This document shows, in pieces, positions 1 through 35,416 of a stretch of DNA of 35,416 nucleotides. The notes under the pieces were generated by a model. The model worked only from the letters and a program-made list of their open reading frames with translations, was not told the DNA's origin and made no database searches. Location: contig CAYHVJ010000002.1 in assembly GCA_964360085.1 (NCBI GenBank), forward strand, positions 1 through 35,416, written 5' to 3'. The stretch's first letter is position 1, and the number at the start of each line of letters is the position of its first letter. Both the position numbers and the translations under genes were made by a program. This DNA comes from an uncultured Candidatus Saccharibacteria bacterium (GTDB taxonomy: Bacteria > Patescibacteriota > Minisyncoccia > Phycocordibacterales > SBAW01).

Positions 1-36
1 GGTAGCCAAATTTTGGGGGAGTGGTAGGCTGGGAGT

Positions 37-639
37 ATGAAAAGCGCCCTTATCACTTTGGTTGCAGCTATTATTTTAGGCGGAGCGGGGTTTTATGCGT
101 GGAAGGCTTTTAGCCCTGAACCACAGCCGTCAGCGCCCGTGGTTGTAGAGGAGACGCGCAACACCTACGCCACCTCCACCTACTCGGTCAAATATCCGGG
201 CAACTTTATTCTCAACGCGCCGTTCGCTTACGGCGCGTTCGGCCCAAAGAAACCCATCTACGGGGTCAAGTTTATAATCCCCAGCACTGTTGCCACCGGC
301 ACCAACCTCTCCGCAGACAGCGGAGTCTCGGTGGAACAGCTCCCGCGCGCCAAAAACTGCACCGGCGACATCTACCTTTTGGCCAGCGTCACCGCGTACG
401 AAGTAATCGAAAACGGCACCGAGTACTCGTTTGCGAGCTCCACGGGCGCCGCCGCGGGCAACCTGTACGAAGAGCAGGTATACGCGCTCGCCACCAGCTC
501 GCCTTGCACGGCGGTGCGGTACTTTATCCACTCGACCAACATAGGCAACTACCCGGCGGGCATGGTGCGCGAGTTTGACCGCGCGGCGCTCCTCTCCACC
601 TTCGACAAAATCCGACAATCTTTGGTATCTGGCATGTAA
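37..639 (+). CDS. hypothetical protein with N-terminal membrane anchor
   Basis: 200-aa ORF. The N-terminus MKSALITLVAAIILGGAGFYAW is a single hydrophobic helix followed by a Pro-rich linker. A TGgTAGGCT box lies at 22-30, 6 nt before the ATG. No family recognised. Confidence 0.55.
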   Translation: MKSALITLVAAIILGGAGFYAWKAFSPEPQPSAPVVVEETRNTYATSTYSVKYPGNFILNAPFAYGAFGPKKPIYGVKFIIPSTVATGTNLSADSGVSVEQLPRAKNCTGDIYLLASVTAYEVIENGTEYSFASSTGAAAGNLYEEQVYALATSSPCTAVRYFIHSTNIGNYPAGMVREFDRAALLSTFDKIRQSLVSGM

Positions 640-714
640 ACCACCCCTATTCCCAAACAGCAAAATTCATGGGATACTCACGCCAGATGATGTAGTAGGC
701 AATGGGAGGGCACA

Positions 715-1362
715 ATGCGGGTACTCAAGTGTGTTGTCTTTACGGCGCTTTGTTACTTCTTGGCGACAACTTCTGCGGCAATGGCCGGAGGGCGCGTCGC
801 TCTCTCGTTTGACGACGGGCCCGACGCCAGCCTTACACCGCGGCTGCTTGACATCCTTCGGGATGCGCGGGTAACAGCCACATTCTGCCTGGTTGGCAGA
901 CGCGTCGTACAACATCCTGACATAGTCCGGCGGATACACGCGGAGGGCCACGAGCTGTGCAACCACAGCTGGAGCCATCCGGTGCTTACCGGCGGCAATG
1001 TCGGGCCGGAAATATCCAAAACCGACGCGGTTATCCGCGCGGCGACGGGTACGGTACCGGCAATCTTGCGCGCTCCGTACGGAGCAACAGGCTCGGTCGG
1101 CCAATGCCACAGCGGAAGGCCGTTTGTCGGGTGGGGAGGCACGGGCGACACGATGGACTGGCGCTACCGCAATGCGGGACGCGTCACCAGCGTCGCGGTA
1201 AGGGTGCACTCGGATGAAATCGTGCTTATGCACGACATCCACGCCACCTCTGTTGCGGCGGTGCCCGGCATCATTGCAGGGCTCCGCGCGCGCGGAATGT
1301 CGTTTGTCCACGCCTCGTCGCTTTGGAAGCACCGATGCGCCGCGCGCATCGCGGGCAAATAA
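715..1362 (+). CDS. polysaccharide deacetylase (NodB / CE4 homology domain), secreted
   Basis: Signal-like N-terminus. NodB motifs LSFDDGPD and HSWSHP, followed by LRAPYG and ...VLMHD. GGGAGGG lies upstream of the ATG. Confidence 0.8.
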   Translation: MRVLKCVVFTALCYFLATTSAAMAGGRVALSFDDGPDASLTPRLLDILRDARVTATFCLVGRRVVQHPDIVRRIHAEGHELCNHSWSHPVLTGGNVGPEISKTDAVIRAATGTVPAILRAPYGATGSVGQCHSGRPFVGWGGTGDTMDWRYRNAGRVTSVAVRVHSDEIVLMHDIHATSVAAVPGIIAGLRARGMSFVHASSLWKHRCAARIAGK

Positions 1363-1368
1363 ACAAGG

Positions 1369-1392
1369 CCCCGCCATTTGGCGGGGTTTTTT
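1369..1392 (+). terminator. rho-independent terminator after the deacetylase gene
   Basis: CCCCGCC-attt-GGCGGGG hairpin followed by TTTTTT. Confidence 0.7.
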
Positions 1393-1435
1393 CTTGCCTG
1401 TTTCTTCATAATCGCCGGGTGTATAATGAGCGGTA

Positions 1436-1879
1436 ATGAACAAAACTATTCCCGTACTACTTGTCGTATTAGTCGCCGCGGGCCTCGGCGCGTGGTGGCA
1501 GTTTGCCCCACAGCAAGCCGCGCAAGACTCCGGCAACGCTGTGCAGAAAGCAAATTTTATACGCCTCACTGCTCCGCAGCCCAACAGTGTTGTCAGCAGC
1601 CCGCTTGTTTTGACAGGAGAGGCGCGGGGCTATTGGTACTTTGAGGCAAGCTTCCCGATATTTCTTGTCGACTGGGACGGCAAAATAATCGCGCAGGGTA
1701 TTGCCACTGCAAAAGATAATTGGATGACAGAGGAGTTTGTGCCGTTTGAGGCAGAGCTCACATTTGCGCCCGACCCGAACGTATACAGCAACCGCGGAGC
1801 GCTGATATTAAGAAAAGACAACCCATCCGGCCTCCCCGAGCACGACGACGCCCTAGAGATACCGGTCATTATTAAGTAA
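1436..1879 (+). CDS. membrane-anchored Gmad2 immunoglobulin-like domain protein
   Basis: N-terminal TM helix. The pattern SSPLVLTGEARGYWYFEASFPIFLVDWDGKIIAQG...WMTEEFVPFEAELTF is typical of the Gmad2 Ig-like domain. Confidence 0.6.
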   Translation: MNKTIPVLLVVLVAAGLGAWWQFAPQQAAQDSGNAVQKANFIRLTAPQPNSVVSSPLVLTGEARGYWYFEASFPIFLVDWDGKIIAQGIATAKDNWMTEEFVPFEAELTFAPDPNVYSNRGALILRKDNPSGLPEHDDALEIPVIIK

Positions 1880-1892
1880 CGCAGAAATTTAT

Positions 1893-2153
1893 ATGGCTAA
1901 TCAAAAAAAGGTGGGGCTCGTGTTCGGGGCGATGGTAGGGGGCTTGCATGTGCTGTGGTCTATCCTCGTGTTACTCAACTGGGCACAGCCGCTCTTAGAC
2001 TTTAGCCTCTGGGCGCACATGGTTCATATTCCCGTTATCATCGGCCCGTTCGAGGCAACCGCGGCGGCTACCGTCATAATCATTGCCGCTTGTGTCGGGT
2101 ATGTGGTGGGCTACGCAGGAGCGACGGTCTGGAACCGCATCCACCGCGCGTAA
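1893..2153 (+). CDS. small integral membrane protein (2-3 TM), unknown function
   Basis: 86-aa hydrophobic ORF with backbone composition. No family recognised. Confidence 0.5.
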   Translation: MANQKKVGLVFGAMVGGLHVLWSILVLLNWAQPLLDFSLWAHMVHIPVIIGPFEATAAATVIIIAACVGYVVGYAGATVWNRIHRA

Positions 2154-2533
2154 GTATTGGCATGAAAAGTGTGTATGCAGAAACCGGCATAGGGAACGGC
2201 TCATTTTTCTCGACCGAGATAGAGGAAGGGGACAGCGAGTAATGAGTCGGTGTAGCTAAATCCTCCCGCCCAGCAGTAATAACCATGAAATACAGCTCTT
2301 TTTAACAACTTTTCACGATTATGGCCAGCATTTTAGTGAAAACTTCGGCATCGCTGGCTTCGAACTCAGTAGTTAACTACGTAATTAACCCAATAATAAA
2401 AAAGCCCCCGGCAGGGACGAGCCCTACAAGGGTCTTTTTCGTAGTGATACCGATATGTTACCGCCTCTCAACTGAAGAGTCAATGAGTTGTGGACGAGGC
2501 CAAATCCCTTATTTTTAGAGGTACAATCTAGCC

Positions 2534-2728
2534 ATGGCCAGACCCAAAGCAACCTCCGGCAAAAAGCAGGTCCGCAAGCTCACCAAAGTGGGCGGCGGTG
2601 CGTCCTACAGCCTCGCGCTCCCGGTGGAAATAATAAGAAAATTTAAGTGGAAAGAGAAGCAAAAACTCACAGTCACTGTAGACCTCAAAAACAAAAAACT
2701 AATAATCCGCGACTGGAAGGGGAGGTAG
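2534..2728 (+). CDS. AbrB/MazE/SpoVT-family DNA-binding protein (antitoxin-like), no adjacent toxin
   Basis: 64 aa. KVGGGASYSLALPVEIIRKFKWKEKQKLTVTVD...LIIRD matches the swapped-hairpin SpoVT/AbrB pattern. Confidence 0.7.
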   Translation: MARPKATSGKKQVRKLTKVGGGASYSLALPVEIIRKFKWKEKQKLTVTVDLKNKKLIIRDWKGR

Positions 2729-2729
2729 G

Positions 2730-2758
2730 TTGCAATTTTATTTCAACTGTGATATATT
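2730..2758 (+). promoter_or_regulatory. sigma70-like promoter (TTGCAA-17 nt-TGaTATATT)
   Basis: -35 TTGCAA at 2730-2735, a 17-nt spacer, and an extended -10 TGa+TATATT at 2753-2758. It starts 2 nt after the AbrB-like stop codon. Confidence 0.45.
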
Positions 2759-2874
2759 GAAAATAGAAAGTCGAAAATTCGAAAACTAAACATCGGGGGT
2801 TACGCCAACCGTTACAACGCTACGCATAACCATCACCACCCTCGAGCCACCTACTAAATAAAATTAGAGCGAAG

Positions 2875-2909
2875 ACCCGAGGAAGTTAATAAGCTTTTTC
2901 GGGTTTTTG
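2875..2909 (+). terminator. intrinsic terminator or attenuator hairpin 45 nt upstream of the 2955 ORF
   Basis: ACCCGAGGAAG-ttaataag-CTTTTTCGGGT stem (with G-U pairs) followed by TTTTT. Confidence 0.55.
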
Positions 2910-2954
2910 CTTTCTTGGTCGAACCTTATCAAGAAATTCATAAACATACAGCAT

Positions 2955-3242
2955 ATGAATCTCTATCTAATTGCTTATAGACTTGCGCGTCCGGGCCAAA
3001 ATTACGAGGCTCTCTACGCCGACATACGGTCACTTTCAGGCACCTACTGGCACAACACCACCTCTTCTTGGTTGGTGGAAAGTAGCCTATCGGCGAAACA
3101 GGTCTATAGTAACCTCAGCCGACATCTTGATGGTAACGACGAGATTGTCGTCTTCAAATTGGGAGGCGAGTTTTACGGGCAACTTCAGCCAAGTGACTTG
3201 GAGTGGCTAAGTGCTCGGACAGGTTTGTGGGTCAGCGTGTAG
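2955..3242 (+). CDS. hypothetical 95-aa protein with alternating beta/alpha pattern (ferredoxin-like, Cas2-like look; unverified)
   Basis: MNLYLIAYRL..YEALYADIRSL..WHNTTSSWLVES..SAKQVYSNLSRHL..DEIVVFKL reads as a beta-alpha-beta-alpha-beta pattern. I placed the start at the internal ATG 2955 of ORF 2907-3242. A strong terminator follows the gene. Confidence 0.5.
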   Translation: MNLYLIAYRLARPGQNYEALYADIRSLSGTYWHNTTSSWLVESSLSAKQVYSNLSRHLDGNDEIVVFKLGGEFYGQLQPSDLEWLSARTGLWVSV

Positions 3243-3256
3243 GGGCTCTCCTTGCA

Positions 3257-3290
3257 ACACAAAACCCGCCCTCCAGGGCGGGTTTTGTGT
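3257..3290 (+). terminator. strong rho-independent terminator
   Basis: ACACAAAACCCGCCC-tcca-GGGCGGGTTTTGTGT is a 15-bp perfect stem. Confidence 0.75.
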
Positions 3291-3295
3291 TAATG

Positions 3296-3322
3296 GCTAA
3301 ATTTTTCATATTTGATAGGCTT
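3296..3322 (+). repeat. 27-nt upstream element, copy 1 (before the 4-TM gene)
   Basis: GCTAAATTTTTCATATTTGATAGGCTT matches 4012-4038 at 24/27. It contains TGaTAGGCT 7 nt before ATG 3329. Confidence 0.7.
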
Positions 3323-3328
3323 TTAATC

Positions 3329-4012
3329 ATGGAAAAGAGAAGTGCATCAAATTTTTCTGACACCGAACTCCTTCAGATTGGTAAAACAAACCAAGAGTTG
3401 TCACGACAGATTCGAAGTGTCTTCAAACAGGGAATAGAGGGTATGTATTACGACATGGGCCAGGTTCAAAGAATATTGGCAGAGTTTACTGCACGAGGGG
3501 CAACTTTGATGACAGTGGCCAGCCTGTTTGCGATTCTCCCGGTTACCATGGGATATGAAAAGGTCTACTTGGCTTATTTTTTGATGTGGACATTCCCTTT
3601 CCTTTTAGTTTCCATAATATTTTTTTATCTTTCCTCTAAGAGGGCAAATATTACAAGATCAGGGAGTCTCCTTATTCCAGAAGGGTTGCCGGAAGAGCTT
3701 GTACTACTAAGGGCCCACTTTGTGGGTCTTGAAGAAATCTGCCGACAACAATATTCTTTATATCAAGAATCGCTCATATATTATCGATATAGTTCGACCG
3801 CAGTCTATAGTTATGTTATTTCTTTTGTACTAAATTATTATTTCTTTGTCTTTTTTGGAGAGCCTCCCCTTTTCTTTGCGATGATGGTTTTCGTCTTTTG
3901 TTGGGGGTTCGGAGTATACCTCATATGGTTGAGAGAAAAAGGGTCTCAAAGTAAAGCCTTCGGATCTTCTTTTTTCGAACCCGATAAGGAAAACCAAACT
4001 CCGAGTAGGTAG
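3329..4012 (+). CDS. hypothetical 4-TM membrane protein with about 50-aa soluble N-terminus
   Basis: Four hydrophobic helices: ATLMTVASLFAILPVTMGY, VYLAYFLMWTFPFLLVSIIFFYL, AVYSYVISFVLNYYFFVFFG and PLFFAMMVFVFCWGFGVYLIWL. An alternative start is ATG 3293. The 3203 start crosses the terminator and was rejected. Confidence 0.6.
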   Translation: MEKRSASNFSDTELLQIGKTNQELSRQIRSVFKQGIEGMYYDMGQVQRILAEFTARGATLMTVASLFAILPVTMGYEKVYLAYFLMWTFPFLLVSIIFFYLSSKRANITRSGSLLIPEGLPEELVLLRAHFVGLEEICRQQYSLYQESLIYYRYSSTAVYSYVISFVLNYYFFVFFGEPPLFFAMMVFVFCWGFGVYLIWLREKGSQSKAFGSSFFEPDKENQTPSR

Positions 4013-4038
4013 CTAAATCCTTCATATTTGGTAGGCTT
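4012..4038 (+). repeat. 27-nt upstream element, copy 2 (before the 377-aa gene)
   Basis: GCTAAATCCTTCATATTTGGTAGGCTT contains TGgTAGGCT 10 nt before ATG 4048. Confidence 0.7.
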
Positions 4039-4047
4039 GAGTAACTT

Positions 4048-5181
4048 ATGGAAGTCTTGTTAAAAAGACTTGGTATTTCTGTCGAACATTTAAAGTGTCT
4101 CGATGAAGTATTTCGCGCTAACTCCCCTCTGTACAACCAGATGGAGATAAATATGACACGCGAGCTAGGTACCTATATGGATGAGATTGGCAGGGAACTG
4201 TATGCGGGGGGTAAACAGACCAGAGGAAATCCGACGCTAGCTCGTCAGATGATACTCGGCGATGTAGTTGAATATATTTTTACGGGTAGAGCGTACTATC
4301 ATGCCGCTCGCTCGGAGGATAATTTTAGAAATTTTTCTAAATTAGTACTCTATTGTGTAAATCAGCTCTTACTCTTAGACACCATTACAATAAATCCACA
4401 GCTCCGCCGCGCATATATAGAAAAACTTGAAGAAGTCATTCCTCTCGATGTGTTGTATGAAAAGGAAGGGGATAGAGATTTGGCAGAAGCACTTAAGACC
4501 TCTACTTTGCTTATCCGCCAAGCGGGCTGGGATCCATACGACACCTTTGTTGACTCTCTCCTTCCTAAAACCTTGGGTTGTCCCAAAGAGCTCGTAGTTT
4601 TTTTGGAACTTATTCGTCTCAAGAAAGGACTTATTATTCCGTTATTGCTCATTCAACGACTTTTTGGCGGCGGGAAGAAAATGGCACCACCCGATTTTCT
4701 TATCTTAAAGAGGAACAGAGAGAGTTTCGGTATCGAAGTTGGCTACGAAAAAGAAAAGCAGGGGAGGGAGTTTTCCATACAGACCTCGATTCCAACATTT
4801 GCAGTTGATTTAAAAAATCACATGCATAACCGTTGTCCTAAATGTGGAGCGAATATTTTATATTGTGATTCAGTTATCAGAAAATACGCGGACGGGACAC
4901 TGTGGGGTGAGTTGGATACGGAAGGGAGATACCGTTGCGGGCAGGATTGCCAAAATTTTGATGGAACTATATGTAGATTTTCTAATTACTACGGCAAGTA
5001 TCGCGGCCGGTGCTTCTATGGCACCCAAGAAGCGGGGGACGATCGAAAAGATATGCATTATCATGCTACTTGCGTGTTAGACGACAGTTATATTTTTCGT
5101 AATAAAGAGAGGCCAATCCGAGAACATATAGGAGATTTTTTCTGTCAAATTCCTGAAATAGAGGACATCTCTAGCCTATAG
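4048..5181 (+). CDS. hypothetical 377-aa protein: helical N-domain, PD...E nuclease-like segment, Cys-rich C-terminus
   Basis: APPDFLILKRNRESFGIEVGYEK (P215-D216...E230) resembles a PD-(D/E)xK core, but the ExK is not canonical. There are 9 Cys in the last 115 aa, including CPKC-x6-C and C-x3-C-x7-C. No family recognised. Confidence 0.6.
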   Translation: MEVLLKRLGISVEHLKCLDEVFRANSPLYNQMEINMTRELGTYMDEIGRELYAGGKQTRGNPTLARQMILGDVVEYIFTGRAYYHAARSEDNFRNFSKLVLYCVNQLLLLDTITINPQLRRAYIEKLEEVIPLDVLYEKEGDRDLAEALKTSTLLIRQAGWDPYDTFVDSLLPKTLGCPKELVVFLELIRLKKGLIIPLLLIQRLFGGGKKMAPPDFLILKRNRESFGIEVGYEKEKQGREFSIQTSIPTFAVDLKNHMHNRCPKCGANILYCDSVIRKYADGTLWGELDTEGRYRCGQDCQNFDGTICRFSNYYGKYRGRCFYGTQEAGDDRKDMHYHATCVLDDSYIFRNKERPIREHIGDFFCQIPEIEDISSL

Positions 5182-5191
5182 TTTTCTACGT

Positions 5192-5219
5192 TATCCACAC
5201 AACTTGTGTATGTTGTGTA
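5192..5219 (+). promoter_or_regulatory. upstream element shared with lexA (TTGTGTA tandem)
   Basis: TATCCACACAACTTGTGTATGTTGTGTA aligns with 12644-12670 TATCCCCAAACTTGTGTATATTGTGTA at about 24 matches in 28 columns with one gap. The core AACTTGTGTATRTTGTGTA matches 18/19. Confidence 0.55.
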
Positions 5220-5251
5220 TTTACATCAAATATTAGGTGTAAAATACACAT

Positions 5252-6844
5252 ATGGGGGATAATTACATCATGTCGCTCGTTTCGATTCCAGAGGCTTCTA
5301 AATGGGCATCTAGTCACCTCAAGAGAGAGGTTTCGCCCACTAATATTTCTTACCTCGTCCAATACGGGAAGGTTAAAAAACATGGCGAAAATGGTTCCAC
5401 AATGGTACATCTCGACGACCTTAAGAAATACTACGCTTCGTATACAGGCTCGCGAGAGTTGAGTTGGAAAAGTAAGCTAGGAAATGATTTAAATTGGGCA
5501 CTATCCTTTGATAATTTACGCGAAAAAGATACGACCAAGCATGTACATCGGTTGCATCCTTATAAGGGAAAGTACATCCCTCAGCTTGTAGAGTATTTTT
5601 TGGGGGAAACCATTGATGATTTTAAGAAGGGAACCTACTTTAAGACCGGGGATATTGTTCTAGATCCATTTCTGGGCTCGGGTACTACGGTAATTCAGTC
5701 ACTCGAGATGGGTATTCACAGTGTTGGTATAGATGTCTCTGAGTTCAATTGCATGATTGCAAGCGTAAAAGCTTCTCACTACGACTCCGACTATTTGCGC
5801 GCGGCAGTTCAAAAAATGCTTAACTCTCTAGAGTCTTTTGAGGATGATAACAAAATTGAGGAATTTGAGATTGAGCTTCTGTCTGAGCTTTCCGTGTTTA
5901 ATAATAAGCATTTTCCGGGTCATGATTTTAAATACAAATTAAACCAAGGCAACATAAAAGAAAGCATATTGGGCACAGAAAAAGAGAAAGTATTTCTTCC
6001 TACATACAATAAACTGGTAAAAAAATACTCAATTGTTTTAAATCAGAAGGACTCCGATTCCTTTTTGGATAAATGGTACTTATTTAATGTTCGTCGAGAG
6101 ATAGACCATGTGTTCGAGGCTATTAAAAAAGAGAAGGATGTCAAAACACGTAAAATTCTAGGTCTCATTTTGAGCAGGACAATACGTTCATGCCGAGCCA
6201 CCACTCATAGTGACTTAGCAACTCTTAAAGAGCCCCAAGTTACAACTTACTACTGTTTTAAGCATAAAAAGATTTGTAAGCCCCTCTTCTCTATCAAAAC
6301 AATGCTTAATCGCTATGCCGTCGATACTGCCGGCCGCATTGATGAGTTCAAAAAACTACGCAAACCCGCGCACTTCTCTATTTTAAAAGGGGATTCTCGC
6401 AAGGTGGATATTTTTGCTGGTACTGAAAAAACAAACAAAGAGTTTTCAAAAATCTTGAAAAAACAAAAAATTGCAGGAATATTCTGCTCCCCGCCGTATG
6501 TAGGTCAAATAGACTACCATGAGCAACATGCCTACGCGTACGACCTCCTAGGTTTTAAACGACATGATGACTTGGAAATCGGCCCTTTGTATAAAGGTCA
6601 GGGTCTCGAAGCACGGCAATCATATGTGCAAGGGATAGCAGATGTTCTAAACAACTGCAAGAAGTTTTTCAAAGAGGATTATGATGTATTTCTGGTTGCG
6701 AATGATAAATACAATCTCTATCCGCAAATTGCTGAAAAATCAGGCATGAAAATTGTAAACCAATTCAAGCGCCCAGTACTAAACCGCACCGAAAGGGATC
6801 GTACCCCATATTCAGAAATTATCTTTCACTTCAAATCCTCGTAG
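5252..6844 (+). CDS. site-specific DNA amino-methyltransferase (SPPY motif IV; probably N4-cytosine, possibly N6-adenine)
   Basis: Motif X/I is HPYKGKYIPQLV...GDIVLDPFLGSGTT (aa 138-146, nt 5663-5689). Motif IV is FCSPPY (aa 413-416, nt 6488-6499). About 265 aa lie between them, which is the alpha-class order with a putative TRD. An alternative start is ATG 5270. Confidence 0.85.
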   Translation: MGDNYIMSLVSIPEASKWASSHLKREVSPTNISYLVQYGKVKKHGENGSTMVHLDDLKKYYASYTGSRELSWKSKLGNDLNWALSFDNLREKDTTKHVHRLHPYKGKYIPQLVEYFLGETIDDFKKGTYFKTGDIVLDPFLGSGTTVIQSLEMGIHSVGIDVSEFNCMIASVKASHYDSDYLRAAVQKMLNSLESFEDDNKIEEFEIELLSELSVFNNKHFPGHDFKYKLNQGNIKESILGTEKEKVFLPTYNKLVKKYSIVLNQKDSDSFLDKWYLFNVRREIDHVFEAIKKEKDVKTRKILGLILSRTIRSCRATTHSDLATLKEPQVTTYYCFKHKKICKPLFSIKTMLNRYAVDTAGRIDEFKKLRKPAHFSILKGDSRKVDIFAGTEKTNKEFSKILKKQKIAGIFCSPPYVGQIDYHEQHAYAYDLLGFKRHDDLEIGPLYKGQGLEARQSYVQGIADVLNNCKKFFKEDYDVFLVANDKYNLYPQIAEKSGMKIVNQFKRPVLNRTERDRTPYSEIIFHFKSS

Positions 6845-6890
6845 AGTCCTTCCGTAGACGACAGCATGGTTAGGTGTTAGCGTATAGCTC

Positions 6891-7682
6891 ATGGCGCTTT
6901 CGTCAGCTACCAAGAAGAAAATCCACGATTTCTTGAAGGAAAAAGTGGAGAAGAAAGTAAGTACATACACTTTGAGTGGAATGGACTCCGCGAAGCCTTT
7001 TCAGTACTCCTTGTTTACAAAATAAGGATACTTAGTTAAGGGGTTTATACACGGGTGTGAGACAGGCATGGGTAATTGGCATGAAACTATTGCAAAAATG
7101 GTATCTAGTGGGAATTTTGTGCACGCGAAAAAGTTACAGGGCAAATCTAGACTTGCAGGCGTTGTTACGGTGAAGGCTCAAAAAACATTTGAAGACATCC
7201 TTAGCGATCTAGACAGTGTTAGAAGGCGTCCAGACCATAAGAAGGAATCTCTTGAAATATATAAAGCAAGTACAAAAGGAAAAACAGTTGCCAGGTACCA
7301 GACTGTAGATTTGTACCTACAACGAAAAAATGGAGAAGAGATTTACTTGGAGATAAAAGGCCCGAAGCCAAATAAAAATGAGATGAGGGCAGCGAAAAGA
7401 GATTTGCTAGAAATTTATGCAATGAGAGCAGCGGCGGGTAAACGAGTAAAAATATTTCTCGGTATGTACTATAACCCGTACTTTCCCAGAAAGTATGATA
7501 GATGGACGTGCTTAAAGTTTTTCGATAATGGGCAGGATTTTTTGGTAGGTAAAGATTTTTGGGATTTCCTAGGTGGCAAAGGTGCCTATGAAGATTTGAT
7601 AACAATTTATGAGAGTGTGGGTAAAGAAATACGTCCTGCTTTAGAAAAGAAATTGAAAAGCATGAAGGGGAGTAAAAGATAA
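6891..7682 (+). pseudogene. PD-ExK type II restriction-endonuclease-like gene interrupted by one in-frame TAA (7023-7025)
   Basis: ORF 6891-7025 (44 aa, ...KPFQYSLFTK*) and ORF 7068-7682 are in the same frame, since 7068-6891=177. The catalytic pattern is VD81LYL-x-EIYLE95IK97GPKPN (nt 7308-7358). The ELK/EIK-x-PKPN look recalls the TdeIII family from memory only, unverified. Confidence 0.6.
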
Positions 7683-7698
7683 ACTCCTGAATTAGCTC
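7681..7698 (+). repeat. 18-bp direct repeat, copy 1 (AAACTCCTGAATTAGCTC)
   Basis: Matches 8280-8297 at 17/18. It starts inside the stop codon of the nuclease-like gene. Confidence 0.65.
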
Positions 7699-7729
7699 AG
7701 TAGTTAATTACGGATTAATATAGAGGCTC

Positions 7730-8302
7730 ATGAACCTACTGCACAAAACTACTGCGCCGGGGGAGAATAACCGCAAGGCGGATAACTCGGATAGGAAGGA
7801 GCTTTTTCCTAAAGACAAGCGGCCCCACCCCGCCGCTTATCACAAAGAGCAGTGGGCTTTTATTTCGGATATTTCTTTGCGGGAGAATATCGCTTATCAA
7901 ATGCAGTACCTCGAGTTTTCGGTCAACTTGTACAACGAGTACCAAATATACCTGACTATCGAGTCGCTTTTGTGCAAGGACATCCTCGGTGCGGTAGGGG
8001 GGATAGTCGAGGCCGCTCTGTTTGATATGATCTATACCGCCAAGACGGCCGCCGGCATGCCGATGGGCGTGCGCAACGACTTTGTCGCCCTGCTTGGCGA
8101 GGCGTACCACAGCTTTAAGTTTATCGACAAGGACATGTGGCATTACTTCCACGATCTGCGCAAAGTGCGCAACTATGTGCACCTCAAGGCGGCGGACTTC
8201 CAAGAGCACACCGCTTACACGGTAGAGGAGGCCAATGAGGCTCTCACTATGCTCGAAAAATTTCGCCGGAGCTTTGCCAAAACTCCTGAATTAACTCCAT
8301 AA
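7730..8302 (+). CDS. HEPN-like protein (candidate RNase / abortive-infection component)
   Basis: All-helical 190-aa protein with HDLRKVRNYVHL (R144-x6-H151, RN at 147-148; nt 8159-8182). This resembles the LRxxRNxxxH signature of HEPN/DUF4145-type domains. Confidence 0.5.
   Translation: MNLLHKTTAPGENNRKADNSDRKELFPKDKRPHPAAYHKEQWAFISDISLRENIAYQMQYLEFSVNLYNEYQIYLTIESLLCKDILGAVGGIVEAALFDMIYTAKTAAGMPMGVRNDFVALLGEAYHSFKFIDKDMWHYFHDLRKVRNYVHLKAADFQEHTAYTVEEANEALTMLEKFRRSFAKTPELTP
8280..8297 (+). repeat. 18-bp direct repeat, copy 2 (AAACTCCTGAATTAACTC)
   Basis: Lies within the last codons (KTPELTP*) of the HEPN-like gene. Confidence 0.65.
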
Positions 8303-8304
8303 AT

Positions 8305-8346
8305 AAAAAAAGCCCCCTTCCGGTATTTTGAGGGAGGGGGCTTTTT
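8305..8346. terminator. bidirectional rho-independent terminator at the right edge of the island
   Basis: An A-run, then GCCCCCTTCC-ggtattttga-GGGAGGGGGC, then TTTTT. It sits between convergent genes. Confidence 0.75.
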
Positions 8347-8358
8347 GTCGAACTGTCG

Positions 8359-8673
8359 TTAATCGACTAGTGCTGCACCAAAGACGAGGATTCCGTCGCG
8401 CATCTGCAGTGCGCTCCGCACGTAGAATTTAATCCACGCGCCTCGAGGCATAGGGTCGGAGAGTCCACGGTTTTCGTTTATGTGGAGACGGAGGTCTCCG
8501 TTCGGCAGTGTAATTTTTGGACCCCCTATCTGCGTAATGCTCCCGCGAGCAATAAAGCCGTAACCATTTGAGTCTTTGGTGAAGCATAACTGCCCCTTAA
8601 ACTGCGGGAGAGTCGCCACATTTACCATGTTCGGGGCTGCCTCACCCATGTCGAATTCGAGCGCACTTCTCAT
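8359..8673 (-). CDS. hypothetical protein with cold-shock-domain-like N-terminal segment
   Basis: I chose the start at MRSALEF because GGGGG lies 6 nt upstream. KGQLCFTKDSNGYGFIA resembles the GxVKWFNxxKGFGFI core of CSDs. Confidence 0.45.
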   Translation of the reverse strand: MRSALEFDMGEAAPNMVNVATLPQFKGQLCFTKDSNGYGFIARGSITQIGGPKITLPNGDLRLHINENRGLSDPMPRGAWIKFYVRSALQMRDGILVFGAALVD

Positions 8674-8754
8674 GCTAACCCCCTGTTGCAACAGATGGAA
8701 CAACTGCCGGTACTGTAGCAAAATTGGCCGGATTTGCCAGTCTAAGAACACCAA

Positions 8755-8774
8755 AACGAGTTCCGCAAAAAGTA
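8755..8774 (+). repeat. 20-bp perfect direct repeat, copy 1 (AACGAGTTCCGCAAAAAGTA)
   Basis: Identical to 9117-9136. The two copies bracket the DUF1059-like gene. Confidence 0.8.
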
Positions 8775-8803
8775 GGGGAGTATCATTGTGCTAAAATAGA
8801 TTT

Positions 8804-9040
8804 ATGAAAACTTTTACCTGTAAGGAGATTATGGATAACAAGGGCGGGTGCGACATGGAATTTAGCGGAGACGAAATGATGAAGGTGGCAGGCGCTTGTG
8901 GTCAACATGTCATGCAATCGACCGACGAGGCGCATAAGCCAATGCGCGACATGATGACAACTACGATGTCTAGTCCAAACGCAAAGGAAGAACAGGCAAA
9001 ATGGTTTACTTGGTTTCAAGGGCTCTGGGACTCAAAATAG
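8804..9040 (+). CDS. DUF1059-like small protein
   Basis: MKTFTCKEIMDNKGGCDMEFSGDE...AGACGQHVMQ matches the MKxFxCxD.G..Cdf...g DUF1059 pattern. TGcTAAAAT lies at 8789-8797, 6 nt before the ATG. Confidence 0.6.
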   Translation: MKTFTCKEIMDNKGGCDMEFSGDEMMKVAGACGQHVMQSTDEAHKPMRDMMTTTMSSPNAKEEQAKWFTWFQGLWDSK

Positions 9041-9088
9041 TTTTACAGTATTCTGCAAAAGAAACCGATTCCCCACACGGTGTGTACA

Positions 9089-9106
9089 AGTATTTTGCAA
9101 AATACT
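9089..9106. promoter_or_regulatory. 18-bp perfect palindrome AGTATTTTGCAAAATACT (site 2), candidate ArsR-family operator
   Basis: Part of a 29-nt repeat at 9085-9113 that matches 9500-9528 at 28/29. A degenerate copy lies at 9047-9064 (14/18). Confidence 0.55.
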
Positions 9107-9116
9107 GAAATAGATC

Positions 9117-9136
9117 AACGAGTTCCGCAAAAAGTA
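9117..9136 (+). repeat. 20-bp perfect direct repeat, copy 2
   Basis: Identical to 8755-8774. Confidence 0.8.
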
Positions 9137-9187
9137 ACTTGTAACAAAAAATATGCCGCGCTTTCGCGCGGCACTGCTGTGTCTTGG

Positions 9188-9391
9188 TTAGCCCAAAATT
9201 CCGGCTATCCATGCTGCGGGGATATAGAGGATGCAACCAAGCACCAGTAACGCCCCTGCTCCGTACCACGAGCAGCAGACGCACTGCACCAAAAGCTGCT
9301 CGTTCTTTTCGTCCCGGGCCTTTTCGTACTCGCTCCGGCGGTCGACCGGACGCGGGACCCTCTGTTTGGGAGGATACAAGTCTATAGGCAT
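9188..9391 (-). CDS. small (67-aa) membrane protein with CVCC cluster at the TM boundary
   Basis: Internal start with a GAGGAGG Shine-Dalgarno 6 nt upstream. The C-terminal TM is GAGALLVLGCILYIPAAWIAGIL, preceded by QCVCCSW. A hairpin plus T-run terminator lies at about 9152-9170 on the minus strand. Confidence 0.55.
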   Translation of the reverse strand: MPIDLYPPKQRVPRPVDRRSEYEKARDEKNEQLLVQCVCCSWYGAGALLVLGCILYIPAAWIAGILG

Positions 9392-9503
9392 ATTTACCTC
9401 CTCGTGAGGGGTGGATGAACTCGTCACCACCACTCTAACGCCGCACGCTTTTTTGTCCACCTACTCTATCTTTTATCTTTTTTATCCCCACCTGCCTTAT
9501 ACA

Positions 9504-9521
9504 AGTATTTTGCAAAATACT
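9504..9521. promoter_or_regulatory. 18-bp perfect palindrome AGTATTTTGCAAAATACT (site 3) in the divergent arsR-family promoter region
   Basis: It ends 15 nt upstream of the -10 hexamer TATAGG (9537-9542; the TGc of the TGcTATAGG box starts at 9534), which precedes ATG 9547. A further degenerate copy (16/18) lies at 9798-9815, upstream of the TspO gene. Confidence 0.6.
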
Positions 9522-9546
9522 GCAATAGAGCTATGCTATAGGTATC

Positions 9547-9822
9547 ATGAGTACGATAAATTATCGTCAGCTCGAGCGCATTGTAAAAGGCTTCGCTAAT
9601 CACCGGCGCCTGCAGATTCTAGAACTGCTCCGGCAAAGGCCGGAGCTGTCCGTCGTCGACATTTCCGAGACACTCAAGATAGGGTACGAGAACGCCTCCG
9701 ACCATCTGCGAAAGATGGCTATCGCCGGCCTGTTGCTAAAACGATACGAAGGCAACATCGTCCGCCACAAACTCACTCCCCGCGCCGAATCTATTCTAGT
9801 GTTTTGCAAAAGACTGCAATAG
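9547..9822 (+). CDS. ArsR/SmtB-family winged-helix transcriptional regulator
   Basis: FANHRRLQILELL...SVVDISETLKIGYENASDHLRKMAIAGLL is the classic ArsR HTH pattern. No ELCVC-type metal site was seen. Confidence 0.8.
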   Translation: MSTINYRQLERIVKGFANHRRLQILELLRQRPELSVVDISETLKIGYENASDHLRKMAIAGLLLKRYEGNIVRHKLTPRAESILVFCKRLQ

Positions 9823-9846
9823 AAAAGAGTACAGTACTATAAACAT

Positions 9847-10242
9847 ATGAACGAGCCGCAGACATACGCTCAATTTATACGCCCGTCGTGGGCGCCGCCC
9901 TCTTGGGTTTTTGGGCCGGTGTGGACTGTGCTGTACGCGATTATTATTGCCAGCTACGGTTACGTCGGCTGGCTGTACTGGCAGGGGAGGTTGCCGTTTA
10001 TGGTGCTGCTCCCTTTTATCCTCAACGTCATTTTTAATCTCGCGTTTACGCCGCTGCAGTTCGGGCTCAAAAGTAATATACTCGCGGCCGCAGACATCTT
10101 GCTGGTGCTCGGCACGCTTGTGTGGGCGCTCTGGGCTGTGTGGCCGTACGCACCATGGGTGTCGTACGCCAACCTCCCGTACCTTGCGTGGGTAAGCTTT
10201 GCCACGGTGCTCCAACTTACTATCACTAAGCTTAATTGGTAA
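9847..10242 (+). CDS. TspO/MBR family tryptophan-rich sensory protein (short form)
   Basis: PSWAPPSWVFGPVWTVLY is the signature. The protein is Trp-rich, multi-TM and 131 aa. Confidence 0.8.
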   Translation: MNEPQTYAQFIRPSWAPPSWVFGPVWTVLYAIIIASYGYVGWLYWQGRLPFMVLLPFILNVIFNLAFTPLQFGLKSNILAAADILLVLGTLVWALWAVWPYAPWVSYANLPYLAWVSFATVLQLTITKLNW

Positions 10243-10454
10243 TGCGGCGGGAGAGGAGAGGCTAGGGTATAGTGAGGATATGAATAACAAAAGAAGCGGC
10301 GGGAGGATGGACTTTAACGCGCGGCGTCCGCAGGCCTCGCGCATGCAGCCTGTTGTGCGCAAGGCAGGCATGCGCAATGCCAAAAAACCAAAGGGCGGCA
10401 AATAGGCAGGCAAACTGAGGCGCACACCCAATCTTCATGCGGCTTCATGTATCA

Positions 10455-10781
10455 ATGAAGGGTATGATATTTTTTCTTTTGGTCGGGGCTATACTCGGCG
10501 CTTTATCGGTTATTTTTGTCCTGCAGAACATTGTCCCTATCACGGTTACCTTTTTGACTTGGCAGATAGAGGGCTCGCTCGCGGTCGTATTGTTTTTGGC
10601 GATGATGAGCGGGATGTTTGTCGGGTTGTTGATGATTTTGCCCGGCCTTATCCGCGATGAGTTCCGGTACTCCAAGCTCAGGCAGGAAAAAAAGGAGGTC
10701 GAAGACGAGCTAACCACTACGCGCAAGGTTATCAACGAGGTGGCCGTCAACACCGCGGCGGCAGGACCGACTGTACTATAA
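10455..10781 (+). CDS. LapA-domain (DUF1049) inner-membrane protein
   Basis: Two TM helices with the ...FVLQN...VTFLTWQIEGSLAVV... pattern, then a charged coiled tail. Alternative starts are 10437 and 10464. Confidence 0.6.
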   Translation: MKGMIFFLLVGAILGALSVIFVLQNIVPITVTFLTWQIEGSLAVVLFLAMMSGMFVGLLMILPGLIRDEFRYSKLRQEKKEVEDELTTTRKVINEVAVNTAAAGPTVL

Positions 10782-10792
10782 TTAAACCGTTT

Positions 10793-11314
10793 ATGAAAAC
10801 GTCTGCTCTTATCGGGGTACTAGTAGTCGGGCTCGCCGGCATCGGCGTCTTTTATATTTAGACTACTCCACTGCAAGCGCCGAGCCCCGGAGGAAATTGG
10901 GTAGCCTGCACCGCCGACGCCATGCAGTGCCCCGACGGCTCTTATGTCGGCCGCACGGGCCCCGACTGCGAGTTTGTGTGTCCGACGGCCAGCTCAACAT
11001 CTTCTGGTATCAAAGGCACTGTCATGGCTGGCCCAACTTGCCCCGTCGAGCGCGACCCGCCCGACCCGCAGTGCGCCGACAAACCAATCCAAACCAATAT
11101 TTGGATTTCGAGCAAAATAAATCCGCAGCAGGTTATAGCGACCGCCTCCAGCGACACCGAAGGTGCGTTTCAAGTCTCTCTCCCGCCAGGGGAGTATGTG
11201 ATACAAGCGGGGAGCTCCGGAGTGCCGTATCCGCGTTGTAACGACACGTCGGCCACCGTCGGCCCCGCCGGCTATACTGCTGTGACAGTAAGCTGTGACA
11301 CCGGCATACGATAA
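10793..11314 (+). pseudogene. membrane-anchored Cys-rich / carboxypeptidase-regulatory-like-domain protein interrupted by in-frame TAG (10859-10861)
   Basis: ATG 10793 encodes the TM anchor MKTSALIGVLVVGLAGIGVFYI, then TAG. The same frame then continues TTPLQAPSPGGNWVACTADAMQCPDGSYVGRTGPDCEFVCP... to 11314. The listed ORF 10922-11314 lacks any signal or anchor. Confidence 0.5.
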
Positions 11315-11326
11315 AAGGTGTCGTAT

Positions 11327-11355
11327 TTGACAGGCTAATTTATATAGTGTATAGT
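11327..11355 (+). promoter_or_regulatory. consensus sigma70 promoter (TTGACA-17 nt-TATAGT)
   Basis: -35 at 11327-11332 and -10 at 11350-11355. Followed by a 38-nt leader with a GGGGGA Shine-Dalgarno before ATG 11394. Confidence 0.6.
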
Positions 11356-11393
11356 GTCGGCAGACATCAGATTTTTTAGCAAAGGGGGAACAG

Positions 11394-11999
11394 ATGAAAA
11401 GTTTAGTAATCGCCGCGTTGGCGCTTGGTCTTGCAGCATGTAGCACAGTGCGGCCTGACTTTGCCGGCCAGCTCCAAGGCCCCGTGCCTCCGGAAGAGGT
11501 GCTGGAACTTGCTCAGCTCACCTCGGTGCCTGTGGTACCGCAGGCTCGGCAAGCGACGCCGGCGATAGACTTGGCCATGTACGGTCCGGACACTATCGTG
11601 GTCAGCACGCGCGAGCGCAGGCTGTATCACACCGACGATGCGGGTGTAACACGCGTATATCGCGTCGGTGTCGGCCGCCCCGGCTTTACATGGGGCAAGA
11701 CGACGAAGATTTCCGCCAAAAAGGAGTGGCCCGAGTGGACCCCTCCGGAGGAGATGAGAGCGCGCGAGTTCATGGAGAATGGCCGCCTTCTCCCCGCACG
11801 CATGGAGGGCGGACCCGATAATCCGCTCGGCGCGCGAGCTCTCTACTTAGGCTCGACGCTCTACCGCATCCACGGCACCAACAACCTAGCCTCAATAGGG
11901 CGGGCGGAATCCTCAGGATGCTTCCGGATGATGAACAACGATGTCATCGACCTATACCGACGCGTGCGCGTCGGCACAAAAGTGGTCGTGCTCAACTAG
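11394..11999 (+). CDS. L,D-transpeptidase (YkuD domain) lipoprotein
   Basis: Lipobox LAACS. The YkuD catalytic region is YRIHGTNNLASIGRAESSGCFRMMNNDV. Confidence 0.85.
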   Translation: MKSLVIAALALGLAACSTVRPDFAGQLQGPVPPEEVLELAQLTSVPVVPQARQATPAIDLAMYGPDTIVVSTRERRLYHTDDAGVTRVYRVGVGRPGFTWGKTTKISAKKEWPEWTPPEEMRAREFMENGRLLPARMEGGPDNPLGARALYLGSTLYRIHGTNNLASIGRAESSGCFRMMNNDVIDLYRRVRVGTKVVVLN

Positions 12000-12005
12000 C
12001 GCAAA

Positions 12006-12029
12006 GGCTCCCATTGGGGAGCCTTTTTT
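12006..12029 (+). terminator. rho-independent terminator
   Basis: GGCTCCCC-att-GGGGAGCC followed by TTTTTT. Confidence 0.7.
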
Positions 12030-12056
12030 CTTTGTCTGTCGTATAATACTTTTTGC

Positions 12057-12641
12057 ATGGGAAAAATAATTTTAGGCTTAGCGGCAGTTGCCGCAGTGCT
12101 GGGCGCGGGTTATTGGTTTTTATTTATGAATGAACAAATTATGCAAGAAAGTACAAAAGAAAGTACAAAAGCGACGCTGCACACTACCAAGGGCGACGTT
12201 GTTATCGAGTTGCTCGGCGCAGACGCGCCCGACACGGTGGCGAACTTTACAAAGCTCGCAGGGAGCGGCTTTTATGACGGCACCAAGTTCCACCGCGTCA
12301 TCAAGGGCTTTATGATCCAAGGCGGCGACCCTTTGAGCAAAGACGACGCCAAGGCGGCACAGTGGGGGACAGGCGGCCCGGGCTACCAGTTTAAAGACGA
12401 GATACGCCCCGGCAACCGCAACGACATCGGCACCATTTCGATGGCCAACGCCGGCCCGAACACCAACGGCTCGCAGTTCTTTATCAACACGGCGGCCAAT
12501 AACTTTCTTGACACCAAGCACACCGTCTTCGGCAGGGTAGTGGCAGGCCTAGACGTGGTCAAGGCGATAGAAACAACCCCAACAGGGTCAAACGACCGCC
12601 CTGTAGAGCCCATGGTCATCACCTCTATTACGCTCGAGTAA
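12057..12641 (+). CDS. peptidyl-prolyl cis-trans isomerase, cyclophilin type, membrane-anchored
   Basis: FHRVIKGFMIQGGDP, MANAGPNTNGSQFFI and HTVFGRV motifs, plus an N-terminal TM helix. Confidence 0.9.
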   Translation: MGKIILGLAAVAAVLGAGYWFLFMNEQIMQESTKESTKATLHTTKGDVVIELLGADAPDTVANFTKLAGSGFYDGTKFHRVIKGFMIQGGDPLSKDDAKAAQWGTGGPGYQFKDEIRPGNRNDIGTISMANAGPNTNGSQFFINTAANNFLDTKHTVFGRVVAGLDVVKAIETTPTGSNDRPVEPMVITSITLE

Positions 12642-12643
12642 GA

Positions 12644-12670
12644 TATCCCCAAACTTGTGTATATTGTGTA
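12644..12670 (+). promoter_or_regulatory. lexA upstream element (tandem TTGTGTA), candidate operator
   Basis: TATCCCCAAACTTGTGTATATTGTGTA. A further AAACTTGTG at 12681-12689 overlaps the TGcTAAACT -10 box (12688-12696). Confidence 0.5.
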
Positions 12671-12704
12671 GTTGCGCGCAAAACTTGTGCTAAACTATGC
12701 GTAT

Positions 12705-13391
12705 ATGGGACCTCTAAATAAATCGCTGACGGGCAAGCAGAAGCGTGTTTTGGACAATATCCAGCTGTATATCAAAGCCAAGGGCGAGCCGCCGACTCTG
12801 GACGAACTGCGGCAGAACCTCGGGTTTAAGTCGCTGCGCACGGTGGTGCAATATATCGAGACGCTGGAGCGCAAGGGCTATGTCGTGCGCCGCCGGTACT
12901 CGCACCGCAACATCGAGTTGCGCACGGTTGATGCCGAGGGCCGCACAGCGATGCTGGTGTCGGTGCCGGTTGTTGCCAATGTCGGTTGCGACGACCTCTC
13001 GGTCTTTGTGCAAGAGCAGTCGGACGAATTTTTGCAGGTGGACAAGCAGATAGTCGACGAGGTGCACGGCGAGATAGTCGCGGTGCGCGCGGTCGGCGAC
13101 AGCATGGCCGACGCGGGGGTTAAAAGCGGCGACTATATTTTGGTGCAGTTTACCGACAAGGTTAAAAGCGGCGACAGAGTGGCGGCGATTATCGGCGACA
13201 TGGTCACGGTCAAGCGCCTCGAGCGGCGCAACGGTGTTACAATTTTGTATCCGGAGAGCAAAGACCCGAAGTATAAACCGATAGTTTTGCGCGACAACTT
13301 TAAAATCGCCGGCAGAGTGCTGTGCATCATCCCCGCAGGAGTCGCCGAGATGGATGAGGTGGTGGCAGTCGAGGAAGAAGATTGGAGATGA
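12705..13391 (+). CDS. lexA: LexA repressor (S24 peptidase)
   Basis: The N-terminal winged HTH is LTGKQKRVLDNIQLYIKAKGEPPTLDELRQNLGFKSLRTVVQYIETLERKGYV. The C-terminal part has VGDSMADAG (Ser) and VKRL (Lys). Confidence 0.85.
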   Translation: MGPLNKSLTGKQKRVLDNIQLYIKAKGEPPTLDELRQNLGFKSLRTVVQYIETLERKGYVVRRRYSHRNIELRTVDAEGRTAMLVSVPVVANVGCDDLSVFVQEQSDEFLQVDKQIVDEVHGEIVAVRAVGDSMADAGVKSGDYILVQFTDKVKSGDRVAAIIGDMVTVKRLERRNGVTILYPESKDPKYKPIVLRDNFKIAGRVLCIIPAGVAEMDEVVAVEEEDWR

Positions 13392-14920
13392 CTCAAGCAC
13401 AAGCTCTACAAATACTTAAAACAGGGGCGAATGTTTTTCTCACCGGCGAGCCGGGGAGCGGCAAGACGCACACCATCAACACCTACATCAGCTGGCTGCG
13501 CGAGCGCGGGATAGAACCCGCTATTACCGCCTCGACCGGCATAGCCGCCACACACGTGGGCGGGATGACTATCCACGCGTGGAGCGGAATAGGCATCAAA
13601 AAAGAGCTCAGCGAGTGGGACTTGGAGGCACTGCTGGAGCGCGAGCCGCTGGTGCGGCGCGTGCGTTTGGCACACGTACTTATAATCGACGAAGTGTCGA
13701 TGCTCGACGCGCGCCTGCTGAGCTTGGTAGACCGCGCCGTGCGAACTCTGCGCGGCAACGAGCGGCCGTTCGGCGGCCTGCAGGTTATTTTTGTCGGCGA
13801 TTTCTTCCAACTGCCTCCCGTCTCCAAAGGCGAGCCGTCAAAATTTGCGTTCGAGTCGCCCAGCTGGGAGGAGGCAAACCCTCTGCATTGCTATTTAAAC
13901 GAACAGCACCGGCAGGAGGACGGCGTTTTTTTGGAATTGCTGGCCGGTCTGCGCGCGGGCACGCTGACCGAGAGCCATAAAAACGCGTTGCGTGCGCGCG
14001 CCGAGTATCCTGAGGACGGCGATTTGTCGACAAGGCTCTACCCGCACAATGCCGACGTCGACCGCATCAACGAGGAAGCGCTCTCAAAAATAGAAGGGGA
14101 AGCAAAGATGTTTGCAATGCGCTCCGAGGGCGGCAAGGCGCTGGTAGAAGCGCTTAAACGCGGATGCCTGTCGCCCGAGACGCTTGCACTCAAAGAGGGT
14201 GCCTCGGTGATGTTTACCCGCAACAATTTTGAGGCAGGCTACGTCAACGGCACGCTCGGGGTGGTTACCGGATTTTCTGAGAGCGGATTCCCGCTGGTGC
14301 GCACACGCGAAGGCGCGATGATAGAAGCAAGCCCCGAGGAGTGGCGCATCGACGACCGCGCGCGGACGCTGGCCAAAATAGTGCAGGTGCCGCTGCGGCT
14401 CGCGTGGGCCATTACGGTGCACAAGAGCCAAGGCATGTCGCTTGATGCAGCAGTGATGGACCTCTCGGCGGCGTTTGAGTACGGACAGGGGTATGTCGCT
14501 CTCTCTCGCGTACGGAGCTTAAGCGGGTTGTATCTCAGTGGTTTCAACGAGCGAGCGCTCGCCGTGCATCCGCAGATATTAAAAAAGGACTCGCATTTTA
14601 AAGACGCATCGGCGGCGGCCAGAAATACGTTTGTCGCGATGACATTCGACGAACTTACGGGTTTGCACAAACAATTTGTACAAAAAAGCGGCGGCAAAGA
14701 GCCCTCAAATAACAAACAAGACCAAAAATCCAAATTAGAAACGATACGCGCAAAGTTTCCGAACGCCTACAGAGCGTGGAGCAAGGAGGACGACGCGCGC
14801 CTGACGGAACTCTTCCGCAATAGCGCCAAAGTCTCTGTGTTGGTCAAGGAATTCGGCCGCCAGCGGGGCTCGATAAACTCCCGCCTTATAAGGCTGGGGC
14901 TAGTGGAGCCCGATTTATAG
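13382..14920 (+). CDS. PIF1/RecD-like SF1B DNA helicase with C-terminal HTH tail
   Basis: Walker A GEPGSGKTH, Walker B LIIDEVSMLD, FVGDFFQLPPV and ITVHKSQGMSLD. It overlaps the lexA stop by 10 nt. Confidence 0.8.
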   Translation: MEMTQAQALQILKTGANVFLTGEPGSGKTHTINTYISWLRERGIEPAITASTGIAATHVGGMTIHAWSGIGIKKELSEWDLEALLEREPLVRRVRLAHVLIIDEVSMLDARLLSLVDRAVRTLRGNERPFGGLQVIFVGDFFQLPPVSKGEPSKFAFESPSWEEANPLHCYLNEQHRQEDGVFLELLAGLRAGTLTESHKNALRARAEYPEDGDLSTRLYPHNADVDRINEEALSKIEGEAKMFAMRSEGGKALVEALKRGCLSPETLALKEGASVMFTRNNFEAGYVNGTLGVVTGFSESGFPLVRTREGAMIEASPEEWRIDDRARTLAKIVQVPLRLAWAITVHKSQGMSLDAAVMDLSAAFEYGQGYVALSRVRSLSGLYLSGFNERALAVHPQILKKDSHFKDASAAARNTFVAMTFDELTGLHKQFVQKSGGKEPSNNKQDQKSKLETIRAKFPNAYRAWSKEDDARLTELFRNSAKVSVLVKEFGRQRGSINSRLIRLGLVEPDL

Positions 14921-14996
14921 CCCGTATAGTGCTGAAAGATAACCGCACCCAGTCCGTCATAGGTAGTGTGCGGTTATTAGCTATACAAATTAACCT

Positions 14997-15518
14997 ATGA
15001 AAAATCTTATTAAAATTCTCTCTACCGGTCTTATAGCAACACTCCTTTTGCCGACTCTTGCGCTCGCGCACGAGAACAAAGGTACGGAGGTGCGTTTCGA
15101 GACCAGTATAGAAAAGAGGCTCCAAAAAATAGAGAAGGGCGAGCACAAAGAGGTTCGCACCAAGGCGAACGCCACTGTAACCGCGGAAGCCGTTACAAAA
15201 AAGGCGACCCGTATACAGACTGCTGCGGACGGCATGCTCTCGTTCAATGGTCGCATCGGCGCGCTTATTGCAAGCTCGAGTGCGGAGGGCAAGGCCGCTC
15301 TTGAGGCTCAGTTTGCAGCGTTTAAAACCGGTGCAGCAGATGCTAAAGCGCAGGCCGCTGCCGCTATAAGCGGTGCGGCGCAGGTAAATGCATCAAACAG
15401 CACTACTACCAACGCGACTCTGCTTGCCGCCGCCAAAGTAGATGTTAAAGAGGCGAACGGATTTCTGCACGATGCCAAAAAGGCTCTGATGCAGATTCTG
15501 CGGTCGCTCTGGAACTAG
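14997..15518 (+). CDS. secreted Ala/Lys-rich helical protein, unknown function
   Basis: Signal peptide ...LLLPTLALAHE. The mature part is low-complexity and helical. Confidence 0.5.
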   Translation: MKNLIKILSTGLIATLLLPTLALAHENKGTEVRFETSIEKRLQKIEKGEHKEVRTKANATVTAEAVTKKATRIQTAADGMLSFNGRIGALIASSSAEGKAALEAQFAAFKTGAADAKAQAAAAISGAAQVNASNSTTTNATLLAAAKVDVKEANGFLHDAKKALMQILRSLWN

Positions 15519-15548
15519 CGGAGGCATCCTAAACGATAGGCATATAAG

Positions 15549-15576
15549 AAACCCCGCCTTTGTGCGGGGTTTCTTT
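15549..15576 (+). terminator. rho-independent terminator
   Basis: AAACCCCGC-ctttgt-GCGGGGTTT followed by CTTT. Confidence 0.65.
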
Positions 15577-15595
15577 GTGCGTTATACTGCACGGA

Positions 15596-16288
15596 ATGGA
15601 ATTAGTGCGCGGCAACGAAGAGCTGGAAAAGCTCAATCAAGAACTCAACAACTCTGAGCGCTTGCACGCCTACAAAACTACATACGATAACTACCTCCCG
15701 GCGCTGCTGCCGCGGCTTTTAGGCGGCTTTTTGGTCGGATGCGGCAACTTTTTGTACGGTCGCGAGCCCTCGTACTTGAAGTTCCGCGCGGTCGAGGTTA
15801 TTGCGCGTGTGCCGTACCACTCCTGGTCTTCCGCAGCGTATACGCTCCTGACAATATTTTATAAAGACGAAAAGAGAGCGCTCAAGCTCGCTGAAGTGAC
15901 GCGTTTTGCCAGGCTTTCGCAGGACAACGAGACGATGCACGTAGTAGTTATTTCGCACCTCGCTGCGGCCGAGGAGAGGCCGCGTTTTTTGCTTCATACA
16001 GCGGTGCCGATGTGCTTCGCTTTCTTTTATTTCTGGTGGTCGTATGTACTATACTTGGTAAACCCGCGTTACTCTTACGAACTCAACTACCTCTTCGAGC
16101 AGCATGCGTTCGAGCAATACAGCCGTTTTTTGGATATACGCGGCGAGGAGCTAAAAAAGAAAAAAATAGAAAGCAAATTTTTAAACTGGTACGGCAGGCA
16201 TCCGGCAAATCAGTACGAATTCTTCCGGTCCGTCCGCAACGACGAACTTATCCACCGCAACAGCTCTATAAGCGAAATAAAAAAATAA
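15596..16288 (+). CDS. alternative oxidase (AOX/PTOX) family di-iron protein
   Basis: Four di-iron carboxylate motifs appear in AOX order: FRAVEVIARVPY, QDNETMHVVV (ExxH), YLFEQHAFEQY and RNDELIHRN (ExxH). Two hydrophobic helices lie between them. The start is placed after the terminator. Confidence 0.65.
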   Translation: MELVRGNEELEKLNQELNNSERLHAYKTTYDNYLPALLPRLLGGFLVGCGNFLYGREPSYLKFRAVEVIARVPYHSWSSAAYTLLTIFYKDEKRALKLAEVTRFARLSQDNETMHVVVISHLAAAEERPRFLLHTAVPMCFAFFYFWWSYVLYLVNPRYSYELNYLFEQHAFEQYSRFLDIRGEELKKKKIESKFLNWYGRHPANQYEFFRSVRNDELIHRNSSISEIKK

Positions 16289-16289
16289 T

Positions 16290-17009
16290 ATGATTATCGC
16301 GATAGCCGTAGCAACGTTTATCTCCACGCTGCTCGGCGGGCTCTTTGCATTGCGGCTGCGCGACCGCCTGCATCTCATCTTGGGTTTTAGTGCGGGCGCG
16401 GTGGTTGCAGTAGCATTTTTTGACCTGATACCGGAAGCGCTCGAGCTCGGCGCGGGCGTGTACAGCGCTTCTTTGCTGCTGTCTGTTACAGGACTCGGCT
16501 TTTTGATTTATTTAGTGCTCGACCGGCTGCTCCTTATGCACTCGCACGCGGGGGAGGCGCCGGGGGTCCACCTGCACAGGGGAGCGGCGAGCGCCGGTAC
16601 GCTTTCTTTGCACAGCTTCTTAGACGGAATGGGTATAGGGCTGGCGTTTCAAGTATCAACGGAGGTGGGTATTGTCGTAGCATCGGCGGTATTGGCGCAC
16701 GACTTTGCCGACGGCATAAACACGGTCAACTTTATTACAAAAAATAACGGCAGCCGCCGTCTGGCAGCGCGTTGGTTGTTGGTTGATGCCGCCGCTCCGG
16801 TACTCGGTATCGTCGCTACTTTATTTTTTACACTCTCGGCGCCGTATCTTGCACTGGCACTTTCGCTCTTTGCGGGGTTCTTCCTCTATATAGGCGCGTC
16901 AGACCTTATACCGGAGAGCCACCACGCGCATCCGGCGTTTTTTACCACCTTCATGACTATTCTTGGAGCAGCAGTACTCTTTTTGGTCATAAAAATCGCC
17001 GGCATATAG
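16290..17009 (+). CDS. ZIP-family divalent metal transporter
   Basis: LHSFLDGMGIGLAF and AHDFADGINTV motifs in a multi-TM protein. It starts 2 nt after the AOX stop. Confidence 0.8.
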   Translation: MIIAIAVATFISTLLGGLFALRLRDRLHLILGFSAGAVVAVAFFDLIPEALELGAGVYSASLLLSVTGLGFLIYLVLDRLLLMHSHAGEAPGVHLHRGAASAGTLSLHSFLDGMGIGLAFQVSTEVGIVVASAVLAHDFADGINTVNFITKNNGSRRLAARWLLVDAAAPVLGIVATLFFTLSAPYLALALSLFAGFFLYIGASDLIPESHHAHPAFFTTFMTILGAAVLFLVIKIAGI

Positions 17010-17050
17010 CCCCTTGCACAACTAGGGGTGCTGTTGTAGTATGGCGCTCT

Positions 17051-17917
17051 ATGAAAAAAGCCCTTATGTACGCGGTTGCCGCTATTGGTTTATTTATCCC
17101 TGTTTTTGCTTTTGCCCAGACCTCAACGACTGGCCTTTTAAACGTATACGTACAGGTTATTAATCAGTCTAATTCCTCCTACAGTCCCGGCAATTTTACC
17201 GTCGCTGTTTCCGGCCAGAGCCCGAACCCGGCAACCTTCCAGGGTTCCATACAAGGTACGCTGGTTACTATTAACCCTGGCGCGTATTCTGTTACGCTCA
17301 CCAACCTGTCTTACTTTACCGCCAACTACTCTGTCGGTTGCGACAGCACTATTGCGGCGGGCGGCACGCAGACCTGCGTCATTACGGTAAATCCCGGCGC
17401 TTACAATTACCCTTCTTCTTATTTGTATCCTTACACCTATCAGACACCGCCGCTCACTTGCCGCACCGACACTCCGGTCGTTGCTGTCGGCCAGCCGGCG
17501 CGCTTTACCGCAGCCGGCGGAGTAGGCGGCACGTACAATTGGAGGACTCCGTACAACAACTTCCCCAACAGCGGTCCGGTACTTACCACTGCTCTTGAGG
17601 GTTCCGGCGTGCAGAGCGTGACGGTTACCAATGCGTCGCAGGTTGCAACTTGCAATGTCACCGTATCGTCCAGCTATTACCCGCAGCCTGTCAGCACGGT
17701 ATATCCTACTTACCAGCAGACGTATCCTAACTACAACACCTATCCGGTGTATTCCGCGCAGCCGACCTACACCGCGTACGCCTACCCGCGCCTCCCGAAC
17801 ACCGGTCTTGAGCCTGTACAGTCCGCACAGCTTGCCTTTGCGCTCGTACTGCTCCTTGGTGCCGCAATCGCCGCGTACCCGTATGCAAGAAAATCATTTG
17901 CTATTGCAATCCGCTAA
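17051..17917 (+). CDS. LPXTG-type cell-surface protein (sortase substrate)
   Basis: Signal peptide, P/T/Y/S-rich body, and a C-terminal LPNTG followed by a hydrophobic helix and an ARKS...R tail. Confidence 0.7.
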   Translation: MKKALMYAVAAIGLFIPVFAFAQTSTTGLLNVYVQVINQSNSSYSPGNFTVAVSGQSPNPATFQGSIQGTLVTINPGAYSVTLTNLSYFTANYSVGCDSTIAAGGTQTCVITVNPGAYNYPSSYLYPYTYQTPPLTCRTDTPVVAVGQPARFTAAGGVGGTYNWRTPYNNFPNSGPVLTTALEGSGVQSVTVTNASQVATCNVTVSSSYYPQPVSTVYPTYQQTYPNYNTYPVYSAQPTYTAYAYPRLPNTGLEPVQSAQLAFALVLLLGAAIAAYPYARKSFAIAIR

Positions 17918-18545
17918 GAGCGGAGTTCTTGTCGCATCGGCGCACGCGCGCCGCGCACACAACATCAGACTCGCCGCTACTGCGGTGGGTATATTATGCG
18001 TACTCGTTGGCGCCGCAGACCTGACATCGCGTTTGGTTAAAAACCTTGGGCAAGACGCGCCGTTTTTGGCGTTTGCACCTGCTGTCGCCATTAATAACAA
18101 TATTTTTATTGTTCCGGCGCGCTTAAAAATCCCTTCGCTTGGAGTAAACGCAAAAGTAGAGTCTGTCACCGTTAAAGCGGACGGCACCATGGCCACCCCG
18201 AGCAATTTCGACAACGTCGCGTGGTACTCGCCCGGCGCCAAACCAGGGCGTCAGGGGAGCGCGGTGTTTGCCGGACATGTCAACAACGCCCTGCTCAAAT
18301 CAGGCGTCTTCGAACACCTCTCGCAGATTAAAAAAGGCGATTACGTCACGGTAGAAGACAGCGCCGGCAAAGTGCTCGTGTATCGCGTATCAACGGTGGA
18401 AGAGTACGAACCAAACGCCTCAACCGACGCCTTGTTTGCAACGACAGGGCCCTCGCGGCTGGTACTTATCACCTGCGACGGCGACTGGGTGCAAGCGGAG
18501 CGCAGCTACGACAAGCGCTTGGTGGTTATTGCAGAGCCCGCCTGA
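17883..18545 (+). CDS. sortase-family transpeptidase
   Basis: N-terminal TM. AVFAGHVNN (His), LVLITCDG (Cys) and KRLVV (Arg). Start taken at ATG 17883. It overlaps the substrate gene by 35 nt. Confidence 0.8.
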   Translation: MQENHLLLQSAKSGVLVASAHARRAHNIRLAATAVGILCVLVGAADLTSRLVKNLGQDAPFLAFAPAVAINNNIFIVPARLKIPSLGVNAKVESVTVKADGTMATPSNFDNVAWYSPGAKPGRQGSAVFAGHVNNALLKSGVFEHLSQIKKGDYVTVEDSAGKVLVYRVSTVEEYEPNASTDALFATTGPSRLVLITCDGDWVQAERSYDKRLVVIAEPA

Positions 18546-18653
18546 CTTGTGCTATATTTTTTACTGTTCGAGTAAGTCTCCGTAGCCCATGTTTATGGCG
18601 CCAGGAGGGTCGCCTTACGATAGAACAGTAAAAACTATTTGTTTCTCGTAATC

Positions 18654-18905
18654 ATGGCACGCAAACTCTTTGTCGGCGGTCTTCCGTACCGCACGACAGG
18701 TGATGAACTCCGTGATGCCTTCGCCAAAGCGGGCGAAGTCACCACGGCGAGCGTCGTGACTGATCGCGAGACCGGCCGCTCCCGGGGCTTCGGCTTTGTG
18801 GAGATGGCGGATGATGCGGGTGCCGACGGCGCGATTGCCATGTGGAATGGCAAGGACTTCGGCGGACGCATGCTCACGGTCTCCGACGCCCGCCCGAAAG
18901 CATAA
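18654..18905 (+). CDS. RRM-type RNA-binding protein
   Basis: RNP2 KLFVGGL and RNP1 RGFGFVEM. 83 aa. Confidence 0.85.
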   Translation: MARKLFVGGLPYRTTGDELRDAFAKAGEVTTASVVTDRETGRSRGFGFVEMADDAGADGAIAMWNGKDFGGRMLTVSDARPKA

Positions 18906-18928
18906 AGCTTGAGGTCGGCAGTCCAAAA

Positions 18929-18958
18929 ATCCTCCCCACCTTGGTCGGGAGGATTTTT
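18929..18958 (+). terminator. rho-independent terminator
   Basis: ATCCTCCC-caccttggtc-GGGAGGAT followed by TTTT. Confidence 0.7.
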
Positions 18959-18987
18959 GTTTGTGTGGATAACAAAGTTGAATATAA

Positions 18988-19011
18988 AAGACTACGATAT
19001 ATCGTAGTCTT
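18988..19011. promoter_or_regulatory. 24-bp perfect palindrome AAGACTACGATATATCGTAGTCTT abutting ATG 19012
   Basis: Identical to 19430-19453. It contains -10-like TATATC/TAGTCT. Confidence 0.6.
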
Positions 19012-19428
19012 ATGCCGCATGTATCAAGACACACGCCGGTGCGAAAAGTATCGGATAAGATTTTTGAGTTGCTTGTAGAGTGCGTTACAACCAAAGGCTC
19101 GACAAACGAGCGCCAAACATTTTTTGTCGACCTGCTCACACCCACCGAGCGTATTATGTTTTCAAAAAGATTCGCGATTATTTATATGTTAGCCAAAGGG
19201 TATTCATTTGACACCATACAAGACACTTTGCGAGTGAGCCCATCTACTATTGCGCGGATTTGGGTAGCGATACAAAAAGGGAAGTATACCGACATTGTCG
19301 GACGCGTGCAAAAACACAGCAAAAACAAGGAAGACCTTAATTTGTTTCAATGGTTGAGCGACATTGTTCCTCCAATGAATATGTCAAAGAAACAATACGC
19401 CGCACGCATGCGCCGCCTCGGATTATAA
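19012..19428 (+). CDS. TrpR-like (YerC/YecD family) DNA-binding protein
   Basis: LLTPTERIMFSKRFAIIYMLAKGYSFDTIQDTLRVSPSTIARI matches the YerC/YecD Trp-repressor-like pattern. Confidence 0.65.
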   Translation: MPHVSRHTPVRKVSDKIFELLVECVTTKGSTNERQTFFVDLLTPTERIMFSKRFAIIYMLAKGYSFDTIQDTLRVSPSTIARIWVAIQKGKYTDIVGRVQKHSKNKEDLNLFQWLSDIVPPMNMSKKQYAARMRRLGL

Positions 19429-19429
19429 A

Positions 19430-19453
19430 AAGACTACGATATATCGTAGTCTT
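19430..19453. repeat. second copy of the 24-bp palindrome, 2 nt after the stop codon (terminator-like)
   Basis: Identical to 18988-19011 and flanked by an A-run and a T-run. Confidence 0.6.
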
Positions 19454-19517
19454 TTGAGTACGGTGTATTAGATAAAATAAAAAAGGCGGACTTTCGTCCG
19501 CCAGTTATCAACGTCTA

Positions 19518-19703
19518 TCATTTTGCAAAACAACGAGCCCATATTATGAGGCTTCTATTTCTATAAGACTCATCTTTCTTTATTTGCTCAGCTGCTGTTT
19601 TGCATGCTTGCTCTGAGTAGAACTCTGCCTGTGAAGTCATTTTTGGAGTGACAGATCCAAAGCCATTCTGTTGCAAGAGAATATAGATGAGAACCCACTT
19701 CAT
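19518..19703 (-). CDS. small hypothetical protein (61 aa), low GC
   Basis: Internal start MKWVL... with a GAGGAGG Shine-Dalgarno 8 nt upstream. The GGCGGAC-tttc-GTCCGCC hairpin at 19485-19502 plus a T-run on the minus strand terminates it. Confidence 0.45.
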   Translation of the reverse strand: MKWVLIYILLQQNGFGSVTPKMTSQAEFYSEQACKTAAEQIKKDESYRNRSLIIWARCFAK

Positions 19704-19766
19704 AGCCAAGCCCTCCTCGGTGCCTTGTTGCAACTGGAGAAATCCTAACACCAATATATTTATATG

Positions 19767-21617
19767 TCAAACCCCAAGAACGACCGGGATTACTATCGGC
19801 CTTTTGTTGGTCTTTTCGAAGAGGAAGCGGGAGATGGCGTCGGTGACGTCGTTTTTTATCATGTCGAAGTTGATCGGATTTTGTTTCTTTGCTTCGTCCT
19901 CGATTGTTTTTTTGACTATGATGCGCGCCTGCTGGAGGAGCTCCTGGCTCTCGCGCAGATACACGAAGCCGCGGCTGATTATGTCCGGCGACTTGCGCAG
20001 GCGGCCGGTCTTGGGGTTTACCGTCGCAATGATGACGAACATGCCTTCCTGCGAGAGCACGGTGCGGTCGCGGATGACCACCTCCTGCAGGTCGCCGATG
20101 GAGAACCCGTCCACCAGCCGGAGGCTGTTGGGCGCCGACTCTTTGAGACGCACTATTTTTGTGCCCTCGTCCTGAATTTCGATGACCGTGCCGTTGTCGG
20201 GAATAACTATCTCATCCTCCGCGCGGCCGCAGGCCTTGGCGATGTCGGCGTGCACACGGAGCATGTAGTGGTAGCCGTGCATCGGCATAAAGTAGCGCGG
20301 GTTTATCTTTTGGTGGATCCAGAATGTTTCGTCGCGGTTGGCGTGGCCGGAGGCGTGCACATCCATGGTGTCGCGGTGGATGATGCGCGCGCCCTGCCGG
20401 CTGAGGTTGTCTTTGAGTTTCTGCACGCTCCGCTCGTTGCCCGGCACCACCGAAGAGGAGAGCACGACGGTGTCGCCCTTTTTGATTTTGACGTATTTAT
20501 GCGTCTTCATCGCGACGCGCATGAGCGCCGCAAACTCGTCGCCCTGCGCGCCGGTTGCCAGTATGACCACCTTGCTGTCGGGCAAGTGCTCGAGCTGTGC
20601 CGCGTCGATAAAGGTCTTGTCAGAAACCTTGAGCATCCCGAGCTGTTTTACTATCTCGATGTTTACCTTCATGCTGCGGCCCTCTATCAGGATCTTTCGG
20701 CCGACGCGCTCCGCCTGCTCTATCATGCGCATCAGGCGCTCGAGCTGGGAGGAGAAGGTGCCTATAATGAGGCGCCCGGGAGTTTTGGCGATAATTTCGT
20801 CCAGATTCTTTTTTACCACGCGCTCCGGCAGTGAGAAGCCGGGCCTCTCCACGTTGGTCGAGTCGGCGCCGAGGAAGAGCACTTTGCGCTCCGCAAACCA
20901 GGAAAATTCTTTTTCTTCCGTCTCGGTCGGTATGCCGTCGACATGGTCGAGGCGCAGGTCGCCGGTAAAGACGATGTCGCCGTACTGCGTCTCTATGACT
21001 ATGCCCATGGAGTCGGGGATGGTGTGGTAGACGGAAAAGAAGCGTACGCGCAAGTTGCCCACCTTGACAGTGTCTTCTTTTTCCACCTCGTGGATATCCA
21101 AGGGCTTAAGGTTGGGGAACTCCTCCTGCCGCTTTTTGATCATGACTGCGGTGAGTCCGCGCGTGTAGATGGGCGGATAGCCGATGCGGTCGATGATATA
21201 GGGGATGCCGCCGATGTGGTCGAGGTGTCCGTGCGTGATAAATAAGCCGCGGATTTTTTCCCGGCGCTCCTCGAGGTACTTGGTGTTGGGGATAATGTAG
21301 TCGATGCCCGGCGTGTCGTCTTCGCGGAACTGGAACCCGGCGTCGACGATAACGATGTCGTCGCCTACCTCCACCATGGTCATGTTTTTGCCGATTTCCT
21401 CCACGCCGCCCAGAGGGATGATGCGGATGTTTCCGGCTGCAAGCGGCGGTATAGGCCGCTCGTCGCCGTTGAGCATCGGCGTGTGCTCCGGTATCTCGCG
21501 CACCGGGTGCGCCTGATGCGGGCGCGGGCCCCCTTGGCGCAGGCGTCCTCTCCCGCGCGAGCCTTGTTTGACTCCGCGTTTTTCAAAACGTCTAAATGGT
21601 TTTTTTTGTTCGGGCAT
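19767..21617 (-). CDS. rnj: ribonuclease J (metallo-beta-lactamase / beta-CASP) with about 60-aa Arg/Gly-rich N-terminal extension
   Basis: IIPLGGVEEIGKNM, HGHLDHIGG and ASGHA motifs. 616 aa. Confidence 0.9.
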   Translation of the reverse strand: MPEQKKPFRRFEKRGVKQGSRGRGRLRQGGPRPHQAHPVREIPEHTPMLNGDERPIPPLAAGNIRIIPLGGVEEIGKNMTMVEVGDDIVIVDAGFQFREDDTPGIDYIIPNTKYLEERREKIRGLFITHGHLDHIGGIPYIIDRIGYPPIYTRGLTAVMIKKRQEEFPNLKPLDIHEVEKEDTVKVGNLRVRFFSVYHTIPDSMGIVIETQYGDIVFTGDLRLDHVDGIPTETEEKEFSWFAERKVLFLGADSTNVERPGFSLPERVVKKNLDEIIAKTPGRLIIGTFSSQLERLMRMIEQAERVGRKILIEGRSMKVNIEIVKQLGMLKVSDKTFIDAAQLEHLPDSKVVILATGAQGDEFAALMRVAMKTHKYVKIKKGDTVVLSSSVVPGNERSVQKLKDNLSRQGARIIHRDTMDVHASGHANRDETFWIHQKINPRYFMPMHGYHYMLRVHADIAKACGRAEDEIVIPDNGTVIEIQDEGTKIVRLKESAPNSLRLVDGFSIGDLQEVVIRDRTVLSQEGMFVIIATVNPKTGRLRKSPDIISRGFVYLRESQELLQQARIIVKKTIEDEAKKQNPINFDMIKNDVTDAISRFLFEKTNKRPIVIPVVLGV

Positions 21618-21620
21618 TTT

Positions 21621-23390
21621 TTAATTTTTTACAAACAGCGGCCACACCTCGTCGGTTTCTTTGTGCCAGCTCGGCAATGAGAGGAAGCGGTCGTCGGGCG
21701 TCTCGATGAAGCCAAGATCCACCCCTGCAATATCGTTAGGGACACTATACACGAAATCCGGCGCATAGAGAAATATTGCGGGCACGTCTTTGTTAAACTC
21801 CCCGATGAACGCCGACAGCAGTTGGCTGCGCTTCTTCTGGTCGACGGTGGCGCGCATGGCCTCGAGTGCCTTGTCGGCGGTGCTGTTTGCGTAGCCGGCT
21901 ATGTTGAGCCCGGGGTCATTGCGCTGGCTGGAGTGCCAAAAAGCGAACAGGTCGAGTTCGCGGCCTATCACTTCGCCAAAAAACAGCGCGTCATACTTGC
22001 GCGGCCTGATGATGTTTTGAGAAAGGTCGCCCTGCTCAAATATTTTGACATTGACCGAGGCGCCGACAAGAAGCCATGCCGCCCGCAGATACTCGGCTGC
22101 CGCGCGCAGCTCCGGCACGTTGGCCGTCGCGAGGTCGAACTCAAGCGTTACGGTCACGGCTTTGGCGCCGGTGCCGGTTGTTTTTTGCAATATGCCGTCC
22201 GCGCGCGGCTTCCATCCTTTGGTTATGAGCGATTGCCTTGCGGCCGCCGCAAGCTCCTTGCCGGAAGCCTTGGCAAAAGGAATGCCGTCGCCTAACGTCT
22301 TGGGCACCGGCCCTGTAAGCGGCGTGCCGTATCCGCCCAAGACTTGGGCTACCATTTCCTGACGGTTTATCGAGTCATTGAGAGCGGAACGGACAGCTTT
22401 ATCGCGCAATACTACCGACTGGTTTTGATTTAAAAAGACGCCGAACACGCGGTTAAGAGGCGAGGTGCGGATATTCTCCGGCGGCAGGCTACCCAGATTG
22501 CCCGGTGAGAGTCCGCTTGCGGAGTCTATCTCGCCGTTGCCGAGCGCCACCACCAGCGCACCTTCGCTTTGATAAAAATGGATGGTAAGAGAGCCGAGGT
22601 AGGGTTCTCCGAGCGCGTAGTCATTAAACGACCGCAGCAAGTAAGTCGACGGGATTCCGGAGGAAGTGCGCGATACTGACTCTACCGCATATGGTCCGGA
22701 GCCGACCGGCTCTACGTTGAGCTCTGAGAACGGGAACTCCTCGTCGCTGATAGACGACCAGCGCGCTTTCGGCAAAATACCGAGTGTCAGGTTTTCGATA
22801 AACGGTGCGTAGGCGGCGCGCAAAATAAAGCGGACAGTTTTATTGTCAGGCGTTTCTACCCGTACGCCGTCCCAGTTGGCGCGCAGAGGTGATTTGAGCG
22901 CCGGGTCTTGGGCTTTTTGTACCGTGTAGGCCACATCTGCGGAGGTGACAGGCGTCCCATCGTGGAAAAAGATGCGCTCCCGCAGGGTAAAGGTGTATGT
23001 TTTGCCGTCATCAGAAACGGAGTAGCCCATTGCCAAGTCCGGCTCGTATCCTCCTTTGGGTGTCGCGCGCAGAAGGCCGGAGTACACCAAGGCGGTGAGG
23101 TCGCGGTCGGCGTCTGATATGGCAAGCACCGGGTTTATAAAGCGGGGACTGCCTATGATGCCCTCGCTGAGGTTCCCGCCGTATGCAGGCACCTCGACCG
23201 CCAGCGACTGCTTAAGCGTATATAAAAGAGCGGTACTGCTGATGCACAGAAGAATCGCAAAGAATATAAAGAGCGCGTGGCTCCCGCGGCCGAGCGAGTC
23301 GAAAATGTCCTGTAAGGAATCAAGCAGGGGTATATGAACGGGAGTCTGCGCAGTGCGCCAGAAATTTTTCATAGACAAACAAAAAAACAC
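21621..23390 (-). CDS. membrane-anchored ABC-type substrate-binding protein, family 5 (peptide/nickel type)
   Basis: YTFTLRERIFFHDGTPVTSADVAYT and overall SBP_bac_5 features, plus an N-terminal TM. An alternative start is 23372. Confidence 0.75.
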   Translation of the reverse strand: MFFCLSMKNFWRTAQTPVHIPLLDSLQDIFDSLGRGSHALFIFFAILLCISSTALLYTLKQSLAVEVPAYGGNLSEGIIGSPRFINPVLAISDADRDLTALVYSGLLRATPKGGYEPDLAMGYSVSDDGKTYTFTLRERIFFHDGTPVTSADVAYTVQKAQDPALKSPLRANWDGVRVETPDNKTVRFILRAAYAPFIENLTLGILPKARWSSISDEEFPFSELNVEPVGSGPYAVESVSRTSSGIPSTYLLRSFNDYALGEPYLGSLTIHFYQSEGALVVALGNGEIDSASGLSPGNLGSLPPENIRTSPLNRVFGVFLNQNQSVVLRDKAVRSALNDSINRQEMVAQVLGGYGTPLTGPVPKTLGDGIPFAKASGKELAAAARQSLITKGWKPRADGILQKTTGTGAKAVTVTLEFDLATANVPELRAAAEYLRAAWLLVGASVNVKIFEQGDLSQNIIRPRKYDALFFGEVIGRELDLFAFWHSSQRNDPGLNIAGYANSTADKALEAMRATVDQKKRSQLLSAFIGEFNKDVPAIFLYAPDFVYSVPNDIAGVDLGFIETPDDRFLSLPSWHKETDEVWPLFVKN

Positions 23391-23418
23391 GCAGAAGCTT
23401 CCGGTTTTGTGTTTGGAG

Positions 23419-23649
23419 TTAACGGATAAGGAGTGCTACAAATGCTGTCGCGGCGAACAGTATGCCAAGAACGATGCTCGCCCAGAAGAGATACTTTTCA
23501 GACCCGCGGCGGGTATGGTAGCCGGCGGTAAAGTTATCGCCACCGAATGCGCCGCCCAAAGAAGCTCCAGTCTGCTGGAGCAAGATGCAGCCCGCCAAAA
23601 GGACCGCCAAAACCACTTGTATATAGGGGAGCGCCCCCGCAAACGCCAT
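23419..23649 (-). CDS. secG: preprotein translocase subunit SecG
   Basis: VLLAGCILLQQTGASLGGAFGG is the signature, with two TM helices. The start is the internal ATG, preceded by TGgTAGCCT 7 nt upstream on the minus strand. Confidence 0.75.
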   Translation of the reverse strand: MAFAGALPYIQVVLAVLLAGCILLQQTGASLGGAFGGDNFTAGYHTRRGSEKYLFWASIVLGILFAATAFVALLIR

Positions 23650-23676
23650 TACCAATAGGCTACCATGACCAAAACC

Positions 23677-23705
23677 TTGACGCAACCGGGTATTTTAACT
23701 AGTAT
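23677..23705 (+). promoter_or_regulatory. groES promoter (TTGACG-17 nt-TAGTAT)
   Basis: -35 at 23677-23682 and -10 at 23700-23705. The ATG follows only 9 nt later. No CIRCE element is present. Confidence 0.55.
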
Positions 23706-23714
23706 TTAGGCGCT

Positions 23715-24053
23715 ATGAAGAAGAAAACTAAAAAGAAGATTGTAACCGTTAAAAACAAAGCGGGTGTTACGCCCTTGGGCGACCGGATTTTGATTAAACC
23801 GCTGGGGATAGAAGAGGGTATGGTGACCAGCTTCGGCATTGTCCTCCCCGACAGCGCCAAAGAAAAGCCCGAGCAGGGCAAGGTTATAGCGGTCGGCCCC
23901 GGCCGCCGGAATGATAAAGGCGAGTATGTACCGATGGACATCAAGGTCGGCGACCGCGTGTATTTTAAAAAGCCGTGGGATGAGCCGATAAAGATAGACG
24001 GCATTGAGTACTACGTTGTCTCGGAGTCGGACATTACTCTTGTACGCAACTAA
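23715..24053 (+). CDS. groES: co-chaperonin GroES with Lys-rich 17-aa N-terminal extension
   Basis: VTPLGDRILIKP...GKVIAVGPG...VGDRVYF core. Confidence 0.9.
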   Translation: MKKKTKKKIVTVKNKAGVTPLGDRILIKPLGIEEGMVTSFGIVLPDSAKEKPEQGKVIAVGPGRRNDKGEYVPMDIKVGDRVYFKKPWDEPIKIDGIEYYVVSESDITLVRN

Positions 24054-24068
24054 TAATAATTTGTAATT

Positions 24069-25709
24069 ATGGCAAAGCAAATACTTTTTAACGAGAAGGC
24101 CCGCCGCGCGCTTAAAAGCGGCATCGACAAGGCGAGCAACGCTATCAAAATTACTCTTGGGCCCCGTGGCCGTAATGTGGCTTTGGACAAAAGCTACGGC
24201 GGCCCGACTATCACCAACGACGGCGTGTCTATTGCCAAAGAAATCTCTTTTAAGGACCGGTTCGAGAATATGGGCGCCGAGATAGTAAAGGAGGTCGCCA
24301 CCAAAACCAACGACATTGCCGGCGACGGCACCACCACTACCGTGGTGCTACTCCAGGCGCTCGTAGAGGAGGGGATGAAGCACACCGAGCAGGGCCTCTC
24401 GGCCATGGGTGTGCGCCACGGGATAGAAAAAGCGGCGGCGGAGGCCGTGAGCGCGCTGAAGTCGCTTGCAAAAAAAATCGGCAACGACGAGGAGGTTCGC
24501 CAGGTTGCCACTATTTCTGCGGAGTCTGTTGAGATAGGCCAGATTATCGCCGACACCATTAAAGAGGTGGGCAAAGATGGCGTGGTTACCGTAGAGGAGT
24601 CGCAGTCGCTCGGGATTGAAAAGGAGGTGGTAGAGGGTTTGGAATTTGAACGCGGGTATGTCTCGGCCTACATGGTCACGGACACCTCGCGCATGGAGGC
24701 ATCGTACAAGGACCCGCTGATTCTTATTACCGATAAAAAAGTATCGAGCGTGCAGGAGGTGTTGCCGATACTGCAAAAAATAGCCGAGTCCGGCAAAAAA
24801 GACTTGGTGCTTATCGCCGAGGATGTAGACGGCGAGGCGCTGACCACTTTTGTGCTCAACAAACTGCGCGGCACCTTTAACGTGCTGGCGGTCAAAGCAC
24901 CGGGTTATGGCGACCGCAAGAAGGAAATGCTGCAGGACATCGCCGCCATGACCGGCGCGCAGGTAATTTCCGAAGAGACCGGCATTAAGTTTGAGAATGC
25001 GACGCTCGAGATGCTTGGAAAAGCGGGTAAGGTAATTGCAACCAAGGATAAAACAGTGATTGTCGGCGGCAAGGGAGCCAAGAAGGATATCAGTGCTCGC
25101 ATTGCGCAGATAAAAGCCCAGATTGCCGACACCACGAGTAAGTTTGATAAAGAAAAATTGGAGGAGCGCTTGGCAAAACTGAGCGGCGGCGTGGCGGTTA
25201 TCCGCGTCGGAGCCGCGACCGAGACCGAGATGAAGTACTTGAAGCTCAAGATTGAGGACGCGGTAAACGCGACCAAGGCTGCTATCGAGGAGGGTATAGT
25301 CGCGGGCGGCGGCGTGGCACTGGTAAAGGCGGCGCAGAAGGTTGCGGAAACTTTTGCCAAAAATAAAGACAAAATGGATGACGCAATGCGCGTGGGATAC
25401 GAAGTGGTTTTGAAAGCTTTAGAGATGCCTCTGCGGCAGATTGCGCAGAATGCTGGCGTTGATGCCGGAGTGGTGGTGGAGAAAGTTAAGAACGCCAAAG
25501 GCAACGCCGGCTATGACGCGGTTAAAAATGAGATAGTTCCCGATATGGTTGCCGCGGGCATCGTAGACCCTGTCAAAGTAACCCGCACGGGGCTCGAGCG
25601 CGCCGCATCGGCCGCCGCCATGCTGCTGACAACCGAAGCCGCCGTTGCAGAAGAGCCGAAAGACGAAAAAGAACTAAATAACCAGGACGGTCCTGGTATG
25701 GACTACTAG
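24069..25709 (+). CDS. groEL: chaperonin GroEL
   Basis: AKQILFNEKARRAL..., GPRGRNV, AGDGTTTT and the full 546-aa length. Confidence 0.97.
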   Translation: MAKQILFNEKARRALKSGIDKASNAIKITLGPRGRNVALDKSYGGPTITNDGVSIAKEISFKDRFENMGAEIVKEVATKTNDIAGDGTTTTVVLLQALVEEGMKHTEQGLSAMGVRHGIEKAAAEAVSALKSLAKKIGNDEEVRQVATISAESVEIGQIIADTIKEVGKDGVVTVEESQSLGIEKEVVEGLEFERGYVSAYMVTDTSRMEASYKDPLILITDKKVSSVQEVLPILQKIAESGKKDLVLIAEDVDGEALTTFVLNKLRGTFNVLAVKAPGYGDRKKEMLQDIAAMTGAQVISEETGIKFENATLEMLGKAGKVIATKDKTVIVGGKGAKKDISARIAQIKAQIADTTSKFDKEKLEERLAKLSGGVAVIRVGAATETEMKYLKLKIEDAVNATKAAIEEGIVAGGGVALVKAAQKVAETFAKNKDKMDDAMRVGYEVVLKALEMPLRQIAQNAGVDAGVVVEKVKNAKGNAGYDAVKNEIVPDMVAAGIVDPVKVTRTGLERAASAAAMLLTTEAAVAEEPKDEKELNNQDGPGMDY

Positions 25710-25751
25710 CACCGATACTTGCAATCTGCACAGAATTGCTATACTTACGGC

Positions 25752-26315
25752 ATGACCTATCTAAGTTGGATTATTCCGCTGGCGGCTGTAATCGTGTTGG
25801 CTTGGATTATTGCGGTCTACAACCGCTTTGTCCGCCTGGTGCAGCGCTCTAAGGAAGCATGGGCGGACATCGATGTCCAGCTCAAGCGCCGCTACGACCT
25901 GATACCCAACCTGGTGGAGGCGGTTAAGGGCTATGTAAAGCACGAGGCCGAGACGCTCCAAAAGGTGACCGCCGCGCGCGCGGCAGCGATGGATGCCGGC
26001 GGGGTAGAGGCAAAAGGCAAGGCCGAGAACATGCTTACAGGCGCACTCAAATCACTCTTTGCCGTCGCCGAGAGCTATCCAGACCTCAAAGCCAATACCA
26101 ACTTCCTCGAGCTCCAGCGGGAACTCTCCGATACCGAAAACAAAATCCAGGCCTCGCGCCGCTTTTACAACACCAATGTGCGCGACCTCAACACAGCGAT
26201 AGACTCCTTCCCCGGCAATGTTATTGCAAACTTCTTCCGCTTTGAACCGCGTGAGTTCTTTGCCCTCGACGAAGCCGAAGCGGCTGCCCGCAATCCTGTC
26301 GCAGTTAAGTTTTAG
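25752..26315 (+). CDS. LemA family protein
   Basis: N-terminal TM, then YNRFVRLVQRSKEAWADIDVQLKRRYDLIPNLVE. Confidence 0.85.
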   Translation: MTYLSWIIPLAAVIVLAWIIAVYNRFVRLVQRSKEAWADIDVQLKRRYDLIPNLVEAVKGYVKHEAETLQKVTAARAAAMDAGGVEAKGKAENMLTGALKSLFAVAESYPDLKANTNFLELQRELSDTENKIQASRRFYNTNVRDLNTAIDSFPGNVIANFFRFEPREFFALDEAEAAARNPVAVKF

Positions 26316-27211
26316 TGGCTACGCTCTACACCCATCAGGAAGAAAACGTCGCAAAGACCTGGATACTGATGGCCGGGTTCTTCGGCGTAGTGATGGCGCT
26401 CGGCTGGGCTATTTCATACTACTTTAACAATCCGGGCATACTTCTGTTTGCGGTTGTGTTTGCCGTCGGTACGAATGTTTTTGCCTACTGGAACTCCGAC
26501 AAAGTGGTGGTCGTGATGGCGGGCGCCAAGCCTGCGGATGAAAGCCAGTACCGCGACCTGCATAATATTATAGAAAATCTGGCAATTACCGCGGGCCTGC
26601 CAAAACCGAAGGTTTATATAATCGACGACCAAGCACCCAACGCCTTTGCAACCGGCCGCGATAAAAACCATGCGGTCATTGCCGTTACGACCGGACTCCT
26701 GAACATAATGGAGCGTACCGAGCTGGAGGGCGTGCTTGCGCACGAGCTTAGCCACATAGGCAACCGCGATATGCTGGTGTCGACTGTTGCCGTGGTGCTG
26801 GTCGGGTTTGTAACGCTCGCATCAGATTTCTTTCTGCGTTCGGCCGTATTTGGCAGAGGCGGCGGCGACCGCGACGGCAAAAGCAACCCGGTTTTGGCGA
26901 TTATCGCCGTTGTGCTTATTGTGCTCGCGCCTATTGTAGCGACGCTGATGCAGTTGGCGATATCGCGCAAGCGGGAGTTTTTGGCCGACGCCTCCGGCGC
27001 GCTGCTCACACGCTATCCGGAGGGCCTGGCAAACGCTCTGCGTAAAATCGGCGGCTACCAAGCGCCGATGCGGCGCGCCAACAACGCCATCGCGCACCTC
27101 TATATTTCAAATCCGTTCGGCGCTAAGTCGGCAATGAGCGGCATCGCCAAGCTTTTTATGACCCACCCGCCGGTAGAGGAGCGCATCGAGGCTCTGGTCG
27201 GAAGGGAATAA
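26315..27211 (+). CDS. htpX: M48-family zinc metalloprotease HtpX
   Basis: HELSHIGNRD (HExxH), a 4-TM layout and a C-terminal THPPVEERI. The GTG start overlaps the lemA stop. Confidence 0.85.
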   Translation: MATLYTHQEENVAKTWILMAGFFGVVMALGWAISYYFNNPGILLFAVVFAVGTNVFAYWNSDKVVVVMAGAKPADESQYRDLHNIIENLAITAGLPKPKVYIIDDQAPNAFATGRDKNHAVIAVTTGLLNIMERTELEGVLAHELSHIGNRDMLVSTVAVVLVGFVTLASDFFLRSAVFGRGGGDRDGKSNPVLAIIAVVLIVLAPIVATLMQLAISRKREFLADASGALLTRYPEGLANALRKIGGYQAPMRRANNAIAHLYISNPFGAKSAMSGIAKLFMTHPPVEERIEALVGRE

Positions 27212-27234
27212 ATAAGGTATTTTTTATGTGCATT

Positions 27235-27319
27235 GGAGGCGTCGGATAGTGGTTTATTCCACCACCTTGGAAAGGTGGCATACCGCAAGGTATCGTGAGT
27301 TCAAATCTCACCGCCTCCG
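27235..27319 (+). tRNA. tRNA-Ser (anticodon GGA)
   Basis: Acceptor GGAGGCG/CGCCTCC. Anticodon arm CCACC-TTGGAAA-GGTGG. Long variable arm ATACC-GCAA-GGTAT. T arm GTGAG-TTCAAAT-CTCAC. Discriminator G. CCA is not encoded. Confidence 0.9.
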
Positions 27320-27323
27320 CAGA

Positions 27324-27764
27324 TTGAAAAAATATTTATTTACATTATTGATGTTACTTATGGTTGCAGTACTCGCTTATACGGCATGGCCGCAAGGGGT
27401 GGATACTACTGCCGTGCGCACCGTAACGGCCGGCAATATTTCTGTTGCGGTTGATGTCGCTGATACTGAAGTCCTCCGTGAGCAGGGGCTCTCCGGAAGG
27501 TCAGACCTTCCTAGTGGAAGGGGAATGTTGTTTGTTTTTGAAAGCGATGGCTTGTGGGGCATATGGATGAAGGACATGCAATTTCCCATAGATATCGTGT
27601 GGGCAGGCGCAGACGGCAAAGTTATTACGGTTGCCGACAATGTCGCTCCCGAGACATACCCAAAAGTTTTTTCTCCATCTGCGCCCGCACGCTATGTACT
27701 GGAGCTGCCGGCGGGTTTTGCCGCTGCGCACGGTGTTATTGAAGGCTCAAAGTTAGAGATTTAG
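27324..27764 (+). CDS. DUF192 domain protein, membrane-anchored
   Basis: REQGLSGRSDLPSGRGMLFVF...MKDMQFPIDIVW pattern. The start was moved downstream of the tRNA to TTG 27324. ATG 27351 is an alternative. Confidence 0.7.
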   Translation: MKKYLFTLLMLLMVAVLAYTAWPQGVDTTAVRTVTAGNISVAVDVADTEVLREQGLSGRSDLPSGRGMLFVFESDGLWGIWMKDMQFPIDIVWAGADGKVITVADNVAPETYPKVFSPSAPARYVLELPAGFAAAHGVIEGSKLEI

Positions 27765-27803
27765 ACAGGCAAAAGCCCCGCGGTAGCGGGGCTTTCACAT
27801 TTT

Positions 27804-28110
27804 GCGCGCGCGTCTGTAAGCCGAATTCTGTCTTGAACAGTAATTTATCTGGGCCGCCCATCGCTGTGCGGCTCAAGCGGCACTTCGCGGTTGCCCGCGA
27901 CACGGCCTTGCACCCAGGTAAGGATTTTGCCGTTTCACCCGAACAGCTCCCTTTTCAGAAAGCCTTCGGTTCGTCACTGTTCGCACCTCTTACGCCCGCA
28001 AAAAGCGTACGACAGGGGTTACCTGCTACCTTACTACTCTGGTTGCCCAAAGTGAGTGTTCGGACTTTCCTCCCTAACCTTGCGGCGAGGGCTACTGTTC
28101 AACGCGCTAG
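27804..28110 (-). ncRNA. rnpB: RNase P RNA, bacterial type A, compact (about 305 nt)
   Basis: The minus strand reads GGGAGGAAAGTCCGAACAC (CR-I/P4 5' strand) and ACAGAATTCGGCTTACAG (P4 3' strand, giving the bulged U). P2 is TTGAACAGTA/TACTGTTCAA and P1 is GCGCGT/ACGCGC. GCTTGAGCC...AGCGAT...GGCCCAGATAAAT parallels E. coli M1 RNA. Ends are approximate to within 5 nt. Confidence 0.85.
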
Positions 28111-28245
28111 AAGCATTGTACCACCTATCCACACGCTTTGCACTCATTTTTTAAATACAGGCTACAATTACATGTAGAAGTTCCGTTTGGATATTATTAA
28201 ATAGCGCGGAGGTATTGCTCCTCCGTTACTAATTGTTATTGCTAT

Positions 28246-30573
28246 ATGCACTCACGAAACATTTCGTGGTCGCGGTACGCATTATTGGCGGGTATTGTTC
28301 TCGCTTTAGTGCTTGTTATCCCGGCCGCATGGTTCCCGTTCCAACTCGCTAAGGTGGCGGTATTTTCCGTCGCGCTCTTACTGGCCACAGTCCTATTTGT
28401 AGCCGGAGGCGGCGCCCGCTCTCTCATGCGTACTCACGGCTTTTATGCCGCCGCTTCGGTGGCTCTTCTGCCTGTGTTTTACTTCGCCTCATTGCTGTTC
28501 TCGCCAGACCGCGCAACATCAATCAGCGGCTTCAGCATCGAAACAGACACGTTTGTCTTCGTGCTGCTCGCGGCCGTTGCCTACCTGTTGTCCTTTACGC
28601 TATTCCGTACATTACGCACCGCGCGCATGCTTGTAACGGTGGTGTTTTGGTCGCTCATAGCGGCGGTAGTATTCCAACTCGTATCAATCGTCTTCGGCGC
28701 GACCGCCATTCCGCTGCAGACCTTTGCCGACCGCTCCGTCAACTTAATAGGCAAGTGGAACGATCTCGGCATCCTCGCTGCGCTGCTTTCCATCCTTCTT
28801 TTTGCGCGCGTTGAACTCGGCCAGACTTCCAATATATGGCGCATCGGCATCATTATCGGCGGTGTACTGCTGGTAGGGCTCCTCGGGCTTGTTAACTTCC
28901 CCGTAGCGTGGATGCTCCTGCTCTCCGGTTGCATAGTTCTCGGACTCCTGACTGTACTGCGCCAGCGCTCCGAGCAAGGAGCCGTCATTTCGGCGAGGGC
29001 AATGGTGCCGTGGTATCCGGTAGCAGGCGCCGCCGTTGCTGTTATCTTCCTCTTGTACGGCTCTGCTATCAATGCCTCTCTTACAAGCATATTTCCAGTC
29101 TCTTCGCTCGAGGTACGCCCCGGCTTGCAGTCGACGCTCGACGTTATAAGCAAGGCTCGGCTCGACTCGCTCCGCGCGACGATGCTTGGATCCGGCCCAA
29201 ATACATTCAGCACCTCGTGGCTTGCTCATAAGCCCGCAGAAGTCAACAAGACCCCGTTTTGGAATCTCGACTTTAACGTAGGCTATTCGACGCTTACCAC
29301 CGCATTCGGCAGCGTCGGGCTGCTCGGCGCCATTGCTTGGCTCATGCCTCTTCTGTTGCTTATTGCGGCTATCGTGCGCGCGGCGCGGCTTAGAGTGCTT
29401 TCGCGCGAGGAGCAGCTTACGGCATATACATTGGGCATCAGCAGCCTGTTTCTGTTTGCAACTATCGTACTCTATGTTCCAAGTCAAAATATTATCCTTC
29501 TGTCCTTTGTATTGTCCGGAGCGGCGTTCGGGTTCCTTTGGCGGCAGGGCCGCACGGCGGATGACGAGCCCACAGTTCCGTCAATGCTGGAGGGCATCGG
29601 CGTGCTCTCTATCGTCGGCGTTCTGCTCGTTGCGACGGTTTTCTCAAGCTTCACGGCGTCGCGCCGCCTGATTGCCCAAGCGTATACCGGCGCCGGGCTC
29701 TATGAGCTTGCAAAAGGCAATATAGATACCGCAATCTCCCGCGCTGAAAAATCTAAAAAAATAGAGCGCACGGCGGATGCCTTGCGCCTAGAGGTCGATG
29801 CCGGCGCGCGAAAGCTCGCGGCGATTGCTCAAAATACCAAGCTCACGCCGGAGGATGCGCGGAAGCAATTTACCGCCGAGGTGCAAAAGATTATCCCCGC
29901 AGGCCAAACCGCTATACTCACCTCGCCATCGGACTACCGCCCCTACTACTCGCTCGGACGCGTATATGACCTACTTTCTTCGCTTAAGGTTCAGGGTGCT
30001 TATCAAAGCGCGCAGACCGCTTACTTAGAGGCGCAGAGGCTCAATCCGACCAGTCCGGTTATTCCTCTTACGATTGCGCGGCTCGAGGCCTCCAACGGCA
30101 ATGCAAAAGGCGCGCAGGACAATGTAACCCGCGCTCTTACTCTCAAGCCCGACTACACGGACGCGATACTTTTTGTCGTGCAGATTAACGTCGCCAACAA
30201 CGACCTGCGCTCGGCGATACAGAACACGCAGATAGCGGTGCAGACCGCGCCTGGAGTCGCGTCTATCTGGTTCCAGCTCGGGCTCTTGTATTACGCCGGC
30301 GGGGATTCGAAAGCCTCCATAGGGCCGCTTGAGCAGGCAATAACGCTGGCGCCGGAGTATGCCAATGCCAAATATTTTCTCGGTCTCGCATACTACGCGC
30401 AGGGCCGGCAAAATGACTCTCTCAGGCTGTTCAAAGAGCTCGCGTCCGGCAATCCTGACAACGCGGAGATAAAAACAATAGTCGCAAATCTGGGCGCAGG
30501 AAAAAAGCCGCTCGACGGGCTTGAACAAAATACGCCTCCGCAAGAACGCCAAACAGCTCCTGTTAAGCAGTAA
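28246..30573 (+). CDS. O-antigen-ligase-like (Wzy_C type) polytopic membrane protein with C-terminal TPR repeats
   Basis: About 12 TM helices. MLGSGPNTFSTSW is a GxGxxxF-type loop. The C-terminal 250 aa carry TPR-like A..Y..AL.L.P repeats. Confidence 0.65.
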   Translation: MHSRNISWSRYALLAGIVLALVLVIPAAWFPFQLAKVAVFSVALLLATVLFVAGGGARSLMRTHGFYAAASVALLPVFYFASLLFSPDRATSISGFSIETDTFVFVLLAAVAYLLSFTLFRTLRTARMLVTVVFWSLIAAVVFQLVSIVFGATAIPLQTFADRSVNLIGKWNDLGILAALLSILLFARVELGQTSNIWRIGIIIGGVLLVGLLGLVNFPVAWMLLLSGCIVLGLLTVLRQRSEQGAVISARAMVPWYPVAGAAVAVIFLLYGSAINASLTSIFPVSSLEVRPGLQSTLDVISKARLDSLRATMLGSGPNTFSTSWLAHKPAEVNKTPFWNLDFNVGYSTLTTAFGSVGLLGAIAWLMPLLLLIAAIVRAARLRVLSREEQLTAYTLGISSLFLFATIVLYVPSQNIILLSFVLSGAAFGFLWRQGRTADDEPTVPSMLEGIGVLSIVGVLLVATVFSSFTASRRLIAQAYTGAGLYELAKGNIDTAISRAEKSKKIERTADALRLEVDAGARKLAAIAQNTKLTPEDARKQFTAEVQKIIPAGQTAILTSPSDYRPYYSLGRVYDLLSSLKVQGAYQSAQTAYLEAQRLNPTSPVIPLTIARLEASNGNAKGAQDNVTRALTLKPDYTDAILFVVQINVANNDLRSAIQNTQIAVQTAPGVASIWFQLGLLYYAGGDSKASIGPLEQAITLAPEYANAKYFLGLAYYAQGRQNDSLRLFKELASGNPDNAEIKTIVANLGAGKKPLDGLEQNTPPQERQTAPVKQ

Positions 30574-30590
30574 TGTGGTAAAAATAGGGT

Positions 30591-32279
30591 ATGAGCCCAG
30601 TCGAAGTCGCGCGCAATACCCTTAAAACATTCGTTAACGCTATGAACATCGAGGTGCGCGGCATGCACCAGGCCGCGTACCTTTTGGCGCTTTTTGCCCT
30701 GCTCTCGCAGCTACTTGCGCTGGTGCGCGACCGCCTGCTTGCAAGCTCTTTCGGTGCGTCGCACACGCTCGACGTGTATTACGCGGCGTTCCGCGTGCCG
30801 GACATGCTGTTCGCCACTGCCGCGTCGCTCCTGTCGCTCTACGCGCTCCTGCCGGTACTCTCGCGGCTGGAGGCGCAAGGGAGGGGGAGCGTCGGGTTCT
30901 TAAGCAAAACACTTCTGCTTTTCTTTGTGGCGATGGGCGCGCTTGCGTCGGCTCTTTTTATATGCGCTCCGTACTTGGCAACGCTCGTCGCCCCGGGAAT
31001 CGCCGGGGATAACTTAGTGGTACTCATGCGCATTTTACTGCTCCAGCCGATATTGCTCGGCGCCAGCAACATACTGGCGTCGCTCACCCAGCTGAGGCAC
31101 CGCTTCCTGCTCTACTCAGTTTCGCCCTTGCTCTATAATCTCGGGATTATATTCGGCATTGTGGCGCTCTATCCGGTGCTCGGACTCCCCGGCCTCGCAT
31201 GGGGAGTGGTTTTGGGCGCGGCTCTACACGTGGCTGTACAAGTGCCTTTCTTTTCCTCCGAACGCGGAGCCGCTGTGCCGGTATGGGAAGCCTGGCGGCA
31301 CGTGCGCGAGGTGCTTACACTTTCGGTACCGCGCACACTGGCGCTCTCGATGGGACAGATGTCGCTCCTTGCCTTGACCGCCATGGCGTCGTTTCTTGCG
31401 CCGGGCTCTATTGCGGTGTTTACCTTCGCCTTTAATCTGCAGGCGGTACCTCTCGCTATCATCGGCGTTTCGTACTCGGTGGCGGCGTTCCCGACGCTTG
31501 CGCGCCTGCATGCGGCGGGGGAGAGCGGAGAGTTTATGCGCCATATCGAGGCGGCGCTCCGGCACATGCTTTTTTGGGCCATACCCGCTACGGTGTTTGT
31601 CATAGTCCTGCGCGCGCAGCTGGTGCGGACGATACTCGGCGCGGGCGCGTTCGACTGGGATGCCACGAGGCTCACCGCTGCGGCTTTGGCGCTGTTTGTC
31701 GTGTCGCTTTGCGCGCAGAGCATTACACTGCTTATATCGCGCGGATACTATGCGGCCGGGCGCTCGGCGCGTCCGCTTATGTTTGCACTGGTGTCGGTTG
31801 CAGTTTCGATACTGAGCGCCTCTGCTCTTATGGCCGCCTTTCATGGCAGTATATTTTGGCGCTACTTCCTCGAATCGATGCTGCGCGTCTCCGACCTGCC
31901 GGGCACGACGGTGCTCATGCTTGCGCTCGGCTACTGCCTCGGCGCTCTGGTGCAGGCGGGGATCGGTTTGTACTTTTTTTCCCGCGACTTTTCCTTCCCG
32001 CTCGGGCCTCTGCGCAGGCTTTCGTTTGAGAGTTTTACCGCGTCGGTTATCGGCGGAGCGGCCGCCTACAGCACTCTTGCATACTTAGGCGCGCGTCTTG
32101 ATATAAATACCGTGGTCGGCATCGTCTCGCAGGGCGCGCTGGCGGGAGTGTTCGGCCTTATGGTTACCGCTGCAATGCTCGCGCTCCTCCAAAACCGTGA
32201 ACTTATCGAAGCGTACGGCGCTTTGCACAAGCGCTTTGTAAAAGAGCCTCCGGCGGTCGAAGCCACCGACGTCGCTTAA
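30591..32279 (+). CDS. murJ: lipid II flippase MurJ
   Basis: LALVRDRLLASSFGASHTLDVYYAAFRVPDMLF and a 14-TM MOP-family layout. Confidence 0.85.
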   Translation: MSPVEVARNTLKTFVNAMNIEVRGMHQAAYLLALFALLSQLLALVRDRLLASSFGASHTLDVYYAAFRVPDMLFATAASLLSLYALLPVLSRLEAQGRGSVGFLSKTLLLFFVAMGALASALFICAPYLATLVAPGIAGDNLVVLMRILLLQPILLGASNILASLTQLRHRFLLYSVSPLLYNLGIIFGIVALYPVLGLPGLAWGVVLGAALHVAVQVPFFSSERGAAVPVWEAWRHVREVLTLSVPRTLALSMGQMSLLALTAMASFLAPGSIAVFTFAFNLQAVPLAIIGVSYSVAAFPTLARLHAAGESGEFMRHIEAALRHMLFWAIPATVFVIVLRAQLVRTILGAGAFDWDATRLTAAALALFVVSLCAQSITLLISRGYYAAGRSARPLMFALVSVAVSILSASALMAAFHGSIFWRYFLESMLRVSDLPGTTVLMLALGYCLGALVQAGIGLYFFSRDFSFPLGPLRRLSFESFTASVIGGAAAYSTLAYLGARLDINTVVGIVSQGALAGVFGLMVTAAMLALLQNRELIEAYGALHKRFVKEPPAVEATDVA

Positions 32280-32289
32280 ATATAAAAAA

Positions 32290-32315
32290 GCCTCGGACCG
32301 TGGTCCGAGGCTTTT
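32290..32315. terminator. bidirectional terminator
   Basis: An A-run, then GCCTCGGACC..GGTCCGAGGC, then TTTT. It sits between convergent genes. Confidence 0.7.
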
Positions 32316-32342
32316 GAGTGAGGGGTTAAGTGAGGCGGTTGG

Positions 32343-32582
32343 TTAATCCTTGCGGGGACAAACAACATAGCCCCCTTTCCCTGTTAAGTTCATTTCTTCC
32401 GCGATCCAGACCACTTCGCGACGGCCTCCGTCCGGTCTCGGCTTCGCGCATTCCGCATCGATGCGGTCGTAGCGAGCCTTGACTGGATCGACGGGGTGGA
32501 AGTAATTTGCCGCGGCGATGGTCGTGATGATGGCGACAGAAATGACAGCGGCGATGCCGCCGTATTCGGTAGCAGTAGCCAT
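32343..32582 (-). CDS. small membrane-anchored hypothetical protein (79 aa)
   Basis: AGGAG Shine-Dalgarno 6 nt upstream. TM helix GGIAAVISVAIITTIAAA. Confidence 0.5.
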   Translation of the reverse strand: MATATEYGGIAAVISVAIITTIAAANYFHPVDPVKARYDRIDAECAKPRPDGGRREVVWIAEEMNLTGKGGYVVCPRKD

Positions 32583-32753
32583 GGTAGTCTCCTGACTGTT
32601 TGGGTGAATTCAAAACAACTCTCCTCTGTAGTATACACCCGTACAACAGATTTGTCAAGTAGTCAACCGAGAAAGCCTTATTTCTAGCCTTAAAGTGACG
32701 AGGTGTGGATAGTTTATCTTGTTTGCACAAATGGCTCAGTATATAATGGAACT

Positions 32754-33590
32754 ATGGGCAGGCAAAAAATTCAAATTTCAGAAGCTAGTTTGCGAGAGTT
32801 GTATCTGATAAAAAAATGGACACCACGCAAAATTGGCCTGCAATTTAACTGCGACGGAATAACGATAAGAAACCGTTTAAAAGAATTAGGAATACCCTTC
32901 AAAACCAAAAGCAGTGCTCAGACTAAATACTCCAGATATGACTTCGACGGTACAGAGACTGAGAGGGCTTATATGCTCGGATTCCGATACGGGGACTTGA
33001 ATGTGTATAAACCGAAAGGAAAATCTGAAACCATCGTCGTCCGCTGTCATACCACCCACACTGTTCAAGAAGATTTGTTTAAAAAACTATTTGCCAAATA
33101 TGGGACTATTACCGTTTCTCGTAATGACCGTAGCATGCATATGAATTGCTACCTAAACCATTCATTCAGTTTTTTGTTGCCAAAATACAATAATCAAGAG
33201 CGCGAGTGGTTGCTACAAGACAGTAAACGTATGTGGGCATTTATCGCCGGCTACATAGACGCAGAAGGTACCTTTGGCATTTACGAAAATCGAGGAAGAT
33301 TCAAGGTAGATGCGTATGACATTCTTATTCTTAAAGAGATGCATGAATTCCTTGTTCATAATGGAATTAGGAGTATCATGCGGATTATCGTGAGGAAAGG
33401 ACAACCCGGCAACGGAAGCTATTGGAATAACGATGTGTGGCGCATAAACGTGAACGAGTCGAACTCGCTCGCGATATTTATAACCAACCTACTGCCGTTT
33501 CTCATGCATAAAAAACGAGTTAAAGATGCACGGGCAGTACTCAAAAATGTATTGAAAAGACAACTAAATGGAAAGATTAAAACACATTAG
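32754..33590 (+). CDS. free-standing double-motif LAGLIDADG homing endonuclease with N-terminal HTH
   Basis: Motif 1 is YMLGFRYGDLNV and motif 2 is FIAGYIDAEGTF. Low GC. TATAAT at 32742-32747 lies 6 nt before the ATG. The 3' end overlaps the lepA start by 23 nt. Confidence 0.8.
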   Translation: MGRQKIQISEASLRELYLIKKWTPRKIGLQFNCDGITIRNRLKELGIPFKTKSSAQTKYSRYDFDGTETERAYMLGFRYGDLNVYKPKGKSETIVVRCHTTHTVQEDLFKKLFAKYGTITVSRNDRSMHMNCYLNHSFSFLLPKYNNQEREWLLQDSKRMWAFIAGYIDAEGTFGIYENRGRFKVDAYDILILKEMHEFLVHNGIRSIMRIIVRKGQPGNGSYWNNDVWRINVNESNSLAIFITNLLPFLMHKKRVKDARAVLKNVLKRQLNGKIKTH

Positions 33591-35385
33591 AAATTTTTGT
33601 ATTATCAGTCATGTAGACCACGGGAAGTCCACTTTGGCTGACCGGTTTTTGGAGGTTACCCATACGATAGAAAAGCGCAAGATGCGCGAACAGGTGCTCG
33701 ACTCCATGGACCTCGAGCGCGAGCGCGGCATTACTATCAAGATGCAACCCGTTAGAATGAAATATGGCGAGTACCAGTTGAATTTGATAGACACGCCCGG
33801 ACACATCGACTTTAGCTATGAAGTATCGCGGGCGCTGACGGCCGTGGAGGGCGCCATATTGCTTGTAGACGCCACACAGGGCGTGCAGGCGCAGACGCTC
33901 ACCACGCTGCGCAGTGCGCGCGAGCAGGGGCTGGTTATTATCCCTGTGATTTCTAAAATCGACTCGCCGCTGGCGCAGGTTGAGGATACAAAACTGCAAC
34001 TCTCCAAACTTCTCGGCGTTTCTGCCGGCGACGTGCTTGCCTGTTCCGGCCGGACAGGGGAGGGCGTCGAGGATTTGTTAAAAGCGGTTATAGAGCGCGT
34101 GCCGCCGCCCAAGAATCAAGGCGACGCCTTAACACCAGGGCTCTCCAAGGCGTCGCCTTTAGCTCACGCGCAAGCGCTGGTGTTTGACTTCCAGTACTCC
34201 GACCACCAAGGCGTCATTGTTTATTTGCGCATGTTCGCCGGGAGGGTTATGAAAGGCGATGCGCTGGAGTTTGCGGCGAGCGGCCGCAGGTTCGCGGCGC
34301 TCGAGGTGGGTACCTTTTCCCCGACGCCAAAAGTCGCCACGTCGCTCAACGCCGGCGAGATAGGCTACATCGTGACAGGCATCAAGGAGCCGGGCTTTGC
34401 CCGCGTCGGCGACACGGTACGCACCCAGAAAAGCGCTACGCCGCCCCTGCACGGCTATGCGGAGCCGCGTCCGGTGGTGTGGGCCTCAATCTATCCGGAG
34501 TCGCAGGATGACTTTACCGCCTTGCGCCAAGCGCTCGGCAGGCTGCGGCTCAGCGACTCGTCGCTGTCGTTTGAGGAGGAGTCCTCGGGCATGCTGGGCA
34601 GGGGCTTTAGGTGCGGCATGCTCGGTATGCTCCACTTGGAGATTGTGACCGAGCGGTTGCGGCGCGAGGCGCATCTGCGGCTCGTCGTTACGACGCCGAG
34701 CATCGAGTATGAAGTTGAGACAAAAGACAGCAAGCGCGTCAGTGTTTACTCGGCGCCGCAGTTCCCCGAGCACGGCCTCATTGCCAAGGTGTGGGAGCCC
34801 TTTGTGGAAGTTGAGATACTCCTACCATCGGACTACTTGGGCAACACGGTCACGCTGCTTTTTGAGCACGAGGCGGTCACCGAGTCGACGGAGAACTTTT
34901 CTGAAGGCCGCATCAAGCTGACCGTGGTGATGCCTCTGCGCGAGCTCATGCGCAACTTTTTTGACAAGATTAAGAGCGCGACCTCCGGCTACGCATCCGT
35001 TTCCTACCAAATGCGGGAGCTTCGGCCTGCAGACGTGGCGCGGCTCGACATACTGGTGGCCGACGAGCTGGTGCCGGCATTCTCCCGCATTGTGGCCAAG
35101 CATCGTGTGGACGAGGAGGCTGTCGCGGCGGTGGAAAAATTGTACGGCATTTTGCCGCGGCAGATGTTCAGTACCAAAATCCAGGGTCAGGCTCTTGGGC
35201 GCATTGTCTCGAGCAGGACCCTTTCGGCTAGAGCCAAAAACGTGACCCAGCACATGTACGGCGGCGACATTACCCGCAAAATGAAACTGCGCGAAAAGCA
35301 AAAGAAGGGCAAGGCAAAGATGAAAGAGCGCGGCAAAGTAAACATACCCGAAGAGGTATTTCTCAAGATGGTAAAAGGCGAGTAA
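33568..35385 (+). CDS. lepA: elongation factor 4 (LepA)
   Basis: IRNFCIISHVDHGKSTLADR, DTPGHIDF and the C-terminal LepA-specific domain. 605 aa. Confidence 0.95.
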   Translation: MERLKHIRNFCIISHVDHGKSTLADRFLEVTHTIEKRKMREQVLDSMDLERERGITIKMQPVRMKYGEYQLNLIDTPGHIDFSYEVSRALTAVEGAILLVDATQGVQAQTLTTLRSAREQGLVIIPVISKIDSPLAQVEDTKLQLSKLLGVSAGDVLACSGRTGEGVEDLLKAVIERVPPPKNQGDALTPGLSKASPLAHAQALVFDFQYSDHQGVIVYLRMFAGRVMKGDALEFAASGRRFAALEVGTFSPTPKVATSLNAGEIGYIVTGIKEPGFARVGDTVRTQKSATPPLHGYAEPRPVVWASIYPESQDDFTALRQALGRLRLSDSSLSFEEESSGMLGRGFRCGMLGMLHLEIVTERLRREAHLRLVVTTPSIEYEVETKDSKRVSVYSAPQFPEHGLIAKVWEPFVEVEILLPSDYLGNTVTLLFEHEAVTESTENFSEGRIKLTVVMPLRELMRNFFDKIKSATSGYASVSYQMRELRPADVARLDILVADELVPAFSRIVAKHRVDEEAVAAVEKLYGILPRQMFSTKIQGQALGRIVSSRTLSARAKNVTQHMYGGDITRKMKLREKQKKGKAKMKERGKVNIPEEVFLKMVKGE

Positions 35386-35416
35386 TATTGCTCTTTAGTA
35401 CGTAAAGGCGAACGAG

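What the first reader, a model, noticed from the sequence alone, without database searches (positions are those of the whole stretch)
2160..8350. Low-GC, single-strand accessory island with defence-type content and no visible mobility gene
Seen: composition falls from roughly 60% GC to roughly 30-45% across about 6 kb (hand counts of 17/60 at 3601-3660 and 40/60 at 13441-13500). Every ORF in the island is on the + strand. The island ends at a strong bidirectional terminator (8305-8346).

Content, in order:
- an AbrB/MazE-like gene;
- a non-coding promoter-to-terminator unit;
- three orphan ORFs;
- an SPPY methyltransferase;
- a PD-ExK nuclease with a premature stop;
- a HEPN-like gene.

No integrase, transposase or flanking tRNA is present. 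The left 370 bp (2160-2530) are non-coding.

Inference: this is a horizontally acquired defence island. It may be assembled from small cassettes rather than from one mobile element.
Basis: partly seen in the sequence, partly recalled or inferred. Interest (0 to 1): 0.65.

Follow-up and report, generated by a model that had tools for sequence, protein, structure and literature searches.

The report
Defence-gene hotspot in a Kaiserbacteria genome
The AT-rich stretch is a slot in a groundwater Kaiserbacteria-like chromosome where related genomes hold different defence genes; here it holds a restriction-modification set with a broken cutting enzyme, an unstudied third gene, and short repeats at the gene-block borders.

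Summary
The stretch 2160-8350 is 42% GC against 54-58% in the flanks. All its genes are on the + strand, it ends at a strong two-way terminator, and the 35-kb window has no integrase, transposase or nearby tRNA.

Only about 2729-7680 is compositionally foreign (GC3 0.39-0.41). The AbrB-like gene and the HEPN-like gene at the two ends have host-like composition and are resident.

The core is a three-gene Type II restriction-modification module:
- an uncharacterised 377-aa predicted nuclease with zinc-binding residues;
- an SPPY methyltransferase;
- a TdeIII-family endonuclease.

These three genes lie together in about 50 loci from several phyla. In this window the endonuclease has been replaced by a homolog only 25% identical to the one in the sister lineages. 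It is also knocked out by a single AAA-to-TAA change.

Two sister lineages carry the same core at the same site with synonymous divergence near 1, so the acquisition is old. Other relatives carry a Type III, an m5C Type II, an MmeI-like or a PDC-S11 system at this site. A collinear Kaiserbacteria genome carries none.

A conserved 28-nt leader precedes each gene block, and a 31-nt partly palindromic motif brackets the HEPN-like gene. Homology between relatives breaks exactly at these elements.

Verdict: a defence hotspot with exchange of gene blocks. Its kind is known; the third gene and the junction elements are new details.

The parts
2154..2533 (.). Non-coding left border. It holds the palindrome-containing motif CTCAGTAGTTAACTACG (2365-2381), a weak terminator-like hairpin (about 2404-2440) and, just before the AbrB-like gene, a sequence that resembles a diverged leader element (about 2497-2522, judged by eye).
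   Evidence: No conserved ORF lies here. The motif has 2 copies in the window against 0.01 expected. It also lies upstream of the AbrB-like gene in L025 and L006. Hairpin z-scores are only -1.3 and -1.9.
2534..2728 (+). 64-aa AbrB/MazE/SpoVT-like small DNA-binding protein. It is a resident gene at the left edge of the slot.
   Evidence: Pfam PF04014 E 6.7e-4, below the cut-off; phrog_4324 E 1.4e-5. GC3 0.65, host-like. 90-91% identical in L006 and L025 at the same position. No PDB sequence match.
2730..2915 (+). Promoter-like site (TTGCAA, 17 nt, TATATT) followed by about 100 nt and a 20-bp terminator hairpin. This is a non-coding unit, or a leader, ahead of the 95-aa gene.
   Evidence: fold -44.4 kcal/mol, z -4.7, mostly from the terminator stem. 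No Rfam hit. Absent from L006 and L025. No tandem repeats.
2955..3242 (+). 95-aa protein of family phrog_1090. It has homologs in temperate phages. A perfect 17-bp terminator hairpin follows at 3256-3291.
   Evidence: phrog_1090 E 2.9e-20. tblastn finds it in 27 phage records, annotated as hypothetical, 'SinR' or 'CRISPR-associated endoribonuclease'. Terminator -30.3 kcal/mol, z -6.9. GC3 0.56.
3294..3321 (+). Leader element, copy 1 (TGGCTAAATTTTTCATATTTGATAGGCT), 7 nt before the ATG at 3329.
   Evidence: (repeat D4).
3329..4012 (+). Membrane protein of 227 aa when read from ATG 3329 (the ORF also opens at 3293 and 3203). It has no family match. Its TAG stop codon forms the first three bases of leader copy 2.
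   Evidence: About four hydrophobic stretches (five overlapping segments). No Pfam, PADLOC, NCBIfam or PHROG hit. GC3 0.40. The start is inferred from the conserved spacing between leader and ATG. Absent from L006 and L025.
4010..4037 (+). Leader element, copy 2 (TAGCTAAATCCTTCATATTTGGTAGGCT), 10 nt before the ATG of the 377-aa gene. Homology with L006 and L025 restarts here.
4048..5181 (+). 377-aa uncharacterised protein, the third gene of the restriction-modification module. It is predicted to be a PD-(D/E)xK-like nuclease with two zinc sites.
   Evidence: 312 homologs, none with a Pfam domain, all named hypothetical. Invariant residues across the family down to 20% identity: E181, P198, Q203, D216, E230, G232, K235 and eight Cys/His. 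The methyltransferase is adjacent in 41 of 57 loci and a TdeIII-family gene lies nearby in 47 of 57. AlphaFold model pLDDT 78, with no significant PDB match. dN/dS 0.06 against L025.
5252..6844 (+). 530-aa Type II DNA methyltransferase. It has DPFLGSGTT at residue 138 and SPPY at residue 413, about 270 residues apart. It is intact and strongly conserved.
   Evidence: PADLOC MTase_II PDLC03249 E 2.8e-220; Pfam N6_N4_Mtase E 8.6e-15. 95% identical to L006 and L025, dN/dS 0.025-0.03. Motif positions.
6891..7682 (+). TdeIII-family Type II restriction endonuclease gene. An in-frame TAA at 7023-7025 inactivates it, replacing a conserved Lys codon (AAA to TAA).
   Evidence: RE_TdeIII E 1.6e-43. Translation and stop codon. 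Alignment with intact homologs, where the stop sits at the second K of LFTK-K-GYL. The same TAA is present in the replicate assembly L005. It is 25% identical to the endonuclease of L006 and L025 and 73% identical to the endonuclease of two-gene systems L082-84.
7681..7711 (+). Junction motif, copy 1 (AAACTCCTGAATTAGCTCAGTAGTTAATTAC), containing the near-palindrome GTAGTTAATTAC, 19 nt before the start of the HEPN-like gene.
   Evidence: Identical in window, L006 and L025. Homology with relatives resumes at 7676.
7730..8302 (+). 190-aa HEPN-like protein. It is a resident companion gene found beside different defence systems in related genomes.
   Evidence: Named hits in the family are all Patescibacteria or unclassified 'bacterium' (47-91% identity). 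Invariant H141, L143, R144, R147, N148, H151. AlphaFold model pLDDT 82.5. The top PDB matches are all HEPN domains, with probability 0.9-0.97, TM about 0.6 and E 0.24-1. GC3 0.68. Genomic contexts.
8280..8310 (+). Junction motif, copy 2 (degenerate), overlapping the 3' end of the HEPN-like gene.
   Evidence: Repeat D5. Better-preserved second copies exist in L025 (5557-5587) and L088 (8541-8571). In L088 the motif is read in a different frame of the gene end, so the conservation is at the DNA level.
8307..8346 (.). Two-way intrinsic terminator between the HEPN-like gene (+) and the convergent gene at 8359-8673 (-).
   Evidence: -26.9 and -21.5 kcal/mol; z -4.6 and -3.1. The sequence shows an A-run before the stem and a T-run after it.

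Best explanation
What it is. The region is a chromosomal defence hotspot of a Kaiserbacteria-like member of the Paceibacterota (Patescibacteria) from groundwater. It is not a self-mobile island. Two resident genes frame it: a small AbrB-like DNA-binding gene on the left and a HEPN-like gene on the right. Between them lies AT-rich cargo made of separate gene blocks.

The blocks in this window are:
(i) a non-coding promoter-to-terminator unit plus a 95-aa phage-type protein;
(ii) a membrane protein;
(iii) a three-gene Type II restriction-modification module: a 377-aa predicted nuclease, an SPPY methyltransferase and a TdeIII-family endonuclease.

What is shown:
- The three-gene module is a conserved unit found in several phyla.
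- It entered this site before three sampled lineages split.
- Its endonuclease gene was later swapped precisely, from stop codon to stop codon, for a distant homolog of the kind found in two-gene systems.
- That copy carries a single nonsense mutation.
- Related genomes hold other restriction or defence systems at the same site, and one holds none.
- Each block begins with the same 28-nt leader, placed 6-13 nt before the start codon.
- A 31-nt partly palindromic motif brackets the HEPN-like gene.
- Homology between relatives starts and stops at these elements.

What is inferred:
- Blocks are exchanged by recombination in the conserved leader and junction sequences and in the flanking resident genes. 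The incoming DNA would be taken up from other AT-rich, probably Patescibacteria, donors.
- The leader doubles as a shared expression signal (promoter or translation-initiation region), so any incoming block is expressed.
- The palindromic motif is an operator, possibly for the AbrB-like protein.
- In this genome the module now acts as a methyltransferase with the 377-aa protein. Classical restriction by the TdeIII enzyme is lost.
For: Composition and boundaries.

Assembly continuity.

Module identity.

Linkage of the three genes across 57 loci.

Same site in sister lineages, with island dS at least as high as flank dS.

Endonuclease swap. The methyltransferases are 95% identical while the endonucleases are 25% identical. 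Nucleotide homology ends at 6837 and resumes at 7676. The donor-type two-gene system is seen.

Single nonsense change with all invariant residues kept, also present in the replicate assembly.

Different cargo beside the HEPN-like gene:
- Type III system plus an OLD-like ATPase (L088);
- PDC-S11 plus a Type IIG enzyme (L086);
- NYN plus an MmeI-like enzyme (L089);
- m5C Type II system (L093);
- NYN (L025).

Cargo-less collinear Kaiserbacteria locus with uniform GC.

Leader element. It occurs in front of the membrane-protein gene, the 377-aa gene, PDDEXK_3, an RNase_T-like gene, a Type III mod gene and a 251-aa gene (9 copies in 5 lineages). Chance expectation is 0.0 per 35 kb. It is absent from about 50 loci of the same module in other phyla.

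Junction motif.

Breakpoints coincide with the elements.

No mobility genes or nearby tRNA.
Against: - No recombination event has been observed directly. Breakpoints at conserved elements would also arise if the elements were simply the only sequence kept under selection, for example as regulatory sites.
- The leader has no significant fold (z -0.2), and no recombinase gene is nearby, so a site-specific mechanism has no support.
- The 377-aa protein has no significant structural or profile match. Its nuclease role rests on conserved residues alone.
- The AbrB assignment is below Pfam's threshold.
- The methyltransferase shows balanced AT-to-GC and GC-to-AT changes in all three lineages. Its low GC is therefore stationary and is not by itself proof of foreign origin.
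- Evidence for the leader comes from only five closely related lineages.
Confidence: 0.7

Rival explanations
1. A single genomic island was recently acquired in one horizontal transfer event, and its mobility gene was lost or lies outside the window.
For: Low GC and distinct tetranucleotide usage. The module is spread across phyla. A relative lacks it.
Against: The core is shared at the same site by three lineages with dS about 0.9-1.4, as high as the flanks. The parts have different histories: the blocks between the AbrB-like gene and the 377-aa gene differ in all three lineages, the endonuclease was swapped, and the HEPN-like gene is resident. No integrase, transposase, tRNA or island-wide flanking repeats were found.
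Confidence: 0.1
2. The region is native and ancestral. Its low GC reflects weak selection on rarely expressed genes under AT-biased mutation rather than foreign origin.
For: The methyltransferase GC3 is stationary at 0.38-0.41 in three lineages, with balanced directional changes. The genes sit at the same locus in three lineages.
Against: The same three-gene module occurs at 55-87% identity in distant phyla. It is absent from the collinear Kaiserbacteria locus L096. Other close relatives carry different defence systems at the same site. The 377-aa gene shows an excess of AT-to-GC changes in the window lineage (35 against 9 at third positions).
Confidence: 0.1
3. The leader and junction motifs are recombination sites of a cassette system served by a recombinase encoded elsewhere in the genome. 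This would be an integron-like array of defence genes without a local integrase.
For: Same-strand blocks are each preceded by the same 28-nt element, sometimes starting at the stop codon of the previous gene. There are three copies in a row in L088. Direct repeats bracket single genes (716-nt and 599-nt units). Homology breaks fall at the elements.
Against: No integrase lies within 35 kb here or in the 7-20 kb relatives. The leader is not a structured, attC-like palindrome. Its fixed distance to the start codon fits an expression signal at least as well. It was not found in viral contigs.
Confidence: 0.15
4. The region is an assembly or binning chimera that joins an AT-rich contig to a GC-rich one.
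For: A sharp change in composition. One replicate contig (L001) ends at window 2256.
Against: Replicate assembly L005 spans 2043-12825 without gaps at 99.93% identity. Coverage is similar across pieces (about 4-5x). Three other lineages, from unrelated samples, have the same gene joins.
Confidence: 0.02

Closest known systems
TdeIII Type II restriction-modification system of Treponema denticola (TDE0911 and its methyltransferase; Pfam PF09520)
   Same: The endonuclease belongs to the same Pfam family (E 1.6e-43). It sits next to a co-oriented N6_N4-type methyltransferase. Horizontal spread of TdeIII-like pairs is documented (PMC3467074).
   Different: TdeIII is a two-gene system. Here, and in about 50 other loci, a conserved 377-aa gene is a third member. 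The endonuclease here is a nonsense pseudogene and belongs to a different subfamily from the one in its sister lineages. The recognition sequence is unknown. GGNCC shows no clear avoidance (65 observed against 83 expected).
Chromosomal defence hotspots with conserved flanks, such as the E. coli immigration control region and the core defence hotspots described in Pseudomonas and in P2/P4 elements (from general knowledge, not tested here)
   Same: The cargo of restriction and defence systems varies between conserved flanking genes in related genomes. The cargo is AT-rich. There is no mobility gene inside.
   Different: This is in a Patescibacteria genome. Each block carries the same 28-nt leader. 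A HEPN-like gene bracketed by a partly palindromic motif is a constant companion.
Integron cassette arrays
   Same: Same-strand, tightly packed gene blocks are separated by a repeated short element. Cargo is exchanged block by block.
   Different: No intI integrase. The element is not an attC-type structured imperfect palindrome (no significant fold). It lies at a fixed short distance before the start codon, like an expression signal. Blocks can be whole operons.
Promoter/stem-loop cassettes (PeSL) that flank shuffled gene modules in T4-type phages (from general knowledge)
   Same: Short repeated regulatory sequences at module borders could act both as expression signals and as substrates for homologous recombination.
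   Different: This is a cellular chromosome, not a phage. The element has no stem-loop. It is unrelated in sequence.
HEPN-domain toxins of HEPN-MNT pairs, and the YutE/DUF86 family
   Same: The 190-aa protein is predicted to be an all-helical bundle whose best PDB matches are these proteins. It has an invariant R-x6-H motif.
   Different: No Pfam HEPN model matches it. No MNT partner lies next to it. It has a conserved N-terminal extension. It sits beside restriction systems rather than in a two-gene toxin-antitoxin pair.

Membership tests
Type II restriction-modification system (TdeIII family) | DNA methyltransferase with an AdoMet-binding motif and a (S/D/N)PP(Y/F) catalytic motif | tested here: met
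   DPFLGSGTT at residue 138 and SPPY at residue 413. PADLOC MTase_II E 2.8e-220; Pfam PF01555 E 8.6e-15.
Type II restriction-modification system (TdeIII family) | Adjacent endonuclease of family PF09520 | tested here: met
   RE_TdeIII E 1.6e-43, 46 nt downstream of the methyltransferase on the same strand.
Type II restriction-modification system (TdeIII family) | Intact endonuclease reading frame | tested here: not met
   In-frame TAA at 7023-7025 in place of a conserved Lys. It is also present in the replicate assembly.
Type II restriction-modification system (TdeIII family) | Methyltransferase and endonuclease share one recognition sequence | not testable with these tools
   This needs methylome data or enzyme assays. 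Palindrome counts gave no clear signal for GGNCC.
HEPN domain | Conserved R-x(4-6)-H motif | tested here: met
   R144 and H151 are invariant, with R147 and N148 between them, in 28 family members.
HEPN domain | Helical-bundle fold matching solved HEPN structures | tested here: inconclusive
   The top 15 Foldseek hits are HEPN proteins (probability up to 0.97, TM 0.58-0.67), but E-values are 0.24-2.
HEPN domain | Match to a curated HEPN profile | tested here: not met
   No Pfam, NCBIfam, PADLOC or PHROG hit.
AbrB/MazE/SpoVT swapped-hairpin DNA-binding proteins | Match to PF04014 above the curated cut-off | tested here: inconclusive
   20 bits against a cut-off of 24.7, E 6.7e-4. No PDB sequence match.
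Toxin-antitoxin pair (MazEF or VapBC type) | A recognisable toxin gene directly next to the antitoxin-like gene | tested here: not met
   In the window the next features are a non-coding unit and a phrog_1090 protein with no toxin-family hit. In L025 an NYN nuclease follows the AbrB-like gene.
Type III toxin-antitoxin (ToxIN-like) for the RNA unit plus the 95-aa gene | Tandem-repeat antitoxin RNA before a terminator and a toxin gene | tested here: not met
   The order promoter, short RNA, terminator, ORF is present. There are no tandem repeats in 2760-2870, and no ToxN/AbiE-type hit.
Integrative genomic island or prophage | Integrase or transposase, tRNA or att repeats at the ends | tested here: not met
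   No such Pfam hit in the window. The only tRNA is at 27235. No island-wide terminal repeats.
Integron | intI integrase and structured attC sites | tested here: not met
   No integrase. The leader folds no better than shuffled sequence (z -0.2).
Defence hotspot (variable defence cargo between conserved flanks) | Different defence systems, or none, at the syntenic site in related genomes | tested here: met
   Six different cargo sets and one cargo-less locus, with shared landmark genes.
PD-(D/E)xK nuclease superfamily (377-aa protein) | Core acidic and Lys residues on an alpha-beta-beta-beta-alpha-beta fold | tested here: inconclusive
   Invariant E181, D216 (in PPDF), E230 and K235 lie on predicted strands 217-220 and 226-231. 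The spacing is E-x-G-x-x-K rather than (D/E)-x-K. Foldseek's best hit, the AvaII endonuclease, has E 1.5.

The most novel reading that the evidence does not exclude
The 28-nt leader and the partly palindromic junction motif define a cassette-exchange system specific to this Kaiserbacteria-like clade. It would be a landing pad that captures and expresses incoming defence operons without a local integrase. The 377-aa protein would be a previously unrecognised second nuclease of a three-component Type II restriction system, able to keep the system active when the TdeIII-type enzyme is lost.
Probability: 0.15. Interest if true: 0.8.

Novelty: new variant of a known kind. Interest (0 to 1): 0.5.

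Why it matters
Patescibacteria (CPR) have tiny genomes and largely lack CRISPR. How they obtain and replace phage defences is poorly known. This locus gives a concrete example with clear borders: one chromosomal slot, seven states across relatives, and short conserved sequences exactly at the exchange points.

It also flags a 377-aa family that travels with a methyltransferase and a TdeIII-type endonuclease in about 50 loci from several phyla. That family matches no model in Pfam, NCBIfam, PHROGs or PADLOC. It is a testable candidate for a new restriction-modification component.

The precise swap of only the endonuclease gene, followed by a single nonsense hit, is a clean natural example of how restriction genes are replaced and silenced while the methyltransferase is kept.

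Tried and rejected
- Rfam, at both gathering and E-value thresholds, found nothing for the promoter-to-terminator unit or the junction elements.
- A ToxIN-like reading of the RNA unit plus the 95-aa gene was dropped because the RNA has no tandem repeats.
- The 377-aa protein gave no usable match in any of the following: PDB by sequence, Foldseek against PDB, profile-profile comparison with the TdeIII family, Pfam on distant relatives, plasmid records and viral contigs.
- The 95-aa and membrane proteins were not found in viral contigs. The RNA unit was not found in phage records by blastn. The leader was not found in viral contigs.
- A search of species-representative genomes with the 86-aa left-flank protein gave only relatives at 50-67% identity and no clean empty site. 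The useful cargo-less locus came later, through the HEPN-like family.
- Palindrome avoidance did not reveal the system's target. GGNCC is only mildly low.
- An error of mine: the C-terminal endonuclease query was one base out of frame, which led to a wrong interim note that the window's endonuclease matched none of the 57 loci. This was corrected.
- The chimera explanation was rejected.

Full report

Yes. GC is 0.423 in 2160-8350, against 0.577 to the left and 0.544 to the right. Tetranucleotide usage departs most from the rest of the window at 3751-7500. All credible genes from 37 to 8302 are on the + strand. The hairpin at 8307-8346 is strong on both strands and sits between convergent genes.

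The window has no integrase or transposase, and its only tRNA is at 27235. The rest of the window is ordinary chromosome: GroES/GroEL, RNase J, LepA, MurJ, a PIF1 helicase, a sortase and RNase P RNA.

The join is not an assembly artefact. A contig from an independent replicate assembly of the same groundwater well (L005) covers window 2043-12825 at 99.93% identity without gaps.

**2. Where are the real borders?**

Composition per gene shows that only part of the stretch is foreign-looking.

| Gene | GC3 |
|---|---|
| Host genes in the window | 0.56-0.74 |
| AbrB-like gene | 0.65 |
| 95-aa gene | 0.56 |
| Membrane-protein gene | 0.40 |
| 377-aa gene | 0.41 |
| Methyltransferase gene | 0.41 |
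| Endonuclease gene | 0.39 |
| HEPN-like gene | 0.68 |

The AT-rich block is therefore about 2729-7680 (GC 0.408).

**3. What are the genes?**

- **Methyltransferase (5252-6844).** It is a full-length match to a PADLOC Type II methyltransferase model (E 2.8e-220). It has DPFLGSGTT at residue 138 and SPPY at residue 413.
- **Endonuclease (6891-7682).** It is a TdeIII-family Type II restriction endonuclease (Pfam E 1.6e-43) interrupted by an in-frame TAA at 7023-7025. In an alignment with intact homologs, the stop replaces a conserved Lys in LFTK-K-GYL. This is a single AAA-to-TAA change, and every other invariant residue is kept. The replicate assembly has the same TAA.
- **190-aa protein (7730-8302).** It has no profile match. 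Its family has an invariant H.LR..RN..H motif (R144-x6-H151). Its predicted all-helical structure matches solved HEPN proteins best, with probability up to 0.97 and TM about 0.6 but weak E-values. 'HEPN-like' is a fair label.
- **64-aa protein (2534-2728).** It matches the MazE/AbrB model only below threshold.
- **95-aa protein (2955-3242).** It belongs to phrog_1090 and has homologs in temperate phages, which depositors name variously.
- **Membrane protein.** It has no relatives in any library searched.
- **Promoter-to-terminator unit (2730-2915).** It exists as described but matches no RNA family. Its fold energy comes mostly from the terminator stem.

**4. The 377-aa 'orphan' is not an orphan.**

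It has 312 homologs at 56-86% identity in contigs attributed to Roizmanbacteria, Omnitrophica, Zixibacteria, Verrucomicrobia, Kiritimatiellia and others. None has a Pfam domain or a name.

Among 57 loci fetched with a family alignment:
- a methyltransferase of the 530-aa family is immediately adjacent in 41, and elsewhere in the locus in 6 more;
- a TdeIII-family gene is adjacent or near in 47;
- the loci that lack one or the other are almost all too short to tell.

The usual order is methyltransferase, 377-aa gene, endonuclease. In the window's lineage the order is 377-aa gene, methyltransferase, endonuclease.

An exhaustive profile search found only 113 clusters at 50% identity among 1.8 billion representatives. 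Across the family, down to 20% identity, the invariant residues are E181, P198, Q203, D216 (in PPDF), E230, G232, K235 and eight Cys/His. The acidic and Lys residues lie on the predicted small beta-sheet. This looks like a PD-(D/E)xK-type nuclease core with two zinc sites.

That reading is an inference from the sequence pattern only. Foldseek, PDB profile search, profile-profile comparison with the TdeIII family and Pfam scans of distant members all gave nothing significant.

Two-gene systems without the 377-aa gene also exist: a methyltransferase 61% identical to the window's, plus an endonuclease. The third gene is therefore an add-on to a working pair.

**5. History at this site.**

Two sister lineages carry the same core at the same place: L006-L009 from four unrelated datasets, and L025. 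The table gives protein identity to the window.

| Gene | Identity to the window |
|---|---|
| 86-aa left-flank gene (L006; the L025 contig does not reach it) | 81% |
| AbrB-like | 90-91% |
| 377-aa | 79-87% |
| Methyltransferase | 95% |
| HTH, TspO, LapA, PPIase and LexA-like genes to the right | 63-93% |

The sister islands are equally AT-rich, with GC of 0.35-0.41 in most of the block.

Synonymous divergence is about 0.9-1.0 for the methyltransferase and is saturated or 1.4 for the 377-aa gene. For flanking genes it is 0.5-1.3. The core was therefore present before these lineages split and has not moved between them recently.

The methyltransferase shows balanced AT-to-GC and GC-to-AT changes in all three lineages (third positions 38/30, 34/40 and 39/40). 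Its low GC is stationary. The 377-aa gene shows an AT-to-GC excess in the window lineage (35 against 9).

**6. The locus is a mosaic.**

- *Between the AbrB-like gene and the 377-aa gene* the three lineages have unrelated content. The window has the RNA unit, the 95-aa gene and the membrane protein. L025 has an NYN nuclease. L006 has three unknown genes.
- *The endonuclease.* The endonucleases of L006 and L025 are 91% identical to each other but only 25% identical to the window's, although the methyltransferases are 95% identical. Nucleotide homology stops at the methyltransferase stop codon (6837) and resumes just after the endonuclease stop codon (7676). The window's endonuclease is instead 73% identical to that of the two-gene systems L082-84. 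So only the endonuclease gene was replaced, precisely, and the replacement is the copy that carries the nonsense mutation.
- *A possible reason for the inactivation (my inference).* A non-cognate or poorly matched endonuclease would be harmful and would be quickly inactivated. This cannot be tested here.

**7. The site is a hotspot.**

Among hits that carry a taxon name, the HEPN-like family is found only in Patescibacteria or unclassified 'bacterium' records. In related genomes the HEPN-like gene sits beside different defence genes:
- L088: a Type III methyltransferase, an OLD/GajA-like ATPase and a Type III endonuclease, preceded by PDDEXK_3 and RNase_T-like genes;
- L086: the PADLOC candidate PDC-S11, an AAA ATPase and a Type IIG enzyme;
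- L089: an NYN gene and an MmeI-family enzyme;
- L093: an m5C methyltransferase with a 271-aa partner.

Landmark genes show that this is the same chromosomal neighbourhood. They are the MliC-like gene, the PIF1 helicase, the LexA-like gene, the YgjP-like gene and the HTH gene.

A 97-kb contig of a Candidatus Kaiserbacteria genome (L096) is collinear with the window on both sides. Identities are 86% for the DEAD helicase, 86% for the LexA-like gene, 72% for PIF1 and 76% for Zip. Its GC is uniform at 0.52-0.62. It has none of the cargo, and only a C-terminal fragment of the HEPN-like gene remains at the site. This is the closest thing to an empty site, and it also places the host among Kaiserbacteria-like Paceibacterota.

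**8. Junction elements.**

Two short sequences recur exactly where the blocks meet.

*The 28-nt leader.* TAGCTAAATCCTTCATATTTGrTAGGCT lies 6-13 nt before the start codon of:
- the membrane-protein gene and the 377-aa gene in the window;
- the 377-aa gene in L006 and L025;
- the PDDEXK_3, RNase_T-like and Type III mod genes in L088 (three copies in a row);
- a 251-aa gene in L093.

In several cases its first three bases are the stop codon of the preceding gene. Chance expectation is zero per 35 kb. The leader is absent from the roughly 50 loci that carry the same restriction-modification module in other phyla. It therefore belongs to the host locus, not to the cargo. It has no significant fold.

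*The 31-nt junction motif.* AAACTCCTGAATTAGCTCAGTAGTTAATTAC is identical in the window, L006 and L025 just before the HEPN-like gene. A degenerate second copy overlaps the 3' end of that gene in the window, L025 and L088. In L088 it is read in a different frame, so the conservation is at the DNA level. Its palindromic core, GTAGTTAACTAC, also lies upstream of the AbrB-like gene in all three lineages.

*Breakpoints.* Window-to-L025 homology runs 2506-2731, 4009-6837, 7676-8297 and 9480-9843. It starts and stops at these elements.

**9. Best reading.**

This is a defence hotspot in which resident genes and short conserved junction sequences stay fixed while defence blocks are exchanged. The exchange most likely happens by homologous recombination at the junctions and flanks. 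The leader probably doubles as an expression signal.

The exchange mechanism and the roles of the leader, the palindrome and the 377-aa protein are inferences. The mosaic structure, the linkage of the three genes, the endonuclease swap and its inactivation are shown.

A site-specific, integron-like mechanism is not excluded, but there is no recombinase or structured site to support it.

**10. Novelty and score.**

Type II restriction-modification systems, silenced endonucleases and defence hotspots are all known. The new details are:
- a conserved third gene in a TdeIII-type system;
- a clade-specific leader repeated before every block;
- a HEPN-like gene as a constant companion of restriction systems in these Patescibacteria.

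I rate this a new variant of a known kind, with interest about 0.5.

Noticed in passing
window 1-2728 and 7701-35416: GATC is strongly under-represented in the host part of the window: 16 observed against about 75 expected from a maximal-order Markov model. CTAG is at half its expectation and CCWGG at 0.55. This suggests long exposure to a GATC-specific restriction system. The island has 7 GATC sites in 5 kb.
   Followed up: partly
window 9089-9115, 9498-9529, 9789-9823; also L025 5598 and 5911, L088 8955-8990: A third family of roughly 30-nt repeats, with a perfect 18-bp palindrome (AGTATTTTGCAAAATACT), flanks the ArsR-type HTH gene (9547-9822) and precedes the TspO gene. It looks like an operator set for that regulator.
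   Followed up: partly
window 8755-8774 and 9117-9136: A perfect 20-nt direct repeat, AACGAGTTCCGCAAAAAGTA, occurs 362 nt apart in the stretch right of the island.
   Followed up: no
window 8298-9479: This 1.2-kb stretch holds the terminator, a 104-aa gene on the - strand, a 78-aa gene and a 90-aa gene on the - strand. It is absent from L025, where the HEPN-like gene is followed directly by the HTH gene. This is a further insertion or deletion next to the hotspot.
   Followed up: partly
window 7730-7789 and L006 7297-7356: L006 keeps only the first 20 codons of the HEPN-like gene, followed by a stop after 24 codons. All 6 nucleotide differences from the window in those 20 codons are synonymous third-position changes.
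   Followed up: partly
window 32500-33600: A second low-GC patch (0.41-0.43) holds a 295-aa ORF (32703-33590) with a weak LAGLIDADG-like match (E 3e-4, below the cut-off). It directly abuts lepA. It may be a free-standing homing endonuclease.
   Followed up: no
window 19000-20000: A third low-GC patch (0.43-0.46) holds a Trp-repressor/HTH_23-like 138-aa ORF (19012-19428), next to the RNase J gene.
   Followed up: no
window 27801-28110 (-): The RNase P RNA match only just reaches Rfam's gathering score (100.7 against 100). It spans 310 nt for a 367-position model, as expected for a reduced Patescibacteria-type RNA.
   Followed up: no
window 13391; L006 13103-14454; L089 15506-16627: In L006 and L089 the LexA-like gene is followed by another small restriction-modification pair (a 273-275-aa N6_N4 methyltransferase plus a 175-202-aa gene). 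In the window the PIF1 helicase follows directly. This is a second variable restriction site nearby.
   Followed up: partly
window 6330-6379: Five of the eight mismatches between the window and the replicate assembly L005 cluster within 50 nt inside the methyltransferase gene. This could be strain variation or low-coverage error.
   Followed up: no
window 1893-2153; L010-L024: The 86-aa membrane protein at the left flank has homologs at 50-67% identity in Patescibacteria. It also has homologs in records labelled Methylocystis, Planctomycetales and Omnitrophota. In one Paceibacterota genome (L011) it lies directly next to a TspO gene.
   Followed up: partly
L092 (Klebsiella phage ST437-OXA245phi4.1, record 24788-25057): The phage homolog of the 95-aa protein sits next to the portal gene of a P2-like phage, among small accessory genes.
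   Followed up: no

Follow-up and report, generated by a model that had tools for sequence, protein, structure and literature searches.

Gene C (4048–5181, + strand, 377 aa) is, by comparison with its homologues, a member of an unnamed, widespread protein family that is seen solely inside type II restriction-modification (R-M) operons. It lies in a 35,416-nucleotide stretch of DNA from an uncultured Candidatus Saccharibacteria bacterium (hereafter the window), behind gene A (2955–3242, + strand, 95 aa) and gene B (3329–4012, + strand, 227 aa). An earlier note had taken the three as consecutive orphan genes forming a candidate defence module upstream of a methyltransferase/nuclease pair. The coordinates and strand of the three genes and their position ahead of this pair are borne out, as is their location in a low-GC island, where the GC content is 0.38–0.45 vs. 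0.55–0.60 in the flanks. The best explanation for the region, which we consider reasonably probable, is a mosaic in which C is an R-M-dependent accessory protein, most likely a nuclease, and A and B are unrelated cargo.

Association of gene C with restriction-modification operons

Downstream of C in the window lies a type II N6/N4 DNA methyltransferase (MT) gene (5252–6844, + strand, 530 aa; Pfam N6_N4_Mtase PF01555, E 8.6e-15; PADLOC MTase_II PDLC03249, E 2.8e-220), the product of which carries motif I ahead of the SPPY motif. Between C and the MT, shortly before the MT start (5205–5250), lie nested inverted repeats with 9–12 nt arms, 83–100% complementary, which are a possible operator. The MT is followed by a restriction endonuclease (RE) gene of the HinfI/TdeIII family (PF09520; 6891–7682, + strand). 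Both members of the pair thus match known families, but the nuclease gene is not intact, being interrupted by an in-frame TAA at 7023–7025. Alignment by tblastn with intact enzymes of ~260 aa begins at 6891, whereas the remaining open reading frame (7068–7682, 204 aa) matches Pfam RE_TdeIII (E 1.6e-43) over model positions 58–242 only. The same stop codon is found in the independent contig L027. In view of the premature stop, the R-M system here may be decaying.

At least 312 homologues of C were found at 56–86% identity, and the label of orphan does not hold for this gene. About 36 C loci were examined, including 25 genome loci, the close relatives L028–L031 and L125, and the distant L037–L041. 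The hosts of the family belong to Patescibacteria, Bacteroidota, Acidobacteriota, Planctomycetota, Spirochaetota, Pseudomonadota, Actinomycetota and Chlamydiota, with one archaeon. In the 25 genome loci an MT homologue (52–81% identity) accompanies C whenever the contig covers the upstream side, and a PF09520 RE whenever it covers the downstream side. In these 25 loci, as well as in L028–L031, L125 and L037–L041, C shares its location and orientation with the two genes, and the MT homologues next to C in all loci show 52–95% identity. The usual order is MT-C-RE, with the genes overlapping or closely abutting (in one locus the MT runs to 8004 and C from 8001 to 9134, with the RE beginning at 9137); the order in the window's lineage is C-MT-RE. 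The distant full-length relatives of C (28–37% identity), one of which is from a Hadesarchaeon, are also accompanied by a PF09520 RE and, wherever the contig reaches, by a methyltransferase of 257, 467 or 529 aa, in varying gene orders. A relative sharing only the C-terminal half of C adjoins an MjaV-family RE and a methyltransferase. C was never seen away from a methyltransferase/RE operon in the ~36 loci examined. The distances among C proteins follow those of MT (rho 0.56) and not those of RE (rho 0.16), a covariation with MT that may merely reflect physical linkage, and the mean identity of C across phyla is 63% vs. 50% for RE.

A scan anchored on the RE gave at least 555 loci, and among the best 80, which were inspected, 76 carry the MT and only 5 carry C. 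Functionally, C belongs to a type II R-M operon, in which it is an optional third gene beside an N6/N4 methyltransferase and a HinfI/TdeIII RE. Since C occurs only in such operons, yet most sister operons are without it, C is an R-M-dependent accessory and not a core subunit. Its absence from 75 of the 80 sister operons also implies that its role is dispensable for restriction. The fallback offered in the earlier note, that C is an unrecognised restriction endonuclease partnered with the adjacent methyltransferase, lies close to what was found. C is indeed always in an operon with MT and RE; however, the operon has its own PF09520 RE and 75 of 80 related operons do without C, and C is therefore an accessory rather than the missing cognate enzyme. 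Cultured representatives exist for both forms of the operon, with C present in Flaviramulus multivorans (locus L017) and a C-less operon in Capnocytophaga species.

Comparison of L042 with L044 and L059 reveals C as a clean insertion of ~1.15 kb between the MT stop codon and the RE start codon. The patchy distribution of clean insertions equally fits a selfish mobile nuclease gene. Alternatively, then, C could be a homing-endonuclease-like gene that targets the junction of HinfI/TdeIII-type operons and confers no defence benefit. Its patchy presence in closely related operons (L042, with C, has an RE 85–91% identical to the REs of the C-less L043–L061), its clean insertion between one gene's stop codon and the start codon that follows, its nuclease-like and Zn-ribbon-like features, and its exclusive occurrence at one kind of target locus, with an insertion position that differs in distant lineages, would all suit such a gene. 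Nevertheless, the divergence of C correlates with that of MT and spans 53–96% identity, which long co-inheritance fits better than repeated recent invasion, and the entire 377-aa protein is strongly conserved, N-domain included. The slot takes unrelated defence genes too, so that a special homing mechanism is unnecessary, and C was not found in phage or plasmid collections. We regard the selfish gene as an unlikely explanation.

The MT-RE slot is occupied in other operons by AbiU/AIPR (PADLOC E 6e-104), by a second PF09520 RE, by a ParB-like/PD-Lambda-5-like gene together with an Mrr-type nuclease gene, or, in some sister operons, by an A-like gene. The defence-island setting claimed for the region is supported by the variable slots inside the operon and around it, where other genomes have AbiU, NYN, PD-Lambda-5-like and Mrr-like genes. 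AbiU/AIPR (PF10592, PADLOC PDLC02357) shares the MT-RE slot with C in being found there in at least 10 sister operons, but homology between the two proteins is not detectable (hhalign probability 0.4%). AbiU also occurs outside R-M operons.

The sharing of a slot with an abortive-infection gene raises the prospect that C is itself a guard-type abortive-infection effector. The restriction complex would keep it latent, and its nuclease activity would be released once an anti-restriction protein of a phage knocks out the RE or MT. The precedent is PrrC, an anticodon nuclease encoded within the type I R-M locus EcoprrI; it is an RNase that carries an NTPase domain. PrrC and C, the latter by prediction, are both optional nuclease-type genes nested in an R-M operon and confined there, and C and AbiU stand together in the slot in L007 and L014. 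Unlike PrrC, C has no NTPase domain and no sequence similarity to PrrC, and it resides in a type II rather than a type I system. No sensor domain is seen in C either. Moreover, the REs that C accepts come from at least four PF09520 clades, whose mutual identity is only 24–38%; this diversity of partners, with the low C-RE correlation, argues against a tight latent complex of C and RE. In the window the RE is interrupted while C remains intact, with no sign of counter-selection. The guard model is given a low probability, similar to that of the selfish gene, and the R-M-dependent accessory nuclease is preferred.

Predicted fold and activity of gene C

The architecture described for C in the earlier note was recovered in full: a helical N-domain (residues 1–190), the PPDFLIL...GIEVGYEK segment, and a tail with 9 Cys between residues 263 and 366. 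The AF2 model (pLDDT 80.8, pTM 0.84) shows a beta core in which D216 precedes strand 2 and E230 lies within strand 3. Candidate core residues of a PD-(D/E)xK-like centre are E181, D216, E230, K235 and Q238xxxF242, and the Cys/His-rich C-domain is formed around C263xxC266x6C273, C301, C309, H339 and C342. Down to 28% identity E181, E230, C263, C266 and H339 are invariant, and D216, C273, C301, C309 and C342 are at least 90% conserved. All conserved Cys are C-terminal to the core, and no N-terminal Cys is conserved. The position E230+2 holds a conserved Gly (E-V-G) in place of the canonical Lys, and K235 is not universal. The missing canonical Lys and the variable K235 speak against reading C as a nuclease, for which catalysis is a prediction.

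No significant match to C was obtained in Pfam, NCBIfam, PADLOC, PHROGs or PDB sequences. In the fold search with Foldseek the best E values were 1.2 (PDB) and 0.66 (BFVD), with no significant nuclease match. The local structural matches of low rmsd, although weak, are all PD-(D/E)xK nucleases, namely AvaII, BamHI, Bax1 and VRR-NUC. A by-eye comparison with the family motifs of the RecB/Cas4-type PD-(D/E)xK nucleases that have a Cys cluster finds the same order of elements in C: an acidic helix residue (E181), D216, E230 (+14), Q238xxxF242 and CxxCx6C. The Fe-S nucleases of that branch are marked by QxxxY and a four-Cys cluster flanking the core. C differs from that branch by the lack of a significant profile or fold match, the replacement of the ExK Lys by Gly, the location of its Cys entirely C-terminal to the core, and the extra helical N-domain of 190 residues.

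From these features we infer that C would be a metal-dependent DNA nuclease. The Cys/His-rich C-terminal domain may coordinate Zn or an Fe-S cluster and make contact with DNA, and the PD-(D/E)xK-like centre (E181, D216, E230, with K235 or K174) would cut it. With host DNA shielded by the methyltransferase of the operon, C would supply a further nuclease activity directed at incoming DNA that lacks methylation. This might be an independent second restriction activity, or C might process the ends made by the RE.

The weak sequence similarities of C point to Zn-ribbon proteins, RNA polymerase subunit P among them. In another alternative, C is a non-nuclease DNA-binding or assembly factor that tunes the expression, establishment or target choice of the R-M system, for example as a regulator of the Zn-ribbon type, or by bridging MT and RE as an adaptor. 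Having no other sequence similarities, no significant nuclease match and no canonical ExK Lys, and covarying with MT, C would agree with such a role. However, classical small HTH controller genes occur together with C in L038 and probably in L040, and the acidic residues E181, E230 and the nearly invariant D216 are set in a beta core of the kind typical of PD-(D/E)xK enzymes. A non-nuclease factor is thus judged improbable, more so than the guard or the selfish gene, and an accessory nuclease remains the preferred role for C.

The replaceable slot holding genes A and B

Gene B begins with ~55 soluble residues, followed by hydrophobic segments at residues 57–75, 79–103 and 158–202 that amount by hydropathy to ~4 TM helices, much as the earlier note had it. 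It is also the one gene of the three for which the term orphan stands: no relatives besides itself were found among 5.8 billion proteins, no family match was obtained in Pfam, NCBIfam, PADLOC or PHROGs, and the gene was not found in L028 or L125. It is a true orphan, a lineage-specific membrane ORF bracketed by two copies of a 27-nt repeat.

These copies, reported earlier as the same element before B and C, indeed share 24 of 27 bases, and no match was seen in 100 shuffles. Copy 1 (3296–3322, + strand) is immediately upstream of B, and copy 2 (4012–4038, + strand) is upstream of C, at the left edge of the conserved block made up of C and MT. The element upstream of C is kept in L028–L031 and L125 with 2 mismatches, and the nucleotide homology of the window to L028 and to L125 restarts exactly at 4009, the start of the repeat. 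The 27-nt repeat is the 5′ region of C, duplicated at the junction of the B cassette. Copy 1 contains TGnTAGGCT, an extended -10-like motif 7 nt ahead of the ATG, and the repeat may, judging from this motif, also be a promoter giving a near-leaderless mRNA. A 13-nt partial copy of the 5′ half of the C-upstream repeat, GTAGCTAAATCCT, lies at 2252–2264 (+ strand), at the left edge of the low-GC island, and recurs at 4009–4021. In L028 the equivalent pair of 13-mers, at 1583 and 3583, brackets an AbrB-like gene plus cargo.

The AbrB-like gene of the window (2534–2728, + strand) encodes a small AbrB/MazE-like DNA-binding protein of 64 aa (Pfam MazE_antitoxin E 6.7e-4, which is below the curated cut-off). 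It is 90.6% identical in L028–L031, with nucleotide homology also in L125, and is a conserved flank of the variable cargo slot. The position of A and B is taken in L125 by an NYN nuclease, and in L028 by three soluble proteins of 118, 140 and 253 aa. A and B are unrelated swappable cargo in a hypervariable slot between the AbrB-like gene and the upstream element of C.

Similarly, the 190-aa ORF at 7730–8302 (+ strand) forms a cassette bracketed by direct repeats at 7681–7707 and 8280–8306 (family D2). It is present in L125, and L028 keeps its first 20 codons only, as would another variable cassette. The label HEPN formerly attached to it finds no support in four profile libraries (Pfam, NCBIfam, PADLOC and PHROGs, none of which gave a match), while the translation contains a possible R-x6-H-like stretch, RKVRNYVH.

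Gene A, also called an orphan, matches phrog_1090 in a PHROGs profile search (E 2.9e-20). Its AF2 model (pLDDT 80) has the order b-a-b-b-a-b-a, in keeping with the beta-alpha pattern noticed before, and the top Foldseek matches are the Cas2 proteins 7f84, 4es1 and 4qr0 (probability 0.99–1.0, TM 0.5–0.65, best E a modest 5e-3). The protein is predicted to stand alone with a Cas2-like ferredoxin fold (b1-a1-b2-b3-a2-b4). It differs from Cas2 in that strand 1 ends in an invariant Y8-R9-L10, with Arg where Cas2 has its catalytic Asp, and in its surroundings, as no cas1, other cas genes or CRISPR were found in the five contexts of its homologues that were examined. The homologues are common in temperate phages and are also found in MAGs, in varied defence-island contexts without B or C and with different neighbours each time; one phage homologue is annotated as a CRISPR-associated endoribonuclease. 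A 16-bp-stem hairpin follows gene A (3256–3291, + strand; dG -31.9 kcal/mol, z -4.8, with 0 of 200 shuffles folding as well). The hairpin claimed in the earlier note is therefore real and is a probable terminator, but a terminator scan did not call it because a clean T-tract is absent.

None of the three genes falls in a named defence family, as had been stated, with zero PADLOC-DB 2.0 families for A, B or C at E up to 1. The proposal built on this, that the three genes, or B and C by themselves, form a new abortive-infection or defence module with B as membrane effector and C as sensor or nuclease, fails the synteny check, in which no conserved co-occurrence of B and C is seen in independent genomes. 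The common 27-nt element upstream of B and C and the defence-type island are in its favor, and an A-like gene followed by a protein with TM segments recurs in the window, in L113 and in L035, three contexts unrelated to one another. Against these, B has no homologue anywhere, no homologue of A or B turned up in the ~36 C loci from outside the lineage of the window, the closest relatives swap A and B for other genes, a strong hairpin closes A, and the homologues of A have changing neighbours. Such a module is the least credible of the explanations and is very improbable.

Comparison with known systems and significance

The window holds both genes that define a HinfI/TdeIII type II R-M system, the PF09520 RE and the N6/N4 MT. 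It departs from the described systems, and from the 75 of 80 sister operons that have two genes, in carrying C as a conserved third gene, and also in the stop codon that interrupts its RE. The Treponema denticola system has TDE0909 as its methyltransferase and TDE0911 as TdeIII (PMC8265222). The numbering implies a gene between them, and this gene may be a homologue of C.

Heterodimeric type II REs, such as BslI and BbvCI, also place two different nuclease-type proteins beside one methylation function, as do C (by prediction) and the RE. Nevertheless, C is not a paralogue of the PF09520 RE (hhalign probability 0.4%), and with most sister operons lacking it, C cannot be an obligatory subunit in the manner of BslI or BbvCI.

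A bolder reading, which we put forward tentatively, is that C represents a hitherto unrecognised three-component form of type II R-M, in which a metal-cluster nuclease of largely new fold would function solely in the company of small PD-(D/E)xK REs (HinfI/TdeIII and, more distantly, MjaV), either as a second nuclease gated by methylation or as a guard that fires when restriction is blocked. The MT-RE junction would then be a dedicated slot for defence cargo, including C, AbiU and the Mrr-like, PD-Lambda-5-like and Cas2-like genes.

Our analysis turns a supposed three-gene defence module into a conserved, unnamed family tied obligately to one class of R-M operon. The MT-RE junction repeatedly captures AbiU and other defence genes, and can serve as a cheap genomic bait for finding more. 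The cultured hosts, Flaviramulus multivorans with C and Capnocytophaga without it, make C testable. If C is a nuclease gated by the methylation of its operon, some two-gene type II systems are really three-component systems, and this would bear on predicting restriction barriers in hard-to-transform bacteria and on engineering around them.

Gene C and its restriction-modification operon

Gene C (4048–5181, + strand) belongs to a restriction-modification operon and not to a module with genes A (2955–3242, +) and B (3329–4012, +), as had been proposed in the earlier note. At least 312 homologues match C over its full length with 56–86% identity. All of them are labelled hypothetical, and their phyla include Roizmanbacteria, Omnitrophica, Zixibacteria and Verrucomicrobia; this conserved family has no name. 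Twenty-five genome loci were retrieved via C-family motifs and then searched with all proteins of the window. Wherever the contig reaches, a homologue of the window's N6/N4 DNA methyltransferase (MT; 52–81% identity) lies directly upstream of C and a PF09520 HinfI/TdeIII-type restriction endonuclease (RE) directly downstream. Two of these loci, seemingly without an RE, turned out to carry another clade of PF09520. A, B, the AbrB-like gene and the open reading frame (ORF) at 7730–8302 of the window are absent from all 25 loci. The ORFs overlap or nearly abut; for instance, one MT ends at 8004 where C starts at 8001, and C ends at 9134 with the RE starting at 9137, an arrangement that indicates, as read from the sequence, a single MT-C-RE operon with translational coupling. 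Flaviramulus multivorans M-M16 has an intact operon of this kind (NZ_JAKKDV010000001.1, about 621.5–625.0 kb; locus L017).

The association extends to distant members of the family. A profile search with the C family found 113 relatives among 1.8 billion representative proteins, and the full-length relatives at 28–37% identity were inspected in their contigs. A Hadesarchaeon relative and those of two metagenomic lineages adjoin a PF09520 enzyme and a methyltransferase, and in a third metagenomic lineage C overlaps a PF09520 gene where the contig ends. The gene order and orientation vary among the distant loci, and the methyltransferases are of 257, 467 and 529 aa. A more remote protein, sharing the C-terminal half of C alone, is found beside an MjaV-family restriction enzyme and a methyltransferase. 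By tblastn, C has no match in 72,556 plasmids and 50,697 phage genomes. That C keeps so strictly to small type II enzymes speaks against its being a generic island passenger.

The Treponema denticola methyltransferase is TDE0909 and TdeIII is TDE0911 (PMC8265222; PMC12878829). This numbering leaves one gene between them, at the position of C in the usual operon, and is taken as a lead only. The literature search returned no mention of TDE0910, and Treponema is not among the loci returned by the C-motif or RE-anchored scans.

The fallback of the earlier note, in which C goes with the adjacent methyltransferase, is close to the truth. What does not stand is a role for C as the operon's absent cognate enzyme, which is ruled out by the presence of a PF09520 enzyme wherever the contig reaches far enough.

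The junction between methyltransferase and endonuclease

C is an optional gene, and it sits at a junction that elsewhere carries known defence genes. An RE-anchored scan (alignment A3) over 185,579 species genomes gave at least 555 loci; among the best 80 of them, 76 have the 530-aa methyltransferase and five have C. In the standard operon the RE comes straight after MT. In one operon (L042) the MT stop and the RE start are separated by a clean insertion of C, about 1.15 kb long, and two sister operons of about 80% DNA identity (L044 and L059) are without it. The same junction is occupied by AbiU/AIPR in at least ten loci (PF10592, E 1e-36 to 2e-44; PADLOC AbiU, E 6e-104), in two loci together with C. 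Alternatively, it holds a second PF09520 enzyme (L079, L105 and L117), a ParB-like/PD-Lambda-5-like gene with an Mrr-type nuclease (L070), or an A-like gene (30% identity, E 1e-12) with a 165-aa protein containing a TM segment (L113). Inserted genes at the junction were recorded in L007, L014, L070, L079, L080, L082, L088, L094, L097, L099, L105, L107, L108, L113 and L117.

LexA/S24-peptidase-like genes, or their fusions with N6/N4 methyltransferases, recur beside methyltransferase genes in these Patescibacteria loci. They lie just upstream of MT in L004, L044, L045 and L048, and further sites are L028 12401–13930, L033 1881–3743 and L035 4106–4729.

Cargo and cassettes in the island

The window carries C in a low-GC island of about 2.3–8.3 kb (GC 0.38–0.45 versus 0.55–0.60 in the flanks). 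Its genes, all on the + strand, are an AbrB/MazE-like gene (2534–2728), A, B, C, the MT gene (530 aa, 5252–6844; PADLOC MTase_II, E 2.8e-220), the RE ORF (7068–7682; PF09520, E 1.6e-43) and a 190-aa ORF (7730–8302). The last, named HEPN in the earlier note, has no match in Pfam, NCBIfam, PADLOC or PHROGs that would bear the name out; its GC of about 0.5 is above that of the island core, and it is found in the related locus L125, with just its first 20 codons kept in another, L028. Nested inverted repeats with 9–12 nt arms lie at 5205–5250, directly upstream of the MT start codon, and may be an operator. Further low-GC dips occur at about 19000–20000 (0.44) and 32500–33500 (0.42); an ORF in the second dip (32703–33590, 295 aa) has no NCBIfam match. 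The window is chromosomal DNA, and its GroEL places the host among the Patescibacteria (Parcubacteria); this GroEL is 88–94% identical to that of the closest named MAGs, which are variously labelled, among others as Saccharibacteria, Adlerbacteria and Kaiserbacteria.

The segment of A and B is replaceable cargo. Three related genomes have a common neighbourhood of an AbrB-like gene, C and MT, followed by TspO, HTH and LapA genes. The interval between the AbrB-like gene and C holds A and B in the window, genes for three soluble proteins of 118, 140 and 253 aa in L028–L031, and an NYN-domain nuclease in L125, while C is 79% (L028–L031) and 86% (L125) identical to that of the window. With B and C failing to co-occur, and A and B replaced in these relatives, the module reading is refuted on the ground that the earlier note itself had chosen.

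Its observations were nevertheless largely correct: the hairpin after A, the roughly four TM helices of B, the nine Cys in the tail of C and the 27-nt repeat are all borne out. Of the three genes taken as orphans, B alone is one. It encodes about 55 soluble residues followed by the TM helices, and has no relative among 5.8 billion proteins and no profile match in Pfam, NCBIfam, PADLOC or PHROGs. A belongs to phrog_1090 over its full length (E 2.9e-20), with homologues in MAGs and in temperate phages of Enterococcus, Staphylococcus, Klebsiella, Clostridium and Mannheimia; the hairpin behind it has a 16-bp stem (dG -31.9 kcal/mol, z -4.8). The model of A (pLDDT 80) has the fold b1-a1-b2-b3-a2-b4-a3, and in PDB it comes closest to Cas2 proteins and the Cas2-like BPSL1038 (probability 0.99–1.0, E 5e-3 to 2e-2, TM 0.5–0.65), yet A has an invariant Arg where Cas2 has the catalytic Asp. 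The neighbourhoods of the A homologues differ each time; the gene follows an AAA/S8-peptidase pair, is flanked by an ImmA/HTH pair and a cytosine methyltransferase with an MvaI/BcnI system nearby, precedes a KAP NTPase, or belongs to the lysogeny region of phage phiFL2B. B, C and cas1 are missing from all of these contexts. A is a small gene, independently mobile and tied to phages and defence islands. In three unrelated contexts the gene after the A-family gene encodes a TM-segment protein, namely B (window 3329–4012), the 165-aa protein (L113 4283–4780) and the KAP NTPase (L035 5281–7893), which are mutually non-homologous.

The two copies of the 27-nt repeat, at 3296–3322 and 4012–4038, are identical in 24 of 27 bases, with no match in 100 shuffles. 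The nucleotide homology of the window with both L028 and L125 restarts at 4009, exactly where the repeat preceding C begins. This copy is kept in L028–L031 and L125 with two mismatches, and a 13-nt copy of the repeat's 5′ half is found at the island's left edge (2252–2264), with a counterpart in L028. The copy before B is for these reasons best read as a junction duplication from insertion of a B cassette. The element was not found in any locus outside the window's own lineage, with up to six mismatches allowed. Its 3′ half holds a TGnTAGGCT extended -10-like motif ending 7–10 nt before each ATG of B and C, and sequence inspection found no Shine-Dalgarno sequence before either gene; B and C may therefore be expressed as near-leaderless mRNAs.

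Short direct repeats are nested around successive parts of the island, with counterparts in L028 and L125. The GTAGCTAAATCCT repeat (2252–2264 / 4009–4021) brackets the AbrB-like gene and the cargo, the CTCAGTAGTTAAYTACG repeat (2365–2381 / 7696–7712) the stretch from AbrB to RE, and the AAACTCCTGAATTA repeat (7681–7707 / 8280–8306) the 7730 ORF. This nesting suggests that the island was put together cassette by cassette at short repeats.

The RE gene has, judging by the alignments, likewise been exchanged as a cassette. The window RE comes from another clade than the REs of L028 and L125 (25–33% identity, and 25–27% with L028), despite an MT 95% identical to that of L028–L031, and the exchanged segment spans 6838–7675 in the window versus 6407–7242 in L028 and 4096–4919 in L125. 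In alignments with intact PF09520 enzymes (257–270 aa), similarity begins at a window ATG (6891) that shares its reading frame with 7068. The gene (6891–7682) is split into 44-aa and 204-aa parts by one in-frame TAA at 7023–7025 (codon 45), and the same TAA is present in an independent metagenome contig of 99.9% identity (L027). In the window, decay of the system may be under way, leaving a methyltransferase plus C.

The nature of protein C

Profile searches placed neither B nor C in a family. C, including its C-terminal half alone and its distant relatives, has no match in Pfam, NCBIfam, PADLOC or PHROGs; against PDB sequences, single sequences and the family profile gave Zn-ribbon noise alone. 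An AlphaFold model from the family alignment (pLDDT 80.8, pTM 0.84) has an all-helical N-domain (about residues 1–190), a small beta core (strands 195–198, 217–221, 225–231 and 250–253) and a Cys/His-rich C-terminal domain. Structure searching, which led A to Cas2-like proteins, gave C no significant Foldseek match (best E 1.2 in PDB, 0.66 in BFVD). The low-rmsd local matches are solely PD-(D/E)xK nucleases, namely AvaII, BamHI, Bax1, tRNA-splicing endonuclease and several VRR-NUC proteins. Down to 28% identity, Y52, R66, M68, D72, R81, R120, D169, E181, Q203, E230, F242, R262, C263, C266 and H339 are invariant, and P215, D216, C273, C301, C309 and C342 are at least 90% conserved. The motifs run as an acidic helix residue, PD216, E230 (+14 residues), Q238xxxF242 and CxxCx6C. 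This order is reminiscent of RecB/Cas4-type PD-(D/E)xK nucleases, except that the second residue after E230 is a conserved Gly and not Lys.

We infer that C is a putative metal-dependent nuclease. The methyltransferase of the operon would shield host DNA from it, and C would contribute another activity directed at unmethylated DNA. A selfish homing-type nuclease gene or a non-catalytic DNA-binding factor also fits much of this evidence.

A PrrC-like guard effector fits much of it as well, and here the comparison of 19 C-carrying operons is of use. On average, pairs of these operons are 63% identical in C (minimum 53%), 59% in MT and 50% in RE (minimum 24%), and the REs of C-bearing operons fall into at least four clades of 24–38% mutual identity. 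The distances of C and MT are correlated (Spearman 0.56), while the correlation is weak for C and RE (0.16) and 0.04 for MT and RE. By this measure the RE module is exchanged freely, and C and MT travel together. Such covariation with MT and not with RE is a mild argument against a guard effector needing a tight C-RE complex.

Three other candidates were ruled out. C is neither a diverged PF09520 paralogue acting as heterodimer partner nor a protein sharing a docking domain with the AbiU of the same slot (hhalign probability 0.4% for each), and it is not a classical controller protein, as small HTH controller genes occur alongside C, which is five times larger.

The interest of C lies in an uncharacterised and phylogenetically broad accessory family that depends on restriction-modification operons. 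The MT-RE junction of these operons is itself of interest as a recurrent slot for defence cargo.

What the first reader, a model, noticed from the sequence alone, without database searches (positions are those of the whole stretch)
5192..5260. Island methyltransferase and chromosomal lexA share an upstream element, raising the possibility of an SOS-linked R-M module
Seen: 5192-5219 (TATCCACACAACTTGTGTATGTTGTGTA) aligns with 12644-12670 (TATCCCCAAACTTGTGTATATTGTGTA) at about 24 matches in 28 columns. The core matches 18/19. Both regions continue to a TAAAAT/TAAACT box and an ATGGG start 6-8 nt later. The lexA copy has a further AAACTTGTG that overlaps its -10 box.

By rough estimate, an 18/19 match between two intergenic sites in 35 kb is unlikely by chance (order 0.1 or less over the whole window, and far less when restricted to upstream regions).

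Established: LexA autoregulates through operators in its own promoter. Operator sequences differ widely between phyla and can be direct repeats, such as GTTC-N7-GTTC in Alphaproteobacteria.

Inference: the tandem TTGTGTA-N2-TTGTGTA may be this organism's LexA box, which would put the methyltransferase or the defence island under DNA-damage control. Alternatively, the island captured a host promoter.
Basis: partly seen in the sequence, partly recalled or inferred. Interest (0 to 1): 0.6.

Follow-up and report, generated by a model that had tools for sequence, protein, structure and literature searches.

The report
lexA-type operator-promoter before restriction-modification methyltransferase
The DNA methyltransferase of a restriction-modification island in this tiny Parcubacteria (candidate phyla radiation, CPR) genome sits behind a copy of the promoter and probable repressor-binding site of the DNA-damage regulator gene lexA, and relatives have different restriction-modification genes behind the same promoter, so this defence locus is probably wired to the DNA-damage (SOS) response.

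Summary
Positions 5201-5219 and 12652-12670 match 18/19. No shuffle gave such a pair, and these are the only two tandem TTGTGTA-N2-TTGTGTA sites in the 575-kb genome.

The shared element is a composite promoter module:
- a DnaA-box-like TTATCCACA;
- 2-5 nt of spacer;
- the direct repeat TTGTGTAT-N-TTGTGTAT;
- 19 nt further on, a -10 box, then a leaderless or near-leaderless ATG.

65 of 74 lexA genes in 80 genomes of the genus carry the repeat just upstream, amid flanks that no longer align. It also precedes rarA in at least 7 genomes and a PIF1 helicase, which in this window overlaps the lexA stop. LexA lineages with a different recognition helix lack it. The repeat is therefore most probably the LexA operator. 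A direct-repeat LexA motif is already published for Patescibacteria.

The restriction-modification (R-M) link recurs:
- a C5-methylase/HaeII/Vsr operon in another species has the full module;
- a metagenome contig from a close relative has the same module at the same locus, with a different R-M cargo.

Caveats: recA has no box, the endonuclease here carries an in-frame TAA, no binding or expression data exist, and DnaA is a rival binder. Earlier notes of this scan reported the same repeat at lexA in other CPR genomes.

The parts
5191..5199 (+). TTATCCACA, a perfect DnaA-box consensus, 4 nt upstream of the repeat
   Evidence: The same 8-9-mer lies upstream of dnaA itself (contig C7:12460). All 37 distinct lexA promoters analysed have it 2-5 nt before the repeat.
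5204..5220 (+). Tandem direct repeat TTGTGTATG-TTGTGTAT, the inferred LexA operator of the methyltransferase promoter
   Evidence: 29.4 bits, the best site in the genome. It ends 19 nt before the -10, as in lexA promoters.
5240..5245 (+). -10 box TAAAAT; the ATG at 5252 follows 6 nt later (leaderless or near-leaderless)
   Evidence: This is the genus-wide promoter architecture.
5252..6844 (+). N6/N4 DNA methyltransferase of a TdeIII-type type II R-M pair; the alternative start at 5270 is the one shared with the G049 orthologue
   Evidence: PF01555, 8.6e-15. It is found in only 2 of 80 genus genomes. The G049 copy is 72% identical and has no box.
6891..7682 (+). TdeIII-family restriction endonuclease gene interrupted by an in-frame TAA at 7023-7025
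   Evidence: (PF09520, 1.6e-43 for 7068-7682).
12643..12651 (+). ATATCCCCA, the DnaA-box-like element of the lexA promoter (2 mismatches to TTATCCACA)
12655..12671 (+). Tandem direct repeat TTGTGTATA-TTGTGTAG, the inferred LexA operator (autoregulation)
   Evidence: 26.3 bits. It is conserved at 65 of 74 lexA genes of the genus.
12681..12696 (+). AAACTTGTG followed by TAAACT: extended -10 (TGTGc-TAAACT); the ATG at 12705 follows 8 nt later
   Evidence: The consensus ttgtg.ta...t lies 19 nt after the repeat in 37 lexA promoters.
12705..13391 (+). lexA (228 aa): winged-HTH plus S24 peptidase
13382..14920 (+). PIF1-like helicase gene overlapping the lexA stop, probably co-transcribed with lexA
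   Evidence: PF05970, 2.8e-31. Its G057 orthologue (56% identity) has its own tandem box.
12057..12641 (+). Cyclophilin gene ending just before the lexA promoter, the conserved right flank of the locus
   Evidence: The same order is seen in G016, G021 and metagenome contig L152.

Best explanation
Positions 5191-5251 hold a second copy of the genus-specific lexA promoter/operator module.

The tandem direct repeat TTGTGTAT-N-TTGTGTAT (core GTGTAT-N3-GTGTAT, period 9) is the binding site of this lineage's LexA. It lies over the -35 region, about -48 to -32 from a start at the ATG. Bound LexA therefore keeps RNA polymerase off both lexA (with the PIF1 helicase gene behind it) and the R-M methyltransferase. 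After DNA damage, RecA-stimulated LexA self-cleavage would release both promoters.

The TTATCCACA just upstream is a separate site, most simply a DnaA box.

The module belongs to a variable R-M locus a few kb upstream of cyclophilin-lexA. Related strains carry different R-M cargo behind the same module.

Shown: the sequences, their conservation, geometry and distribution, and the identities of the genes.

Inferred: that LexA is the binder, that binding represses, and that damage induces.
For: (a) Footprint at lexA. In 80 genus genomes, 65 of 74 lexA genes have TGTGTATNNTGTGTA (at most 1 mismatch) within 150 nt upstream on the same strand. Of 57 exact matches, 43 are at lexA. The flanks do not align. 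Even so, 37 distinct promoters give the consensus tT.tcCaca-(2-5)-TtGTGTAT.TTGTGTAtTg, followed after 19-21 nt by TGnTAnnnT.

(b) Regulon-like spread. The repeat, without TTATCCACA and at a different distance from the -10, precedes:
- rarA in G016, G069, G062, G047, G088, G090 and G095;
- a PIF1 helicase in G057, whose orthologue here overlaps the lexA stop.

(c) Covariation with LexA. All box-bearing lineages (LexA at least 61% identical) read SLRTVVQY in the recognition helix. LexAs at 46-51% identity read SLN or WPN there (E. coli reads SPN). Their promoters lack the repeat, and one shows ACTGTA-TT-TACAGT instead.

(d) Half-site resemblance. GTGTAT resembles the E. coli half-site CTGTAT (my own knowledge). 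It also resembles the EMSA-validated Balneolaeota direct repeat TTACACATATTTTWTACATA. The same paper cites the 2017 Patescibacteria study among cases where LexA evolved a direct-repeat motif (PMC7739468).

(e) Not a generic element. There are only two sites in this genome. In the genus there were 147 matches against 55 for the reversed control pattern (my tally).

(f) The R-M link recurs.
- G021 has the full module in front of a C5 methylase-HaeII-Vsr operon, 7 kb upstream of lexA.
- Metagenome contig L152 is 88% identical to this window across cyclophilin-lexA. It has the same module (TTATCCACAAACTTGTGTATGTTGTGTATTTACA) at the same locus, followed by a C5 methylase, a D12 methylase and an HNH nuclease.
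- Contig L126 has the module with yet another gene behind it.
- The G049 orthologue of this methylase lies on a different contig from lexA and has no module.
Against: - No binding, footprint or expression data exist.
- recA of this genome has no box. uvrA's 5' end and rarA are not assembled. No Y-family polymerase was found. Within this genome, the only support from another repair gene is the PIF1 helicase behind lexA.
- The repeat unit TGTGTAT is 7/9 identical to a DnaA box (TGTGnATAA), and a perfect DnaA box sits beside it, so DnaA could be the binder. In G071 a tandem hit lies in the dnaA-dnaN spacer among DnaA boxes.
- LexA here lacks the canonical Ala-Gly cleavage site. The conserved VGCDD aligns to E. 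coli VAAGE, so damage-induced cleavage is unproven.
- The endonuclease is interrupted by a stop, so the regulated unit may be an orphan methylase.
- Only 2 of 80 species representatives have an R-M gene behind the module.
- G000, L152 and L126 probably share one origin.
Confidence: 0.62

Rival explanations
1. The whole element is a cluster of DnaA boxes: one consensus box plus two abutting weak 9-mers in the opposite orientation. On this reading lexA, the helicase, rarA and the methyltransferases answer to replication status through DnaA, not to LexA.
For: - TTATCCACA is the exact DnaA-box consensus. The same motif lies upstream of dnaA (C7:12460) and 50-80 nt upstream of several other genes.
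- TGTGTAT matches TGTGnATAA at 7 of 9 positions, and the period of 9 equals two abutting 9-mers.
- In G071 a tandem hit lies in the dnaA-dnaN spacer, where its second unit, TGTGTATAA, is a perfect box.
Against: - Boxes in the dnaA region and the dnaA-dnaN spacer keep A at position 8 (TGTGnATA-). The tandem units read C, G or T there, most often TGTGTATCT and TGTGTATTG, and never end in AA.
- What is conserved extends 5' of the 9-mer (TTGTGTAT), which DnaA boxes do not require.
- rarA sites (TGTGTACCTTGTGTAG) would be very poor DnaA boxes.
- The repeat is absent from LexA lineages with another recognition helix.
- The repeat is not found upstream of dnaA in this genome.
Confidence: 0.15
2. The module is a promoter copy that came along passively. 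R-M cassettes insert and recombine in a hot spot next to lexA, and one picked up or kept the lexA-type promoter, with no selected SOS control of restriction-modification.
For: - R-M genes cluster around lexA in several genomes. In G077 and G070 a methylase plus partner sit directly after the lexA stop with their own -10. In G020 a methylase lies 2 kb upstream.
- In G021 both modules carry the minority variant TTATCCCCA, which would fit a local copy.
- Only 2 of 80 species representatives have the arrangement. The endonuclease here is broken.
Against: - Outside the boxes the two promoters of this genome share no similarity, so this is not a recent duplication.
- Each module is separately conserved between this genome and L152. 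The methylase module keeps CCACA, spacer G and TTTACA. The lexA module keeps CCCCA, spacer A and GTTGC. Meanwhile the cargo behind the methylase module was replaced.
- The methylase box is the best-scoring site in the genome.
Confidence: 0.13
3. The repeat is bound by another, unidentified regulator, or is an unusual -35/upstream promoter element unrelated to DNA damage.
For: - No canonical -35 is present at either promoter, so the repeat could serve promoter recognition.
- Other small HTH proteins are encoded nearby, for example the ArsR-type gene at 9547-9822.
Against: - There are two sites per genome, not many.
- The association is near-exclusive with lexA and DNA-transaction genes.
- The repeat covaries with the LexA helix.
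- rarA promoters carry it at a different distance from the -10.
Confidence: 0.1

Closest known systems
Patescibacteria LexA regulon and LexA-binding motif (Sanchez-Osuna, Barbe and Erill, Environ Microbiol 2017, PMID 28618189)
   Same: A canonical LexA in CPR bacteria with a direct-repeat rather than palindromic motif. PMC7739468 cites this paper among cases where LexA evolved direct-repeat recognition. It is autoregulated and has a small regulon.
   Different: The paper is not held in the library. I therefore could not check whether its motif is this GTGTAT-N3-GTGTAT (period 9) or another repeat. Notes from this scan report TTCGG-N6-TTCGG in other CPR lineages. I cannot tell whether it reports R-M genes in the regulon.
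Balneolaeota LexA direct-repeat box TTACACATATTTTWTACATA (Kilic et al., BMC Genomics 2020, PMC7739468)
   Same: An EMSA-validated LexA site built from head-to-tail units that contain TACACA/TACATA, the reverse complement of TGTGTA/TATGTA. Its regulon includes lexA and a helicase.
   Different: A different phylum, a longer period, and a regulon that includes recA and translesion polymerases. No such polymerase gene was found in this genome, and recA has no box.
Alphaproteobacterial SOS box GTTC-N7-GTTC and the E. coli box CTGT-N8-ACAG
   Same: A LexA operator over the core promoter of lexA and repair genes. The E. coli half-site CTGTAT differs from GTGTAT by one base (my own knowledge).
   Different: Orientation (direct versus inverted), period (9 versus 11 or 16) and regulon content all differ.
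C-protein-controlled type II R-M systems (PvuII, AhdI, Esp1396I)
   Same: Transcription of R-M genes is set by a repressor or activator bound at operators in the R-M promoter.
   Different: There the regulator is encoded inside the R-M unit and times establishment in a new host. Here the presumed regulator is the host's LexA and the signal would be DNA damage.
LexA-controlled mobile or accessory functions (integron integrase intI, colicin operons, some prophages) and restriction alleviation of type I systems after DNA damage (my own knowledge)
   Same: Accessory or variable genes are placed under the host SOS repressor, and DNA damage changes the restriction/modification balance.
   Different: No integrase or recombination site was seen at this locus. 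Restriction alleviation in E. coli acts by proteolysis of HsdR, not by LexA at the R-M promoter.

Membership tests
LexA repressor (PF01726 + PF00717) | N-terminal LexA-type winged HTH and C-terminal S24 peptidase domain | tested here: met
   LexA_DNA_bind 8.7e-14 and Peptidase_S24 4.3e-19; full-length match to E. coli LexA structures (1jhf, 9e-22).
LexA repressor (PF01726 + PF00717) | Catalytic Ser-Lys dyad | tested here: met
   alignment: gdSMad aligns with E. coli GMSMKD (Ser119), and vtvKRl aligns with VTVKRL (Lys156).
LexA repressor (PF01726 + PF00717) | Ala-Gly (or Cys-Gly) self-cleavage site | tested here: inconclusive
   the aligned segment reads PVVANVGCDD in all 36 LexA sequences aligned, from this genus and more distant relatives (the most distant read VGCDN), against E. 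coli PLVGRVAAGE. No Ala-Gly is present at the aligned position, so the scissile bond cannot be assigned from sequence.
LexA repressor (PF01726 + PF00717) | RecA present as co-protease | tested here: met
   recA is found, split over the ends of contigs C31 and C19.
SOS box (LexA operator) | Conserved in the promoter of lexA itself across relatives (autoregulation) | tested here: met
   present at 65 of 74 lexA genes; fixed 19-21 nt before the -10.
SOS box (LexA operator) | Recurs at promoters of DNA repair or recombination genes | tested here: inconclusive
   It is present at rarA in at least 7 genomes, at one PIF1 helicase and far upstream of one uvrA. It is absent at recA of this genome. uvrA and rarA promoters are not assembled here.
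SOS box (LexA operator) | Bound by LexA, with genes induced by DNA damage | not testable with these tools
Type II restriction-modification system | Adjacent methyltransferase and cognate endonuclease, both intact | tested here: not met
   The methylase is intact. The TdeIII-family endonuclease frame 6891-7682 has a TAA at codon 45. The G021 and L152 systems appear intact.
DnaA box | 9-mer TTATNCACA, also found at dnaA or the origin of the same organism | tested here: met
   5191-5199 is TTATCCACA. CTATCCACA and TTCTCCACA lie upstream of dnaA at C7:12460. Binding was not tested.

The most novel reading that the evidence does not exclude
Next to lexA, this Parcubacteria lineage keeps an expression slot with a LexA-operated promoter that also carries a DnaA box. 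Different restriction-modification cassettes are exchanged behind that promoter. The cell's restriction/modification balance would then be gated by DNA damage and replication status through host regulators, rather than by the systems' own controller proteins. This would be an SOS-gated defence-cassette platform in bacteria with minimal genomes.
Probability: 0.3. Interest if true: 0.75.

Novelty: new variant of a known kind. Interest (0 to 1): 0.55.

Why it matters
How R-M systems are kept from harming their host is usually explained by regulators the systems carry themselves. Here the host's DNA-damage repressor, possibly together with the replication initiator, appears to hold the promoter of interchangeable R-M cassettes.

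If true, this would tie defence and self-methylation to genome stress in CPR bacteria. These bacteria have very few regulators and depend heavily on R-M for phage defence.

It would also give a clean, testable LexA operator for a large uncultured genus: 17 bp, two units, period 9. The regulon would be unusually small (lexA-PIF1, rarA), with recA, where its promoter could be read (this genome only), and polymerase genes outside it.

Tried and rejected
1. Generic promoter element: rejected. There are only two tandem sites in the genome, and TTGTGTA itself is not enriched (32 copies).

2. recA, uvrA and polymerase test in this genome.
- The recA promoter (C31) has no box.
- The uvrA 5' end is missing at a contig end.
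- rarA was not found.
- No Y-family polymerase was found.
So the test had to be run in relatives.

3. Third operator at AAACTTGTG (12681-12689): judged to be the TGTG of an extended -10, since the same ttGTGcTAnnnT follows the repeat in most lexA promoters.

4. Palindrome reading (CACAA-N-TTGTG between the DnaA-like box and unit 1): rejected as the core, because the spacer varies from 2 to 5 nt.

5. Recent duplication of the lexA promoter including its first codons: no similarity was found outside the boxes.

6. The methylase carrying the promoter with it: rejected. The 72%-identical G049 orthologue has no module.

7. The simple sigma-70 scan calls no canonical -35/-10 pair at either site, which fits extended -10 or -10-only promoters.

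8. Literature.
- The 2017 Patescibacteria paper is not held.
- Searches for LexA-controlled R-M found nothing direct.
- My recollection that B. subtilis ydiOP methylases belong to the LexA regulon could not be checked.

Full report
**1. The observation**

Both sites were read directly.

| Feature | Site A (methyltransferase) | Site B (lexA) |
|---|---|---|
| DnaA-box-like 9-mer | TTATCCACA, 5191-5199 | ATATCCCCA, 12643-12651 |
| Spacer | CAAC | AAC |
| Tandem repeat | TTGTGTATGTTGTGTAT, 5204-5220 | TTGTGTATATTGTGTAG, 12655-12671 |
| Gap to the -10 | 19 nt | 19 nt |
| -10 box | TAAAAT, 5240-5245 | TGC-TAAACT, 12688-12696 |
| Start codon | ATG 5252, 6 nt after the -10 | ATG 12705, 8 nt after the -10 |

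- The shared 19-mer occurs twice in the window and never in 100 shuffles, even with three mismatches allowed.
- In the whole assembly (575 kb, 63 contigs, 88% complete) it occurs only at these two places.
- A weight matrix from lexA promoters of relatives scores the two sites 29.4 and 26.3 bits. The next best site in the genome scores 14.1.
- The downstream genes are an N6/N4 DNA methylase (5252-6844), followed by a TdeIII-family endonuclease, and a canonical LexA (12705-13391).

**2. What the element is at lexA**

The genome is a Parcubacteria/Paceibacteria MAG. Its relatives are labelled Kaiserbacteria, Adlerbacteria or Nomurabacteria.

- I extracted lexA upstream regions from 23 genus genomes. 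Their flanks are unalignable, yet all keep the same layout.
- Over all 80 genus genomes held, 65 of 74 lexA genes have TGTGTATNNTGTGTA (at most 1 mismatch) within 150 nt upstream on the same strand.
- Of 57 exact matches, 43 are at lexA.
- By my tally of the table, the pattern has 147 matches against 55 for its reversed control.
- The nine lexA genes without a hit have variants such as AAGTGTATCGAGTGTAT or lie at contig ends.
- Thirty-seven distinct promoters give the consensus tT.tcCaca, 2-5 nt, TtGTGTAT.TTGTGTAtTg, then TGnTAnnnT after 19-21 nt.
- Both window sites fit this geometry exactly.
- The -10 is followed within 6-8 nt by the ATG, so the genes are leaderless or nearly so.

**3. Who binds the repeat**

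Four lines point to LexA.

- *Autoregulatory position.* The repeat lies over the -35 region of nearly every lexA gene in the genus.
- *Spread to other DNA-transaction genes.* The repeat alone, without TTATCCACA and only about 11 nt from the -10, precedes rarA in G016, G069, G062, G047, G088, G090 and G095. It lies inverted before rarA in G005.
  - It also precedes a PIF1-like helicase in G057. The orthologue of that helicase in this window (13382-14920, 56% identity) overlaps the lexA stop and is therefore probably co-transcribed with lexA.
  - One uvrA (G095) has a box far upstream, which is weak evidence.
- *Covariation with the recognition helix.* Every LexA at least 61% identical to this one reads SLRTV(V/T)QY in the recognition helix and has the repeat. 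LexAs at 46-51% identity read SLN or WPN there, like E. coli SPN. Their promoters lack both the repeat and the TTATCCACA, and one shows ACTGTA-TT-TACAGT.
  - An Asn-to-Arg change beside a C-to-G change in the half-site (CTGTAT to GTGTAT) is chemically plausible. This is an inference from my own knowledge of the E. coli complex.
- *Precedent.* LexA is known to have evolved direct-repeat motifs several times. PMC7739468 validates TTACACATATTTTWTACATA in Balneolaeota by EMSA. It also cites the 2017 Patescibacteria paper among direct-repeat cases.

**4. The DnaA rival**

- TTATCCACA is the exact DnaA-box consensus.
- The same motif lies upstream of dnaA itself (C7:12460). It also lies 50-80 nt upstream of several unrelated genes.
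- The repeat unit TGTGTAT matches a DnaA box at 7 of 9 positions.
- In G071 a tandem hit lies in the dnaA-dnaN spacer among DnaA boxes.
- Against DnaA as binder of the repeat:
  - True boxes there keep A at position 8 (TGTGnATA-). The tandem units carry C, G or T and never end in AA.
  - Conservation extends to the TT 5' of the 9-mer.
  - rarA sites (TGTGTACCTTGTGTAG) would be very poor DnaA boxes.
- My reading is that TTATCCACA is a separate, probably DnaA, site. Its variable 2-5 nt distance from the repeat also speaks against one rigid composite site.

**5. The restriction-modification link**

- The methylase is accessory. Only G000 and G049 of 80 genomes have it, and the G049 copy (72% identical, on a different contig from that genome's lexA) has no module.
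- The module therefore belongs to the locus, not to the gene.
- Three further observations show that the arrangement is not an accident.
  - *G021.* A C5 methylase, a HaeII endonuclease and a Vsr nuclease form an operon 7 kb upstream of lexA. The operon is preceded by TTATCCCCA-AGAC-TTGTGTATATTGTGTAT and, 18 nt on, TGC-TATTAT.
Contig L152 is 88% identical to this window across cyclophilin-lexA. It also shares the AbrB-like gene at the left end of the island. It has the same module at the same place, but the cargo is a C5 methylase, a D12 methylase and a convergent HNH nuclease.
  - *L126.* This contig has the module followed by yet another gene.
- Between G000 and L152 each module keeps its own peculiarities.
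  - The methylase module keeps CCACA, spacer G and TTTACA.
  - The lexA module keeps CCCCA, spacer A and GTTGC.
  - So both modules predate the split of these strains and survived a cargo replacement.
- R-M pairs also sit directly after the lexA stop in G077 and G070. They have their own -10 and no box.
- The lexA neighbourhood is thus a general R-M hot spot.

**6. Caveats**

- The endonuclease frame 6891-7682 carries a TAA at 7023-7025. The regulated unit here may be an orphan methylase, or the stop may be an assembly error.
- recA (5' end on C31) has no box. The regulon seems limited to lexA-PIF1, plus rarA in a subclade.
- LexA keeps the Ser-Lys dyad, but its cleavage region reads VGCDD instead of Ala-Gly.
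- No expression or binding evidence could be obtained.
- Only 2 of 80 species representatives have R-M genes behind the module.
- G000, L152 and L126 count as one origin.

**7. Comparison and novelty**

- A direct-repeat LexA operator in Patescibacteria is a known kind (2017 paper, not readable here).
- Earlier notes of this scan independently reported GTGTAT-N3-GTGTAT beside a DnaA-type box at lexA in an Adlerbacteria genome. They also reported head-to-tail TTGTGTAT repeats shared by lexA and a nuclease gene. My genus-wide counts confirm the first.
- What I did not find described is a LexA-type promoter held in front of interchangeable R-M cassettes. Another scan note reports LexA-methylase fusions in CPR R-M islands, which I did not check. 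If correct, that would be a parallel route to the same wiring.

**8. Verdict**

- The LexA-box reading is well supported in silico (about 0.75 for the repeat as the LexA site).
- SOS control of the methylase is probable (about 0.6 overall).
- I class it as a new variant of a known kind, of moderate interest.

Noticed in passing
G000 contigs C7:12460, C20:6897, C9:19042, C9:2169; window 9483 and 28126: TATCC(A/C)CA (DnaA-box consensus) is about 3-fold enriched in intergenic DNA. It sits 50-80 nt upstream of, and in the same orientation as, several unrelated genes: dnaA itself, an HNH endonuclease, an ArsR-type HTH gene and others. This suggests DnaA acts as a wider transcription factor in this reduced genome.
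   Followed up: partly
G000 contig C20:6896-6921: A third, partial copy of the module (TTATCCACAAACTTGTGTATTTACAT, a single repeat unit) lies 53 nt upstream of a Cys-rich HNH endonuclease gene.
   Followed up: partly
window 7023-7025: An in-frame TAA splits the TdeIII-family endonuclease (6891-7682), leaving the methylase possibly orphan. The G049 endonuclease is only 24% identical although the methylases are 72% identical.
   Followed up: yes
window 12705-13391 (LexA residues about 88-97): The LexA cleavage region reads PVVANVGCDD in the whole genus and in more distant relatives, in place of the Ala-Gly site of E. coli LexA. The Ser and Lys catalytic residues are kept.
   Followed up: partly
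L120 (G077:C25) and L121 (G070:C6): A roughly 280-aa N6/N4 methylase plus a partner gene is inserted directly after the lexA stop codon and, in G077, ahead of the PIF1 helicase. In G077 the partner is a DUF6996/DUF6997 protein. Each methylase has its own -10 box placed within a few nt of the lexA stop.
   Followed up: partly
L032, L062, L074, L075 (G051, G023, G060, G015); G000 contig C1:30750-30830: A conserved arrangement was seen: an array of AGTGGGA/TCCCACT repeats, then TTATCCACA, a terminator-like hairpin and TTGTGTATCTTGTGTGT. G000 has a related stretch with TGGGGATAACTTGTGTAT followed by AGTGGGA repeats. Function unknown.
   Followed up: no
window 4009-4036; L152 1950-1977; L126: A 28-nt promoter-like element (GTAGCTAAATCCTTCATATTTGRTAGGC, containing TGnTAGGC) precedes gene 4048-5181 here. 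In the two metagenome contigs it lies immediately upstream of the lexA-type module. So gene 4048-5181 looks inserted between this element and the module.
   Followed up: partly
L090-L092 (LexA 46-51% identical, other Patescibacteria): These lexA promoters lack the direct repeat and show short palindromes instead, such as ACTGTA-TT-TACAGT and CATGT-CTT-ACATG. Their LexA keeps Asn in the recognition helix.
   Followed up: no
G000 contigs C31:5277-5461 and C19:8986-9638: recA is split across two contig ends. Its promoter (TGTATAAAC, 4 nt, ATG) has no tandem box.
   Followed up: yes
L097 (G021:C3) 10353-12309: Upstream of the G021 R-M operon lie genes for a DUF6791-ThiF (E1-like) protein and a DUF6527 protein. 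The lexA-proximal region there looks like a wider defence island.
   Followed up: no
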